A stretch of 64,000 nt of DNA from a virus. Its lineage: Duplodnaviria > Heunggongvirae > Uroviricota > Caudoviricetes. A program made the translations under genes and the position numbers. The notes under the pieces were generated by a model, which ran no database searches, had not been told where the DNA came from, and saw nothing but the letters and a program-made list of their open reading frames with translations. The stretch's first letter is position 1, and each line of letters begins with the position of its first letter. Where the stretch lies: IMG/VR virus record IMGVR_UViG_2917886563_000007; one strand, 5' to 3'. Below, in pieces: positions 1-64,000 of the stretch.

Positions 1-1254
1 ATGCTGGAACAAATGGGCATTGCCGCGAAGCAAGCCTCGTATAAATTAGCACAACTCTCCAGCCGCGAAAAAAATCGCGTGCTGGAAAAAATCGCCGATG
101 AACTGGAAGCACAAAGCGAAATCATTCTCAACGCTAACGCGCAGGATGTTGCTGACGCGCGTGCCAACGGCCTTAGCGAAGCGATGCTTGACCGTCTGGC
201 ACTGACGCCCGCACGGCTGAAAGGCATTGCCGATGATGTGCGCCAGGTGTGTAACCTCGCCGATCCGGTGGGGCAGGTAATCGATGGCGGCATGCTGGAC
301 AGCGGCCTGCGTCTGGAGCGTCGTCGCGTGCCGCTGGGGGTGATTGGCGTGATTTATGAAGCGCGCCCGAACGTGACGGTCGATGTTGCTTCGCTGTGCC
401 TGAAAACGGGTAACGCGGTGATCCTGCGTGGCGGCAAAGAAACCTGCCGCACTAACGCTGCAACGGTGGCGGTGATTCAGGACGCCCTGAAATCCTGCGG
501 TTTACCGGCAGGTGCAGTACAGGCAATTGATAATCCTGACCGCGCGTTGGTCAGTGAAATGCTGCGTATGGATAAATACATCGACATGCTGATCCCGCGC
601 GGCGGCGCTGGTCTGCATAAGCTATGCCGCGAACAGTCGACAATCCCGGTGATCACAGGCGGTATAGGCGTATGCCATATTTACGTTGATGAAAGTGCAG
701 AGATCGCTGAAGCCCTGAAAGTAATCGTCAACGCGAAAACTCAGCGTCCGAGCACATGTAATACGGTAGAAACGTTGCTGGTGAATAAAAACATCGCCGA
801 TAGCTTCCTGCCCGCATTAAGCAAACAAATGGCGGAAAGCAGCGTGACATTACACGCAGATGCTGCCGCAATGGCACAGTTGCAGCCAGGCCCTGCGAAG
901 GTGGTTGCTGTTAAAGCCGAAGAGTATGACGATGAGTTTCTGTCATTAGATTTGAACGTTAAAATCGTCAGCGATCTGGACGACGCCATTGCCCATATTC
1001 GCGAGCATGGCACGCAACACTCCGATGCGATCCTGACCCGCGATATGCGCAACGCCCAGCGTTTTGTTAACGAAGTGGATTCCTCCGCTGTTTACGTTAA
1101 CGCCTCTACGCGTTTTACCGACGGCGGCCAGTTTGGTCTGGGCGCGGAAGTCGCGGTAAGCACGCAAAAACTGCACGCGCGCGGCCCAATGGGGCTGGAA
1201 GCACTGACCACCTACAAGTGGATCGGCATTGGTGATTACACCATTCGTGCGTAA
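1..1254 (+). CDS. proA: gamma-glutamyl phosphate reductase
   Basis: 417-aa ORF whose translation ([20 protein letters not shown]...) matches E. coli ProA as recalled; full length, start at window position 1. Confidence 0.95.
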
Positions 1255-1368
1255 ATAAAATCGGGTGATGCAAAAGTAGCCATTTGATTCACAAGGCCAT
1301 TGACGCATCGCCCGGTTAGTTTTAACCTTGTCCACCGTGATTCACGTTCGTGAACATGTCCTTTCAGG

Positions 1369-1444
1369 GCCGATATAGCTCAGTTGGTAGAGCAGCGCAT
1401 TCGTAATGCGAAGGTCGTAGGTTCGACTCCTATTATCGGCACCA
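1369..1444 (+). tRNA. thrW: tRNA-Thr (thrW-like), integration hotspot
   Basis: 76-nt sequence GCCGATATAGCTCAGTTGGTAGAGCAGCGCATTCGTAATGCGAAGGTCGTAGGTTCGACTCCTATTATCGGCACCA with cloverleaf-compatible arms, CGU anticodon loop region, CCA end. Confidence 0.9.
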
Positions 1445-1649
1445 TTAAATCAATTAGTTACGATTAACACCCCTCTTTGTCTGCATCATGAATTTTTTCG
1501 TGTAACTGCATGTGTAAGTAATTTTCGTAAACGTACATCAACAATAGAACATCCGTATATCTGATTGGTTCAGTCTTGTTGATTTTTTCATCTTGATGAA
1601 ACGATGTTCCAGATATTGATGTCGGACATTTTTAGTGATATGCACGAAA

Positions 1650-1696
1650 TGTTAAGCTGCTATTCTTGCTTAGGCAGCAAGAATAGCAGCTTAACA
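1650..1696 (-). terminator. 21-bp-stem perfect inverted repeat hairpin downstream of the 1767..3032 gene
   Basis: tgttaagctgctattcttgc / gcaagaatagcagcttaaca arms are exact reverse complements with a 5-7 nt loop; minus-strand 3' flank has only a short U run. Confidence 0.4.
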
Positions 1697-1766
1697 GGCC
1701 TATACAGGAGGCGGTTTGGAAACGGAAAATCTAGCACATTTAGGGTGTTATTTAACCAATCCTACA

Positions 1767-3032
1767 TCAGAAATCCTTTTTCAATACCAACACACAGTAG
1801 TAAAGCGTTGTCTTGATCAGATGATTCAAGTTGTGAACTTCTCTAAATAAAAGCAGTGACTTACGAATGAATTCAATGAACGTAATTTCTTGTGCTTTCT
1901 CTCTATTCATCCCTTCTTTGAAAGGGTAATACGTGATGACCTGAGTAGACTCCTTGTACTCATATTTGTAATGGGCTATCCCGTTTCTTAGTCGATTATC
2001 AATTGCCGTTTCATCAATCTTGTAGAAGCATTTATCAATAAACTGGAGTTTGGTTCCCAGGTCGGCATCGGCAAAAGCATTCAATGAAACAGCCTCCCGG
2101 CGCGGCTCATTCCTTCTCGTCACTTTCAAAGAGGGTTCAAATTCATTGTGATCACCGCGATGCAGAAGATTGTTAAGCCCCGCCAATAAGATCAACTGCC
2201 TAGAAAACACTTCTGCTAAGTCTTTATAAAAGTTGTTACAGGTATCAAAATCTGTTGTTGAAATCCTTGCAGCAACCGGGTTGTACTCCCCCTCTTTAAC
2301 GTAGTCATAAAAGAACGTCGCGCGAAATGGCAGATCTAACTCGATGATTTTAGGGTAAAGACTAAGGCAGTCTTGATGCAGATTTTGGAGGAAATTATTT
2401 GCCAGAATCTCATCAATATAAGCGACAGTTTTGTCATGATGATGCGCGTGAAGCCATTGATAAAGACCAGGTAGTTCATTAGAAAGCTCTTCGTTTTGCT
2501 CATGAATAGTAAAAGGGGATGACATGATTGAAGTAGCTGAGTACAACGCGGCCAATACGTCTTGTTTTTTATGAGAACGCAATGTAACCCCGGGTATCTT
2601 GTTGCAGATCCCATCTAACTTATCGATGTCGCCACGTTTGTACTGGGTAATAATGCGCTGCAAGTCTCTTTGCATCGGAAGAAGGCGATTCAATACCTCA
2701 AGGCGTTGAGCAAGATGATAATATGCGTCTTCACCAAGTTCACTGACAACCCGTATGAATGTCGTTTTCCCCATTTCGTACTTGCCAAAGTAGGCAGGGA
2801 AATCTAGATGCAAATCGACAAATGGGTTTTCCCCTTTAAATGGCCCATCAAAATCAACAATGTCCTCTGCCCCTTTTAACGTTCCATCCGGATGGCCAAT
2901 AATGAAAGAAATACATTCCTCACATACCGGGCAAGCAAACTGAAATGGTTGTACTTCTCTGTTGGACATGCCAATCCTGCAATCGATCAATGTACCGCAG
3001 GTATCGCATTTGAAGCATTTGCAGATGTTCAT
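1767..3032 (-). CDS. hypothetical protein with N-terminal Cys-rich zinc ribbon and C-terminal R-x4-H (HEPN-like, Abi-like) motif
   Basis: 421-aa ORF; N-terminus CKCFKCDTCGTLIDC...CPVCEEC; near C-terminus RLRNGIAHYKYEY resembles the Rx4-6H HEPN RNase motif of AbiD/AbiF-like proteins; low-GC codon usage relative to proA. Confidence 0.5.
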   Translation of the reverse strand: MNICKCFKCDTCGTLIDCRIGMSNREVQPFQFACPVCEECISFIIGHPDGTLKGAEDIVDFDGPFKGENPFVDLHLDFPAYFGKYEMGKTTFIRVVSELGEDAYYHLAQRLEVLNRLLPMQRDLQRIITQYKRGDIDKLDGICNKIPGVTLRSHKKQDVLAALYSATSIMSSPFTIHEQNEELSNELPGLYQWLHAHHHDKTVAYIDEILANNFLQNLHQDCLSLYPKIIELDLPFRATFFYDYVKEGEYNPVAARISTTDFDTCNNFYKDLAEVFSRQLILLAGLNNLLHRGDHNEFEPSLKVTRRNEPRREAVSLNAFADADLGTKLQFIDKCFYKIDETAIDNRLRNGIAHYKYEYKESTQVITYYPFKEGMNREKAQEITFIEFIRKSLLLFREVHNLNHLIKTTLYYCVLVLKKDF

Positions 3033-3489
3033 CCTTCCTCACCTTCATCTTTCTGATTAGGCTGTAATTCTACCTTACTGCAACTATGCTTTCACGACGT
3101 GAGGCCTGACTTACCTAGGGGCGGTTTAGAGATCGAGAATTATTGTACGGTATGCCCGTTTTTGAACGGGTGGTGTTATCGCAATAGGGTGTACTCCCCC
3201 GCTATATGGCATTTGGAGTGGCTTTTCCCTAACCGGATAACCTAAACGCGATGCTGCCAAGACGATAATTTAAAACCGATAGCCACTGGCGCTAAATCAA
3301 TCCCTTATGGGCTGGTGTGGTTAAATAACGAGCTAAACATACAAGATTTTCCGTTTCCCAAACTGATCCCAATACATGTCGTTTTGTTGATTGTCGCTCT
3401 ATATGGCTGATTTTAAGATAGCCCTTCCCTGTCTACTTCCATGTGTGGTGTAATCCCTTGCGAGATTAAGGTTTCTTTCGAGAGATAGC

Positions 3490-4149
3490 ATGGAATTATT
3501 CGAAAATTATTTGTCAGCGTTACCTAAAAAAAAGCGATTGAGTGAAGTCAAGTTGACTATCCTGAAGAGATTATGGGGCTCGGATGATATTGATTTTCCT
3601 AAACCTTGGGTCTCATCAATAGAACTACTGGAACTGACAGGGCAAAAGTACTTCGATAGACGAACAAGAGAATTGCGAGATGAACTAGGCTGTGATCTCG
3701 AAAGCTCGTACATTGCGGAGTTCTCGGGGCATGCTTGGCGGCTGAAATCAAGTATGATTGCCCCACCAATGGAAAGGGAATACCTGACAGAATCACAACG
3801 ATCCGGTTTATTTTCTAACCACAGCAATACATGTGCAACATGTGGTAAAACTGTTGCAGGTGGGGTCAGGGGGCTACAAGCGGATCACAAAATACCTTTG
3901 TCACGTGGTGGTGGAAATGAGTTAACCAATTGGCAAGCTCTTTGCCACAATTGCAACGTAGGTAAGAGAAGAGCATGTGAGGGGTGTACTGATGATTGTT
4001 ACACATGCTCATGGGCATTCCCTGAAAAGTTCGGGATTACTACAATGCTCCATCTGCCAGAAGCTGCTTTAAGAAAAGCTCAGCAGCTAGCCGATGCAAA
4101 TGGGATTTCATTAGACGAAATCGTTGCCTACGCAATACGCAAGCTCTGA
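3490..4149 (+). CDS. HNH endonuclease-domain protein (candidate restriction endonuclease)
   Basis: 219-aa ORF; C-terminal HNH motif ...CATCGK...ADHKIPLSRGGGNELTNWQALCHNCNVGK...; convergent with a C5 methyltransferase gene. Confidence 0.6.
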   Translation: MELFENYLSALPKKKRLSEVKLTILKRLWGSDDIDFPKPWVSSIELLELTGQKYFDRRTRELRDELGCDLESSYIAEFSGHAWRLKSSMIAPPMEREYLTESQRSGLFSNHSNTCATCGKTVAGGVRGLQADHKIPLSRGGGNELTNWQALCHNCNVGKRRACEGCTDDCYTCSWAFPEKFGITTMLHLPEAALRKAQQLADANGISLDEIVAYAIRKL

Positions 4150-4215
4150 ATATCATTTGACTCGAGTGGTAACGCCAACTGTTGTTTTTTCATGATGTCA
4201 ACAGCTTCGAGTGCT

Positions 4216-5199
4216 TTACGGATTTGCCTTCCTGTTGCCTCGGCAACAGGGGGGGGGGAAAGCGTTACCGACTTGACGATAAGCAGCTGTTTTTTTACCA
4301 GAGAATTTCCACCAGTCGGGGAAACCTTGGATTCGTGCAGCCATTCTTACAGTCAAACGAGGCATATTTTCAAAACCAGCCCGAACCTTTCCGTCTCTTC
4401 CAACATACCCGATAAACCCCTTTTCAGGGCCATTATCCGCTATGGAATGTCCATTGACTCCAAGCGCTTGCCAGGATCTTTTGGCTCTTGTCGGGCCAAG
4501 ATCTGGCCCCCCATGCTTATGGGAACCGCCAACAAGTGTAGGAGCTATATTATCTGCTGCCTTTCTCCAGGCTTCAGCTCCTTCCCAACCTCCCATTGAC
4601 ATTAAGTCAAAGAGGGCATCACCCACAGTCGGCGGTATCAACGTTTCACTCGGCCAATGAAAATGAGCTGCATATTCACCACGCAATGCGACTAAAAGAA
4701 CACGTGGGCGAAGCTGAGGAACTCCGTAATCAGAAGCATTATGAAGTTTCCAAAAGGTCTTATAACCCATTGCAGAGAAAGCATGATCTAGTTCTTGCCG
4801 ATATTGTTTAAACTTTGGGTCTAACAAACCTGAAACATTTTCAATCATTACTGCTTTTGGCTTAATAGTGTTCACAATTTTGAGCGCTGTCGGAAACAAA
4901 TCACGTTCATCATCTTTGCCAAGTTGCTTCCCTGCTTTTGAGAATGGTGGGCAGGGCACTCCCCCTGCAACCAAGTCAACATCAGAAAAATTATATGCAG
5001 TGTGTTCAGCAAAATGCTTAACGCAACCCTCTATGATATCTCCCCAACCTAAAGAATGGAGGTTATTGTTGAGGCGAAGAGTTTCGCAGGCTGCTGGATC
5101 AATCTCGACGAGTGCGCGGTGAGCGAAGCCAGCGTTATGTAACCCTAGAGCTTGACCTCCTGCCCCTGCACAAATCTCTACAGATGTATATTGTAACAT
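4216..5199 (-). CDS. DNA (cytosine-5)-methyltransferase, C-terminal tail affected by poly-C frameshift
   Basis: 327-aa ORF with C5-MTase motifs: EICAGAGG (motif I), GGVPCPPFSKAG (PC motif IV), MIENV (ENV motif VI), GNAF near the C-terminus; run of 10 C on coding strand right after GNAF PPP. Confidence 0.8.
   Translation of the reverse strand: MLQYTSVEICAGAGGQALGLHNAGFAHRALVEIDPAACETLRLNNNLHSLGWGDIIEGCVKHFAEHTAYNFSDVDLVAGGVPCPPFSKAGKQLGKDDERDLFPTALKIVNTIKPKAVMIENVSGLLDPKFKQYRQELDHAFSAMGYKTFWKLHNASDYGVPQLRPRVLLVALRGEYAAHFHWPSETLIPPTVGDALFDLMSMGGWEGAEAWRKAADNIAPTLVGGSHKHGGPDLGPTRAKRSWQALGVNGHSIADNGPEKGFIGYVGRDGKVRAGFENMPRLTVRMAARIQGFPDWWKFSGKKTAAYRQVGNAFPPPCCRGNRKANP
4249..4258. repeat. homopolymeric G10 (C10 on coding strand) tract inside the methyltransferase 3' end
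   Basis: Counted directly: ...cggcaacaGGGGGGGGGGaaagcg...; a 9-nt tract would give the tail PPPVAEATGRQIRKALEAV..., which looks like a natural motif X tail. Confidence 0.9.
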
Positions 5200-5598
5200 G
5201 CCATTAAACCTGTATATAAAAACAGTTGTATATTTATCTGATCAGAGACCATTACGCAACAAATTGTACAAAACAAGCAGTATCGTCGCCATTGAACCGG
5301 TCAGCTTAGTTACTTGATTACTGTATGACAAGGCAATCTACTACTTTGTTTTGGAATCCTCGATTTATCAGAGGACTAAAATTCATTAGTACTATGGGCA
5401 TCATCTGGATCAGATAAGCATTGTCTAATGCTGGTTGAGTAAAATGCCTCAACTGAGCACGAAAAAAACTACTATCTGTTTACATGATGTTCTGTCCGTA
5501 TGATGTATTGCGTCCACTGTAAGTAGCGGACGCATTATGCAAGGAGTAAATAAAGAAGAAAGATTAGTGATGAAGATTGGGAATGCTGCTCGTAGAAT

Positions 5599-5940
5599 TC
5601 AGCCTCCTAGGTCACTTTGGCTTCGTCGTAACAAGCCAGTTGCCTGTCGTGCTCGCAGGATATCTACCGCTCGAAGATAGGGTGATTGTTCCCGACAGTA
5701 GAACCCTCTGCGATCGATACGAACCAGTTCGTACTTATCTACCAAGAAGTTGACTGCATCGGCCAGGGTAATTCCGGCATCAATATGTTCCTTAATAACT
5801 GTTTTATCACTGAACGGCGTGTCGTTCAGTGTCAGGCCATAGTGCTGTTCCAGCAGGCGTGTCAGTAGCATTTGCCAGACAGCTACGGGCGACAGACAGG
5901 GCTTCGCCGCCCGCGAAATTGTAGCAGGTAGAGTTTTCAT
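5599..5940 (-). CDS. CbtA/YeeV/YkfI-family toxin
   Basis: 113-aa ORF resembling the YeeV/YkfI toxin family (…[15 protein letters not shown]…[14 protein letters not shown]…[11 protein letters not shown]…). Confidence 0.75.
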
Positions 5941-5959
5941 GCTTGCTCTCGTGAATTAG

Positions 5960-6277
5960 TTAGCGTTGAGTGGGATAAACAGCGATGTATGCGTAGCCGC
6001 AACTACCAAGGGTATCGGCTTCGCAGGTGAAACCATTGTGGTACAGGTTGACGCAGTGGGCATGTCGGGGATTCAGTTCACCGGTGATCAGCATCAATTC
6101 CATCTGGCTGATAAAGTGCGGGAAAGTTTCATCCAGTTTCCGGCATTCGGCGTCACTGAACTTACCGATGATGCTGGCCCGGTCAGCCAGGTAATGCAGC
6201 CGGTTCCCCTCCTGCACAAGGCGGGCTCCCAGGCGCGGCGTGATATCCCGCTGCAGGCCCCATGTGGTGTTGCTCAT
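5960..6277 (-). CDS. CbeA/YeeU/YafW-family antitoxin
   Basis: 105-aa ORF directly upstream of the toxin; …CFGARLVQEGNRLHYLADRA…ELMLITGELNPRH… resembles YeeU-type antitoxins. Confidence 0.75.
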   Translation of the reverse strand: MSNTTWGLQRDITPRLGARLVQEGNRLHYLADRASIIGKFSDAECRKLDETFPHFISQMELMLITGELNPRHAHCVNLYHNGFTCEADTLGSCGYAYIAVYPTQR

Positions 6278-6295
6278 TTATAACCTCTTTTATTG

Positions 6296-6529
6296 TCAGT
6301 TCAGGGTGATACTCATCAGGCAGGCATACGGTCCGTTGCGGTCCTGGCGGCGTTGGGCGTATACCGCCAGCACACCGGGAATGTCAGGAACCACCTGACC
6401 GGTGTAATGACAGACGCTACCGTGCCACTGATATTTTCCGGTGCAGTAGCGAAAGATTCGGGACTCAGGATGCTGGCGGTATATCGTCATTGCCCGGCGT
6501 TTACTGATAATTTTCATGTAATACCTCAC
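6296..6529 (-). CDS. YeeT/YkfH-like DUF987 protein
   Basis: 77-aa ORF (…MKIISKRRAMTIYRQHPESRIFRYCTGKYQWHG…) resembling YeeT family; conserved position between RadC-like and antitoxin genes. Confidence 0.65.
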   Translation of the reverse strand: MRYYMKIISKRRAMTIYRQHPESRIFRYCTGKYQWHGSVCHYTGQVVPDIPGVLAVYAQRRQDRNGPYACLMSITLN

Positions 6530-7002
6530 AGCAGACCGTGTCCTGCGAACGAATAGATTTGCCTGCCACCAACAATCAGATGGTCAGGGACACGGATATC
6601 CACCAGTTGAAGTACCTGAGTCAGTCGCTGCGTGAGGGCTTTGTCAGCCTGGCTGGGCGTCGTCTCGCCGGAAGGATGGTTATGCGCCAGTATCACCGCC
6701 GCCGCATTGAAGTGCAGTGCACGTTTGACCACTTCCCGGGGATGAACCTCGGTGCGGTTAATCGTGCCACTAAAGAGCGTCTCATGGGCGATAAGCTGGT
6801 TCTGATTATCCAGATACAGCACCCGGAACTCTTCCCGCTCAAGTGCGGCCATATGCAGTCGCAACCACTCCCGAACGGCGTGAGTGGAGGTGAAGGCTAC
6901 CCCGGGCTCATGCAGATGCCGGTCCAGAATCCTGAGCGCCCGCTGAATGAGACGCCGGTCCTGTGGCGTCATCTCGCCGGGTAAAAAGGAGAGCTGTTTC
7001 AT
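6526..7002 (-). CDS. RadC-like JAB/MPN domain protein (YeeS/YkfG family)
   Basis: 158-aa ORF with HNHPSG…T-P-S-x-AD motif typical of RadC-like JAB domain. Confidence 0.8.
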   Translation of the reverse strand: MKQLSFLPGEMTPQDRRLIQRALRILDRHLHEPGVAFTSTHAVREWLRLHMAALEREEFRVLYLDNQNQLIAHETLFSGTINRTEVHPREVVKRALHFNAAAVILAHNHPSGETTPSQADKALTQRLTQVLQLVDIRVPDHLIVGGRQIYSFAGHGLL

Positions 7003-7017
7003 CCGTTGTTCCTCCGT

Positions 7018-7476
7018 TCAGTCGATGATACGCAGAATGGAGTGAGCTTCAGGATGCTGCAGGGCATAGTCCCGCAAGCGATAATAGTGTGCGGTCATTG
7101 CGTCACATTCTGTACGACAGGCGTGATGGCTGTATTCAATCAGGCAGACCGCGATACCTGCGGCTTCCACACTCATTTCCGCACCATTACCGTTCATGCT
7201 GTTGAACAGATGCCATTTATCACCACCGTCAGCATCAGGGGCCATAAACGCACCGCCATTGCTGAGCGTGTAAAAGGACCAGATACCACCGCTGTACTCA
7301 TCACAGAAGCGCTCCATCCAGCCGAAAATACGGGGTTCCAGCGTTATCCACTGCGGAATAGCGCCAAAATACAGCGGCCAGAAATCGAGGCGCTGTTCGT
7401 CAGGTACTGGTGTTGCAGTGAGGTCAAATTGAGGTTCATTAGCGGACATCAATTCGCGTTTAGTTTGTGTCGTCAT
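7018..7476 (-). CDS. antirestriction protein (KlcA/ArdB-like, YfjX/YafX family)
   Basis: 152-aa ORF; …DEQRLDFWPLYFGAIPQWITLEPRIFGWM…YRLRDYALQHPE… resembles E. coli YfjX/YafX. Confidence 0.75.
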   Translation of the reverse strand: MTTQTKRELMSANEPQFDLTATPVPDEQRLDFWPLYFGAIPQWITLEPRIFGWMERFCDEYSGGIWSFYTLSNGGAFMAPDADGGDKWHLFNSMNGNGAEMSVEAAGIAVCLIEYSHHACRTECDAMTAHYYRLRDYALQHPEAHSILRIID

Positions 7477-7561
7477 GGATATTCTCCGTCAATAAAAACG
7501 CCAGCGACGATGGCTGGCGTATGGGAAATAAAGGGCATGCAGGGATGATGAATGGGTGTGG

Positions 7562-7798
7562 TCAGGAGGAGGATGCTCTGAGGATGCCTGACTTGCGGAT
7601 ATAACGGTTAAGCCCTTCACCGGCATCAGGTTCAAAGCACCACGCCCGCCAGACCATTCGACCTTCAGAGTCTCGAACCACCAGGCGGAAGTGGCTGCAC
7701 TGGTCATCTTCAATAGCGATATTTTTATACCGGCAGGTAACCGCTTCAGCCTGCTGTCGGGTGAACGGTCCCGGTGGCAACATATGAGATTCAGACAT
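7562..7798 (-). CDS. DUF905 protein (YkfF/YfjZ-like)
   Basis: 78-aa ORF …[15 protein letters not shown]…EDDQ…HFRLV…W…FEPDAG… matching the YkfF family pattern. Confidence 0.7.
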
Positions 7799-7875
7799 TC
7801 GGTGTACCTTAAAAGCAAAAGCCCCTGACGCAGACGCGTCAGGGGCTTTGGGAGTATGCAGGTGTCGGGTGATTG

Positions 7876-8286
7876 TCAGTAACCGGTTTGTACCTTATAC
7901 AGCCGCAGGGTTTTACTGCCCCGGACAATTTTCACATACAGGGCATTATCTTTCGTGCCTCGCACAAAACCGGCCTGCACATCGCCCTTACAGTCACCAC
8001 CATCGTAAGGAATGTTGACGCCGGTCTGACGCACCAGATCAATAATCCCGAAGCTTAAGTCCTCACAGGCCGGGCCCGGCAGGTCCTGAATCAGGGCAAA
8101 TTTATGGTCGTCGCTGACACCGGTCAGTGAGCACATGGAGGTGTTGATGTCGTTTCCCTGGCACCAGTACTCCTGGCCGGGATTGTCTTTATCCATCAGG
8201 CTTGCCGGAAGTTGAGCGGCACCGGCACTGAATGCGGCAAGTGACAGAATGAGAGCGGGTACAGCAGAGGTCATTATTTTCAGCAT
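7876..8286 (-). CDS. secreted hypothetical protein (signal peptide, 4 Cys)
   Basis: 136-aa ORF with N-terminal hydrophobic signal sequence ending AAQ. Confidence 0.5.
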
Positions 8287-8352
8287 GGTTTTCTTCCTGA
8301 ATTAATCCAGCCCGCTGTCGGGCAAAATGAGGGAGGTAGGTATCGGGTGTTA

Positions 8353-8790
8353 TCAGAAGCGCCGGTAGCGAAACAGCTCTTTGCCCTGGTACAACGCCAC
8401 CAGGTCGTCATATTCCGGCTTCTTCTGGTTGGGCATAAAGGTCACTACTGTGCCCGGACGGCACAGGTCTTTTACGGTGAGACCGAACTTCTTGTCCGGA
8501 GTAATGGTGAATCCCTTCGACACATCGTTGCGCATGATAGTTATCCAGCCCCACAGGCCGCCTTCGCAGTCTTTAAAAGGTGCTGAACGCACCGTGACCA
8601 TCCCGCCCTGACGGTCAACAGACATGGCTTCGCATTTTCCGGTAACCTGACGATGCGCATCACACCAGAAAATATTCCCGTTGTTGTCATTGACGACAGC
8701 AGGTAGCGTCCGGTTATAGGGCTGGGCCTGAGCCCCTGCACAAAGCAGAAGGCTGCCGGTAATGCCCAGTATTTTAATCAGTGTTTTCAT
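8353..8790 (-). CDS. secreted hypothetical protein (signal peptide, Cys-containing), possible distant paralog of upstream gene
   Basis: 145-aa ORF with signal peptide MKTLIKILGITGSLLLCAGAQA; similar W-C…C…C spacing to neighbour. Confidence 0.5.
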   Translation of the reverse strand: MKTLIKILGITGSLLLCAGAQAQPYNRTLPAVVNDNNGNIFWCDAHRQVTGKCEAMSVDRQGGMVTVRSAPFKDCEGGLWGWITIMRNDVSKGFTITPDKKFGLTVKDLCRPGTVVTFMPNQKKPEYDDLVALYQGKELFRYRRF

Positions 8791-8830
8791 TACGTTGGTC
8801 CTTAACAGGGAAGTATCAGGTAGCGGTGAT

Positions 8831-9367
8831 TCAGGCCCATACAGTCAGTGCCAGCATCACAAGCCATACCCAGAAGTAAGCCGGTTTCTGACCGAGGTTT
8901 TTCGCCCGACGCCACAGATAGAACGGCACCAGCCAGGCCAGTTTGCCGAACGTGGCGGTGTCCACTCCGGCCTTACGCAGGCGTCGTTCATCGAGATACC
9001 CCAGAGCGATATTGAGCAGCAGCGTGATAAACCAGTACTGCCCGCCCGAGACAGCCTCATATGCCTCGTCAAAAGACATTCCGTTCAGCCCTGCAGTCCA
9101 CAGCTCGAGCGCATAACCAATGAAGGGAGCAAATGCCAGCGTCCATACCACTGCACCCGGAATGCGGTTCCCCGGCAGCGCTGGTGGTGTAGTGCTGTGG
9201 AGCAGCGCTGAAGCCAGCGGGGTGGCGGAGACCGGTTGCCAGTCTGTCATGCCCTGTCGCCACACCAGCGTGGCAGCGGTGAGTTCACCGCGCGCAATCA
9301 GGCCAGTGATGTCGTCTTCGGTCACATTGTCGTGACGTATGCCATTTTTCTCGTAATGCCAGGTCAT
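8831..9367 (-). CDS. inner-membrane protein with N-terminal GYF-like (DUF4339-like) domain
   Basis: 178-aa ORF; N-terminal W…G…W motif region followed by hydrophobic helices. Confidence 0.45.
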   Translation of the reverse strand: MTWHYEKNGIRHDNVTEDDITGLIARGELTAATLVWRQGMTDWQPVSATPLASALLHSTTPPALPGNRIPGAVVWTLAFAPFIGYALELWTAGLNGMSFDEAYEAVSGGQYWFITLLLNIALGYLDERRLRKAGVDTATFGKLAWLVPFYLWRRAKNLGQKPAYFWVWLVMLALTVWA

Positions 9368-9392
9368 TGTTTTTCCTTCTTAACAGAGGTAA

Positions 9393-10103
9393 TTAAATCA
9401 GTGTGTTGCCCTGCTCCTCCTCAGAGGGCCCAGGAGACAGGACTTCACGAATACAGCTGAAGTGCGGAAGAGCCCGGATAAAGCCCGCCTGTGTGGTTAA
9501 CTGGCTGAGACGTTTTCGCGGGGTAAAAGTGGTGTTCAGGACTGTCACCGCATGGATGGTCGCCAGAGGGTGCACGGTGATATGCCCGTTAAGTTCACCA
9601 GTGAGGTACCAGCAGCCGTCGAGTGATATCAGGCGGTACGGGGCCAGCCCGTCACAGCGCTCTCCCTCGGCCAGCAGCAGTACCCGCTTGCAGGCGGTAA
9701 TGGCACTGACAAGACGGTAGAACACCAGTGAGATGGACGGTGATATAGTCTGTGGCGGCTGCCACACCAGGCACGGCATCCCTCCTGCAGTGAGCAGCAT
9801 GCCCGCCAGACGCCGGTCCAGCCCCGGAAAAATATCGGCCAGTCCGGCCCGGTGCGCGAAGGTCAGCGCATCGAGCTCGCCCTGTACGCCCCCACCGGTG
9901 CTACGCAGGCGGCATTGCCCCCGTCGATACTCAAGGTCGAGGTACAGCAGCCGTTCACGAAAATCCCGTCGCAGGGTACGGACTGACACACCAAACTCTG
10001 CAGCAAGTCGCGTCATGTTCAGCGTTTCACCGGCAACCAGGCGGCTGATTATCAGTGACAGCCTGACAGCCAGCCGGTCGTGACGGCGCTCTGCCTGTGT
10101 CAT
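9393..10103 (-). CDS. HTH-WYL domain transcriptional regulator (YfjR-like)
   Basis: 236-aa ORF; N-terminal HTH (…LNMTRLAAEFGVSVRTLRRD…) and C-terminal WYL-type region (…LISLDGCWYLTGE…). Confidence 0.65.
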   Translation of the reverse strand: MTQAERRHDRLAVRLSLIISRLVAGETLNMTRLAAEFGVSVRTLRRDFRERLLYLDLEYRRGQCRLRSTGGGVQGELDALTFAHRAGLADIFPGLDRRLAGMLLTAGGMPCLVWQPPQTISPSISLVFYRLVSAITACKRVLLLAEGERCDGLAPYRLISLDGCWYLTGELNGHITVHPLATIHAVTVLNTTFTPRKRLSQLTTQAGFIRALPHFSCIREVLSPGPSEEEQGNTLI

Positions 10104-10311
10104 CTCGAATCTCCGTAATAATTAACTGACTGAATATGAAATGATTCTAAAGAGGGGGGCGGACAGGGTATGGACACGGAATGAACTATTTTTTCTCTGC
10201 CACCGGAGGCAGGCCCGACGCGGCACACCGTGAAATACGGTGATAAAACACTCAATCCAATGGTGGTAAAACGGACAGGGAGTGTCCTTTCCCAACATAC
10301 TGATAACAAGC

Positions 10312-11136
10312 TCAGGACTGAAACCCACTCAGCATCGCTTCCGCTATCACCCAGAGAGCCCGGTTGAGCTTCACATCTCCGTCGATACCACGCACGGCGC
10401 GGGTATGCGTTCGCCCACCTTTTGCACTCCGACCACTGAGCCCGCCCTTAATCAGGTTCTCCTGAATACGCTGGTATGTGGTCCACAGATCATTGCTCTC
10501 ATCCTGCCAGCGGCGTGGGGAGAGTATCTGAGGTGCTGTCACCGGCTGGTGGTCCTCACCGAAACGGTACGTCAGTGCAGCCTGTGCCAGAGCCTGTTGT
10601 GCAGGTGGCGTCAGCATCAGCGACTGCATGGCATCCCGCTTCTCTTCCACACGGTCAAAAATCCCCAGCACTTCATACGCTCCTTCGATCACCTGACTCA
10701 CCACATCCCCTTTGTGCGGCACACGCACCTCGCCAAACGACTCACCGCAGACGAGTCCGTTCTGGCATACCGCACGGAATAATCCCGGTAGCATCTGATA
10801 CGAGCTGGAGCCGTCGTGAGAATTGAGCAGAATAATTTCCGGGACCTGCTTACCGGTAATCTGCCCCTCCCGACGCAGGCGCAGCATGTGCTTTGTATGC
10901 TCGCGACGCCCTGGGTCAGGTACTCGAGTCTGGCAGGCAAAGAACGGCTGAAAGCCTTCGCGCTGCAGGTTTTCAAGTACAGTAATTGTTGGTATCCAGG
11001 TATACCGGGCACTCCGGGACGCATGCTTCTCCTCACTGAACACACTGGGTACCACGCGATACAACTCTTCACGGGTTAACGGCCGGTCACGACGGATAAG
11101 ATTTGCTGCGCCAAAGCGCGAAGCCAGACGGGTCAT
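10312..11136 (-). CDS. DUF932 protein (YafZ/YfjQ family)
   Basis: ORF 10312..11184; likely start at internal Met (MTRLASRFG) giving about 274 aa; resembles YafZ/YfjQ. Confidence 0.7.
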   Translation of the reverse strand: MTRLASRFGAANLIRRDRPLTREELYRVVPSVFSEEKHASRSARYTWIPTITVLENLQREGFQPFFACQTRVPDPGRREHTKHMLRLRREGQITGKQVPEIILLNSHDGSSSYQMLPGLFRAVCQNGLVCGESFGEVRVPHKGDVVSQVIEGAYEVLGIFDRVEEKRDAMQSLMLTPPAQQALAQAALTYRFGEDHQPVTAPQILSPRRWQDESNDLWTTYQRIQENLIKGGLSGRSAKGGRTHTRAVRGIDGDVKLNRALWVIAEAMLSGFQS

Positions 11137-11229
11137 AAGCAGACTCCTCATGATGGAAAATACATACAAAAAGCCCCGCCGCAAAATCGCGGCAGGGCTC
11201 AGGAAACTACGGGTTGGAATGGTTAATGT

Positions 11230-12093
11230 TCAGAAGAAGAAATCCCAGACTGCACGGGCGACTGATACCACGATGTTGCGTACAGACTGGATAACTGTCC
11301 GAACCGGGGCCGGTATGAGTGGCAGGGAACTTACAGTGTCCAGTACCGAGCCTACTGTTTCACCAAAATCGTCACGGGCTTTTTTATTAACGGCATCGGT
11401 ACGAAGAGGAGCACTAAGCTGTACCGCTACCGGGCTACTGGCCTCACGCGGAAGGCAACGAATCATACGCTCTGCCATCACCCGCAGTCCCCAATGCAGA
11501 CGAACCGACACCGCACAGATCGGATTTACTGGTTGGAATAACTCATGCAGCAAGCAGATTTTGCGACTGATGTTCTGCTTTTGCTCCCTGGAGAGCTTAT
11601 CACCGCCGCTGGTGGGTTCAGCCTTATCCGACTGACTGATAACAAACAGCACCTTATGTCGGTAAGCCTCCCCAATTACCTGATGGTAAAATTGTTCATC
11701 CACCCCCAGCGCCCGATCATCAGCCTTAATCAGCCACAGTACCAGGTCGAGCCGGGGAAGTTGTTCGCGATACAGGGCGGCGTATTCAGTATCGCGCAAA
11801 CTACTTTCCCCCACGCCTGGTAGATCAACAAGGGTCATAACGCTCTCGCCCACTTGCAGGCTAAATTGTAAGGGGACGCGTGTGCAGGCGACTACATCGC
11901 TAACCGGTGAAACCTCACTGGCAAACAGGGCATTGCACAACGACGATTTTCCTGCCCCGGTTTTACCCATAATGCCGATCACAGGCTCGTAGTGAGTAAG
12001 CTGGTTTATCTGCTGCAGAATACGCTCCGATGCCCATTGCGGCAGGTCGGAAAGCGAGTCCTGCAGGTCAAGTAGACCTTCAATTTTTTTCAT
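11230..12093 (-). CDS. GTPase (YkfA/YfjP family)
   Basis: ORF 11230..12135; likely start MKKIEGLL; Walker A GKTGAGKSS and DxxG (DLPG) motifs. Confidence 0.75.
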   Translation of the reverse strand: MKKIEGLLDLQDSLSDLPQWASERILQQINQLTHYEPVIGIMGKTGAGKSSLCNALFASEVSPVSDVVACTRVPLQFSLQVGESVMTLVDLPGVGESSLRDTEYAALYREQLPRLDLVLWLIKADDRALGVDEQFYHQVIGEAYRHKVLFVISQSDKAEPTSGGDKLSREQKQNISRKICLLHELFQPVNPICAVSVRLHWGLRVMAERMIRCLPREASSPVAVQLSAPLRTDAVNKKARDDFGETVGSVLDTVSSLPLIPAPVRTVIQSVRNIVVSVARAVWDFFF

Positions 12094-12367
12094 CTCAACT
12101 CCGCTGAAAAGTAAAACATAAAACGGTAAAACCAAATGGTTTTACCGTTTAAAAGGAAATGTTCAGGGGAATGATATATATCTTAATGTTTTTAGAATGG
12201 ATTCATATATGATGTTGATCTTATTCAAGATATCCTAGAGTATCATTCTGTTGATAACATATTGAATTTGGTTAAAATAATTGAGCCTGATATCCCTTTT
12301 TACTGAATTTCAAGAGGTATTGGGTTGTGTTCGTTCGCCCAATTCTATTGATGACAAGGAAAAGCAA

Positions 12368-15300
12368 ATGGTTAGTAGCCAGTATCCCCGGGGTTCAGAA
12401 TGGCATAAGTGGGATTTACATATTCACACTCCAGCATCTTTTCATTGGAATGGCCCGAGATTTAAGTCAGATCCACGCTCACCAGAGAACGCCCCACTAG
12501 TGGATGCAATGATCAATGCTATGAATGCAGCAGAACCAATCGCATTTGCGATTATGGATTATTGGACCTTTGATGGATGGTTTGCGTTAAAACATCGATT
12601 GACGCAAGAAGATGCCCCCAAGCTAGAAAAAACCGTTTTTCCTGGAATTGAATTGCGGTTGATGGCGCCAATGCGTGGAAGGCTAAATGCTCACGTTCTT
12701 TTTTCTGATCATATACCAGATCAGGAGCTTATTGATTTCAAGAGTAAACTAGAGGTTGCTCTAATAAATAAGTCATTATCAGATTCAGCCTTAATCCAAA
12801 TAGCTAGGGAGGCTGCACCAGATAAATTGCGGCATCATAGTCTCAACCAACAAAAGATTCTTCAATCTGATGCTGATGCTCTCAAGGCTGGTTCAATAAT
12901 AGCCGAGGTTACATGTGAGAGTTATCAAAAAGCAATTAACAGTGTCAGCAAAAATCAAGCTATTGGGTACATGCCATTTGATACCAATGATGGGCTTACT
13001 GAAATTGAGCGTAACGCGCATTATGCATTCGCATTAACTCTTTTCAAGACATCACCAATATTTGAAACAAGGGATTATGCTACGTGGGCAGCTTTCGCTG
13101 GTGTAAAGGTCCCTGAAAATGAAAGGTGGTTTGATGCTTTTCAAAAGGCTTTAAATAATAAACCTAGACTTGCTATTTCAGGGAGTGATGCTCACTGCTT
13201 TGTTGGAGAACCTGGTAACAATGATCGCCGAGGATATGGTGACTACCCTTCAGGAAAGGCAACATGGATAAAGGCTAATCCAACATTTGACGGATTAATG
13301 CAAGCAATAAGAGAACCAGCAAAACGTTCATTTATTGGTGCTATTCCTAAAAAACGGAAATTAGTAAGCGAAAACAGAAGTCTATTTATTGAAAAGCTAG
13401 AAGTTAAAAAATCAATTGATTCATCAATCAATGAATCCTGGCTCGACAATACGGATATACATTTAAATCACGATTTAGTCGCTATTATTGGTAATAAAGG
13501 TAGTGGTAAAAGTGCATTGGCTGATATTGCAGCGTTGCTTGGTAACTCTAAACAAAGTCATCATTTTTCCTTCCTAAAGGAAAATCGATTTAGAGGAAAA
13601 ACAGGTGAGCCAGCACGTCACTTCAATGCAAAAATAGTATGGAGTGATGAAAAAGAGTTAACAAAAAACCTTAATGATAATCCAGCAACTGAAAATGTTG
13701 AATTAATAAAATACATTCCACAAGGCCATTTTGAAGAGTTGTGTAATGCTCATGTATCGGGCCAATCAGATGCATTTGAAAAAGAACTAAGATCTGTAAT
13801 CTTCTCACATGCAGATGAATCTATACGCTTAGGTGCTCATGATTTTGAAGATCTGATAGAAAAGCAGGAGAGCTCTCTTCGAAGCCAACTAGAAAGCTAT
13901 CGTAGTGAGATGCATAAACTCAATGAACAAGTAATGTTTATTGAGAGCCAAATGACCGATGAAGCAAAAAAAGCACTTGATGAAATGTTGGCTCAAAAAG
14001 TTAGATTACTGGAAGAGTTGATCAAAGCAAAGCCAGAAGAAGTTCCTGAACCATCTAATGAGCTTACACAGGAACAACAACAAATATCTGAACAGCTATC
14101 AAACATCAATCAAGAATTAGAAAAGTTACAGAAGCAGCAAGAATCAGACCTAGAAGAACTTACAAAGTTAGCCGGAAAGAGAAAAGCAAGCAAGAATATT
14201 AAGGCTGGTTTTGAAATCGTCAAACGTGCAGTTAATCAATTTGTGTCAGAGTTTGATTCAGATGCTAAACTCCTTGGTTTGGATATAGAGAGTTTAGTTA
14301 GAGTTGATGTTGATGAAAAAACTCTCTCTGCATTAGACGATGCTGGTTCACTTCGTGAAAAAGAAATCAAAGAACGTCAATTAACCCAAGTGGCTAGTAA
14401 ACAATTAATTTTGGAGAAAAAAGCTCCACTAAATGCACAGTTGAATGCCCCACAACAAGCATACCAGTTGTTTAAAGAACAGCTCAAAGCTTGGGGTGAG
14501 AAACATGCAGCATTATTAGGAAACAAAGATGATCCAGATACACTCGAAGGTATCAAGCATAGAATATCTAAACTGGAGCAACTTCCAAGTCAACGATTAG
14601 AATTACATGAGAAACGAAACGATTTGACTCGAAAAATTTTTACAATTCTTAATGAGCAAAAAGAGAATCGTGAAACCCTTTTCGAACCAGTACAATCACT
14701 TATTCAAAATAATATTCTTATCCGTGATGAATACAAACTACAATTTAGAGCTGAACTAAGTAGCACTGCAGATCTAATTTCAAATAGATTATTTTCCATT
14801 GTTAAGCAAGCGTCGGGTGAATTTAGGGGCGAATCAGAGAGTCTTTCAGTAATTAAAGACCTTATGGATCGACATGATTTAAATGACCAAGAATCTTTAC
14901 TCATGTTTGTCCAGGAATTGCACAGAAAACTAGAGAGTTCTTCTAAGAATCCAGTTGGTGTAGCTTCATTGTTACGCAAAGATCGTACAGCTAATGAAGT
15001 TTATGACCTTATTTTTGGCTTAGAGTACCTTGAGCCAAGATATACATTAATGTTTCAAGATGCTCAAATAGGACAATTGTCTCCTGGACAAAGAGGGGCC
15101 TTACTTCTGATTTTCTATCTGCTTGTGGATAAAGGAAATACACCAATAATTCTGGACCAGCCTGAAGAGAATCTTGACAATGAAACTATTGTTAGCCTGC
15201 TTGTACCTGTTTTAACGGAAGCAAAGCAAAAACGACAGATTATTATGGTTACACATAATCCGAATCTTGCAGTTGTTTGTGATGCAGAGCAAATTATCCA

Positions 15301-15442
15301 TTGTGAGTTTGATCGCACAAAGGGGCACAAAATAACATATACCCCAGGAGCTATTGAGTGTAGCGTAATTAATAACAAAGTGGTTGATGTTCTTGAAGGA
15401 ACTATGCCTGCATTTGATAATCGTAGAATGAAGTATATGTGA
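12368..15442 (+). CDS. PHP-domain nuclease fused to SMC/Rad50-like ABC ATPase with long coiled coil (Ppl-like candidate antiphage protein)
   Basis: ORF 12281..15442 (1053 aa); best start ATG 12368 after AAGGAAAAG RBS. N-term PHP motifs (WDLHIHTP…, …SGSDAH…), Walker A IIGNKGSGKS, about 450-aa coiled-coil region rich in E/K/Q/L, C-terminal Walker B/D-loop ILDQPEENLD and H-loop MVTHNP. Confidence 0.7.
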   Translation: MVSSQYPRGSEWHKWDLHIHTPASFHWNGPRFKSDPRSPENAPLVDAMINAMNAAEPIAFAIMDYWTFDGWFALKHRLTQEDAPKLEKTVFPGIELRLMAPMRGRLNAHVLFSDHIPDQELIDFKSKLEVALINKSLSDSALIQIAREAAPDKLRHHSLNQQKILQSDADALKAGSIIAEVTCESYQKAINSVSKNQAIGYMPFDTNDGLTEIERNAHYAFALTLFKTSPIFETRDYATWAAFAGVKVPENERWFDAFQKALNNKPRLAISGSDAHCFVGEPGNNDRRGYGDYPSGKATWIKANPTFDGLMQAIREPAKRSFIGAIPKKRKLVSENRSLFIEKLEVKKSIDSSINESWLDNTDIHLNHDLVAIIGNKGSGKSALADIAALLGNSKQSHHFSFLKENRFRGKTGEPARHFNAKIVWSDEKELTKNLNDNPATENVELIKYIPQGHFEELCNAHVSGQSDAFEKELRSVIFSHADESIRLGAHDFEDLIEKQESSLRSQLESYRSEMHKLNEQVMFIESQMTDEAKKALDEMLAQKVRLLEELIKAKPEEVPEPSNELTQEQQQISEQLSNINQELEKLQKQQESDLEELTKLAGKRKASKNIKAGFEIVKRAVNQFVSEFDSDAKLLGLDIESLVRVDVDEKTLSALDDAGSLREKEIKERQLTQVASKQLILEKKAPLNAQLNAPQQAYQLFKEQLKAWGEKHAALLGNKDDPDTLEGIKHRISKLEQLPSQRLELHEKRNDLTRKIFTILNEQKENRETLFEPVQSLIQNNILIRDEYKLQFRAELSSTADLISNRLFSIVKQASGEFRGESESLSVIKDLMDRHDLNDQESLLMFVQELHRKLESSSKNPVGVASLLRKDRTANEVYDLIFGLEYLEPRYTLMFQDAQIGQLSPGQRGALLLIFYLLVDKGNTPIILDQPEENLDNETIVSLLVPVLTEAKQKRQIIMVTHNPNLAVVCDAEQIIHCEFDRTKGHKITYTPGAIECSVINNKVVDVLEGTMPAFDNRRMKYM

Positions 15443-15455
15443 TGTTTGCATAAAA

Positions 15456-15492
15456 CTGCCCATCTATAAGTTTTAGATGGGCAGTTTCTTTC
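15456..15492 (+). terminator. Rho-independent terminator after the PHP-ATPase gene
   Basis: ctgcccatcta…tagatgggcag stem followed by tttctttc. Confidence 0.7.
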
Positions 15493-15623
15493 GAAGTTAC
15501 CGGGGGCACATTGGCAGTGCGATAAATCAATAATATCTTTTATGATATTCGGATTTATATTATGGAATGATATAAGTGCTTATAAACTTTTACTGGAATT
15601 TAATGGGGTTGTATTATAACCAA

Positions 15624-16244
15624 CTACCCTCGACTGCATCCGAAATTTCTGTCACCTTCACCAAATATTTTTGTATCTAACTTGGTTAAATAGTCTAGAC
15701 GGGTGAGAAGGTCGTTATACACAATGTCAAAATCCGGATCGTTAACATTCAATACATATCTACAATTCTCCGGGAAATGAACCAGATTCCTGCAATCCTC
15801 AGGTTCAAGATTAAGAGCACTATACCATGCTCTAGTTATCATATTAGTGAGCGTACCGCTATGTTCATGATGACCCAAGTGATAGTAAGCATCTTTATTG
15901 AAAAATAGACAAGTGTGAAAATGACATTTTCCACTCTGCGTGTATTCCCTTGCCCAGAGTTGGCGTATTGAATTTGGTTTTATTCTAATCCCAGCGCATA
16001 CTCTACGGTTTTCACTAGCAGCTAATATAGCTTTTAATGAATTTATAAAGCGAGATATTGCTCCAGGTTCAAGATTATGAAAACAACAAACTGTGTCGCC
16101 ATTATCAAGGATTTTCGGATAATGAAGATCAACCCTTAACGCCATAGTTTTGGAGAATTGATGAATAGCATTGTTAATCACGGTAGCAATATTGTCTCTA
16201 TAAGAGATGATATGATTGCCATGAGTACCATTATAGATTTTCAT
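15624..16244 (-). CDS. YagK/YfjJ-family protein
   Basis: 206-aa ORF with features of YagK/YfjJ family typical of CP4 islands; Cys/His-rich (…CCFHNLEPG…, …CHFHTCLFF…). Confidence 0.55.
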   Translation of the reverse strand: MKIYNGTHGNHIISYRDNIATVINNAIHQFSKTMALRVDLHYPKILDNGDTVCCFHNLEPGAISRFINSLKAILAASENRRVCAGIRIKPNSIRQLWAREYTQSGKCHFHTCLFFNKDAYYHLGHHEHSGTLTNMITRAWYSALNLEPEDCRNLVHFPENCRYVLNVNDPDFDIVYNDLLTRLDYLTKLDTKIFGEGDRNFGCSRG

Positions 16245-16466
16245 AATAATAAGACCATAGTTGCTCTTATCTTAAATAAGAGCATGTTGATTAATATCTT
16301 TTCTATAGAGCAAATGAATTAATGTTTTGGCAATCACATACAACACTTCTATTAGTTATCAATAGAAACGACAATATATTACCTTTCCACCACCATTTAC
16401 CTATATCAGGTCTGTTCCAGCCTAAAGATTACGAGTGCAATTCGCTCTGCATTTAGCTTTGTACTT

Positions 16467-17912
16467 TTACACGATGTATTGTGTGCTGATAGATTGCATA
16501 TAGTCTATATCAGGACCGATATATAAAGATCTTCCACGTTTAGCTATTCTGATTTTTCCTTGCTGAACTAAAATTTCCAATAAACCATCTGCGACTTTCT
16601 TTCTTCTCAATCGATTAGGTCCAAAGGAGTAAATTAACACTTTGTTAAAATAAATTATGGAGTTGTCTTCGCAATATTTTATAACCCAGTTAAATAATTC
16701 TTCAGAATCAACTTGTTCCTCTTTTTTATCTAGGAGCTTAGGAGGTGAAAATATACGGATATATTCATCTGTAAACCAAAGTGTAATTTCAATTGCTGCC
16801 TCTATGGCTTCTAAAGAAATATCACCTTCCCCATGGTTAAAATAAAATAGAAGTGCTGATATTCTTGCTGCATTTTCTGCAATTTTAGAAGCATAATCTT
16901 TGATGTCAGAAAATAATCCAAATCCAAGCATCCCCATTTCGGACTCTACTTGATTATGAAATTGTATCCATCTTTCTTGTGCTTCCGGAGAAAAGTAGAG
17001 GCAGGTCCGTTTGCTGTTTTTATTTGATGCAATGTTTGTCTTAATAATCTCCATTAATCTCTTATGAAACAATGGAAGATGTTCATTTGAAGTGACTGGG
17101 TTAGTTATTGTTCTGTAACCTTGTTTCGAGTGAGGTTGACAAATCAAAAATCGATTGAATATCCCAATTCCCTTTGCTATATCACCTTTATTTTTAATAT
17201 ATCTGCTAATAACGCTAGGTTGCGCCATCAATCCTGCTGTTAGGGTTGCATTTTTAATTAATCTATCCGGTTCATTCTTTCTTTGCAGTGTGTATGTAGA
17301 ACCATCCCACATTTTGTTGAGGAAGGGTAAGTCACCTAGGATATAGCCATTAAATACAGTTCCTGCTTCATCAGAAAAAATTCCGACAGAACGCCAATGA
17401 CCGGAAAGATAATCTTTTAAAGCAGCGGGTGTCGCGTCATTAAATATCATCCTATATTTTATTGGTTCTTCTGGGTAAGAAGAAAGAAGTTCTTCAAGTC
17501 TTTTACGATGCTCAGAAATATCTCTATTGCAGCGAATGTCTGACTTGATTTTTGCTATAATTAATTTCTTTTCAATATCTATTATTTCAATTGTGTTTTT
17601 GTATGATAGCATTTCATTTAGATGCTTTTCAAATAACAATTCTTCAAATTCATATATCGGGTTAAATATTTGTTTGTAAACACCTGTTTTCCTTTCTCCA
17701 GAATCGGCGATTGTCAACAAATATAATGATGCAGGGCCAGTAATGTTATTTATCCTACATACATCTATACTATTCTGACAGGCTAAAGAAATGGCACTTA
17801 GTATAGCTGAAGAAATCAATGATAGTGGGGCTTGAGTATGCTGTTCTACTTCATAGACAGCATTTCTGGCTAGTGAGGGCAGCGTGTGTACAGGGAAATT
17901 TTTATCTAACAT
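16467..17912 (-). CDS. DUF3987-like protein (YfjI family; primase/helicase-associated)
   Basis: 481-aa ORF in the position and size of YfjI-like genes upstream of AlpA and integrase in P4-type islands; low-GC. Confidence 0.5.
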   Translation of the reverse strand: MLDKNFPVHTLPSLARNAVYEVEQHTQAPLSLISSAILSAISLACQNSIDVCRINNITGPASLYLLTIADSGERKTGVYKQIFNPIYEFEELLFEKHLNEMLSYKNTIEIIDIEKKLIIAKIKSDIRCNRDISEHRKRLEELLSSYPEEPIKYRMIFNDATPAALKDYLSGHWRSVGIFSDEAGTVFNGYILGDLPFLNKMWDGSTYTLQRKNEPDRLIKNATLTAGLMAQPSVISRYIKNKGDIAKGIGIFNRFLICQPHSKQGYRTITNPVTSNEHLPLFHKRLMEIIKTNIASNKNSKRTCLYFSPEAQERWIQFHNQVESEMGMLGFGLFSDIKDYASKIAENAARISALLFYFNHGEGDISLEAIEAAIEITLWFTDEYIRIFSPPKLLDKKEEQVDSEELFNWVIKYCEDNSIIYFNKVLIYSFGPNRLRRKKVADGLLEILVQQGKIRIAKRGRSLYIGPDIDYMQSISTQYIV

Positions 17913-17924
17913 AATAACCTCCTT

Positions 17925-18161
17925 TCATCGTTTTTCTTCAGAAGCGAAGAGAGTGTGGATATAGCTTTGAACGTCATCCCAGAGCCAGTAGTTTTTTTTG
18001 TTAATTTTTTTTGGTCTTACCAAACCAGATGGTAATTGATCTTGGCACAACCATTTTCTGATTGTTTGCGGTTTACAATTCAACAGTTGTGCTAAATCAT
18101 TAGTAGAAACAAGTCGGATGTTGCTTGGAGATGATGCTTCACTTATTTGAAATTTGCTCAT
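17925..18161 (-). CDS. AlpA-family transcriptional regulator / excisionase
   Basis: 78-aa ORF; HTH …LVSTNDLAQLLNCKPQTIRKW… typical AlpA/phage excisionase. Confidence 0.7.
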   Translation of the reverse strand: MSKFQISEASSPSNIRLVSTNDLAQLLNCKPQTIRKWLCQDQLPSGLVRPKKINKKNYWLWDDVQSYIHTLFASEEKR

Positions 18162-18634
18162 GATGCCACCCCGGAGATAAAAACGTGGGCAAATGAAGCA
18201 ATAGGTAGGACGCAGGCTTTGTTTAAGAGATAGGAGGCGTTTAAGGAAAGGATAGAGAATAAGGAGGATGATCTGAGTACACTTGCAGGCTCGGGATCAC
18301 CACCTTCACTTGAACCGGTGGAAAAAGATCCCTTTGCTGACTTGGTGCTACTACGATGCGCTCTCGAGGTATGAGTTTTAAATGGCACTGAACGAGAAAT
18401 CACGTTAGCTAAAGCAATTTTGCATGCCTTGTTTCGTACATTTTTCCGATAAATAGCCTGATCCATTACATGAAGGGCGACTTTCTTATAGTGGTTTTTA
18501 AACCATTGCTCAATGGGGAGTCCATTAGATGATGGTGAATGGTATTGGATTTCAAAATTGATCTCGGGCAGTCCAAGCAGATTCGCCAGAATCTCTTGAC
18601 TATCATCTAACACGGGGTTGTAACTATTAAACAT
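18158..18634 (-). CDS. hypothetical protein
   Basis: 158-aa ORF overlapping AlpA start by 4 nt; no recognised motif. Confidence 0.35.
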   Translation of the reverse strand: MFNSYNPVLDDSQEILANLLGLPEINFEIQYHSPSSNGLPIEQWFKNHYKKVALHVMDQAIYRKNVRNKACKIALANVISRSVPFKTHTSRAHRSSTKSAKGSFSTGSSEGGDPEPASVLRSSSLFSILSLNASYLLNKACVLPIASFAHVFISGVAS

Positions 18635-18762
18635 TCTGATATTTCTCCTCTAGGGTCGTGAACTAATGAGGCGATTTTTATCCAAGTTTCAATATCTGTC
18701 AATAACTCTTTTATTTTTCAGGGTTAATGTAACATATTGATATTTAATGAAATCAACGCGTA

Positions 18763-20160
18763 TCAACACTCGATTTTTTCATAAATAGAGGCCTGTTCTA
18801 AGATCCAGCTCTCAATTTTTTCATGCCATTTACGCAACAAATCTAATGGACGACGACGGTAGTGTTTCTCAGCTAGAGCACTAGGTTTATGGCCCATAAT
18901 CTGCGCAACTATGCCAGTTGGCACTTCGACCCATTCGGCGAGCGTACCAAAACTACGACGTAATCCATGCAGGCTGATGTGTGGTAATTCAGCCTTAGCT
19001 AAGGCCCGATTGTGTGCGGAACGCGGTTCAATAATTTTGCCGCTTTTGCTATTACTCCTGAAAACCCAATCCTCCTTATTTACGTCAGAATTTGGTGTTT
19101 GCACCAATGCGCGTAACAGGTGAGTGACATAAGGAGTAAGAGGTATGATACGTTCGCCTTCGATCTTGTCTTTAATCCGCATACTTGACCATTTGAAATC
19201 GACGTCAGACCACCGAAGTGACGCAATTTCTTCGCGTCGCGCTCCGGTGAGTAAAAGTACCTGGAGATAGGCCGATGCAATGGGATTGTTGAGGTTACGC
19301 ACGGCACTGAACCAGCTTTTTAACTGTTCTTTTTGTAAGCAATCTCCCGCTTTACTCGCTGATACTGGAACCAATTTTCTCACGTTATGATCTTGTGCAA
19401 GATCGCCATGGATTATTCCCTGATATTTTTTCTGGTAATTAACCCATTTGATAAATGCACGCAACAGACGGTAGGCATGAGCAGTGACGGTAGGCCGATT
19501 TTGTCTTTCTGTACTTAGCCATGCGGCAATGTTCTCTGGTGTTAGTTCCGATAACGGTAGGTCGAGCAAGCTAGCCAATGGTCCAGCCGAGGTTGGGCCC
19601 CGGCCTCTTTTTTTACTTTCTCCTCCACGGCTGGACAAGTTCACGTGATCGGCAATATAACGTGCAGAGTAAGGACGTTTAGTTTTTGCGCTGATTCCGG
19701 TTCTCAATTCTTGAAGATAATCTTCCCAAGCGCTTGAGAAGGTTACCTTCGTTTTACGAGATTCAGCCTGCTGTGATTCCGCTTCAGCAATTTTTTCTGC
19801 TTTAGCTATACGCGGATCTATCCCAGTATCGATTAATGTTTGCAGCCGCCTGGCTTCGGCCCTGGCATCATCAATCCTCCAATCGTTAATGTTGCCAATG
19901 GTCATGCGAAGGGTTTTTCCCGCATATACGCTTTGGAACACAAAAGCTTTTGTTCCGCGAGTTGCCCGGCATGCCAGAGTTGTTACATCCGCATCCCAAA
20001 GAAATGCTTGGTTTTTCCCTTCAGTTAAAGCAAATTTTCGAATACGCTCGAAGGTGAGTTTTTGTCTCGGAAGTGCCATTTTTGGGCTCCAGATGAGAAA
20101 GGTTACATCACCATAATGTAACGGCTGGTGTAAGTAAATTAGGGGAATACACATCAACAC
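18763..20160 (-). CDS. tyrosine integrase (P4/IntF-like)
   Basis: 465-aa ORF (alternative start at 20079, MALPRQK); C-terminal catalytic residues …HGLRRSF…IMGHK…Y…; adjacent to the tRNA-derived repeat. Confidence 0.85.
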   Translation of the reverse strand: MLMCIPLIYLHQPLHYGDVTFLIWSPKMALPRQKLTFERIRKFALTEGKNQAFLWDADVTTLACRATRGTKAFVFQSVYAGKTLRMTIGNINDWRIDDARAEARRLQTLIDTGIDPRIAKAEKIAEAESQQAESRKTKVTFSSAWEDYLQELRTGISAKTKRPYSARYIADHVNLSSRGGESKKRGRGPTSAGPLASLLDLPLSELTPENIAAWLSTERQNRPTVTAHAYRLLRAFIKWVNYQKKYQGIIHGDLAQDHNVRKLVPVSASKAGDCLQKEQLKSWFSAVRNLNNPIASAYLQVLLLTGARREEIASLRWSDVDFKWSSMRIKDKIEGERIIPLTPYVTHLLRALVQTPNSDVNKEDWVFRSNSKSGKIIEPRSAHNRALAKAELPHISLHGLRRSFGTLAEWVEVPTGIVAQIMGHKPSALAEKHYRRRPLDLLRKWHEKIESWILEQASIYEKIEC

Positions 20161-20261
20161 CTGTCAATTTTTATCAACAGGTGTGTTTTATAAGTTAATG
20201 TTTTATAATGAACTAATTGTTTTAAGAGTAGGTTTTTAAAGGGGTAAAAGTATAATAACGT

Positions 20262-20310
20262 CGCATTCGTAATGCGAAGGTCGTAGGTTCGACTCCTATT
20301 ATCGGCACCA
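20262..20310 (+). repeat. 49-bp direct repeat of thrW 3' end (att core; pseudo-tRNA)
   Basis: cgcattcgtaatgcgaaggtcgtaggttcgactcctattatcggcacca identical to 1396-1444; flanking approx 20 bp also similar (t(c)taaatcaat(a/t)agttac). Confidence 0.9.
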
Positions 20311-20324
20311 TCTAAATCAATAAG

Positions 20325-21488
20325 TTACACATCATTAGTACCTTCCTTATTTTTTGACTGGGACAAATTTGGGACCGATGGGTTCAGGATCGAGTCTATT
20401 TGCCGTGCGTGTTCGGTAAGGTGATTAGGTGCAAGGTGAGCATATCGACGAACCATTTCGATAGACTCCCAGCCTCCCATTTCCTGTAACACTGACAACG
20501 GGACTCCGGCTTGAACCAGCCAACTTGCCCAGGTGTGTCTCAAGTCGTGAAATCTGAAATCATCAATACCAGCCCGTCTCAGCGCCGCTTTCCAGGCTGT
20601 GTTTGCGTCATACCGCATCTTCCTTACTGTTGGCGCTTTCGTTCCGTCTGGTTTGGTACAGCTTTCCTTGTACACAAATACCCAACGGTGATGATTCCCG
20701 ATTTGTTTTTTCAATACGCGACATGCAGTATCATTCAGCGCAACGCCAATTGCGCGGTTTGATTTACTCTCTTCCGGGTTTATCCATGCCACCCGGCGCT
20801 GCATATCTATTTGTTGCCATTCAAGGTTGATGATGTTCGAGCGTCTTAAACCTGTTGCCAGTGCAAATTCAACAACAGACTTTAATGGCTCCGGACATTC
20901 ATCAATCAGCCTTTGTGCTTCATGAGGCTCCAGCCAGCGGATCCGTTTATTCTTTGGTTGAGGCACTTTAATAATTGGTGCCTTATCCAGCATTTTCCAT
21001 TCACGCTCTGCGGCTCTTAGCAGGGCCTTTATAAATGAAAGATGCGTTGCCTTCGTTGCAACGGACGCTGGTTTTGGCGTGTATTCTGGAACTGGTTTCC
21101 CTTTTTTTCTGCATGCTTCTGCCCTGAGTTTCCAGTTTTCCTCATGACGCCGGTTCGTCATTTTCTGCATTGCTGAATAAATTTTTGATTCAGTAATGTC
21201 TCTTAGTTGCATTCCTGCGAAATGTTGAAGCCAGAATCCGATCCGGCTTTTGTCATCGTCCAGTGATTTTTTATGTGCTTTCTCTTCGAGCCACCTGACA
21301 CACGCCTCCTCGAACGTCATATCAGGTATTTCACCAAGTTTGCTGACCCGCCATGCTTCAGCCTTTAGCTTGTCATGGAGCTCTGTCGCCTGCCTTTTGT
21401 CCTTTGTTCCAAGAGACTGTTTAAATCTTTTACCGTTCGGCAATGTGAAACTGGCGTACCATATTTCACCTCTGCGGAAGAGTGACAT
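20325..21488 (-). CDS. int: tyrosine integrase (P22/DLP12 IntD-like)
   Basis: 387-aa [44 protein letters not shown]… matching P22/DLP12-type Int as recalled; stop codon 14 bp from tRNA repeat. Confidence 0.9.
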
Positions 21489-21715
21489 TTTCTTTCCTCT
21501 GTTATGCCATCACCCGCGCTCACCTGGACAGTATGCAGCGGAGACTGAAGCGCCGCAATGCAGGCTTGTCGTGTTGTGAGGTAAGGAGATTTTGGTTTAG
21601 TGGGGTCTTTGCGTGTTGCCTGTAGGCGGCCTGTTCGTATCCAGTTGGTAGCGGTAGGTCTGGATATCTTGAGAAACTGACAGGCCTCATCGAGTGTGAG
21701 GCTGTATGATTCCAT
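21365..21715 (-). CDS. xis: excisionase (Xis, HTH_17-like)
   Basis: ORF 21365..21745; start at [29 protein letters not shown]… ; overlaps int start as in P22/DLP12. Confidence 0.65.
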
Positions 21716-21965
21716 GGTTACCTCTGCTTTTTGAACGCATGTCACGTAACTTCTTAATGTGTTCTGCCGTTTCGATCTCTTCTGCTATCCGATCTGCATC
21801 AGCTTTATTCACAGGTTCAAAGTCATGATTAAAGCGGAACATGCTGGCGATACATGTTCTGCCTTTTCGGATGTAGTGAACTTTGTTGTGAGTGGAACGC
21901 AGGATTTTGCAGGGAGTGCCGTGTTGGTCGACGTACCAGGTGTTAGGGTAAATCACTCTGAACAT
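21687..21965 (-). CDS. hypothetical prophage early protein
   Basis: 92-aa ORF in int-exo (ea/b2-like) region. Confidence 0.4.
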   Translation of the reverse strand: MFRVIYPNTWYVDQHGTPCKILRSTHNKVHYIRKGRTCIASMFRFNHDFEPVNKADADRIAEEIETAEHIKKLRDMRSKSRGNHGIIQPHTR

Positions 21966-22278
21966 TCTTGGCCTTGTGTTGTGCGGATTGATATTCAGTG
22001 CTGATATTCACCTTTATAGCGAACACCTTTACCGGTTTATCGCCAAAGTGCGGATGTGTGATTGTCTTCACTTCATATCCGTCATACGGAACATCAATTC
22101 TGCGACTGAAATCGTCACGCTTCGGATATCCCTTCGTGATGATCAGACTGCCATACTCGCGGTTAACGAGGCGCTTTTTCCAGTAGTCATTAACAAGGCG
22201 ATACTCTTCCGTTTTCTCTCCGCGAATCATGGCATCGAAGTATTCACTTTTAACAGCAAGTTGCAGGTTAGCCATCAC
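21943..22278 (-). CDS. hypothetical prophage early protein
   Basis: 111-aa ORF in int-exo region. Confidence 0.4.
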   Translation of the reverse strand: MMANLQLAVKSEYFDAMIRGEKTEEYRLVNDYWKKRLVNREYGSLIITKGYPKRDDFSRRIDVPYDGYEVKTITHPHFGDKPVKVFAIKVNISTEYQSAQHKAKNVQSDLP

Positions 22279-22496
22279 TTAATCCCCCTTTGTTTGCGGA
22301 TAAGCTCCAGATCTTGCTGGCAACTGGCACAAGTCCGACAACCCTGAACGGCCAGTCGTCTTCGTTCATCTATCGGATCGCCACACTCACAACAATGAGT
22401 GGCGGATACAGCCAGGTGGTTCAGACGGCGCATTTTTATTGCTGTGTTGCGCTGTAATTCTTCGATTTCTGATGCTGAATCAATGAGGTCTGCCAT
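22275..22496 (-). CDS. TraR/DksA-family C4 zinc-finger protein
   Basis: 73-aa ORF with CxxC…CxxC (…HCCECGDPID…CRTCASCQ…). Confidence 0.65.
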   Translation of the reverse strand: MADLIDSASEIEELQRNTAIKMRRLNHLAVSATHCCECGDPIDERRRLAVQGCRTCASCQQDLELIRKQRGIK

Positions 22497-22592
22497 CTCA
22501 TTAATCCCTGAATTGTTGGTTAATACGCGTGAGGGTGAATGCGAATAATAAAAAAGGAGCCTGTAGCTCCCTGATGATTTTGCTTTTCATGT

Positions 22593-22808
22593 TCACCGTT
22601 CCTTAAAGACGCCGTTTAACATGCCGATCGCCAGGCTTAAATGAGTCGGTGTGAAGCCCATCAGCGTTACCGTTTCGCGGTGCTTCTTTAGTACGCTACG
22701 GCAAATGTCATCGACGTTTTTATCCGGAAACTGCTGTCTGGCTTTTTTGATTTCAGAATTAGCCTGGCGGGCAATGCTGCGAAGGGCGTTTTCTTGCTGA
22801 TGTGTCAT
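22593..22808 (-). CDS. hypothetical small protein
   Basis: ORF 22593..22907, probable start MTHQQENAL (71 aa). Confidence 0.3.
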   Translation of the reverse strand: MTHQQENALRSIARQANSEIKKARQQFPDKNVDDICRSVLKKHRETVTLMGFTPTHLSLAIGMLNGVFKER

Positions 22809-22884
22809 TGAACAAGTCCCATGTCGGCAAGCATAAGCACACAGAATATGAAGCCCGCTGCCAGAAAAATGCATTCCGTGGTTG

Positions 22885-23442
22885 TCATGCAGCCTCCCGA
22901 CGGGCAAGAATCCTTGAGCCGAACGCCATCAACTCGCCACGATCAACGGTCGTAAAGTGGCAGTGTGTACGGGGGTATGGGTGCCAGATAATGAGCATCG
23001 AGCCTTTATTATTTCCACTCACGGGTTTCCCGGTGAGTGGGTTAATAAATGCCAGTCGTCCTGCCGTGATGAATCTGACCTCACTGGCGGTTTGTATCGC
23101 TTCATGAAACCATCCGACAGATGTGTCAGCAGGCAGTAACATTACACATCCCACACTACTGAATTTGTTTTCAGTGGCTGCCTTTTTCACAAAAGGGGAA
23201 ATATTGCTGTATGGTGGATTCAGCCAGACATAACCAGAGGCATATCCCATTGCTTCAGGCCATGAAGTGGTTAATGTGTTCTGCTCCTGTGAGATAAAAA
23301 GCCGACATAGCCGGTTTTTTTCGTTGGCTGCAGCATCAAGTTGAAAAACGAACTCTGCATTAAGCGCAGCAAAAATCTCTGGTGGTGTGCGCCAGCTGTC
23401 GCGATGTTCGGCAGGAGTATTGCTTCCGGTGAAATCAGTCAT
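22885..23442 (-). CDS. phage DNA N6-adenine methyltransferase (Dam-like, orphan)
   Basis: 185-aa ORF with NPPY motif (…VWLNPPYSNIS…) and N-terminal …WRTPPEIF… typical of phage N6A MTases. Confidence 0.75.
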   Translation of the reverse strand: MTDFTGSNTPAEHRDSWRTPPEIFAALNAEFVFQLDAAANEKNRLCRLFISQEQNTLTTSWPEAMGYASGYVWLNPPYSNISPFVKKAATENKFSSVGCVMLLPADTSVGWFHEAIQTASEVRFITAGRLAFINPLTGKPVSGNNKGSMLIIWHPYPRTHCHFTTVDRGELMAFGSRILARREAA

Positions 23443-23593
23443 ACAGCCCCCCGTTTATTATTTATCTCCTCAGCCAGCCGCTGTGCTTTCAGTGGATTTC
23501 TGATAACAGAAAGGCCGGGAAATACCCAGCCTCGCTTTGTAACGGAGTAGATGAAAGTGATCGCGCCTACCCGGATATTATCGCGAGGATGCT

Positions 23594-24274
23594 TCATCGC
23601 CATTGCTCCCCAAATACAAAACCAATTTCAGCCAGTGCCTCGTCCATTTTTTCGATGAACTCCGGCACCATCTCGTCAAAATTCGCCATGTACTTTTCAT
23701 CCCGCTCAACCACGACATAATGCAGGCCTTCACGCTTCATGCGCGGGTCATAGTTGGCAAAGTACCAGGCATCTTTTCGCGTCACCCACATGCTGTACTG
23801 CACCTGGGCCATGTAAGCCGACTTTATGGCCTCGAAACCACCGAGCCGGAACTTCATGAAATCCCGGGAGGTAAACGGGCATTTCAGCTCAAGGCCATTG
23901 CCGTCACTGCATAAACCATCGGGAGAGCAGGCGGTGCGCATACTTTCGTCGCGATAGATGATCGGGGATTCAGTAACATTCACGCCGGAAGTGAATTCAA
24001 ACAGGGTTCTGGCGTCGTTCTCGTACTGTTTTCCCCAGGCCAGCGCCTTAGCATTAACTTCCGGAGCCACACCGGTGCAAACCTCAGCCAGCAGGGTGTG
24101 GAAGTAGGACATTTTCATGTCAGGCCACTTCTTTCCTGAGCGGGGCTTTGCTATCACGTTGTGAACTTCTGAAGCGGTGATGACGCCGAGCCGTAATTTG
24201 TGCCATGCATCATCCCCCTGTTCGACAGCTCTCACGTCGATCCCGGTACGCTGCAGGATAATGTCCGGTGTCAT
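23594..24274 (-). CDS. exo: lambda exonuclease (Red alpha)
   Basis: 226-aa ORF essentially identical to lambda Exo as recalled ([30 protein letters not shown]…). Confidence 0.95.
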
Positions 24275-25056
24275 GCTGCCACCTTCTGCTCAGTGGCTTT
24301 CTGTTTCAGGAATCCAAGAGCTTTCGCTGCTTCGGCCTGTGTCAGTTCTGACGATGCACGAATGTCGCGGCGAAATATCTGGGAACAGAGCGGCAATAAG
24401 TCGTCATCCCATGTTTTATCCAGGGCGATCAGCAGAGTGTTAATCTCCTGCATGGTTTCATCGTTAACCGGAGTGATGTCGCGTTCCGGCTGACGTTCTG
24501 CAGTGTATGCGGTATTTTCGACAATGCGCTCGGCTTCATCCTTGTCATAGATACCCGCAAATCCGAAGGCGAGACGGGCACACTGAATCATGGCTTTATG
24601 CCGTAACATCCGTTTGGGATGCGACTGCCACGGCCCCGTGATTTCTCTGCCTTCGCGGGTTTTGAATGGTTCGCGGCGGCATTCATCCATCCACTCGGTA
24701 ACGCAGATCGGATGATTGCGGTCCTTGCGGTAAATCCGGCATGTACAGGATTCATTGTCCTGCTCAAAGTCCATGCCATCAAACTGCTGGTTTTCATTGA
24801 TGATGCGGGACCAGCCATCAACGCCCACCACCGGAACGATGCCGTTCTGCTTATCAGGGAAGGCGTAAATTTCTTTCGTCCACGGATTAAGGCCGTACTG
24901 GTTGGCGACGATCAGCAATGCGATGAACTGCGCATCGCTGGCATCGCCTTTAAATGCTGTCTGGCGAAGAGTGGTGATCAGTTCCTGTGGGTCGACAGAA
25001 TCCATGCCGACACGTTCAGCCAGCTTCCCTGCCAGCGTTGCGAGTGCTGTACTCAT
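24271..25056 (-). CDS. bet: recombination protein Bet (Red beta)
   Basis: 261-aa ORF matching lambda Bet ([37 protein letters not shown]…). Confidence 0.95.
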
Positions 25057-25061
25057 CCGTT

Positions 25062-25358
25062 TTATACCTCTGAATCAATATCAACCTGGTGGTGAGCAAT
25101 GGTTTCAACCATGTACCGGATGTGTTCTGCCATGCGCTCCTGAAACTCAACATCGTCATCAAACGCACGGGTAATGGCTTTTTTGCTGGCCCCGTGGCGT
25201 TGCAAATGATCGATGCATAGCGATTCAAACAGGTGCTGTGGAAGACCTTTTTCCATGTCGTCTGCCAGTTCTGCCTCTTTCTCTTCACGGGCGATCTGCT
25301 GGTAGTGACGCGCCCAGCTCTGAGCCTCAAGACGATCCTGAATGTAACAAGCGTTCAT
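25062..25358 (-). CDS. gam: Gam (RecBCD inhibitor), short form
   Basis: 98-aa ORF matching lambda Gam C-terminal 98 residues ([21 protein letters not shown]… as recalled). Confidence 0.9.
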
Positions 25359-25433
25359 GGCTGAACTCCTGAAAATGGCTGTGAAAATATCGCCAGCGAA
25401 ATGCCAGGCTGATTAGAAAAACAGGAAAGGGGA

Positions 25434-25640
25434 TTAGTGATTCAGGCCGTTGCCGCGTCCGTCAAGAAAAACTTCCACGAGCAAGTCACGGGTATAAGTG
25501 CGCTCGATGCCGCGATGCAGATAAAGCCGTCCGCGTAAATTAGCTGATGCTGTCCAGGTACCATCTTTGTGTTTGACCAGCATTCCTGGCATGACCGCAC
25601 CGCGATTAACGGTCTGCGCTCCGTAATGTTGATGAACCAT
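25434..25640 (-). CDS. hypothetical protein in kil/cIII position
   Basis: 68-aa ORF downstream of gam; identity to lambda Kil not confirmed from memory; an overlapping 133-aa frame also exists. Confidence 0.4.
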   Translation of the reverse strand: MVHQHYGAQTVNRGAVMPGMLVKHKDGTWTASANLRGRLYLHRGIERTYTRDLLVEVFLDGRGNGLNH

Positions 25641-26197
25641 AAAAACCCCTGCCCGTAAGCTGGGCTGCTGAACATATAGAGACTTCTGCGCGTATTCAGG
25701 CGGTGGATGGCCGCCGGTGTCATAACTAAGCCGCCTCGTTGAAGCGACTGAGGTATGAAGTATCGAGTTGATTTCAGCTGGTCACACCGACGTTCACGCG
25801 TCCGTTTCACCCCTCGCACTCCCCGTAGCCTGCTGAAATTCAAGCTGCGGATCTAAGCGGTCATCGCAACGGTGAAGCGGTAAATCAGGAGATTGCCGCA
25901 TTCCTGTGCCGTTGTGATGGATTTATAATACCTATTGCTATTGATTATATCAATACGTATAAGTATCGAGCGATAGCGTTTGTTGTTATGCTGTTGATAC
26001 TGAAAAGAATTTAATGTTGAGGTTTTTTGTGACATTCGACTCAAAATGGATTTTGCAATTAAATAACCAATTGATAACAATGAAAACATTACGGAGAACT
26101 AGATAGGCCAAATTACTTGCCACGAAGATAGTTGTAAGCGTTGATAACAATGGTATTGAGGAGGGATACCCCCGACAATTGCGTCAGGGGGGAGGGA

Positions 26198-26584
26198 TTA
26201 TTGGGCTTTAATGTAATTTTTCAACTTTGCAGTTTGCTCTACAGCGCTAGGAATGCATCCAAACATATTTGCGCATGAAGTTTGAACAACAATTTCGTTC
26301 TTATCGTTTCCTAAAGGTGTTTTTACAACCTGATATCCAAGCACGGCACTATTTCCAATAGGAGTGTATGTGGAAATTACCGTTTCATCTGCCATCTGAA
26401 TTTTCCAACCAGAATTCATTGCTATCCAAGCTTTGGCTCTCGACCAATATGTATCGCATTGCTCTTTACCTTGACAGTAAACTGGTTGTTGAGCTTGTGC
26501 GGCAATTTGGGGATCTATTTTCTGAGCACATCCAGAGATGCTAATCAGAATAGCTGCTGTAACGAATAGTTTTCTCATTGACAT
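26198..26584 (-). CDS. lipoprotein encoded downstream of repressor (rexAB position); candidate superinfection-exclusion protein
   Basis: 128-aa ORF with lipobox MSMRKLFVTAAILISISGC; same strand as cI, 43 bp downstream of it. Confidence 0.6.
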   Translation of the reverse strand: MSMRKLFVTAAILISISGCAQKIDPQIAAQAQQPVYCQGKEQCDTYWSRAKAWIAMNSGWKIQMADETVISTYTPIGNSAVLGYQVVKTPLGNDKNEIVVQTSCANMFGCIPSAVEQTAKLKNYIKAQ

Positions 26585-26626
26585 TTCCTTTGTTTTGAAT
26601 ATACAACAAATAAATTGGCAAAAAAA

Positions 26627-27318
26627 TTATCCGTGTTTTCTATATGTCTGCGGCATGCTTCCAATGACTTTACCGAAGATGAACACTCGGTTCATCTCGT
26701 CTTTCTCGATCGGGTCCCACGGTGAGTAGCTCTTGTTATCAGAGATAACCAGCAGCTTATCCTTCATCATTTGCAGGCGCTTTACATGGGCTGTGTCGTC
26801 GTACAGAAACGCATAGATACCATCACCGTCGAAAGATTTAACTGTGATATCAACGAACAGCAGATCACCTGGTTCGATCGTTCCTGACATGCTGTCACCG
26901 CGCACGTTAATGATGCGGATATTTTCCGCCTTCCTGCCATCGAACATGTGACGAGCATCGTCAAACGAGTACTCAACCGAGCGTAGAACTTCTACAAACT
27001 CACGATTGATGACACCCGGCCCGGCACTGACTTCTATATCAAGAACGTCAATCTTGAAGTATTTGGAATGGTTGACAGCAGGCTTTTCTGATTGTTGACC
27101 GTCATTTCTCATCGGGCCTATGCCTGACGAGAGCCACTCTGTTCGAACACCCAATGCATTAGCTATTTCAACAATTTTTGTTGAGCCGCGCGCGTTGCCG
27201 CTTGTCAGTCTCCAGATTGTGGGTTGAGCTACGCCAGACGCCTTTGCAAGAGCGCCTTGAGACATTCCAGATTGTTCCATCGCTAGGTTTAAGCGATCAG
27301 CAAGAGTTTCTTTTTTCA
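26627..27318 (-). CDS. cI: prophage repressor (CI-like; HTH + S24 LexA-like peptidase domain)
   Basis: ORF 26627..27388; probable start MKKETLADRLN…; HTH (…MSQGALAKASGVAQPTIWRL…) and C-terminal S24 motif …GDSMSGTI…G…KRL…. Confidence 0.85.
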
Positions 27319-27422
27319 TAAGTTTTAATTTATACGCTTGCGTATTGATGGTCAAAAACGTTTTGCTATTGCTTGAGTTAATACGCATTGCTATTATCTA
27401 TTTATTGCAATACCAATAGGAA
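27319..27422. promoter_or_regulatory. OR operator/promoter region between divergent cI and cro
   Basis: Inverted-repeat sites atacgcttgcgtat and taatacgcattgctatta and related half-sites in a 104-bp divergent intergenic region. Confidence 0.6.
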
Positions 27423-27656
27423 TTGATAATGACAAATCAAACCATTCAACTCGCAATCAGTATTACAGGTAGTCAAAAACGACTGGCAGATCTCTGCGGT
27501 GTAGCCCAACCCACGGTTTGGCGTTGGCTACACGGTGGCGGAATTGATGCCCGCTATGTAATGAAAATTGTCTCAGCCACTGGTGGAAAGATTAAACCAG
27601 CAGATATTCGTCCCGACCTCGCACCATTGTTTAACGCGAGTAATTCTGCCGCCTAA
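27423..27656 (+). CDS. cro: Cro-like HTH regulator
   Basis: 77-aa ORF with HTH (…QKRLADLCGVAQPTVWRWL…), divergent from repressor. Confidence 0.7.
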   Translation: MIMTNQTIQLAISITGSQKRLADLCGVAQPTVWRWLHGGGIDARYVMKIVSATGGKIKPADIRPDLAPLFNASNSAA

Positions 27657-27686
27657 TCTGCGGCGTTAACTGATAAGGCAATTACT

Positions 27687-28226
27687 ATGCAACCACTTAC
27701 ATACCAACAGACTAGCGGATTTAGCCCGACTGCGGTGATAAATCGTTCTCAAACAAAACAGGCGCCAGGCCACGAAAAAATCCGTGATGCCGTTCGCGCC
27801 TGGTCGGCTGCAGATAATCAGGATGTTGTTGCCGCACTCATTGTGAATGAGTATCGGGAGCTGGGCGGCGGCACCATCGATTTCCCTGATGATGTCAGCC
27901 GTGCACGCCAGAAGTTGTTCCGCTTCCTCGATAACAAATTCGATTCTGAAAAATACCGAAATAACGTGCGTGAACTGACCCCGGCAATTCTGGCGGTACT
28001 ACCGCTGGAATATCGCGGCCACCTGGTTGAGCAGGATAGCTTTATGGCTCGGCTGGCTGAAATGGAAAAGGAACTCAGTGAGGCAAAGCAGGCGGTCATT
28101 CTCAACGCACCACGCCACCAGAAACTGAAGGAAATGAGTGAAGGTATTGTGTCGATGTTTCGTGTGGACCCAGATCTGGCTGGTCCACTGATGGCGATGG
28201 TCACCACCATGCTGGGGGCAATATGA
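27687..28226 (+). CDS. hypothetical protein in cII position
   Basis: 179-aa ORF between cro and O; not recognisably CII-like. Confidence 0.45.
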   Translation: MQPLTYQQTSGFSPTAVINRSQTKQAPGHEKIRDAVRAWSAADNQDVVAALIVNEYRELGGGTIDFPDDVSRARQKLFRFLDNKFDSEKYRNNVRELTPAILAVLPLEYRGHLVEQDSFMARLAEMEKELSEAKQAVILNAPRHQKLKEMSEGIVSMFRVDPDLAGPLMAMVTTMLGAI

Positions 28227-29242
28227 CAGGTTCAGAAATGGCGAAAGCCGGTCTGCTGGAACAGAACCGACTTTCAGGTGCAAATCGTAACGCACTCATT
28301 GCGGGAGGAATTATGGCAAACACTGCTGAGATATTCAATTTTCCAGTGCCGGATGTGGCACAAAAGGAGCCGCGCGTGGCAGATCTCGATGATGGTTATA
28401 CGCGCATTGCTAATGAGTTGCTGGAAGCTGTGATGCTGGCCGGATTAACACAGCACCAGCTTCTGGTCTTCCTGGCTGTCATGCGCAAAACATATGGCTT
28501 TAATAAAAAAATGGATTGGGTGAGCAACGAGCAACTTTCCGAGTTAACCGGGATATTGCCGCACAAGTGTTCTGCTGCAAAAAGTGTTCTGGTAAAGCGT
28601 GGGATTTTTATTCAGAGCGGGCGGAATACCGGCATTAATAATGTGGTCAGTGAATGGTCAACATTACCCGAATCAGGTAAGAAAAATAAAGTTTACCTGA
28701 AAGAGGTAAATTTACCTGAATCAGGTAAAAAAAGTTTACCCAAATCAGGTAAAGACGTTTACCTGAATCAGGTAAACACAAAAGACAAACTAACAAAAGA
28801 CAATATAAAACCTTATTCGTCCGAGAATTCTGGCGAATCCTCTGACCAGCCAGAAAACGACCTTCCTGTGGTGAAACCGGATGCTGCGATTCAGAGCGGC
28901 AGCAAGTGGGGGACAGCAGAAGACCTGACCGCCGCAGAGTGGATGTTTGACATGGTGAAGACCATCGCGCCATCAGCCAGAAAACCGAATTTTGCAGGGT
29001 GGGCTAACGATATCCGCCTGATGCGTGAACGTGACGGACGTAACCACCGCGACATGTGCGTGCTGTTCCGCTGGGCATGCCAGGACAACTTCTGGTCCGG
29101 TAACGTGCTAAGTCCGGCCAAACTCCGCGACAAGTGGACCCAACTCGAAATCAACCGTAACAAGCAACAGGCTGGCGTGACAGCCGGAAAACCAAAACTC
29201 GACCTGACGAACACTGACTGGATTTACGGGGTGGAGCTATGA
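28223..29242 (+). CDS. O: replication initiator O (lambda-like C-terminus, distinct N-terminal specificity domain)
   Basis: 339-aa ORF; C-terminal third matches lambda O as recalled (…NFAGWANDIRLMRERDGRNHRDMCVLFRWACQDNFWSGNVLSPAKLRDKWTQLEINRNKQ…); ori iterons inside. Confidence 0.9.
   Translation: MTGSEMAKAGLLEQNRLSGANRNALIAGGIMANTAEIFNFPVPDVAQKEPRVADLDDGYTRIANELLEAVMLAGLTQHQLLVFLAVMRKTYGFNKKMDWVSNEQLSELTGILPHKCSAAKSVLVKRGIFIQSGRNTGINNVVSEWSTLPESGKKNKVYLKEVNLPESGKKSLPKSGKDVYLNQVNTKDKLTKDNIKPYSSENSGESSDQPENDLPVVKPDAAIQSGSKWGTAEDLTAAEWMFDMVKTIAPSARKPNFAGWANDIRLMRERDGRNHRDMCVLFRWACQDNFWSGNVLSPAKLRDKWTQLEINRNKQQAGVTAGKPKLDLTNTDWIYGVEL
28666..28776. repeat. ori iterons (5 copies of ~19-bp tttacctgaatcaggtaaa-like site) followed by A-rich region
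   Basis: Copies at about 28666, 28692, 28711, 28735, 28758; each internally palindromic; followed by A-rich stretch 28777-28812. Confidence 0.85.
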
Positions 29243-29940
29243 AAAACATCGCCGCACAGATGGTTAATTTTGACCGTGAGCAGATGCGCCGGATCGCCAA
29301 TAACATGCCGGAACAGTACGACGAAAAGCCGCAGGTACAGCAGGTAGCGCAGATTATCAATGGTGTGTTCAGCCAGTTACTGGCAACTTTCCCGGCGAGC
29401 CTGGCTAACCGTGACCAGAACGAACTGAACGAAATCCGCCGCCAGTGGGTTCTGGCTTTCCGGGAAAATGGGATCACCACGATGGAACAGGTTAACGCTG
29501 GAATGCGCGTAGCCCGTCGGCAGAATCGACCATTCCTGCCATCACCCGGGCAGTTTGTCGCCTGGTGCCGGGAAGAAGCATCCGTTAACGCCGGGCTGCC
29601 AAACGTCAGCGAGCTGGTTGATATGGTTTATGAGTATTGCCGGAAGCGTGGCCTGTATCCAGATGCAGAGTCTTATCCGTGGAAATCAAACGCGCACTAC
29701 TGGCTGGTTACCAACCTGTACCAGAACATGCGGGCCAATGCGCTTACTGATGCGGAATTACGGCGCAAGGCTGCCGATGAACTGGCCTGTATGACCGCGC
29801 GAATTAACCGTGGAGAGGCGATACCTGAACCAGTAAAACAACTTCCTGTCATGGATGGCAGGCCGCTTAATCGTGTTCAGGCGCTGGCGAAGATCGCCGA
29901 AATCAAAGCGAAATTTGGGCTGAAAGGGGCGAGTGTATGA
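29239..29940 (+). CDS. P: replication protein P (DnaB loader)
   Basis: 233-aa ORF matching lambda P (MKNIAAQMVNFDREQMRRIANNMPEQYDEKPQVQQVAQII…). Confidence 0.95.
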   Translation: MKNIAAQMVNFDREQMRRIANNMPEQYDEKPQVQQVAQIINGVFSQLLATFPASLANRDQNELNEIRRQWVLAFRENGITTMEQVNAGMRVARRQNRPFLPSPGQFVAWCREEASVNAGLPNVSELVDMVYEYCRKRGLYPDAESYPWKSNAHYWLVTNLYQNMRANALTDAELRRKAADELACMTARINRGEAIPEPVKQLPVMDGRPLNRVQALAKIAEIKAKFGLKGASV

Positions 29941-30236
29941 CGGGCAAAGAGGCAATTATTCATTACCTGGGGACGCATAAGAGCTTCTGTGCGCAGGACG
30001 TTGCTGAGGTAACAGGCGCAACAGTAACCAGCATAAATCAGGCTGCGGCTAAAATGGCGCGGGCAGGAATCTTGGTCATTGATGGTAAGGTCTGGCGAAC
30101 GGTGTATTACAGGTTCGCTACCAGGGAAGAACGGGAAGGAAAGGTGAGCACGAATCTGATTTTCAAGGAGTGTCGCCAGAGTGCCGCGATGAAGCGGGTT
30201 TTATTTGTTTATGCGGCGGGGGGAGGAAATCAGTGA
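29937..30236 (+). CDS. ren: Ren
   Basis: 99-aa ORF matching lambda Ren (MTGKEAIIHYLGTH…). Confidence 0.85.
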   Translation: MTGKEAIIHYLGTHKSFCAQDVAEVTGATVTSINQAAAKMARAGILVIDGKVWRTVYYRFATREEREGKVSTNLIFKECRQSAAMKRVLFVYAAGGGNQ

Positions 30237-30511
30237 GGTTGACGATAACTAATATCTGGCGCTATATTCTGTGCGTTGCCGCAAAATCGGCACACGGGAT
30301 TGGCGTCCCGGATAAGGTAATCGCGACTACTACACGCCGCGAGCGTGTTTTTTATTGTCGTAAGCATACGCACATCTGAATTATGGTGGGGCGTGTAGGG
30401 CCGACTTCGGTCGGGCCGGTTGATTACCCCGGTTACGCCAACCCTACATGTCTCACCACCAAACTGATTGGCGTCAGCGGTGGTGGTTAACTTGATTTAT
30501 AGGTAATCATC

Positions 30512-31117
30512 ATGAGCACACAACTAGTCTTTCATCAAACAAAATTCCATCCTGTTAAACACAACAACAGTATCTGGCTTACTGCCGTTGAGATTGCTCA
30601 AGCTCTCGGATATAAAAAATCTGATGCCGTAACTCAGATCTACGATCGAAATTCCGATGAATTTAGGGCAGATATGACTGAGACCCTCAATTTGAGTGTC
30701 TCAGGGAACTACCAGAAAACAATACGCATTTTCTCCCTCCGTGGTGCCCATTTGATCGCTATGTTCGCCCGCACTCCTGTAGCCAAAGAATTCCGCCGCT
30801 GGGTTCTGGATATTCTCGATCGAGAAGTTCAACAATCCCCAATCACAAAACAATTCACTGATAACGAACTTTGCACACTCGCCTGGTTATGGCGAGCAGG
30901 GGATGTGATGTTAACCGCCTGCCAGAATGTTACTCCACTTCTTCAGGTTGCGGAGCATCGCGAAGCCGGTCGCTTTACTTCTATTGAGCAAGAATATCCC
31001 CAGATACTACATAAGGCGCGCGAAATCCTTGCCAGAGAAACGGCACATGTAAGATTCCAGCCGTGGCAGGATGATAAGTGGAGCCGAGTATTGCCGCATT
31101 TGCGTTCTGAGCAGTAG
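30512..31117 (+). CDS. BRO-N domain protein (antirepressor-like)
   Basis: 201-aa ORF; N-terminal BRO-N-like region (…HPVKHNNSIWLTAVEIAQALGYKKSDAVTQIYDRNSDEF…). Confidence 0.6.
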   Translation: MSTQLVFHQTKFHPVKHNNSIWLTAVEIAQALGYKKSDAVTQIYDRNSDEFRADMTETLNLSVSGNYQKTIRIFSLRGAHLIAMFARTPVAKEFRRWVLDILDREVQQSPITKQFTDNELCTLAWLWRAGDVMLTACQNVTPLLQVAEHREAGRFTSIEQEYPQILHKAREILARETAHVRFQPWQDDKWSRVLPHLRSEQ

Positions 31118-31297
31118 CAATAAAGTTTCCGGTGAGAAATGTCACCAGCATTTTGTTATGAAACGGGTATTGGCGGTATATGGGGGCGGGGCTTTAGTTA
31201 TTAGGTGTCGAGAATTAATTGTTTGTAGCAATATAAAAAGGAGCGCTTAAGTCCGTTTATTTTTTTAAGCTTCATATACATAGTGGATAAAAATGAG

Positions 31298-31322
31298 AAC
31301 CACCCGCTGAACGGGTGGTTTT
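31298..31322. terminator. hairpin terminator between convergent moron genes
   Basis: aaccacccgctgaacgggtggtttt with T-run on plus strand. Confidence 0.6.
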
Positions 31323-31395
31323 GCGCAAGTTAAATTTTATAATTTCAGTGAATCTTTACGCTGTAATAATGCAAATGATAGTTGAAAAAACACAA

Positions 31396-32073
31396 TCAGT
31401 CGATGGATTCTCCGTAGGATGCAACTGCCTGAGCGACGCAAAAACGATCAATACACTCTATTTCTCCATAATCACGCAGGCAATAATAAGTATTATTGTC
31501 TTTATCAAAAGCGTAAATGCTACAAATACCCTCAAGCTCACAACTTGCGTCCCATCCACTATTAGATAACGTGCCCCATTCCTGGTAAAGCCCTGCGTTA
31601 ACTTCTCGATTGATAATATGCGGTCCACTATAGTTATCATAATCGTAACTATAGATGTCACGTGCCTCAGGAAAATTCCCGTTCATGTTTTCAATCCACG
31701 GTAAAATATCTTTAACTGAGTTATAAAGTTCAATGCTGTATTTGAAAAAACGCTTCACAATAAAAACATAGATGCCGGCAGATTTGTTTGTTGATTTATC
31801 AGTGGCGAAAATGACAAAAATCTTCCCAACGCACTTTTCATCTACGCCCGGAAAAGTTACTGTGCCATCCTGGCTAACCGCCAGAACATTATTGTCTGCA
31901 TTAGTGCTACAGGTCCATTTTACCTTGTCATTATTAATAGGGTCATTATCAATGACCATCTTGAAGGTTGCTCCTGGGAACAAACTGTTAGGGAAACAGT
32001 AACCACTCTCCATATCATTTTTAATATCATAGATATGGCTATCAACTAACACGCCTGTAATTTTGCTCATCAT
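31396..32073 (-). CDS. hypothetical low-GC moron protein
   Basis: ORF 31396..32118; probable start MMSKITG; Asn/Asp/Tyr-rich, AT-rich codon usage unlike flanking lambda-like genes. Confidence 0.5.
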   Translation of the reverse strand: MMSKITGVLVDSHIYDIKNDMESGYCFPNSLFPGATFKMVIDNDPINNDKVKWTCSTNADNNVLAVSQDGTVTFPGVDEKCVGKIFVIFATDKSTNKSAGIYVFIVKRFFKYSIELYNSVKDILPWIENMNGNFPEARDIYSYDYDNYSGPHIINREVNAGLYQEWGTLSNSGWDASCELEGICSIYAFDKDNNTYYCLRDYGEIECIDRFCVAQAVASYGESID

Positions 32074-32584
32074 TGAACTCTCTTTGTTTGTTAAATAAAA
32101 AGTTTTATTCCTGAACAACGGAACACGCTGATATTAATGCAACCAATGAATTGTTGTTGTTATTTGGAGGTTATATAGTGGTATGAATGTTATTATGCGA
32201 TGTCTCTGAGTGATGGGGTAAGGATTATATGATTCGCTTTTGAGATTTACCTATGTCAGGCGTTGCTGTTCATGTTCGTCCCCGTTGTCAGTCTTCTTAG
32301 TCTGAGCTAATGTCATCATCAATGGGTTATCAGTTTTCTCTGAAGTTATATAATTAATTGAGCGCCATAGCACCATGGGGCATTGTTGAATTTCATCTTC
32401 AATTGATTTTCCATAATCAACTCGCCATAATCATGTCATCGGAGCCTGAACACCTCCGGTGACTTCTGCGCTAAACGGGGACGTTTATGCGCACACACAA
32501 TCTAAACTCTCTTCTCCCTTCACAGATGCAGAAATGCACCTGCGATTTTTTGCATCCAACGTTTGACCTCTGCGGAGGTGAAGC

Positions 32585-33040
32585 GTGAACCTCCCACAAG
32601 ACGGCATCAAATTACATCGCGGCAACTTCACCGCTATCGGTCAGCAGATCCAGCCTTATCTGGAGGATGGCAAATGCTTTCGCATGGTGCTTAAACCGTG
32701 GCGCGAGAGACGCAGTCTTTCCCAGAATGCACTCAGCCACATGTGGTACAGCGAAATCAGTGAGTACCTCATCAGCAGGGGTAAAACGTTCGCTACTGCA
32801 GTATGGGTAAAAGATGCACTCAAACACACATACCTCGGTTATGAAACCAAGGACCTGGTTGATGTCGTAACCGGCGAAATCACTACGATCCAGTCGTTAC
32901 GCCATACCTCCGATCTTGATACCGGAGAGATGTATGTCTTCCTGTGTAAGGTTGAAGCCTGGGCGATGAATATTGGCTGCCACCTGACTATTCCGCAGAG
33001 CTGCGAGTTCCAGCTGCTGCGCGACAAGCAGGAGGCGTAA
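32585..33040 (+). CDS. ninB: NinB/YbcN-family recombination protein
   Basis: 151-aa ORF with NinB-like core (…[21 protein letters not shown]…). Confidence 0.7.
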
Positions 33041-33210
33041 TGGCTACACCGCTTATTCGTGTCATGAGCGGACACATCTACAGAGTACCAAATCGTCGTA
33101 AGCGTAAGCCTGAGCTGAAACCATCCGAAATACCAACACTGCTCGGATATACCGCCAGCCTGGTTGATAAAAAATGGTTGCGACTGGCAGCAAGGAGGAA
33201 TCATGGCTGA
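33040..33210 (+). CDS. ninE: NinE-like small protein
   Basis: 56-aa [31 protein letters not shown]…[13 protein letters not shown], found by manual translation (below ORF-track threshold). Confidence 0.5.
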   Translation: MATPLIRVMSGHIYRVPNRRKRKPELKPSEIPTLLGYTASLVDKKWLRLAARRNHG

Positions 33211-33493
33211 TTTGAGAAAAGCAGCGCGTGGTCGGGAATGCCAGGTAAGAATCCCTGGCGTATGTAATGGCAATCCTGAAACGTCTGTACTGGCACATAT
33301 CCGGCTGGCTGGATTGTGCGGTACCGGTATCAAACCGCCAGACCTGATTGCCACCATTGCATGTTCTGCCTGTCACGACGAAATCGACCGCCGCACACAT
33401 TTTGTCGATGCTGAGTATGCAAAAGAATGCGCGCTGGAAGGTATGGCGAGAACGCAGGTTATCTGGCTGAAAGAGGGGGTAATCAAGGCGTGA
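33203..33493 (+). CDS. DUF1364-like nin-region protein (YbcO-like)
   Basis: ORF 33164..33493; probable start [32 protein letters not shown]…; Cys-rich. Confidence 0.6.
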
Positions 33494-33852
33494 ATACTTA
33501 CTACATCACACTACCCTGGCCGCCGAGCAATAACCGCTACTACCGCCATAATCGCGGGCGCACGCACATCAGCGCAGAGGGGCAGGTATACCGCGATAAC
33601 GTCGCCCGAATCATCAAAGGCTCCATGCTGGATATCGGTCTGGCTATGCCAGTGAAAATCCGTATTGAGTGCCACATGCCGGATCGCCGTCGCCGTGACC
33701 TGGATAATCTGCAAAAAGCAGCTTTTGACGCACTCACCAAAGCAGGTTTCTGGCTGGATGATGCTCAGGTCGTTGATTATCGCGTTGTGAAAATGCCCGT
33801 TACCAAGGGTGGAAAGCTGGAACTGATCATCACCGAACTGGGGGATGAATGA
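33490..33852 (+). CDS. rusA: Holliday junction resolvase RusA
   Basis: GTG start; 120 aa [26 protein letters not shown]… matching E. coli RusA as recalled. Confidence 0.9.
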
Positions 33853-34068
33853 TGTGTGAGTCATATATGGCAGAACTCCTTCGCTACCGCTGGGGGCGCC
33901 TGCGCTTATATCGTTTCCCGGTTCTGTTTTGACCGATTACCGGATACTGAAGAATTACGCCAAAACACTGGCAGAGACAATTGTATGAAGCCAGAGATAA
34001 CGATCGGTTGATGCCGTTTTATTGTTTTTTGCTGCCAATTGGCGTGCTGGTGTAAATGGAGAGCGAGA

Positions 34069-34821
34069 ATGAATCTTGAGGCCTTACCAAAATATTACTC
34101 CCCAAAATCTCCAAAATTGAGCGATGACGCACCGGCGACAGACTCAGGTGGTTTATCAATTACGGATGTGATGGCTGCGCAGGGGATGGTGCAGTCGAAA
34201 GCACCGCTTGGGTTTGCCTTATTCCTGGCAAAAGTTGGTGTTCAGGACCCTCAGTTTGCGATTGAAGGTCTGCTCAATTACGCGATGGCACTGGATAACC
34301 CGACATTGAATAAATTGAGTGCAGAAACACGGTTACAGATTATTCCTTACCTCGTGAATTTTGCCTTTGCTGATTATTCCAGGTCTGCGGCAAGTAAGGC
34401 TCGCTGTGAGCATTGTGCTGGTACGGGATTTCATAATGTATTGCGCGAAGTGGTGAAACATTCCAGAAGCGGGGAATCCGTTATCAAGGAAGAGTGGGTG
34501 AAGGAACTATGTCAGCATTGTCATGGTAAGGGAGAAGTCAGCACAGCGTGCAGAGGGTGTAAGGGTAAAGGTATTGTCCTGGATGAAAAAAGGACCCGGC
34601 TTCATGGCACGCCTGTTTATAAGATTTGTGGGCGTTGCAATGGAAACCGGTTTAGCCGTTTACCAACCACACTGGCGCGGCATCATGTCCAGAAACTGGT
34701 ACCGGACCTGACGGATTATCAGTGGTACAAGGGGTATGCTGATGTTATTGATAAACTGGTTACAAAGTGCTGGCAGGAAGAAGCATATGCAGAAGCACAG
34801 TTGAGAAAGGTGACAAGATAA
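34069..34821 (+). CDS. Q: late antiterminator Q (non-lambda type, zinc-finger rich)
   Basis: ORF 34039..34821; ATG 34069 after GGAG; CxxC…CxxC clusters (CEHCAGTG…CQHCHGKG…CRGCKGKG…CGRCNG); position between rusA and lysis genes. Confidence 0.6.
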   Translation: MNLEALPKYYSPKSPKLSDDAPATDSGGLSITDVMAAQGMVQSKAPLGFALFLAKVGVQDPQFAIEGLLNYAMALDNPTLNKLSAETRLQIIPYLVNFAFADYSRSAASKARCEHCAGTGFHNVLREVVKHSRSGESVIKEEWVKELCQHCHGKGEVSTACRGCKGKGIVLDEKRTRLHGTPVYKICGRCNGNRFSRLPTTLARHHVQKLVPDLTDYQWYKGYADVIDKLVTKCWQEEAYAEAQLRKVTR

Positions 34822-34926
34822 ATAATTTTCGCCGAAGATATCGACATGATGCTTGCATTTTTCAAAAAATATGGATAGGATTTTCTCAACGATGGGCTTT
34901 GTATGTCCGGTGTTGAGAAAAAGTAG

Positions 34927-34950
34927 AAAACCCGCTAATGAGCGGGTTTT
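34927..34950 (+). terminator. tR'-like terminator downstream of Q (late leader)
   Basis: aaaacccgctaatgagcgggtttt hairpin followed by gtgtttt. Confidence 0.6.
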
Positions 34951-35188
34951 GTGTTTTAAATGGGGAGGTGGCTGGATGTCTAAAATAAACATTGCTTCCA
35001 AGTGTACAACTATGCGTTAATGGCTGCGTCGGTTTGAAGAACAGACGATATACGAAGTAGTTTACTAAAGCAGTTCTCATTTCAGGTGTTATTCACTTAT
35101 TCCTTCTTTGAGTCTCTCCAATTAAGTACGAAGTCGTTTCTGTTATACAAATCATTTATGCCGAAAGGCTCAAGTTAAGGAATGTAGA

Positions 35189-35404
35189 ATGTCAAATAAA
35201 ATGACTGGTTTAGTAAAATGGTTTAACGCTGATAAAGGTTTTGGCTTTATTTCTCCTGTTGATGGTAGTAAAGATGTGTTTGTGCATTTTTCTGCAATTC
35301 AGAATGATAATTATCGAACCTTATTTGAAGGCCAAAAGGTTACCTTCTCTGTAGAGAGTGGTGCTAAAGGTCCTGCAGCAGCAAATGTCATTATTACTGA
35401 TTAA
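35189..35404 (+). CDS. cold-shock protein (CspA family; CspB/CspI-like prophage copy)
   Basis: 71-aa ORF with RNP motifs KGFGFI and VFVHF. Confidence 0.9.
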
Positions 35405-35603
35405 AATTCATAGCTTGTCTGTATACGATAACGAAGAAGGCTGATGCCTGAGTAGAGATGCAGATAGAGTTGTGGGTATTGAATCCCATTTTGTGGTGAA
35501 GTGCAGGTTTGCTGCATGAATAGTTTTACAGTAGAAGCTAACTGCTGGCATAGCAATACAAAGTGCGTAAGTGGGTAACTACCACAAAAAGCACCACAAT
35601 CTC

Positions 35604-35626
35604 AAACCCGCGCAGGCGGGTTTTTT
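35604..35626 (+). terminator. Rho-independent terminator after csp
   Basis: aaacccgcgcaggcgggtttttt. Confidence 0.75.
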
Positions 35627-35685
35627 ATTATCTGATTTAAATATATTATTAAAATATAAAAACTCTTTGTAAGTAATCAAAACAC

Positions 35686-35856
35686 TCAGGCAACAGCTTT
35701 AAGATTTGTTTGGAATACTTTGTTGCAATGAGGGCAGATCAAAAGGGCACCTTTTTGTACTCTAGAAAAACTGTGTTCTGATTCTTGGGTACAGTTTGGG
35801 CAGGAACATTTTACGAGATAATTACGGCGTGATTTTGAGTCTTTACGTTCTGACAT
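35686..35856 (-). CDS. small zinc-ribbon protein (2x CxxC)
   Basis: Manual translation of minus strand: MSERKDSKSRRNYLVKCSCPNCTQESEHSFSRVQKGALLICPHCNKVFQTNLKAVA (56 aa). Confidence 0.45.
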   Translation of the reverse strand: MSERKDSKSRRNYLVKCSCPNCTQESEHSFSRVQKGALLICPHCNKVFQTNLKAVA

Positions 35857-36077
35857 AGGCTTTTCCTGTATAAATGGCCGTATACATTACACTAAATAGA
35901 AAAATATATCCCGCATTATTATTTAATAGATGGTTTTTCTTTTAAAATATTTAACCACATTATTTTAATTTTCTGTTTTTTGAGCGTCGTTGAGAACAAC
36001 GTTTGCTGTAAAAACTAACCCGTAGACTCCGATCTTTTCAAACATATTGCACCATCCGTGTACATCGGGGTGAGGAT

Positions 36078-36293
36078 ATGAAATCAATGGATAAGTTAAC
36101 AACAGGTGTCGCCTATGGCACCTCTGCAGGCAGTGCTGGCTACTGGTTTTTACAGTTGCTCGATAAAGTCACGCCATCACAGTGGGCGGCAATAGGTGTG
36201 CTGGGTAGTCTGGTATTTGGCCTGCTGACGTACCTGACAAACCTTTATTTCAAGATTAAAGAAGATAAGCGTAAGGCTGCGAGAGGTGAATAA
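36078..36293 (+). CDS. S: holin (phage 21 S-like pinholin)
   Basis: 71-aa ORF matching phage 21 / DLP12 EssD holin as recalled (…[20 protein letters not shown]…). Confidence 0.9.
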
Positions 36294-36790
36294 TGTCGCC
36301 ATCATTACGCAAGGCTGTTGCAGCTGCTATTGGTGGTGGGGCTGTTGCCATAGCGTCTGTGCTCATCACTGGTCCGAGTGGTGACGATGGTCTGGAAGGT
36401 GTCAGCTACATACCATATAAAGATATCGTTGGCGTATGGACTGTATGTTACGGGCACACCGGAAAAGACATTATGCTCGGTAAAGCGTATACCGAAGCAG
36501 AATGCAAAGCCCTCCTGAATAAAGACCTTGCCACTGTCGCCAGACAAATTAACCCGTACATCAAAGTCGATATACCGGAAACAACGCGCGGCGCTCTTTA
36601 CTCGTTCGTCTATAACGTGGGCGCAGGCAATTTCAGAACATCTACTCTTCTTCGCAAAATAAACCAGGGCGATATCAAGGGCGCATGTGACCAGCTACGT
36701 CGCTGGACATACGCTGGCGGTAAGCAATGGAAAGGCCTGATGACTCGTCGTGAGATTGAGCGTGAGGTCTGTTTGTGGGGGCAGCAATGA
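36293..36790 (+). CDS. R: SAR endolysin (phage 21 R-like lysozyme)
   Basis: 165-aa ORF with N-terminal SAR hydrophobic segment and lysozyme catalytic region (…[16 protein letters not shown]…). Confidence 0.9.
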
Positions 36791-37224
36791 GCAGGGTAAC
36801 CGCGATTATCTCCGCTCTGGTTATCTGCATCATCGTCTGCCTGTCATGGGCTGTTAATCATTACCGTGATAACGCCATTACCTACAAAGAACAGCGCGAT
36901 AAAGCCACGTACATCATCGCTGATATGCAGAAGCGTCAACGTGATGTAGCAGTACTCGACGCCAGATACACAAAGGAGCTTGCTGATGCTAACGCGACTA
37001 TCGAAAGTCTCCGTGCTGATGTTTCTGCTGGTCGTAAGCGCCTGCAAGTCTCCGCCACCTGTGCAAAGTCAACGACCGGAGCCAGCAGCATGGGCGATGG
37101 AGAAAGCCCAAGACTTACAGCAGATGCTGAACTCAATTATTACCGTCTCAGAAGTGGAATCGACAGGATAACCGCGCAGGTTAACTACCTGCAGGAGTAC
37201 ATCAGGACGCAATGCCTGAAATAA
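36787..37224 (+). CDS. Rz: i-spanin Rz
   Basis: ORF 36775..37224; start [17 protein letters not shown] (N-terminal TM) then coiled-coil. Confidence 0.85.
36980..37171 (+). CDS. Rz1: o-spanin Rz1 (nested in +1 frame within Rz)
   Basis: 63-aa ORF with lipobox LLVVSAC and Pro-rich mature region, fully embedded in Rz. Confidence 0.8.
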
Positions 37225-37425
37225 TTTTTTTGCAAATCACAAAGTCAATTTAATGAGCCTCGCGATGCGGGGCTTTTTGCAATAAATGCGTACCGCAACG
37301 CATGTTTTTTACACCGAACCTGCCCCTTTGGAATGGGCCTTTGAGGATACCAGTTAGTGCTGGCGAGCCTCGGTGGGCTGGTTTCCTGTGCGGCAAAGGT
37401 TCGTTTCAAAGAGTAGGTACACGCT

Positions 37426-37923
37426 ATGAAATCATTAACCCTCTTCAATCAACCAATTCGTATCGGTGAAGATGGCATGATCTGCCTCACTGATATGTGG
37501 AAAGCCAGTGGTAAAAGTGAATCTGAATCTCCGTACCACTACCTGCGAAACAAGCAGACCAAAGAGTTCTTAGCCGAGCTGGAGAAAAACCACGAATCTG
37601 TGGTTTTTACTGAGCGCGGTGTACACGGTGGAACATATGGCGGGAAGTTTGTTGCTTATGATTATGCAGCATGGCTAAACCCCGGATTTAAATATGCAGC
37701 CTATAAAGTCCTGGATGACTACTTCACCGGAGAACTTCAGCATCGCAACAGCTTAAGTGCGCAGCTCAATATGAAGTGTCATGAGTTTGATCAGAAAAAA
37801 GATATGGCGAGCTTCTGTGGACAAGGGCTGGCGGCATGGCGCTATACGAAGCCAGTGTTGGTCGCTGAGATTAACTCCCTGGCTAACCAGCTGCAGATAA
37901 CGATCCCCGGGCTTCCGGGATGA
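37426..37923 (+). CDS. KilA-N domain protein
   Basis: 165-aa ORF; N-terminal KilA-N-like region (…IRIGEDGMICLTDMWKASGKSESESPYHYLRNKQTKEFLAEL…). Confidence 0.55.
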   Translation: MKSLTLFNQPIRIGEDGMICLTDMWKASGKSESESPYHYLRNKQTKEFLAELEKNHESVVFTERGVHGGTYGGKFVAYDYAAWLNPGFKYAAYKVLDDYFTGELQHRNSLSAQLNMKCHEFDQKKDMASFCGQGLAAWRYTKPVLVAEINSLANQLQITIPGLPG

Positions 37924-38177
37924 GTGATCGTGTCATTGAATGCGCCTCCAGAGCGGGGCGCGACTTCTCAGAGTTCATGAAAGGCGAGAAGGGCATGATG
38001 GAAGCATTGGCCTCGGTGGATGAGTTTGGCGAGCAGCTGCGCCTCAACGGCTGTGTCAATCATCACTTTGTTAGCTACATGATGCGGAACTCGATCATGC
38101 AGGCATTCATGGACATGGCAAAAGCCGAGAGGAAAGAAGAGCGCCGGCGTAAGCGAGCGGAAGCAAAAGCGAAGTAG
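37920..38177 (+). CDS. hypothetical protein
   Basis: 85-aa ORF overlapping previous stop; basic C-terminus. Confidence 0.4.
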   Translation: MSDRVIECASRAGRDFSEFMKGEKGMMEALASVDEFGEQLRLNGCVNHHFVSYMMRNSIMQAFMDMAKAERKEERRRKRAEAKAK

Positions 38178-38559
38178 CCATTACAAAGCCCATCTACTGG
38201 TGGGCTTGATAATGGCTTATACCCTACACGGGATAACTTAACTGATATCCCTTTTAACGGATAAAGGTATTCAAGCCTGACACATCATGCGCTGTATCGT
38301 CGCTGTATTCCTGCATTAACCATGACCGTAGCCCGACGGGGAACTCCTTCTGCGCGAGTGTGCGGGAATAATCAAAAACGATGCACACCGGGTTTTTACC
38401 GCGTTTATGATTCGCGGGGTTGTCCCTCATGCTCGCCAGTCCTGTGCGGGGGTGGAAGAAACAGGACGTGTATTCAGGTCTGTGCGACCGTGGTCGCACG
38501 ACTTTGGTCGTTCAGATATTAAATCCCATTGCGAAGTAAACCCGAATGGCTGGCGGGTC

Positions 38560-38770
38560 CTTTCCGGCAATCAAGAACGTTACGGGGCGGAAGGCGCGCG
38601 GGTTTTCGCTATTTATGAAAATTTTCCGGTTTAAGGCGTTTCCGTTCTTCTTCTCCGTAACTTAATGTTTTTATTTAAAACACCCCCTGAAAAGAAAGGA
38701 AACGACAGGTGCTGAAAACAGGCCTTTTGGCCTCTGTCGTTTCCTTTCTCTGTTTTTGTCCGTGGAATGA
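38560..38770. promoter_or_regulatory. cos site (cosN/cosB) upstream of nu1
   Basis: Region …GGGCGGAAGGCGCGCGGGTTTTCGCTATTTATGAAAATTTTCCGGTTTAAGGCGTTTCCGTTCTTCTTC… closely parallels the start of the lambda genome as recalled; cosN about 38585-38596. Confidence 0.8.
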
Positions 38771-38773
38771 ACA

Positions 38774-39293
38774 ATGGAAGTCAACAAAAAGCAGCTGGCT
38801 GAAATTTTCGGTGCGAGTATCCGTACCATTCAGAACTGGCAGGAGCAGGGAATGCCCGTTCTGCGAGGCGGTGGAAAGGGTAATGAGGTGCTTTATGACT
38901 CTGCCGCCGTCATAAAATGGTATGCCGAAAGGGATGCTGAAATTGAGAACGAAAAGCTGCGCCGGGAGGTTGAAGAATTACGGCTGGCCAGCGAGACAGA
39001 TCTCCAGCCAGGGACTATTGAGTACGAACGCCATCGACTTACGCGTGCGCAGGCCGACGCACAGGAGCTGAAAAATGCCAGAGACTCCGCTGAAGTGGTG
39101 GAAACCGCATTCTGTACTTTCGTGCTGTCGCGGATCGCAGGTGAAATTGCCAGTATTCTCGACGGGATCCCCCTGTCGGTGCAGCGGCGTTTTCCGGAAC
39201 TGGAAAACCGACATGTTGATTTCCTGAAACGGGATATCATCAAAGCCATGAACAAAGCAGCCGCGCTGGATGAACTGATACCGGGGTTGCTGA

Positions 39294-39319
<26 letters not shown>
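38774..39319 (+). CDS. nu1: terminase small subunit Nu1
   Basis: 181-aa ORF near-identical to lambda Nu1 (MEVNKKQLAEIFGASIRTIQNWQEQGMPV…). Confidence 0.95.
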
Positions 39320-43000
<3,681 letters not shown>

Positions 43001-43020
<20 letters not shown>

Positions 43021-44320
43021 TCTCCCGCATATTGCCAGCATGGCCTTTAATGAGCCGCTGATGCTTGAACCCGCCTATGCGCGGGTTTTCTTTTGTGCGC
43101 TTGCAGGCCAGCTTGGGATCAGCCGCCTGACGGATGCGGTGTCCGGCGACAGCCTGACTGCCCAGGAGGCACTCGCGACGCTGGCATTATCCGGTGATGA
43201 TGACGGACCACGACAGGCCCGCAGTTATCAGGTCATGAACGGCATCGCCGTGCTGCCGGTGTCCGGCACGCTGGTCAGCCGGACGCGGGCGCTGCAGCCG
43301 TACTCGGGGATGACCGGTTACAACGGCATTATCGCCCGTCTGCAACAGGCTGCCAGCGACCCGATGGTGGACGGCATTCTGCTCGATATGGACACACCAG
43401 GCGGAATGGTGGCGGGAGCATTTGACTGCGCTGACATCATCGCCCGTGTGCGTGACATAAAACCGGTATGGGCGCTGGCCAACGACATGAACTGCAGTGC
43501 AGGTCAGCTGCTTGCCAGTGCTGCCTCCCGGCGTCTGGTCACGCAGACCGCCCGGACAGGCTCCATCGGCGTCATGATGGCTCACAGTAATTACGGCGCT
43601 GCGCTGGAGAAACAGGGTGTGGAAATCACGCTGATTTACAGCGGCAGCCATAAGGTGGATGGCAACCCCTACAGCCATCTTCCGGATGATGTCCGGGAGA
43701 CACTGCAGTCCCGGATGGACGCAACCCGCCAGATGTTTGCACAGAAGGTGTCGGCATATACCGGCCTGTCTGTGCAGGCTGTGCTGGATACCGAGGCTGC
43801 AGTGTACAGCGGTCAGGAGGCCATTGATGCCGGACTGGCTGATGAACTTGTTAACAGCACCGATGCGATCACCGTCATGCGTGATGCACTGGATGCACGT
43901 AAATCCCGTCTCTCAGGAGGGCGAATGACCAAAGAGACTCAATCAACAACTGTTTCAGCCACTGCTTCGCAGGCTGACGTTACTGAGGTGGTGCCAGCGA
44001 CGGAGGGCGAAAACGCCAGCGCGGCGCAGCCGGACGTGAACGCGCAGATCACCGCAGCGGTTGCGGCAGAAAACAGCCGCATTATGGGGATCCTCAACTG
44101 TGAGGAGGCTCACGGACGCGAAGAACAGGCACGCGTGCTGGCAGAAACCCCCGGTATGACCGTGGAAACGGCCCGCCGCATTCTGGCCGCAGCACCACAG
44201 AGTGCACAGGCGCGCAGTGACACTGCGCTGGATCGTCTGATGCAGGGTGCACCGGCACCGCTGGCTGCAGGTAACCCGGCATCTGATGCCGTTAACGATT
44301 TGCTGAACACACCAGTGTAA
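43001..44320 (+). CDS. C: capsid assembly protease C (with nested scaffold Nu3 in its 3' part)
   Basis: GTG start (VTAELRNLPHIASMAFNEPL…) overlapping end of B; 439 aa matching lambda gpC; track ORF 42866..44320 starts too early. Confidence 0.9.
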
Positions 44321-44329
44321 GGGATGTTT

Positions 44330-44662
44330 ATGACGAGCAAAGAAACCTTTACCCATTACCAGCCGCTGGGCAACAGTGACCCGGCTCATACCGCAACCGC
44401 ACCCGGCGGATTGAGTGCGAAAGCGCCTGCAATGACCCCGCTGATGCTGGACACCGCCACCCGTAAGCTGGTTGCGTGGGATGGCACCACCGACGGTGCT
44501 GCCGTTGGCATTCTTGCGGTTGCTGCTGACCAGACCAGCACCACGCTGACGTTCTACAAGTCCGGCACGTTCCGTTATGAGGATGTGCTCTGGCCGGAGG
44601 CTGCCAGCGACGAGACGAAAAAACGGACCGCGTTTGCCGGAACGGCAATCAGCATCGTTTAA
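44330..44662 (+). CDS. D: head decoration protein D
   Basis: [27 protein letters not shown]… matching lambda gpD. Confidence 0.95.
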
Positions 44663-44716
44663 CTTTACCCTTCATCAACAAAGGCCGCCTGTGCGGCTTT
44701 TTTACGGGATTTTTTT

Positions 44717-45742
44717 ATGTCGATGTACACAACCGCCCAGCTGCTGGCGGCAAATGAGCAGAAATTTAAGTTTGATCCGCTGTTTCTGCGTCTCTTTTTC
44801 CGTGAAAGCTATCCCTTCACCACGGAGAAAGTCTATCTCTCACAAATTCCGGGACTGGTAAACATGGCGCTGTACGTTTCGCCGATTGTTTCCGGTGAGG
44901 TTATCCGTTCCCGTGGCGGCTCCACCTCTGAATTTACGCCGGGATATGTCAAACCCAAGCATGAAGTGAATCCGCAGATGACCCTGCGTCGCCTGCCGGA
45001 TGAAGATCCGCAGAATCTGGCGGATCCGGCTTACCGTCGCCGTCGCATCATCATGCAGAACATGCGTGACGAAGAGCTGGCCATTGCCCAGGTCGAAGAG
45101 ATGCAGGCAGTTTCTGCCGTGCTTAAGGGCAAATACACCATGACCGGTGAAGCCTTCGATCCGGTTGAGGTGGATATGGGCCGCAGTGCGGCGAATAACA
45201 TCACGCAGTCCGGCGGCACGGAGTGGAGCAAGCGTGACAAGTCCACGTATGACCCGACCGACGATATCGAAGCCTACGCGCTGAACGCCAGCGGTGTGGT
45301 GAATATCATAGTGTTCGATCCGAAAGGCTGGGCGCTGTTCCGTTCCTTCAAAGCCGTCAGGGAGAAGCTGGATACCCGTCGCGGCTCTCATTCCGAGCTG
45401 GAGACAGCGGTGAAAGACCTGGGTAAAGCGGTGTCCTATAAGGGGATGTATGGCGATGTGGCCATCGTCGTGTATTCCGGACAGTACGTGGAAAACGGTG
45501 TCAAAAAGAACTTCCTGCCGGACAACACGATGGTGCTTGGGAACACTCAGGCACGCGGTCTGCGCACCTATGGCTGTATTCAGGATGCGGATGCATTGAG
45601 TGAGGGTATTAATGCGTCTCCTCGTTATCCGAAAAACTGGAAGACATCCGGCGATCCGGCGCGTGAGTTCACCATGATTCAGTCAGCACCGCTGATGCTG
45701 CTGGCTGATCCTGATGAGTTCGTGTCCGTACAACTGGCGTAA
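44717..45742 (+). CDS. E: major capsid protein E
   Basis: 341-aa ORF matching lambda gpE. Confidence 0.95.
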   Translation: MSMYTTAQLLAANEQKFKFDPLFLRLFFRESYPFTTEKVYLSQIPGLVNMALYVSPIVSGEVIRSRGGSTSEFTPGYVKPKHEVNPQMTLRRLPDEDPQNLADPAYRRRRIIMQNMRDEELAIAQVEEMQAVSAVLKGKYTMTGEAFDPVEVDMGRSAANNITQSGGTEWSKRDKSTYDPTDDIEAYALNASGVVNIIVFDPKGWALFRSFKAVREKLDTRRGSHSELETAVKDLGKAVSYKGMYGDVAIVVYSGQYVENGVKKNFLPDNTMVLGNTQARGLRTYGCIQDADALSEGINASPRYPKNWKTSGDPAREFTMIQSAPLMLLADPDEFVSVQLA

Positions 45743-45783
45743 TCATGGCCCTTCGGGGCCATTTTCTCTCTGTGGAGGAGTCC

Positions 45784-46182
45784 ATGACGAAAGATGAACT
45801 GATTGCCCGTCTCCGCTCGCTGGGTGAACAACTGAACCGTGATGTCAGCCTGACGGGGACGAAAGAAGAACTGGCGCTCCGTGTGGCAGAGCTGGAAGAG
45901 GAGCTTGATGACACGAGTGATATTGCCGTTCAGGATACCCTTCTCAGCCCGGAAAATGCGCTGACCGGACATGAAAATGAGGTGGTATCAGCGCAGCCGG
46001 ATACTGTGATTCAGGATACGGCTGAACTGGTCACGGTCGTGGCACTGGTGACGCTGCATACTGATGCACTTCACGCCATCCGGGATGAACCTGTGGCATT
46101 TGTGCTGCCGGGAACGGCGTTCCGTGTCTCTGCCGGTGTGGCAGCCGAAATGACAGAGCGCGGCCTGGCCAGAATGCAATAA
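45784..46182 (+). CDS. FI: DNA packaging protein FI
   Basis: ORF 45745..46182; start MTKDELIARLRSLGEQLN… as in lambda FI. Confidence 0.85.
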   Translation: MTKDELIARLRSLGEQLNRDVSLTGTKEELALRVAELEEELDDTSDIAVQDTLLSPENALTGHENEVVSAQPDTVIQDTAELVTVVALVTLHTDALHAIRDEPVAFVLPGTAFRVSAGVAAEMTERGLARMQ

Positions 46183-46193
46183 CGGGAGGCGCT

Positions 46194-46547
46194 GTGGCTG
46201 ATTTCGATAACCTGTTCGATGCTGCCATTGCCCACGCCGATGAAACGATACGCGGGTACATGGGAACGTCAGCCACCATTACATCCGGTGAGCAGTCCGG
46301 TGCTGTAATACGTGGTGTTTTTGATGACCCTGAAAATATCAGCTATGCCGGTCCTGGCGTGCGCGTTGAAGGCTCCAGCCCGTCCCTGTTTGTCCGGACT
46401 GATGATGTGCGGCAGCTGCGGCGTGGAGACACGCTGACCATCGGTGAGGAAAACTTCTGGGTAGACCGGGTTTCGCCGGATGATGGCGGAAGTTGTCATC
46501 TCTGGCTTGGGCGTGGCGTGCCGCCTGCCGTTAACCGTCGCCGCTGA
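46194..46547 (+). CDS. FII: head-tail connector FII
   Basis: GTG start; MADFDNLFDAAIAHADETIRGYMG… matching lambda FII. Confidence 0.9.
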   Translation: MADFDNLFDAAIAHADETIRGYMGTSATITSGEQSGAVIRGVFDDPENISYAGPGVRVEGSSPSLFVRTDDVRQLRRGDTLTIGEENFWVDRVSPDDGGSCHLWLGRGVPPAVNRRR

Positions 46548-46558
46548 AAGGGGGATGC

Positions 46559-47137
46559 ATGGCCATAAAAGGTCTTGAGCAGGCCGTTGAAAACCTCAGC
46601 CGTATCAGCAAAACGGCGGTGCCCGGTGCCGCCGCAATGGCCATTAACCGCGTTGCTTCATCCGCGATATCGCAGTCGGCGTCACAGGTTGCCCGTGAGA
46701 CAAAGGTACGCCGGAAACTGGTAAAGGAAAGGGCCAGGCTGAAAAGGGCCACGGTCAAAAATCCGCAGGCCAGAATCAAAGTTAACCGGGGGGATTTGCC
46801 CGTAATCAAGCTGGGTAATGCGCGGGTTGTCCTGTCCCGCCGCAGGCGTCGTAAAAAGGGGCAGCGTTCATCCCTGAAAGGTGGCGGTAGCGTGCTTGTG
46901 GTGGGTAACCGTCGTATTCCCGGCGCGTTTATTCAGCAACTGAAAAATGGCCGGTGGCATGTCATGCAGCGTGTGGCCGGGAAAAACCGTTACCCCATTG
47001 ATGTGGTGAAAATCCCGATGGCGGTGCCGCTGACCACGGCGTTTAAACAGAATATTGAGCGGATACGGCGTGAGCGTCTTCCGAAAGAGCTGGGCTATGC
47101 GCTGCAGCATCAACTGAGAATGGTAATAAAGCGATGA
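46559..47137 (+). CDS. Z: tail completion protein Z
   Basis: 192-aa ORF matching lambda gpZ. Confidence 0.9.
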   Translation: MAIKGLEQAVENLSRISKTAVPGAAAMAINRVASSAISQSASQVARETKVRRKLVKERARLKRATVKNPQARIKVNRGDLPVIKLGNARVVLSRRRRRKKGQRSSLKGGGSVLVVGNRRIPGAFIQQLKNGRWHVMQRVAGKNRYPIDVVKIPMAVPLTTAFKQNIERIRRERLPKELGYALQHQLRMVIKR

Positions 47138-47529
47138 AACATACTGAACTCCGTGCAGCCGTACTGGATGCACTGGAGAAGCATGACACCGGGGCGACGC
47201 TTTTTGATGGTCGCCCCGCTGTTTTTGATGAGGAAGATTTTCCGGCAATTGCCGTTTATCTCACCGGCGCTGAATACACGGGCGAAGAGCTGGACAGCGA
47301 TACCTGGCAGGCGGAGCTGCATATTGAAGTTTTCCTGCCTGCTCAGGTGCCGGATTCAGAGCTGGATTCGTGGATGGAGTCCCGGATTTATCCGGTGATG
47401 AGCGATATCCCGGCACTGTCAGAGTTGATCACCAGTATGGTGGCCAGTGGCTATGACTACCGACGCGACGATGATGCGGGCCTGTGGAGTTCAGCCGATC
47501 TGACTTATGTCATTACCTATGAAATGTGA
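47134..47529 (+). CDS. U: tail terminator U
   Basis: 131-aa ORF matching lambda gpU. Confidence 0.9.
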
Positions 47530-47536
47530 GGACGCT

Positions 47537-48277
47537 ATGCCTGTACCAAATCCTACAATGCCGGTGAAAGGTGCCGGGACCACACTGTGGGTTTATAAGG
47601 GGAACGGTGACCCTTATGCGAACCCACTTTCAGACGTTGACTGGTCGCGTCTGGCAAAAGTTAAAGACCTGACGCCCGGCGAACTGACCGCTGAGTCCTA
47701 TGACGACAGCTATCTCGATGATGAAGATGCAGACTGGACTGCGACCGGGCAGGGGCAGAAATCAGCCGGAGATACCAGCTTCACGCTGGCGTGGATGCCC
47801 GGAGAGCAGGGGCAGCAGGCGCTGCTGGCGTGGTTTAATGAAGGTGATACCCGTGCCTATAAAATCCGCTTCCCGAACGGCACGGTCGATGTGTTCCGTG
47901 GCTGGGTCAGCAGTATCGGTAAAGCGGTGACGGCTAAGGAAGTGATTACCCGCACGGTGAAGGTCACCAATGTGGGACGTCCGTCGATGGCAGAAGATCG
48001 CAGCACGGTGACGGCGGCCACCGGCATGACGGTGACACCCGCCAGTGCTTCCGTAGTGAAAGGGCAGAGCACTACGCTGACCGTGGCATTCCAGCCGGAG
48101 GGCGCAACCGACAAGAGCTTCCGTGCGGTGTCTGCGGATAAAACAAAAGCCACCGTGTCGGTCAGCGGTATGACCATCACCGTGAACGGCGTTGCTGCAG
48201 GCAAGGTCAACATTCCGGTTGTCTCCGGTAATGGTGAGTTTGCTGCGGTTGCAGAAATCACCGTCACCGCCAGTTAA
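47537..48277 (+). CDS. V: major tail protein V
   Basis: ORF 47507..48277; start [22 protein letters not shown]… as lambda gpV; C-terminal Ig-like domain. Confidence 0.9.
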
Positions 48278-48292
48278 TCCGGAGAGTCAGCG

Positions 48293-48706
48293 ATGTTCCT
48301 GAAAACCGAATCATTTGAATATAACGGCGTGACCGTCACGCTTTCTGAACTGTCAGCCCTGCAGCGTATTGAGCATCTTGCCCTGATGAAACAGCAGGCA
48401 GAATCCGACAGTAACCGGAAGTTTACTGTGGAAGACGTCATCAGAACCGGCGCTTTTGTGGTGGCGATGTCTCTGTGGCATAACCATCCGAAGAAGACGC
48501 AGATGCCGTCCATGAATGAAGCCGTTAAACAGATTGAGCAGGAAGTGCTTACCACCTGGCCCACAGAGGCAATTTCTCATGCTGAAAACGTGGTGTACCG
48601 GCTGTCCGGTATGTATGAGTTTGTGGTGAATAATGCCCCTGAACAGGCAGAGGACGCCGGGCCTGCAGAGCCTGTTTCTGCGGGAAAGTGTTCGACGGTG
48701 AGCTGA
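48293..48706 (+). CDS. G: tail assembly chaperone G
   Basis: 137-aa ORF matching lambda gpG. Confidence 0.9.
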   Translation: MFLKTESFEYNGVTVTLSELSALQRIEHLALMKQQAESDSNRKFTVEDVIRTGAFVVAMSLWHNHPKKTQMPSMNEAVKQIEQEVLTTWPTEAISHAENVVYRLSGMYEFVVNNAPEQAEDAGPAEPVSAGKCSTVS

Positions 48707-49122
48707 GTTTTGCCCTGAAACTGGCGCGTGAGATGGGGCGACCCGACTGGCGCGCCATGCTTGCCGGGATGTCATCCACGGAGTATGCCGACTGGCACCG
48801 TTTTTACAGCACCCATTATTTTCATGATGTTCTGCTGGATATGCACTTTTCCGGGCTGACGTACACCGTGCTCAGCCTGTTTTTCAGCGATCCGGATATG
48901 CATCCGCTGGATTTCAGTCTGCTGAACCGGCGCGAGGCTGACGAAGAGCCTGAAGATGATGTGCTGATGCAGAAAGCGGCAGGGCTTGCCGGAGGCGTTC
49001 GTTTTGGCCCGGACGGGAATGAAGTTATCCCCGCTTCCCCGGATGTGGCGGACATGACGGAGGATGACGTAATGCTGATGACAGTATCAGAAGGGATCGC
49101 AGGAGGAGTCCGGTATGGCTGA
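48293..49122 (+). CDS. T: tail assembly chaperone G-T (product of -1 programmed frameshift)
   Basis: T frame 48688..49122 lacks own RBS and is in -1 frame relative to G; slippery heptamer GGGAAAG at 48682-48688. Confidence 0.85.
48682..48688 (+). promoter_or_regulatory. -1 programmed ribosomal frameshift slippery site G GGA AAG
   Basis: Heptamer sits with GGA as in-frame G codon six codons before the G stop. Confidence 0.85.
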
Positions 49123-51676
49123 ACCGGTAGGCGATCTGGTCGTTGATTTAAGTCTGGATGCGGCCAGATTTGACGAGCAGATGGCCAGAGTCAGGCGTCA
49201 TTTTTCCGGTACGGAAACTGATGCGAAAAAAACAGCGGCAGTCGTTGAACAGTCAATGAACCGGCAGGCGCTGGCTGCACAGAAAGCGGGGATTTCCGTC
49301 GGGCAGTATAAAGCCGCCATGCGTATGCTGCCTGCGCAGTTCACCGACGTGGCCACGCAGCTTGCAGGCGGGCAAAGTCCGTGGCTGATCCTGCTGCAAC
49401 AGGGTGGTCAGGTGAAGGACTCCTTCGGCGGGATGATCCCCATGTTCAGGGGGCTTGCCGGTGCGATCACCCTGCCGATGGTCGGGGCCACCTCGCTGGC
49501 GGTGGTGACCGGTGCGCTGGCGTATGCCTGGTATCAGGGCAACTCAACCCTGTCCGATTTCAACAAAACGCTGGTCCTTTCCGGCAATCAGTCGGGTCTG
49601 ACGGCAGATCGTATGCTGGTCCTGTCCAGAGCAGGGCAGGCGGCAGGGCTGACGTTTAACCAGACCAGCGAGTCACTCAGCGCACTGGTTAAGGCGGGGG
49701 TAAGCGGTGAGGCTCAGATTGCGTCCATCAGCCAGAGTGTGGCGCGTTTCTCCTCTGCATCCGGCGTGGAGGTGGACAAGGTCGCTGAAGCCTTCGGGAA
49801 GCTGACCACAGACCCGACGTCAGGGCTGACAGCGATGGCGCGCCAGTTCCATAACGTGACGGCGGAGCAGATTGCGTATGTTGCTCAGTTGCAGCGTTCC
49901 GGCGATGAAGCCGGGGCATTGCAGGCGGCGAACGAGGCCGCAACGAAAGGGTTTGATGACCAGACCCGACGCCTGAAAGAGAACATGGGCACGCTGGAAA
50001 CCTGGGCAGACAGGACAGCACGGGCATTCAAATCCATGTGGGATGCGGTGCTGGATATTGGTCGTCCTGATACCGCTCAGGAGATGCTGATTAAGGCAGA
50101 GGCTGCGTTTAAGAAAGCGGACGACATCTGGAATCTGCGCAAGGATGATTATTTTGTTAACGATGAAGCGCGGGCGCGTTACTGGGATGATCGTGAAAAG
50201 GCCCGTCTTGCGCTTGAAGCCGCCCGAAAGAAGGCTGAACAGCAGAGTCAACAGGACAAAAATGCGCAGCAGCAGAGCGATACCGAAGCGTCACGGCTGA
50301 AATATACCGAAGAGGCGCAGAAGGCTTACGAACGGCTGCAGACGCCGCTGGAGAAATATACCGCCCGTCAGGAAGAACTGAACAAGGCACTGAAAGACGG
50401 GAAAATCCTGCAGGCAGATTACAACACGCTGATGGCGGCGGCGAAAAAGGATTATGAAGCGACGCTGAAAAAGCCGAAACAGTCCGGCGTGAAGGTGTCT
50501 GCGGGCGATCGTCAGGAAGACAATGCTCATGCTGCCCTGCTGACGCTTCAGGCAGAACTCCGGACACTGGAGAAGCATGCCGGAGCGAATGAGAAAATCA
50601 GCCAGCAGCGCCGGGATTTGTGGAAGGCAGAAAGTCAGTTCGCGGTACTGGAGGAGGCAGCACAACGTCGCCAGCTGTCCGCACAGGAGAAATCCCTGCT
50701 GGCGCATAAAGACGAGACGCTGGAGTACAAACGCCAGCTGGCTGCACTTGGCGATAAGGTCACGTATCAGGAGCACCTGAATGCGCTGGCGCAGCAGGCG
50801 GATAAATTCGCACAGCAACAACGGGCAAAACGGGCAGCCATTGAGGCGAAAAACCGGGGGCTGACTGACCGGCAGGCAGCGCGGGACGCCACGGAACAGC
50901 GCCTGAAGGAACAGTATGGCGATAATCCGCTGGCGCTGAATAGCGTCATGTCAGAGCAGAGAAAGACCTGGGCGGCTGAAGACCAGCTTCGTGGAAGCTG
51001 GATGGCAGGCCTGAAGTCCGGCTGGAGCGAGTGGAAAGAGAGCGCCACGGACAGTATGTCGCAGGTTAAAAGTGCTGCCACGCAGACCTTTGATGGTATT
51101 GCGCAGAATATGGCGGCGATGCTGACCGGCAGTGAGCAGAACTGGCGCAGCTTCACCCGTTCCGTGCTGTCCATGATGACAGAAATTCTGCTTAAGCAGG
51201 CAATGGTGGGGATTGTCGGGAGTATCGGCAGCGCCATTGGCGGGGCTGTTGGTGGCGGCGCATCAGCATCAGGCGGTACAGCCATTCAGGCCGCTGCGGC
51301 GAAATTCCATTTTGCGACCGGGGGATTTACGGGAACCGGCGGCAAATATGAGCCAGCGGGGATTGTTCACCGTGGTGAATTTGTCTTCACGAAGGAGGCA
51401 ACCAGCCGGATTGGCGTGGGGAATCTCTACCGGCTGATGCGCGGCTATGCCACCGGTGGTTATGTCGGTACACCGGGCAGCCTGGCGGACAGCCGGTCGC
51501 AGGCGTCCGGGAAGTTTGAGCAGAATAACCATGTGGTGATTAATAACGACGGCACGAACGGTCAGATAGGGCCACAGGCGCTGAAGGCTGTTTATGACGT
51601 AGCCCGTAAGGCGGCAATGGATGTCGTGACCGGGCAGATGCGTGATGGTGGTCTGTTCTCCGGAGGTGGGCGATGA
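49115..51676 (+). CDS. H: tail tape measure protein H
   Basis: 853-aa ORF, lambda gpH-like. Confidence 0.95.
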   Translation: MAEPVGDLVVDLSLDAARFDEQMARVRRHFSGTETDAKKTAAVVEQSMNRQALAAQKAGISVGQYKAAMRMLPAQFTDVATQLAGGQSPWLILLQQGGQVKDSFGGMIPMFRGLAGAITLPMVGATSLAVVTGALAYAWYQGNSTLSDFNKTLVLSGNQSGLTADRMLVLSRAGQAAGLTFNQTSESLSALVKAGVSGEAQIASISQSVARFSSASGVEVDKVAEAFGKLTTDPTSGLTAMARQFHNVTAEQIAYVAQLQRSGDEAGALQAANEAATKGFDDQTRRLKENMGTLETWADRTARAFKSMWDAVLDIGRPDTAQEMLIKAEAAFKKADDIWNLRKDDYFVNDEARARYWDDREKARLALEAARKKAEQQSQQDKNAQQQSDTEASRLKYTEEAQKAYERLQTPLEKYTARQEELNKALKDGKILQADYNTLMAAAKKDYEATLKKPKQSGVKVSAGDRQEDNAHAALLTLQAELRTLEKHAGANEKISQQRRDLWKAESQFAVLEEAAQRRQLSAQEKSLLAHKDETLEYKRQLAALGDKVTYQEHLNALAQQADKFAQQQRAKRAAIEAKNRGLTDRQAARDATEQRLKEQYGDNPLALNSVMSEQRKTWAAEDQLRGSWMAGLKSGWSEWKESATDSMSQVKSAATQTFDGIAQNMAAMLTGSEQNWRSFTRSVLSMMTEILLKQAMVGIVGSIGSAIGGAVGGGASASGGTAIQAAAAKFHFATGGFTGTGGKYEPAGIVHRGEFVFTKEATSRIGVGNLYRLMRGYATGGYVGTPGSLADSRSQASGKFEQNNHVVINNDGTNGQIGPQALKAVYDVARKAAMDVVTGQMRDGGLFSGGGR

Positions 51677-52002
51677 AAACCTTCCGCTGGAAAGTGAAAC
51701 CGGGTATGGATGTGGCTTCGGCTCCTTCCGTCAGGGAGGTGCGCTTTGGTGATGGTTACTCCCAGCGCGCGCCTGCCGGGCTGAATGCCAACCTGAAAAC
51801 GTACAACGTGACGATTTCTGTTCCCCGTTGGGAGGCCACGGCGCTGGAATCGTTTCTGGCAGAGCACGGAGGCTGGAAAGCCTTTCTGTGGACGCCGCCT
51901 TATGACTGGCGGCAGATAAAGGTGACCTGCGCAAAATGGACGTCGCGGGTCAGTATGCTGCGTGTTGAGTTCAGCGCAGAGTTTAAGCAGGTGGTGAACT
52001 GA
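51673..52002 (+). CDS. M: tail tip protein M
   Basis: 109-aa ORF matching lambda gpM. Confidence 0.9.
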   Translation: MKTFRWKVKPGMDVASAPSVREVRFGDGYSQRAPAGLNANLKTYNVTISVPRWEATALESFLAEHGGWKAFLWTPPYDWRQIKVTCAKWTSRVSMLRVEFSAEFKQVVN

Positions 52003-52700
52003 TGCAGGATATCCGGCAGGAAACACTGAATGAATGCACCCGTGCGGAGCAGTCGGCCAGCGTGGTGCTCTGGGAGATCGATCTGACAGAGGTCGGTGGA
52101 GAACGTTATTTTTTCTGTAATGAGCAGAACGAAAAAGGTGAGCCGGTCACCTGGCAGGGGCGGCAGTATCAGGCGTATCCCATTCAGGGGAGCGGATTTG
52201 AGATGAACGGCAAAGGAGCCAGTGCCAGACCAACGCTGAAAGTATCTAATCTGCACGGTATGGTCACCGGGATGGCGGAAGATCTGCAGAGTCTGGTCGG
52301 CGGAACGGTGGTCCGGCGTAAGGTTTACGCCCGTTTTCTGGATTCGGTGAACTTCGTCAACGGAAACAGTGACGCCGATCCGGAGCAGGAGGTGATCAGC
52401 CGCTGGCGCATCGAACAGTGCAGCGAACTGAGCGCGGTCAGTGCCTCTTTTGTACTGTCCACACCGACGGAAACGGACGGCGCTGTTTTTCCGGGGCGCA
52501 TCATGCTGGCCAACACCTGCACCTGGAGCTATCGCGGTGATGAGTGCGGTTATAACGGTCCGGCTGTCGCGGATGAATATGACCAGCCGACGTCCGATAT
52601 CACGAAGGATAAATGCAGCAAATGCCTGAGTGGCTGTAAGTTTCGCAATAATGTCGGCAACTTTGGCGGCTTCCTTTCCATTAACAAACTTTCGCAGTAA
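52002..52700 (+). CDS. L: tail tip protein L
   Basis: 232-aa ORF matching lambda gpL. Confidence 0.9.
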   Translation: MQDIRQETLNECTRAEQSASVVLWEIDLTEVGGERYFFCNEQNEKGEPVTWQGRQYQAYPIQGSGFEMNGKGASARPTLKVSNLHGMVTGMAEDLQSLVGGTVVRRKVYARFLDSVNFVNGNSDADPEQEVISRWRIEQCSELSAVSASFVLSTPTETDGAVFPGRIMLANTCTWSYRGDECGYNGPAVADEYDQPTSDITKDKCSKCLSGCKFRNNVGNFGGFLSINKLSQ

Positions 52701-52705
52701 ATCCC

Positions 52706-53449
52706 ATGACAGAGACAGAATCAGCGATTCTGGCGCACGCCCGACGATGTGCGCCAGCGGAGTCGTGCGGCTTCGTAGTGAGAACGCCGGAGGGGGAAAG
52801 ATATTTTCCCTGCGTGAATATCTCCGGTGAGCCGGAGGATTATTTCCGGATGTCGCCGGAGGACTGGCTGCGGGCAGAAATGCAGGGTGAGATTGTGGCG
52901 CTGGTGCACAGCCATCCCGGTGGTCTGCCCTGGCTGAGTGAGGCCGACCGGCGGCTGCAGGTGCAGAGTGATTTGCCGTGGTGGCTGGTCTGCCGGGGGG
53001 CGATTCACAAGTTCCGCTGTGTGCCGCATCTTACCGGGCGGCGCTTTGAGCACAGGGTGACGGACTGTTACACGCTGTTCCGGGACGCTTACCATCTGGC
53101 GGGGATTGAGATGCCGGATTTTACTCGCGAGGATGACTGGTGGCGTAACGGCCAGAATCTCTATCTGGATAATCTGGAGGCCACAGGGCTGTATCAGGTG
53201 CCGTTGCCAGCGGCGCAGCCGGGCGATGTGCTGCTGTGCTGTTTTGGTTCATCGGTGCCGAATCATGCCGCCATTTACTGTGGTGACGGCGAGCTGCTGC
53301 ACCATATTCCTGAACAACTGAGCAAACGAGAGAGGTACACCGACAAATGGCAGCGACGCACACACTCCCTCTGGCGTCACCGGGCATGGCACGCATCTGC
53401 CTTTACGGGGATTTGCAACGATTTGGCCGCCGCATCGACCTTCGTGTGA
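52706..53449 (+). CDS. K: tail tip assembly protein K (JAB/MPN + NlpC/P60-like)
   Basis: 247-aa ORF; …VALVHSHPGG… JAB motif; lambda gpK-like. Confidence 0.9.
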   Translation: MTETESAILAHARRCAPAESCGFVVRTPEGERYFPCVNISGEPEDYFRMSPEDWLRAEMQGEIVALVHSHPGGLPWLSEADRRLQVQSDLPWWLVCRGAIHKFRCVPHLTGRRFEHRVTDCYTLFRDAYHLAGIEMPDFTREDDWWRNGQNLYLDNLEATGLYQVPLPAAQPGDVLLCCFGSSVPNHAAIYCGDGELLHHIPEQLSKRERYTDKWQRRTHSLWRHRAWHASAFTGICNDLAAASTFV

Positions 53450-54018
53450 AAACAGGGGCCGAAGCCATCCGGGCGCTGGCCATGCAGATCCCGGCGTTTC
53501 GTCAGAAACTGAGCGACGGCTGGTATCAGGTACGGATTGCCGGGCGGGATGTCAGCACGTCCGGATTAACGGCGCAGTTACATGAGGCTCTGCCTGACGG
53601 CGCTGTGATTCATATTGTTCCCAGAGTCGCAGGGGCCAAGTCAGGTGGCGTATTCCAGATTGTCCTGGGGGCAGCCGCCATTGCCGGATCATTCTTTACC
53701 GCCGGAGCCACCCTTGCAGCATGGGGGGCTGCCATTGGTGCCGGTGGTATGACCGGCATTCTGTTTTCTCTCGGTGCCAGTATGGTGCTCGGCGGTGTGG
53801 CTCAGATGCTGGCACCGAAAGCCAGAACTTCCCGCATACAGACAACGGATAACGGTAAGCAGAACACCTATTTCTCCTCACTGGATAACATGGTTGCCCA
53901 GGGCAATGTTATGCCTGTTCTGTATGGTGAAATGCGCGTGGGGTCACGGGTGGTATCTCAGGAGATCAGCACGGCAGACGAAGGGGACGGTGGTCAGGTT
54001 GTGGTGATTGGTCGCTGA
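53347..54018 (+). CDS. I: tail tip assembly protein I
   Basis: 223-aa ORF matching lambda gpI; overlaps K 3' end. Confidence 0.85.
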   Translation: MAATHTLPLASPGMARICLYGDLQRFGRRIDLRVKTGAEAIRALAMQIPAFRQKLSDGWYQVRIAGRDVSTSGLTAQLHEALPDGAVIHIVPRVAGAKSGGVFQIVLGAAAIAGSFFTAGATLAAWGAAIGAGGMTGILFSLGASMVLGGVAQMLAPKARTSRIQTTDNGKQNTYFSSLDNMVAQGNVMPVLYGEMRVGSRVVSQEISTADEGDGGQVVVIGR

Positions 54019-54078
54019 TGCAAAATGTTTTATGTGAAACCGCCTCCGGGCGGTTTTGTCGTTTATGGAGCATGACGA

Positions 54079-57000
54079 ATGGGTAAAGGCAGCAGTAAGG
54101 GGCATACCCCGCGCGAAGCGAAGGACAACCTGAAATCCACGCAGTTGCTGAGTGTGATCGATGCTATCAGCGAAGGGCCGATTGAAGGTCCGGTGGATGG
54201 ATTAAAAAGCGTGCTGCTGAACAGTACACCGGTGCTGGACAGTGAGGGGAATACCAACATCTCCGGTGTCACGGTGGTGTTCCGGGCAGGTGAGCAGGAG
54301 CAGACACCGCCGGAGGGATTTGAATCCTCCGGTTCCGAGACGGTACTGGGTACGGAAGTGAAATACGACACGCCGATCACCCGGACTATCACGTCTGCAA
54401 ATATCGACCGTCTGCGCTTTACCTTCGGTGTGCAGGCACTGGTGGAAACCACCTCAAAGGGTGACAGGAATCCGTCGGAAGTCCGCCTGCTGGTTCAGAT
54501 ACAACGTAACGGTGGCTGGGTGACAGAAAAAGACATCACCATTAAGGGCAAAACCACGTCGCAGTATCTGGCCTCAGTGGTGGTGGATAACCTGCCGCCG
54601 CGCCCGTTTAATATCCGGATGCGCAGGATGACGCCGGACAGCACCACAGACCAGCTGCAGAACAAAACACTCTGGTCGTCATACACCGAAATCATCGATG
54701 TGAAACAGTGCTACCCGAACACGGCACTGGTTGGCGTACAGGTGGACTCGGAGCAGTTCGGCAGCCAGCAGGTGAGCCGTAATTATCATCTTCGCGGGCG
54801 CATTCTGCAGGTGCCGTCGAACTATAACCCGCAGACGCGACAATACAGCGGTATCTGGGACGGAACGTTTAAGCCAGCATACAGCAACAACATGGCATGG
54901 TGTCTGTGGGATATGCTGACCCACCCGCGCTACGGCATGGGGAAACGTCTTGGTGCGGCGGATGTGGATAAATGGGCGCTGTATGTCATCGGCCAGTACT
55001 GCGACCAGTCAGTGCCGGACGGCTTTGGCGGCACGGAGCCGCGCATCACCTGTAATGCGTACCTGACCACACAGCGCAAGGCGTGGGATGTGCTCAGTGA
55101 TTTCTGCTCGGCGATGCGCTGTATGCCGGTATGGAACGGGCAGACGCTGACGTTCGTGCAGGACCGACCATCAGATAAGGTGTGGACCTATAACCGCAGT
55201 AATGTGGTGATGCCGGATGATGGCGCGCCGTTCCGCTACAGCTTCAGCGCCCTGAAGGACCGCCATAATGCCGTTGAGGTGAACTGGATTGACCCGGATA
55301 ACGGCTGGGAGACGGCGACAGAGCTTGTGGAGGACACGCAGGCCATTGCCCGTTACGGTCGTAACGTCACGAAGATGGATGCCTTTGGCTGTACCAGCCG
55401 GGGGCAGGCGCACCGCGCCGGGCTGTGGCTGATTAAAACGGAACTGCTGGAAACGCAGACCGTGGATTTCAGCGTGGGCGCAGAAGGCCTTCGCCATGTG
55501 CCGGGCGATGTTATTGAAATCTGCGATGATGACTACGCGGGGATCAGCATCGGCGGGCGCGTGCTGGCGGTGAACAGCCAGACGCGGACACTGACGCTCG
55601 ACCGTGAAATCACGCTGCCATCCTCCGGCACCACGCTGATAAGCCTGGTTGACGGTGAGGGTAATCCGGTCAGTGTGGAGGTCCAGTCCGTCACCGACGG
55701 CGTGAAAGTGCAAGTGAGTCGGGTTCCTGACGGGATAGCTGAATACAGCGTATGGGGGCTGAAGCTGCCGACGCTGCGCCAGCGCCTGTTCCGCTGCGTG
55801 AGTATCCGTGAGAATGACGACGGCACGTATGCCATCACCGCTGTGCAGCATGTGCCGGAGAAAGAGGCCATCGTGGATAACGGGGCGCACTTTGACGGCG
55901 ACCAGAGCGGCACGGTGAATGGTGTCACGCCGCCAGCGGTGCAGCATCTGACCGCAGAAGTCACCGCAGACAGCGGGGAATACCAGGTGCTGGCGCGCTG
56001 GGATACGCCGAAGGTGGTGAAGGGGGTGAGCTTTATGCTTCGCCTGACCGTGGCAGCGGATGACGGCAGTGAGCGGCTGGTCAGCACGGCCCGGACGACA
56101 GAAACCACATACCGCTTCACGCAACTGGCGCTGGGAAACTACAGGCTGACAGTCCGGGCGGCAAATGCCTGGGGGCAGCAGGGCGATCCGGCGTCGGTAT
56201 CGTTCCGGATTGCCGCACCGGCAGCGCCGTCGCGGATTGAGCTGACGCCGGGCTATTTTCAGATAACCGCCACGCCGCATCTTGCCGTTTATGACCCGAC
56301 GGTACAGTTTGAATTCTGGTTCTCGGAAAAGCGGATTGCGGATATCAGGCAGGTTGAAACCACAGCCCACTATCTTGGCACGGCGCTGTACTGGATAGCC
56401 GCCAGTATCAATATCAAACCGGGCCATGATTATTATTTTTATATCCGCAGTGTGAACACCGTTGGCAAATCGGCATTCGTGGAGGCTGTCGGTCGGGCGA
56501 GCGATGATGCGGAAGGTTACCTGGATTTTTTCAAAGGCCAGATAACCGAATCCCATCTCGGCAAGGAGCTGCTGGAAAAAGTCGAGCTGACGGAGGATAA
56601 CGCCAGCAAACTGGAGGAGTTCTCGAAAGAGTGGAAAGACGCCAACGATAAATGGAATGCCATGTGGGGCGTCAAAATTGAGCAGACCGAAGACGGCAAA
56701 CATTATGTCGCGGGGCTTGGCCTCAGCATGGAGGATACAGAGGAAGGCAAACTGAGCCAGTTCCTGGTTGCCGCTAACCGTATCGCGTTTATTGACCCGG
56801 CAAACGGGAATGAAACGCCGATGTTTGTGGCGCAGGGCAACCAGATATTCATGAACGAAGTGTTCCTGAAGTATCTGACGGCTCCCACCATTACCAGCGG
56901 CGGCAATCCGCCGGTATTTTCCCTGACACCGGACGGGCGGCTGACGGCGAAAAATGCCGATATCAGCGGTAACGTGAATGCGAACTCCGGGACGCTCAAC

Positions 57001-57492
57001 AACGTCACGATAAATGAGAACTGTACGATTAAGGGAATGCTCGAGGCTACTCAGGTCAGAGGTGACTTCGTTAAAGCTGTATCTAAGCCATTCCCGAAAA
57101 AAACTGGCTCGTGGGGCGATACGGAAACACCAGGCGGGACGGTTACAGTCACCATTTACGATGATCATAACTTTGATCGCCAGATTATTATTCCGCCCAT
57201 TATTTTTAATGGTGTGGCGTATGACGATCCGGGGAGCGGTAATAACCCGGGAGGTACGCGATACACGGGTTATGGTTTTGAAGTTCGCAAAAACGGCGTA
57301 TTAATCGCATCCAGAGAAACTAAAGGAGCCATTCCCGGTAGTTACAGTGCGGTTATTGATATGCCGAGTGGTGGTGGTAGTGTCACTCTGGAGTTTAAGA
57401 TTTTCCAGAAAGGCAATCAGGGCGCAGGTAACATCACAGACTGTACGGTGATTGTGACCAAAAAAGCTGCTTCCGGTATCAGTATCCGTTGA
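54079..57492 (+). CDS. J: central tail fibre / host specificity protein J, with divergent C-terminal receptor-binding region
   Basis: 1137-aa ORF; N-terminal about 990 aa match lambda gpJ as recalled, last about 150 aa differ. Confidence 0.9.
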
Positions 57493-57552
57493 AATATTTA
57501 TAACCCCAATACGGGCGCCAGAAATGGCGCCTTTTATATTTGTGGAGTGAGT

Positions 57553-59922
57553 ATGGCAGTACAGATTTCAGGTGTGCTGAAAGATGGTGCGGGAAAACCA
57601 ATACAGAACTGCACTATTCAACTGAAGGCAAAGCGTAACAGCACCACGGTACTGGTGAACACGGTGGCCTCTGAAAATCCGGATGAAGCCGGGCGTTACA
57701 GCATGGATGTTGAGTATGGCCAGTACAGCGTTATCCTGCTGGTTGAAGGTTTTCCGCCTTCACATGCCGGAACCATTACCGTCTATGAAGGTTCCAGTCC
57801 GGGGACGCTGAATGATTTTCTCGGTGCCATGACGGAAGATGATGTCATGCCGGAGGCATTGCGCCGTTTTGAGGCTATGGTGGAAGAAGCAGCACGTAAC
57901 GCTGAAGCTGCCTCTCAGAGCGCAGCGGCGGCAAAGAAATCCGAAACTGCAGCGGCATCATCGAAGAACGCGGCGAAAACCTCAGAAACGAATGCAGCTA
58001 ACAGCGCACAGGCGGCAGCGGCCTCACAGACTGCATCGGCAAACTCCGCGACAGCAGCCAAAAAATCAGAAACCAACGCGAAAAATAGCGAAACAGCCGC
58101 AAAGACGAGCGAAACCAACGCAAAGTCCAGCCAGACGGCAGCGAAAACCAGCGAAACGAATGCCAAAGCCAGTGAAACTGCGGCGAAAAACAGCCAGGCT
58201 GCAGCAGCTGAAAGTGAGAGCGCGGCAGCCGGTTCTGCGACTTCAGCAGCCGGATCAGCAACTGCTGCGGTTAACAGTCAGAAAGCAGCGAAGACGAGTG
58301 AAACTAACGCAAAGTCCAGCCAGACGGCAGCGAAGACCAGCGAAACAAATGCCAAAGCCAGCGAAACTGCGGCGAAAAACAGTCAGGATGCAGCGGCCCA
58401 AAGCGAGAGTGCCGCAGCTGGTTCTGCAAGTGCGGCGGCTTCTTCTGCCACTGCATCAGCCAACAGTCAAAAAGCTGCAAAAACCAGTGAAACCAACGCA
58501 AAGGCGAGCGAGACTGCGGCGGCTAACTCGGCGAAAGCATCCGCTGCAAGCCAGACAGCGGCTAAAGCAAGTGAAGATGCAGCCAGGGAGTACGCAAGCC
58601 AGGCAGCTGAGCCGTATAAACAAGTTTTGCAGCCGTTGCCTGATGTGTGGATACCGTTTAATGACTCGATGGATATGATCACCGGATTTGGCCCGGGATA
58701 TAAAAAAATAACAGTGCGCGATGATGTGGTCACTATACCATCCGACAAAATTGTCCCGTTTTCCCGCGCGAGTTCCGCGACCTATATCAATAAGTCCGGC
58801 GCTCTTACCATTGCAGAAATTAATGAGCCACGTTTTGAAAAAGAAGGGCTGTTAATTGAAGGGCAGAGAACTAACTATCTAAAAAATTCTAATACACCGG
58901 AATTGTGGTACTACCACAGTTTACTGGCGAAAGAGTATGGGGTTGATAATTACGGTTTTAATTATGCAACCGTCACCGTGACAGACAGTCTTGTAGGCAC
59001 AACCAGTAGTTATCAGATTCATAGTGTAACAGGAGAGAACAGGTTTTCTCTGTCCATCGGTGAAACCTGCACTTTTTCTGCCCGCTTTCGTGGAGTTAAT
59101 TCACGTTGTCGCGTCCATATATCTCTTGTTATTGGCGAAAATGTTAAAACATCCGTTGATGTATGTCTGGAGCCAGATACAGGTGAGGTTAAGGCGTACG
59201 GTAATAAGGCGCTGGTGACATTCAGAACGGAAAAACAGGGGGACTGGTGTTACTTTGAAACAACATATACCGCCGCAGAGAATATTGACGAAGTGGTATG
59301 CGGTTTTTTTATAACCAATCCTGAAGATGGTGGTTTTTCTTCTGATTCGTCATTAACAATGACTACGCCGCAAATTGAAAAAGGGCCATGCGCTTCATCG
59401 TTTATTATTTCCGGAAACACACCAACCACGCGCGCCAGTGATATGGTTATTTTTTCAACCAGAAATAACATAAGTTCTGTCCCTTTAAGCTGTCTTGTTG
59501 AAATACATAAAAATTGGGACTCTACGCCAAATCAGGCCCCACGAATTTTAACCACTATTGGCGTGGCGACTAATGATGAACAACTGGTATTTGCTTTCAG
59601 GAAGCCTACAAGTCCGGATGTAGAGCCTTTACCTTATGTTCAGTTTGGAGTGAGATCTGCATATCTTAGTCCATCTGTGAAGGCCGGGCGCAAAATGATT
59701 GCTGGTTTTGTCTGTAATAGCTCGACTGAATTTCGTTGCTGTTGTAATGGTTACCTGTCACCTGTTCAGACTTCGTCATGGAAGAATACCGGAGCTGCAC
59801 ATGAAATACGTATTGGGGGAACTTCTGCTGGCGGAGACCGCCACTTGTTTGGTCACGTTCGTAACCTGAGAATATGGCATAAAGAATTAACTGATGCGCA
59901 AATGGGGGAGAGTATTAAATGA
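57553..59922 (+). CDS. stf: side tail fibre protein (Stf-like N-terminus, repeat region, distinct C-terminal jelly-roll-like domain)
   Basis: ORF 57547..59922; MAVQISGVLKDGAGKPIQNCTIQLKAKRNSTTV… as lambda Stf N-terminus; SETNAK/TAAK repeat region; C-terminus ends …HVRNLRIWHKELTDAQMGESIK. Confidence 0.8.
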   Translation: MAVQISGVLKDGAGKPIQNCTIQLKAKRNSTTVLVNTVASENPDEAGRYSMDVEYGQYSVILLVEGFPPSHAGTITVYEGSSPGTLNDFLGAMTEDDVMPEALRRFEAMVEEAARNAEAASQSAAAAKKSETAAASSKNAAKTSETNAANSAQAAAASQTASANSATAAKKSETNAKNSETAAKTSETNAKSSQTAAKTSETNAKASETAAKNSQAAAAESESAAAGSATSAAGSATAAVNSQKAAKTSETNAKSSQTAAKTSETNAKASETAAKNSQDAAAQSESAAAGSASAAASSATASANSQKAAKTSETNAKASETAAANSAKASAASQTAAKASEDAAREYASQAAEPYKQVLQPLPDVWIPFNDSMDMITGFGPGYKKITVRDDVVTIPSDKIVPFSRASSATYINKSGALTIAEINEPRFEKEGLLIEGQRTNYLKNSNTPELWYYHSLLAKEYGVDNYGFNYATVTVTDSLVGTTSSYQIHSVTGENRFSLSIGETCTFSARFRGVNSRCRVHISLVIGENVKTSVDVCLEPDTGEVKAYGNKALVTFRTEKQGDWCYFETTYTAAENIDEVVCGFFITNPEDGGFSSDSSLTMTTPQIEKGPCASSFIISGNTPTTRASDMVIFSTRNNISSVPLSCLVEIHKNWDSTPNQAPRILTTIGVATNDEQLVFAFRKPTSPDVEPLPYVQFGVRSAYLSPSVKAGRKMIAGFVCNSSTEFRCCCNGYLSPVQTSSWKNTGAAHEIRIGGTSAGGDRHLFGHVRNLRIWHKELTDAQMGESIK
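58100..58440 (+). repeat. tandem ~189-bp coding repeats inside stf
   Basis: 58101-58250 and 58290-58440 are near-identical (…gcaaagtccagccagacggcagcgaa(a/g)accagcgaaac…); further degenerate copies upstream. Confidence 0.8.
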
Positions 59923-60200
59923 AAGATTTAACACTCAAATTTGCAGACAGGGCCGACTTTTCGGCCTTCATGGATAGCACGGGCTATTATGATGACGAGT
60001 CGATGCAGGATGATATTCTTATTGACGTGATAGGTAACGTGTACAAAGAAACCGGAGAACTTACTGAAGATGGCGAGCCGGTATGTGTTAAGGAAGACGG
60101 ATATTTTGTAAACATGCGCATCATTAATGATGTGAAAACACCGTCAATATTCGATGAATACGTGGTTGCTGTTGAGCATCAACTTCGTGGCTGGATGTGA
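59919..60200 (+). CDS. hypothetical protein (fibre-associated position)
   Basis: 93-aa acidic ORF overlapping stf stop by 4 nt. Confidence 0.45.
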   Translation: MKDLTLKFADRADFSAFMDSTGYYDDESMQDDILIDVIGNVYKETGELTEDGEPVCVKEDGYFVNMRIINDVKTPSIFDEYVVAVEHQLRGWM

Positions 60201-60209
60201 GGAAGAAAA

Positions 60210-61250
60210 ATGGCTACATCGACAGTAATTCCTGATGACATCAAAACGCTAAAATCCGATGTTAGTAAACTAAAAACTGATCAAGGAAGCTATGCAACAA
60301 AATCATATGTAGACAATAAAACAACATGGAATAGTTATTGTAATGTAATCTATGATCAAAAGTCATTGCCCACAACTGGAACTATATTTAGCGGTAAGAT
60401 GCACTTGTCAAATAAGACAGGAGAAACCGAAAACGCTTATAGTGAGATGTACACCAGAAAAAATATTGACGGCACTAAAGATACAATGACAAGGATTGTC
60501 ACACACAATGGAACAAAAGGTATCTTCTGGGATTTTAGCGATCTTTACGGTGGGACATTGATTTTCCCAGGAAATGAAGGTTACTTGAAAATGGGTAAGT
60601 GCCTCATGTCTTATGGGAATCGTGTTGATAACGCCATGATTAAATTTGATTACACAGACACATTACAAATCAAATATGCTAATCATGGGTCAACCATGAC
60701 ATTAAATACACAGGGAACCGCTCACGCTGGCGTAACAACTCGAATATGGGGCAATTCTAGCCGCCCGGTTGTTTATGAAGTTGGCGTAGATGAGGCTCTG
60801 TATATGTTCTACGCACAGAAAACTACCAGCAATACCTACGAATTAACGGTTAACGGCGCGTGTAATGCAAGTGCATTTAATCAAGGCTCTGACCGGGATC
60901 TGAAAGACAATATTCAGGTGATCGATAATGCAACCGACCGCATTCGTAAAATGAACGGCTATACATACACGCTTAAAGAAAACGGTATGCCTTACGCTGG
61001 TGTTATTGCACAAGAAGCCCTGGAAGCCATCCCCGAAGCCGTAGGGTCTATGATGAAATATCCAGACGGTGGGAGTGGATTAGATGGAGAAGAAGGTGAA
61101 CGGTATTACACTGTAGATTATTCTGGTGTTACTGGCTTGCTTGTTCAGGTAGCCAGAGAGTCAGACGACAGAATAACAGCACTGGAAGAAGAAAACGCAG
61201 AATTAAGACAAAGATTATCTGCAATTGAGGCGACGCTTGTGTCTAAATAA
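60210..61250 (+). CDS. tail fibre/tailspike protein with C-terminal intramolecular chaperone (peptidase S74-like) domain
   Basis: 346-aa ORF; C-terminal …SDRDLKDNIQVIDNATDRIRKMNGYTYTLKENG…AGVIAQEALEAIPEAV…DYSGVTGLLVQVARE…ITALEEENAELRQRL typical of autoproteolytic chaperone domains of phage fibres. Confidence 0.6.
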   Translation: MATSTVIPDDIKTLKSDVSKLKTDQGSYATKSYVDNKTTWNSYCNVIYDQKSLPTTGTIFSGKMHLSNKTGETENAYSEMYTRKNIDGTKDTMTRIVTHNGTKGIFWDFSDLYGGTLIFPGNEGYLKMGKCLMSYGNRVDNAMIKFDYTDTLQIKYANHGSTMTLNTQGTAHAGVTTRIWGNSSRPVVYEVGVDEALYMFYAQKTTSNTYELTVNGACNASAFNQGSDRDLKDNIQVIDNATDRIRKMNGYTYTLKENGMPYAGVIAQEALEAIPEAVGSMMKYPDGGSGLDGEEGERYYTVDYSGVTGLLVQVARESDDRITALEEENAELRQRLSAIEATLVSK

Positions 61251-61286
61251 TATTAAGGGGCCGAGCGCCCCGTTTTATTGGGTAGG

Positions 61287-61586
61287 ATGAAAATGGATAT
61301 AACACCTTTCCTTCATGCACTTTGTGCTGTGGCTGCGCAGGTACTGATTGGCCTTTTTACCGGAAACTGGGCTTACGGAGCTATAGCCGGTTGTACGTTC
61401 TTCATTGCGCGTGAACACACCCAGGCAGAATATCGCTGGATTGAAATGTTCGGGCACGGCAAGCGTATGAATATGCCGTGGTGGGGCGGTTTTGATCCAC
61501 GCGCGTGGGATGTAGCAAGCCTGATGGATTTTTCTGTGCCGGTGGTGGCGTGTCTGCTGGTCTGGGTATTTATCCGTTCAACATAA
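61287..61586 (+). CDS. small membrane protein
   Basis: ORF 61278..61586; two hydrophobic segments (…FLHALCAVAAQVLIGLF… and …FSVPVVACLLVWVFI…). Confidence 0.45.
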   Translation: MKMDITPFLHALCAVAAQVLIGLFTGNWAYGAIAGCTFFIAREHTQAEYRWIEMFGHGKRMNMPWWGGFDPRAWDVASLMDFSVPVVACLLVWVFIRST

Positions 61587-61894
61587 AAAGTCGCAGCAAC
61601 TTGTCATGGCGGAATACTGCGGCTGGCTGGTGAGCTATCGATAGTGCGAGTATGGAATGATTTCCAGCCATTATAGATTTTACGTATTTTTTTGCATGAG
61701 AGGATTTGCACCACCTCCCACCGACCATCTATGACTATACGCCACCATTTCTAGGGCTGCTATGTGCCAGAAGCGGACATTATGACAGCCAGGAAGCCCT
61801 TATCTGAACGAAAAAAATAATGTCGTTGGGATGGTTTACTTTACAATGTCAGTTTTAAACAGCCTACAAAACAGGTGATCACGTGCATGCCAAC

Positions 61895-62785
61895 ATGATT
61901 GAATACCTAAATATTTTCATACAGGTTGTTGAGCAGGGTAGCTTCACTAAAGCTGCTGATGTACTTCAGATCCATCGCCCCACCGTGAGCAAAGCAATAC
62001 AGCAGATAGAGCATGATCTGGGTGTAAAACTCATTTATCGCACAACCCGAAAGCTGAGCGTTACTGCTGAAGGGGATGAGTTCTATCATCATGCCAGGCA
62101 TGTCCTGGCCGAAGTTAATGACATGATGGCCAGTTTTTCACCGACTCTTCCACCGCGAGGACGCCTGAGACTTGATGTGCCCCTGGCGCTGGCGCATTCC
62201 ATATTGATCCCTAATCTTAGGCATTTTCAGACACTGTATCCAGGTATTGAAGTTGTGCTGGTTTCTTCGGATAAAAAAACTGATTTGATCACGGAAGGCG
62301 TAGATTGCCTTATCCGCCTGGGTGCGCTTCAGGATTCTAGTTTTATATCCAGACGTCTTGGTGACATCCGGATGGTTACCTGTGCAGCCCCGTCTTACCT
62401 GCAGCAGCATGAGCGGCCAGAAACACTTGCGGATCTGGATAAACATCGGGCAATTAACTTTTTTAGCGACCACAGTCGTGACGTCATGGAATGGAAGTTT
62501 ATCGAAAACGGGAGCATTGTTTCGCTACGTCCTGCGGGCAGCCTGCTGGTTGATAATTCCGATATTCTGCTTTCCTGTGCTCTGGCTGGTCTGGGCATTA
62601 TCCAAGCTACCTATGATGCCGTTGCTCCCCATATTGCTTCCGGCGCTCTTGAAGAGATTCTGCCGCAATACCCATCGGTGTCAAAGCCCGTGTCAGTGAT
62701 GTATCCCGACAGGCGCTACCTTTCTCCAAAAGTGCGCGTCTTTATCGACTGGTTCAGTGATGTTCTGGCCACGCAGATCCGCTGA
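61895..62785 (+). CDS. LysR-family transcriptional regulator
   Basis: ORF 61883..62785; N-terminal HTH (…GSFTKAADVLQIHRPTVSKAIQQIE…LGVKLIYRTTRKLSVT…). Confidence 0.85.
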   Translation: MIEYLNIFIQVVEQGSFTKAADVLQIHRPTVSKAIQQIEHDLGVKLIYRTTRKLSVTAEGDEFYHHARHVLAEVNDMMASFSPTLPPRGRLRLDVPLALAHSILIPNLRHFQTLYPGIEVVLVSSDKKTDLITEGVDCLIRLGALQDSSFISRRLGDIRMVTCAAPSYLQQHERPETLADLDKHRAINFFSDHSRDVMEWKFIENGSIVSLRPAGSLLVDNSDILLSCALAGLGIIQATYDAVAPHIASGALEEILPQYPSVSKPVSVMYPDRRYLSPKVRVFIDWFSDVLATQIR

Positions 62786-62934
62786 AGCAGGCGGATTGTT
62801 AATGGATAATTAATACTGAAGTTCCCTCTCAGCTATTTCTGGTGTGTTTGTAACAACGTAGATTGTTCACAAATGATTCGGGCATCCCTTCGGCATTATT
62901 CTGAAGGAGTGCCTTTAACTGAAGAGAGCTGAAT

Positions 62935-63927
62935 ATGTCTAAAGTTATTACCTTTAACCGTACCGGAGGCCCGGAAGTGCTGGAATTTGTTGATGTACAG
63001 GTGCCTGCGCCGACAGCGGGTGAAGTGCAGATCCGCGTACATGCGATAGGTATCAACCGTGCAGAAATCATGTACCGCAACGGCCAGTATGTTATTGAGC
63101 CGGAATTTCCGGCACGTCTTGGTTATGAAGCGGCTGGCGTTGTGCAGGCCGTAGGTGAGAATGTTGATGAGTTTACCATTGGAGATCTGGTCAGCGTTAT
63201 CCCTTCATTTATGTTTAATGAATACGGTATGTACGGTGAAGTGGTCAATGCACCTGTGCATGCTATCGTGAAGCATCCTGAAAACCTTTCTTTTGAGGAA
63301 GCCGCTGCAAGCTGGATGATGTATGTCACCGCTTATGGTGCGCTGGTTGAATATGGCAATCTTCAGGCTGGTCAGAATGTTGTGATCCGCGCAGCATCAA
63401 GCAGCGTAGGTCTGGCTGCCATACAGATAGCTAACATGCTGGGTGCAAACCCAATTGCACTCACTCGGACCTCTGAAAAAAGTGAAATGCTACTGAAAGC
63501 TGGCGCAGCTGCCGTCATTGCTACTGCAGAGCTGGATATGGTTGCTGAAATCAATCGAACAACAGATGGCGTAGGTGCCCATATTGTTTTTGATCCCGTC
63601 GGCGGGCCGGACGTGGCAAAACTGACGCAGGTGATGGCATCACAGGGCATGTTTTTCCAGTATGGCGCGCTCGATAGCCGTGACATGCTTGTGCCTGTAT
63701 TTAATATTCTCGGTAAGCATCTCACTCTGCGTGGATATGAGCTGTTTGAAATCACGACTGATTCTGAAAAAATGGCGCGCGCAAAATCCTTCATAACAGA
63801 AGGCTTACGAGCTGGCAAACTGAAACCGGTCATCGATAAAACGTTCCCGTTCGAAGAGATTGCAGACGCCCAGCGCTATATGGAGGCCAATGGCCAGGTA
63901 GGCAAAATAGTCGTGACCGTTGAGTAA
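62935..63927 (+). CDS. zinc-type alcohol dehydrogenase / quinone oxidoreductase family protein
   Basis: 330-aa ORF; MDR fold signatures (…GEVQIRVHAIGINRAE…, …AASSSVGLAAIQIA…). Confidence 0.8.
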   Translation: MSKVITFNRTGGPEVLEFVDVQVPAPTAGEVQIRVHAIGINRAEIMYRNGQYVIEPEFPARLGYEAAGVVQAVGENVDEFTIGDLVSVIPSFMFNEYGMYGEVVNAPVHAIVKHPENLSFEEAAASWMMYVTAYGALVEYGNLQAGQNVVIRAASSSVGLAAIQIANMLGANPIALTRTSEKSEMLLKAGAAAVIATAELDMVAEINRTTDGVGAHIVFDPVGGPDVAKLTQVMASQGMFFQYGALDSRDMLVPVFNILGKHLTLRGYELFEITTDSEKMARAKSFITEGLRAGKLKPVIDKTFPFEEIADAQRYMEANGQVGKIVVTVE

Positions 63928-64000
63928 TCCTTACCACAGCATTTTATAAATGAGCCTGGTGAAGCCTGGATATTATCCAGGCTTCGATGCAATGGCTCCG

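Follow-up and report, generated by a model that had tools for sequence, protein, structure and literature searches.

Gene content of the prophage right end

The window analysed here is a 64,000-nucleotide stretch of a tailed-virus record from IMG/VR, in which four consecutive plus-strand genes, stf, orf93, orf346 and orf99, form the locus described below (Table 1). A sequence-only reading had placed three open reading frames after stf, all of which were recovered on the plus strand where it put them, and had interpreted them as an extra module in place of lambda tfa. No Tfa-type gene (PF02413) was found downstream of stf in the ORF list or by profile search, which agrees with that interpretation, but the module is not a simple add-on, being part of a conserved three-gene cassette. 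It is likely that the locus is the distal end of an E. coli lambdoid prophage, in which a multi-protein side tail-fibre cassette precedes an accessory membrane gene unrelated to it. The fibre cassette is already known in type; the membrane gene family is unnamed.

Table 1 Features of the fibre cassette and prophage right end (window coordinates).
Feature	Position	Strand	Remarks
stf, side tail fibre, 791 aa	57547..59922	+	First cassette gene; outside the region covered by the sequence-only reading
Conserved last ~30 Stf residues (RHLFGHVRNLRIWHKELTDAQMGESIK)	59830..59919	+	Kept in PeterMerian and JenP1 too
orf93, 93 aa, acidic	59919..60200	+	phrog_1361 and phrog_18574, neither with an assigned function
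orf346, S74 fibre protein, 346 aa	60210..61250	+	
Putative N-terminal docking peptide, orf346 residues 1–27 (MATSTVIPDDIKTLKSDVSKLKTDQGS)	60210..60290	+	Conserved across both allele types
Variable mature part, orf346 residues 28–226	60291..60887	+	Presumed receptor-binding tip
Peptidase_S74 domain, orf346 residues 227–346	60888..61250	+	Ends in a C-terminal coiled-coil-like helix
5-bp G+C hairpin, then GTTTTATT	61257..61271	+	Between orf346 and the membrane gene; terminator-like pattern
orf99, conserved small inner-membrane protein (predicted)	61287..61586	+	Likely start 61293; phrog_1443, no assigned function; last prophage gene
Non-coding prophage right end	61587..61782	.	Junction with flanking E. 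coli DNA within 61623–61782

The membrane gene had been placed at the prophage end, and no other prophage gene follows it, but the phage/host junction lies ~40–200 nt beyond its stop codon. Homology to the flank begins at 61623 in E. coli NCTC9041 and at 61754 in G3/10, while homology to the phages PhiR11_1 and IdasGreatGrand extends to about 61778–61782; the thrW 3′ end was looked for in 61587..61782 without a match.

A lambda-type side tail fibre with a conserved acidic partner

Stf comprises a lambda-type N-terminal anchor (residues 1–133), an Ala-rich repeat shaft (134–368) and a variable C-terminal receptor-binding part (369–791). Its N-terminal tail-attachment domain matches PF08400 phage_tail_N (E = 6e-67), as in lambda-type Stf proteins, and PDB 9e7m ‘Tail fiber protein’ (E = 2.6e-49). 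Within the C-terminal part, residues 436–630 match the GTA_spike_fiber profile NF048003, the RcGTA head spike fibre 6TB9 gives a weak match to Stf, and no S74 domain was found in Stf by profile search. Identity of the C-terminal part between loci is only ~40%, and the last ~30 residues behave differently: at loci whose orf93 identity reaches 87% or more they are 80–97% identical, against <20% for the preceding 90 residues, and they diverge in step with orf93 type.

The orf93 product had been described as acidic, which its pI of 4.09 (21 D+E versus 8 K+R) bears out. Its ATG overlaps the stf stop codon (ATGA) in the window, and of 84 distinct loci, 82 show an overlap of 1 or 4 nt while in the other 2 the genes abut. 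It shares 45–47% identity with the middle genes of the PeterMerian and JenP1 cassettes, and all eight orf93-like genes examined (8/8) accompany a Stf-C-type fibre. The AlphaFold2 model (pLDDT 78) has an alpha/beta fold for which no informative structural neighbour was found. A Tfa-type chaperone (lambda Tfa, P2 G or Mu U) was considered for both orf93 and orf346 and rejected: neither has a Tfa-family match in Pfam, NCBIfam or PHROGs, no Tfa-like neighbour of the orf93 model was found in the PDB, and a Tfa-like co-variation with the tip is contradicted by orf93 staying >90% identical while the Stf C-terminal part drops to the level given above. We describe orf93 as an accessory conserved with this type of Stf and as a candidate adaptor or assembly factor.

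A short fibre protein ending in an S74 chaperone domain

The entire 346-aa protein aligns with phrog_4563 ‘tail fiber protein’ (E = 2.8e-201), which upholds its earlier assignment to the tail fibres. The S74-type intramolecular-chaperone domain, previously proposed from C-terminal motifs, is real: a profile search for Peptidase_S74 detected PF13884 at residues 227–278 (E = 3.4e-14; 53.3 bits versus a gathering cut-off of 22), spanning profile positions 1–57 of 58. The domain occupies the C terminus of the protein, directly after the fibre tip, and opens with a Ser-x4-Lys dyad, S227-D-R-D-L-K232 (Ser227 at 60888–60890, Lys232 at 60903–60905), in which SDRDLK is aligned to SDRRIK in 6f45, a fibre tip of known structure. 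The Ser/Lys dyad is kept in every 346-type allele and in JenP1, and S-x4-K is retained by a second, ~234-aa allele and by the PeterMerian homologue; on this sequence basis Ser227 is the predicted self-cleavage site. PF13884, Ser-x4-Lys at the domain start, C-terminal placement after a fibre tip and a helical C-terminal end are all shared with K1F endosialidase (endoNF), T5 pb1 and the S16/T4-like gp37 tip (PDB 6f45), but here the domain is carried by a separate, very short protein (226 mature residues), whereas in those proteins the domain ends a polypeptide of ~1000 aa or longer.

Upstream of the domain, identity of residues 28–226 between loci is bimodal, at ~65% or ~90%. Residues 62–226 align to the distal ends of 1200–1567-aa tail fibres (phrog_6578, phrog_5668), and residues ~140–346 are 44–53% identical to fibre C termini of T5-like, rV5-like and Dhillonvirus phages. 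No PF08400 tail-attachment domain was found in orf346 by profile search. In its N-terminal peptide, most of positions 1–21 show conservation of 90% or higher in a set of 72 distinct slot proteins representing the two allele types, and 18 of the 27 residues are shared with the 234-aa allele; the same peptide also starts S74 proteins of Drexlerviridae and Queuovirinae.

A polymorphic slot for a probable second receptor-binding tip

Among distinct IMG/VR loci, the S74 slot holds the 346-aa allele in 52 and the ~234-aa allele in 41, and is empty in 3. The ~234-aa allele likewise matches PF13884 (26 bits) and has the same N terminus, so that a conserved peptide of ~21–27 residues is common to both. 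In phage 21 and ev207 the order is stf-orf93-orf99 and the tip gene is missing, which indicates that the tip is optional. At one locus (L138) Stf-C2 is 98% identical and the tip only 65%, and at another (L063) the tip is 96% identical and Stf-C 30–38%; the tip and Stf receptor-binding alleles thus assort independently, a pattern more in keeping with an added, second tip for receptor binding than with a Stf chaperone.

An alternative interpretation is that the S74 protein is non-structural, serving as a trans-acting Stf assembly chaperone that replaces lambda Tfa, with orf93 as co-chaperone. This would suit a gene in the lambda tfa position next to a Stf that has neither an S74 domain nor a Tfa of its own, the name ‘putative lateral tail fiber chaperone’ given by the BASEL annotators to the PeterMerian homologue, and the ~234-aa allele, which would leave only ~105–115 mature residues, short for a fibre. 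We nevertheless consider it improbable because independent assortment with Stf-C alleles is unlike that of specificity-matched chaperones, because the region preceding the domain is variable and homologous to long-fibre distal tips where the domain works in cis, and because phage 21 and ev207 combine the same Stf type and orf93 with no S74 gene, so this Stf does not require one. S74 domains such as those of endoNF and T5 pb1 fold the polypeptide carrying them, which also speaks against action in trans. The second-tip reading is therefore retained below.

The Stf tail, orf93 and the N terminus of the tip form a conserved block with variable parts on either side. Such a block might also stem from recombination linkage, without physical contact.

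The cassette in virulent phages and its relation to branched fibres

Judged by sequence homology, stf-C, orf93 and the S74 gene are one conserved lateral-fibre cassette, common to T1-like and 9g-like virulent phages. Gene by gene, identity to the PeterMerian cassette is 42%, 47% and, for the N terminus of the third gene, 48%, and to that of JenP1 35%, 45% and 79%; ESCO3 carries the same cassette. The three-gene order is identical in Drexlerviridae (PeterMerian/Bas05, bas05_0031–0029) and Queuovirinae (JenP1, ESCO3), whose loci share with the window a fibre with an RHLFGH..RNLRIWHK..LTD tail, a 92–93-aa acidic protein and an S74-domain protein with a MATxTVIPxDIxxLK N terminus. In small virulent siphoviruses, the BASEL collection papers describe this lateral tail fiber locus as highly allelic and propose that O-antigen or LPS glycans serve as its primary receptor (PMC8594841, PMC11990801). 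The present version differs in belonging to a temperate lambdoid prophage, in its lambda-type Stf anchor and Ala-rich shaft, and in being followed by the membrane gene, which is missing in the virulent Drexlerviridae and Queuovirinae versions.

Precedents for a short N-terminal docking peptide and branched fibres are DT57C LtfA/LtfB and phiEco32 gp14/gp15 (PMC4728585, PMC10713586), as well as the BASEL loci (PMC8594841, PMC11990801). As in the L-shaped fibres of the T5-like phages DT57C and DT571/2 (LtfA/LtfB) and in phiEco32, the second fibre adjoins the first, has no homology to a virion anchor and begins with a segment shared between alleles. In those systems the second fibre is thought to attach to the first via its short conserved N-terminal segment, as gp346 may attach to Stf, and it ends in the PF13884 self-cleaving chaperone, which gives two receptor specificities on one fibre. 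DT57C differs in having S74 domains on both proteins, and no 93-aa middle gene has been described there.

A conserved small membrane protein after receptor-binding genes

The likely start of orf99 gives a product of 97 aa, preceded by AGGA at 61284–61287, and homologues begin MD[ILY][ST]P. The protein had been described as a 100-aa, two-helix membrane protein. It is indeed hydrophobic and of membrane type (GRAVY +0.49, strongly hydrophobic at residues 5–25 and 76–97 and moderately at 27–41), but AlphaFold2 predicts three helices (6–25, 28–55 and 76–98; pLDDT 94.5) in a protein of ~97–99 aa. The phage 21 record annotates the homologue as ‘putative membrane protein’ and quotes two TMDs from TMHMM. 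The ORF is conserved, with 442 homologues, all unnamed, and 453 clusters at 50% identity; with the S74 domain detected as well, both central observations of the sequence-only reading stand. The family has an invariant RExxQAEYRxI core, and across 121 diverse representatives (median identity 39%) H10, R42, E43, Q46, E48, R50, R60, W74 and P85 form an invariant polar core. Membership of a known exclusion or defence family (Cor/Llp, Imm, Sie, PADLOC systems) was rejected, as no PADLOC, Pfam or NCBIfam match was found, and a Cor/Llp-type lipoprotein is further excluded by the lack of a lipobox, Cys13 being unconserved and preceded by H-A-L.

Members of the orf99 family follow receptor-binding protein (RBP) genes in lambdoid phages, the P22-like Gally, phiHAP-1, a P2-like Aeromonas prophage and Comamonas. 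Morons and lysogenic-conversion genes are known from positions downstream of genes for receptor binding (P2 Z/fun, P22 gtrABC, Sf6 oac, lambda lom/bor), and orf99 occupies the same slots: in Gally between tailspike and int, in phiHAP-1 at the site of P2 Z/fun, flanked by genes for fibre assembly and the sheath, and in lambdoid phages next to attR, where it closes the late operon. In Gally the homologue is preceded by a terminator with a 9-bp stem, an AT-rich spacer of 190 nt that contains a promoter-like site, although such sites are no more frequent there than by chance, and its own RBS. The suggestion that orf99 is a moron is favoured by its position in Gally and phiHAP-1, but in the window it is weakened by the 15 nt that separate the hairpin, whose folding energy is unexceptional (z = −1.23), from the first ATG, and by the lack of a predicted promoter upstream of orf99. 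The gene also occurs independently of the cassette, beside varied RBP types and without an S74 gene, and has a distinct composition (GC 0.51 versus 0.39–0.44 for the fibre genes), as expected of a moron. It is absent from virulent cassettes (ESCO3, PeterMerian, JenP1), and the virulent HC6 retains a frameshifted remnant after an S74 tailspike. Small inner-membrane exclusion proteins include T4 Imm and HK97 gp15, which the predicted orf99 product resembles in size and location; temperate phages carry the gene and their virulent relatives have lost it. It has no sequence or fold similarity to known morons or exclusion proteins and no PADLOC match, and it is far more conserved than typical exclusion proteins; exclusion factors do not usually show such conservation or an invariant core resembling that of an enzyme, which argues against exclusion.

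Another possible explanation is that orf99, acquired by phages from bacterial chromosomes, encodes a small membrane enzyme, or a housekeeping factor, whose target is a conserved lipid or precursor of the envelope, with no exclusion role and at a merely permissive site. The invariant polar core agrees with this, as do the lack of fusion partners among the 453 clusters and the occurrence of the family as a lone chromosomal gene by the housekeeping genes ligA, pirin and rph in Sphingomonadaceae and Aeromonas; in diverse genomes many members adjoin housekeeping genes outside phages, which counts against a phage accessory gene. We regard it as rather unlikely, since no likeness to a known enzyme family or fold was found and a recurrent post-RBP position in five virion types is hard to credit to chance alone. 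There is less still to recommend orf99 as a fibre-cassette partner rather than an independent moron, for instance a membrane platform or release factor acting with orf93 for Stf-C-type fibres: it is present in 96 of 99 IMG/VR cassettes (missing in 3), has no predicted promoter of its own in the window, and recurs with a Stf-C-type fibre and an orf93-like gene in Escherichia, Pantoea and Comamonas (gaps of 1–16 nt), its coupling to the orf93-like gene in the latter two (gaps of 1–6 nt) also fitting a fibre-related role, but virulent phages carry the same cassette without it or, in HC6, with a decayed copy, in the absence of orf93 it stands behind RBPs of unrelated type (P22-type tailspike, P2-type fibre), and most family members in diverse genomes adjoin no fibre gene. 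A moron-type accessory gene remains our preferred reading of orf99.

A proposed side fibre with two specificities and a probable accessory membrane gene

Building on the domain identities, the dyad, the cassette homology, the allele structure and the linkage, we infer a probable arrangement in which a side fibre of two specificities is accompanied by a moron-type membrane gene. Stf would be bound to the tail tip via its lambda-type N terminus, and its C-terminal part would provide variable, GTA-head-spike-like glycan binding of its own. A second, short receptor-binding fibre, gp346, would be synthesised as a precursor in which the S74 domain directs the tip ahead of it to fold into a trimer and may subsequently cleave itself off at Ser227, with Lys232 as base, to leave a ~25-kDa mature protein. 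Mature gp346 may attach by its first ~21–27 residues to the Stf end, to the orf93 protein, which would be an adaptor or assembly factor for this Stf type, or to both. The outcome would be a fibre of two specificities, either branched or extended. The orf99 product, a predicted three-helix inner-membrane protein, would lie outside the fibre, its gene being of the moron type that accompanies receptor-binding genes of temperate phages, and would most plausibly act on the cell envelope, in surface conversion or exclusion.

A probable exchangeable tip in a standard lateral-fibre cassette

The sequence-only reading had proposed an extra tail-fibre module after stf, in place of lambda tfa. The three ORFs after stf are present as described, the 93-aa product of orf93 being acidic (pI 4.09) and its ATG overlapping the stf stop codon, and no Tfa gene follows stf, but the region is better described as a standard three-gene lateral-fibre cassette (stf, orf93 and the 346-aa gene orf346) with an exchangeable tip that bears an intramolecular chaperone (IMC). 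Many other lambdoid phages and prophages of E. coli have the block of stf C-part, orf93 and S74 gene, among them PhiR46_1, HannyBb, Tritos and 2G7b; 140 complete genomes of the species match it at a coverage of at least 80%, and it is present in virulent phages, namely Nonagvirus ESCO3 and JenP1 and the Drexlerviridae phage PeterMerian/Bas05; the cassette is 100% identical in one IMG/VR prophage contig. Gene-by-gene BLASTP identities (stf-C, orf93, S74 gene) were 42%, 47% and, for its N-terminal part, 48% against PeterMerian, and 35%, 45% and 79% against JenP1, and both phages keep the Stf tail RHLFGH..RNLRIWHK..LTD and the S-x4-K dyad. GC content across the Stf C-part, orf93 and orf346 is 0.39–0.44 (GC3 0.36–0.45) compared with 0.52 in the rest of the prophage, as would fit acquisition from virulent phages of lower GC. 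The fibre part represents a fresh instance of an already known cassette type. [quoted passage not shown] The stf shaft, built of Ala-rich 21-nt repeats of 7 residues with a 189-nt tandem duplication, shows an extreme AT skew because of these repeats.

Positions of features in the window and in comparison loci
Feature	Position	Locus
50-bp direct repeat, 3' end of tRNA-Thr(CGT) (thrW)	1369-1445 and 20262-20311	window
Integrase-like ORF of 18.8-kb island	1767-3032	window
Prophage integrase	20325-21488	window
Rest of prophage (GC comparison)	21500-54000	window
O-like replication gene	28223-29242	window
Five 19-nt iterons	28663-28776	window
J	54079-57492	window
665-aa antisense ORF (-)	55171-57168	window
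J-stf gap	57492-57547	window
G+C hairpin with T run	57513-57532	window
stf	57547-59922	window
stf shaft	58042-58521	window
189-nt tandem duplication	58045-58422	window
Low-GC stretch	58651-61250	window
orf93	59919-60200	window
orf346	60210-61250	window
Hairpin before orf99	61257-61271	window
orf99 (+)	61287/61293-61586	window
Right flank	61623 on	window
LysR and alcohol dehydrogenase genes	61883-63927	window
Extended orf93-like gene, Pantoea	6487-7002	L184
Extended orf93-like gene, Comamonas	6438-7004	L189
orf99 homologue and pirin gene, Aeromonas	about 5980-7320	L173-L175, L179
sitABCD after orf99 homologue, phage 21	4386-7835	L238
sitABCD after orf99 homologue, ev207	4897-8346	L007
orf99 remnant, HC6	3465-3620	L242

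An S74-type IMC domain in the 346-aa protein, as first proposed, is supported by a Peptidase_S74 match (PF13884, 53.3 bits, cut-off 22), by the catalytic-type dyad and by fibre-tip homology; the ORF also matches phrog_4563 'tail fiber protein' along its entire length. The Pfam domain begins at Ser227, where S227-D-R-D-L-K232 forms the Ser-x4-Lys dyad typical of IMC domains, aligns to SDRRIK of the solved long-tail-fibre tip 6f45 and is kept by every 346-type allele. Residues 62–226 align to the distal ends of fibres 1200–1567 aa long, and for residues ~140–346 identity is 44–53% to the C-terminal ends of fibres from T5-like, rV5-like and Dhillonvirus phages, and about 29% to the T5-type Ltf. 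S74 domains such as those of endoNF and T5 pb1 fold the attached trimeric tip and then cleave themselves off; by analogy, mature gp346 is predicted to comprise residues 1–226.

Cassette anatomy was compared across 168 fetched IMG/VR loci. Among distinct sequences, the slot that separates orf93 from the membrane gene holds a 346-aa S74 gene in 52 loci, a ~234-aa gene likewise with a PF13884 match (26 bits) in 41, and little or nothing in 3. The two alleles have 18 of 27 N-terminal residues in common. At most of positions 1–21, conservation reaches 90% or more in a set of 72 distinct slot proteins; the remaining mature part is variable, matching the window at ~65% or ~90% identity. The C-terminal 420 residues of Stf are ~40% identical between loci and orf93 >90%, and the last ~30 Stf residues are 80–97% conserved where orf93 is conserved and diverge where orf93 diverges; the Stf tail, orf93 and the tip N-terminus thus make up one conserved block between two variable receptor-binding regions. 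The alleles of the tip and of Stf-C are inherited in independent combinations (identities to the window of 98% for Stf-C2 and 65% for the tip in locus L138, and of 96% for the tip and 30–38% for Stf-C in L063), and phage 21 and ev207, which carry stf, orf93 and the membrane gene, lack a tip gene altogether. These patterns speak against a specificity-matched Stf chaperone and fit an optional second receptor-binding tip, encoded by orf346 and docked on the conserved junction. A precedent is DT57C LtfB, the first 45 residues of which match phiEco32 gp15, a protein that docks on gp14 to give a branched fibre (PMC4728585, PMC10713586); for orf346, we infer a comparable attachment to Stf.

A Tfa-like chaperone role for orf93 was rejected, with no profile or fold similarity and no co-variation with the Stf tip; the orf93 structure model was built on 16 sequences, since close relatives were all that the profile search listed by id. 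Pantoea and Comamonas prophages carry an orf93-like domain (phrog_18574) with a C-terminal extension of ~80–90 residues (phrog_6034). The 93-aa protein is uncharacterised and worth modest follow-up.

Prophage setting and flanks

The window is of E. coli origin. Its lambdoid prophage runs from an integrase across the replication, lysis, head and tail regions as far as J and stf, and is preceded in tandem by an 18.8-kb island that has an integrase-like ORF of its own and is bracketed by the thrW repeat. A third thrW attachment repeat was sought at the prophage right end and was not found; the right flank, a thrW/pao region, is 98% identical to E. coli NCTC9041 and GDSC2BY4G. Rare accessory DNA to the right of the prophage encodes a LysR regulator and a zinc-type alcohol dehydrogenase; of 5426 complete E. 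coli genomes, 45 have these genes, adjoining integrases or prophage remnants in the two strains inspected (G3/10 and NCTC9041). Within the O-like replication gene, the TTTACCTGAATCAGGTAAA-like iterons are a lambda-type origin. The J-stf gap is without lom, unlike that of PhiR46_1 and IdasGreatGrand, and has the G+C hairpin as its sole feature. The ORF antisense to J lies where GC content is 60% and is in all likelihood not a gene but a shadow ORF.

A conserved membrane protein next to receptor-binding genes

The product of orf99, the last prophage gene, is hydrophobic (GRAVY +0.49) and conserved: a profile search of 1.84 billion representatives returned 453 clusters, and the 150 listed were all 63–150 aa with no informative domain fusion. 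Its description as a two-helix protein agrees with the two TMDs from TMHMM quoted in the phage 21 record, but not with the very confident AlphaFold2 model (34 homologues, pLDDT 94.5), which has three helices (6–25, 28–55 and 76–98). Homologues start MD[ILY][ST]P and ATG 61293 has an AGGA 5 nt ahead of it; the protein is therefore probably 97 aa long. The family signature is H10...RExxQAEYRxI...R...W...P, and a permissive Pfam scan of 34 members gave nothing beyond sub-threshold PhoR-N matches. A holin, for which one of the 34 has a sub-threshold Phage_holin_8 match (E 0.04), was rejected on the long conserved inter-helix loop, the nearly absent charged C-tail, the chromosomal homologues and the lambda-family holin encoded by other phages of the group, as in the NCTC9041 prophage remnant.

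Homologues lie directly after receptor-binding genes in unrelated temperate phages: after stf and a 92-aa gene in lambdoid phage 21; between tailspike and int in P22-like Gally, with its own RBS and preceded by a 9-bp-stem terminator and a 190-nt AT-rich spacer; between fibre-assembly and sheath genes in phiHAP-1; overlapping the fibre-gene stop codon in a P2-like Aeromonas prophage; and after a J-like giant protein in a Comamonas prophage. Such sites house gtrABC/oac in P22-like phages and Z/fun in P2. The gene is missing from virulent phages with the same fibre cassette, and virulent HC6 (~48 kb) retains a frameshifted remnant (…RRRANIPWWGGFDWRAWDLPSLLD), unannotated in its record, directly 3' of an 859-aa S74-type tailspike gene. 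Together with a GC content of 0.51 versus 0.39–0.44 in the fibre genes, this favours an accessory, lysogeny-linked gene rather than a fibre component.

The proposal that orf99 is a moron at a site common for exclusion genes holds for position and cross-phage conservation, but no promoter was predicted upstream of orf99 in the window and its relatives have housekeeping neighbours elsewhere. In a one-genome-per-species scan, many family members stood beside ligA, pirin, cyclophilin and rph in Sphingomonadaceae and Aeromonas; no conserved neighbour emerged across 69 diverse loci. In Pantoea and Comamonas the homologue is coupled to the extended orf93-like gene, which stops 1–6 nt before it. The housekeeping neighbours, the absence of a predicted promoter and of a conserved neighbour, the gap of just 15 nt between a statistically ordinary hairpin and the start codon, and this coupling count against a simple moron or exclusion label; orf99 is moron-like by position, with exclusion a candidate function only. 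The pirin-adjacent homologue in several Aeromonas species seems to occupy a conserved chromosomal locus, and A. salmonicida has a further copy inside a P2-like prophage. The hairpin before the orf99 start codon was rejected as a terminator, its fold being no better than that of shuffles (z -1.23). In phage 21 and ev207 the sitABCD iron/manganese transporter operon lies right after the homologue, on the opposite strand.

Implications

The value of the fibre part lies chiefly in annotation and engineering. E. coli lambdoid prophages share a swappable lateral-fibre cassette with T1-like and 9g-like virulent phages, and the junction of Stf tail, 93-aa protein and tip N-terminus, conserved between two receptor-binding modules that can be exchanged independently, offers a natural design rule when lambda-based delivery particles are retargeted. 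The more open lead is orf99, unnamed, strongly conserved and placed right after host-recognition genes by temperate phages of three morphotypes; 1910 of 5426 complete E. coli genomes match some part of a 2-kb query that includes it. We consider it unlikely, though worth entertaining, that the family is a new and widespread conversion or exclusion factor linked to receptor-binding protein genes in temperate phages of all three tail types, and, separately, that orf93 is a new universal lateral-fibre adaptor. As such a factor, orf99 would modify envelope-glycan or lipid biogenesis, or DNA entry, at a conserved step, and would thereby shield the lysogen, or else progeny virions, against adsorption of phages whose fibres bind glycans. 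The membrane family is uncharacterised and merits modest follow-up: should orf99 act on the envelope or prevent infection, it would be a common and hitherto unrecognised conversion or exclusion factor.
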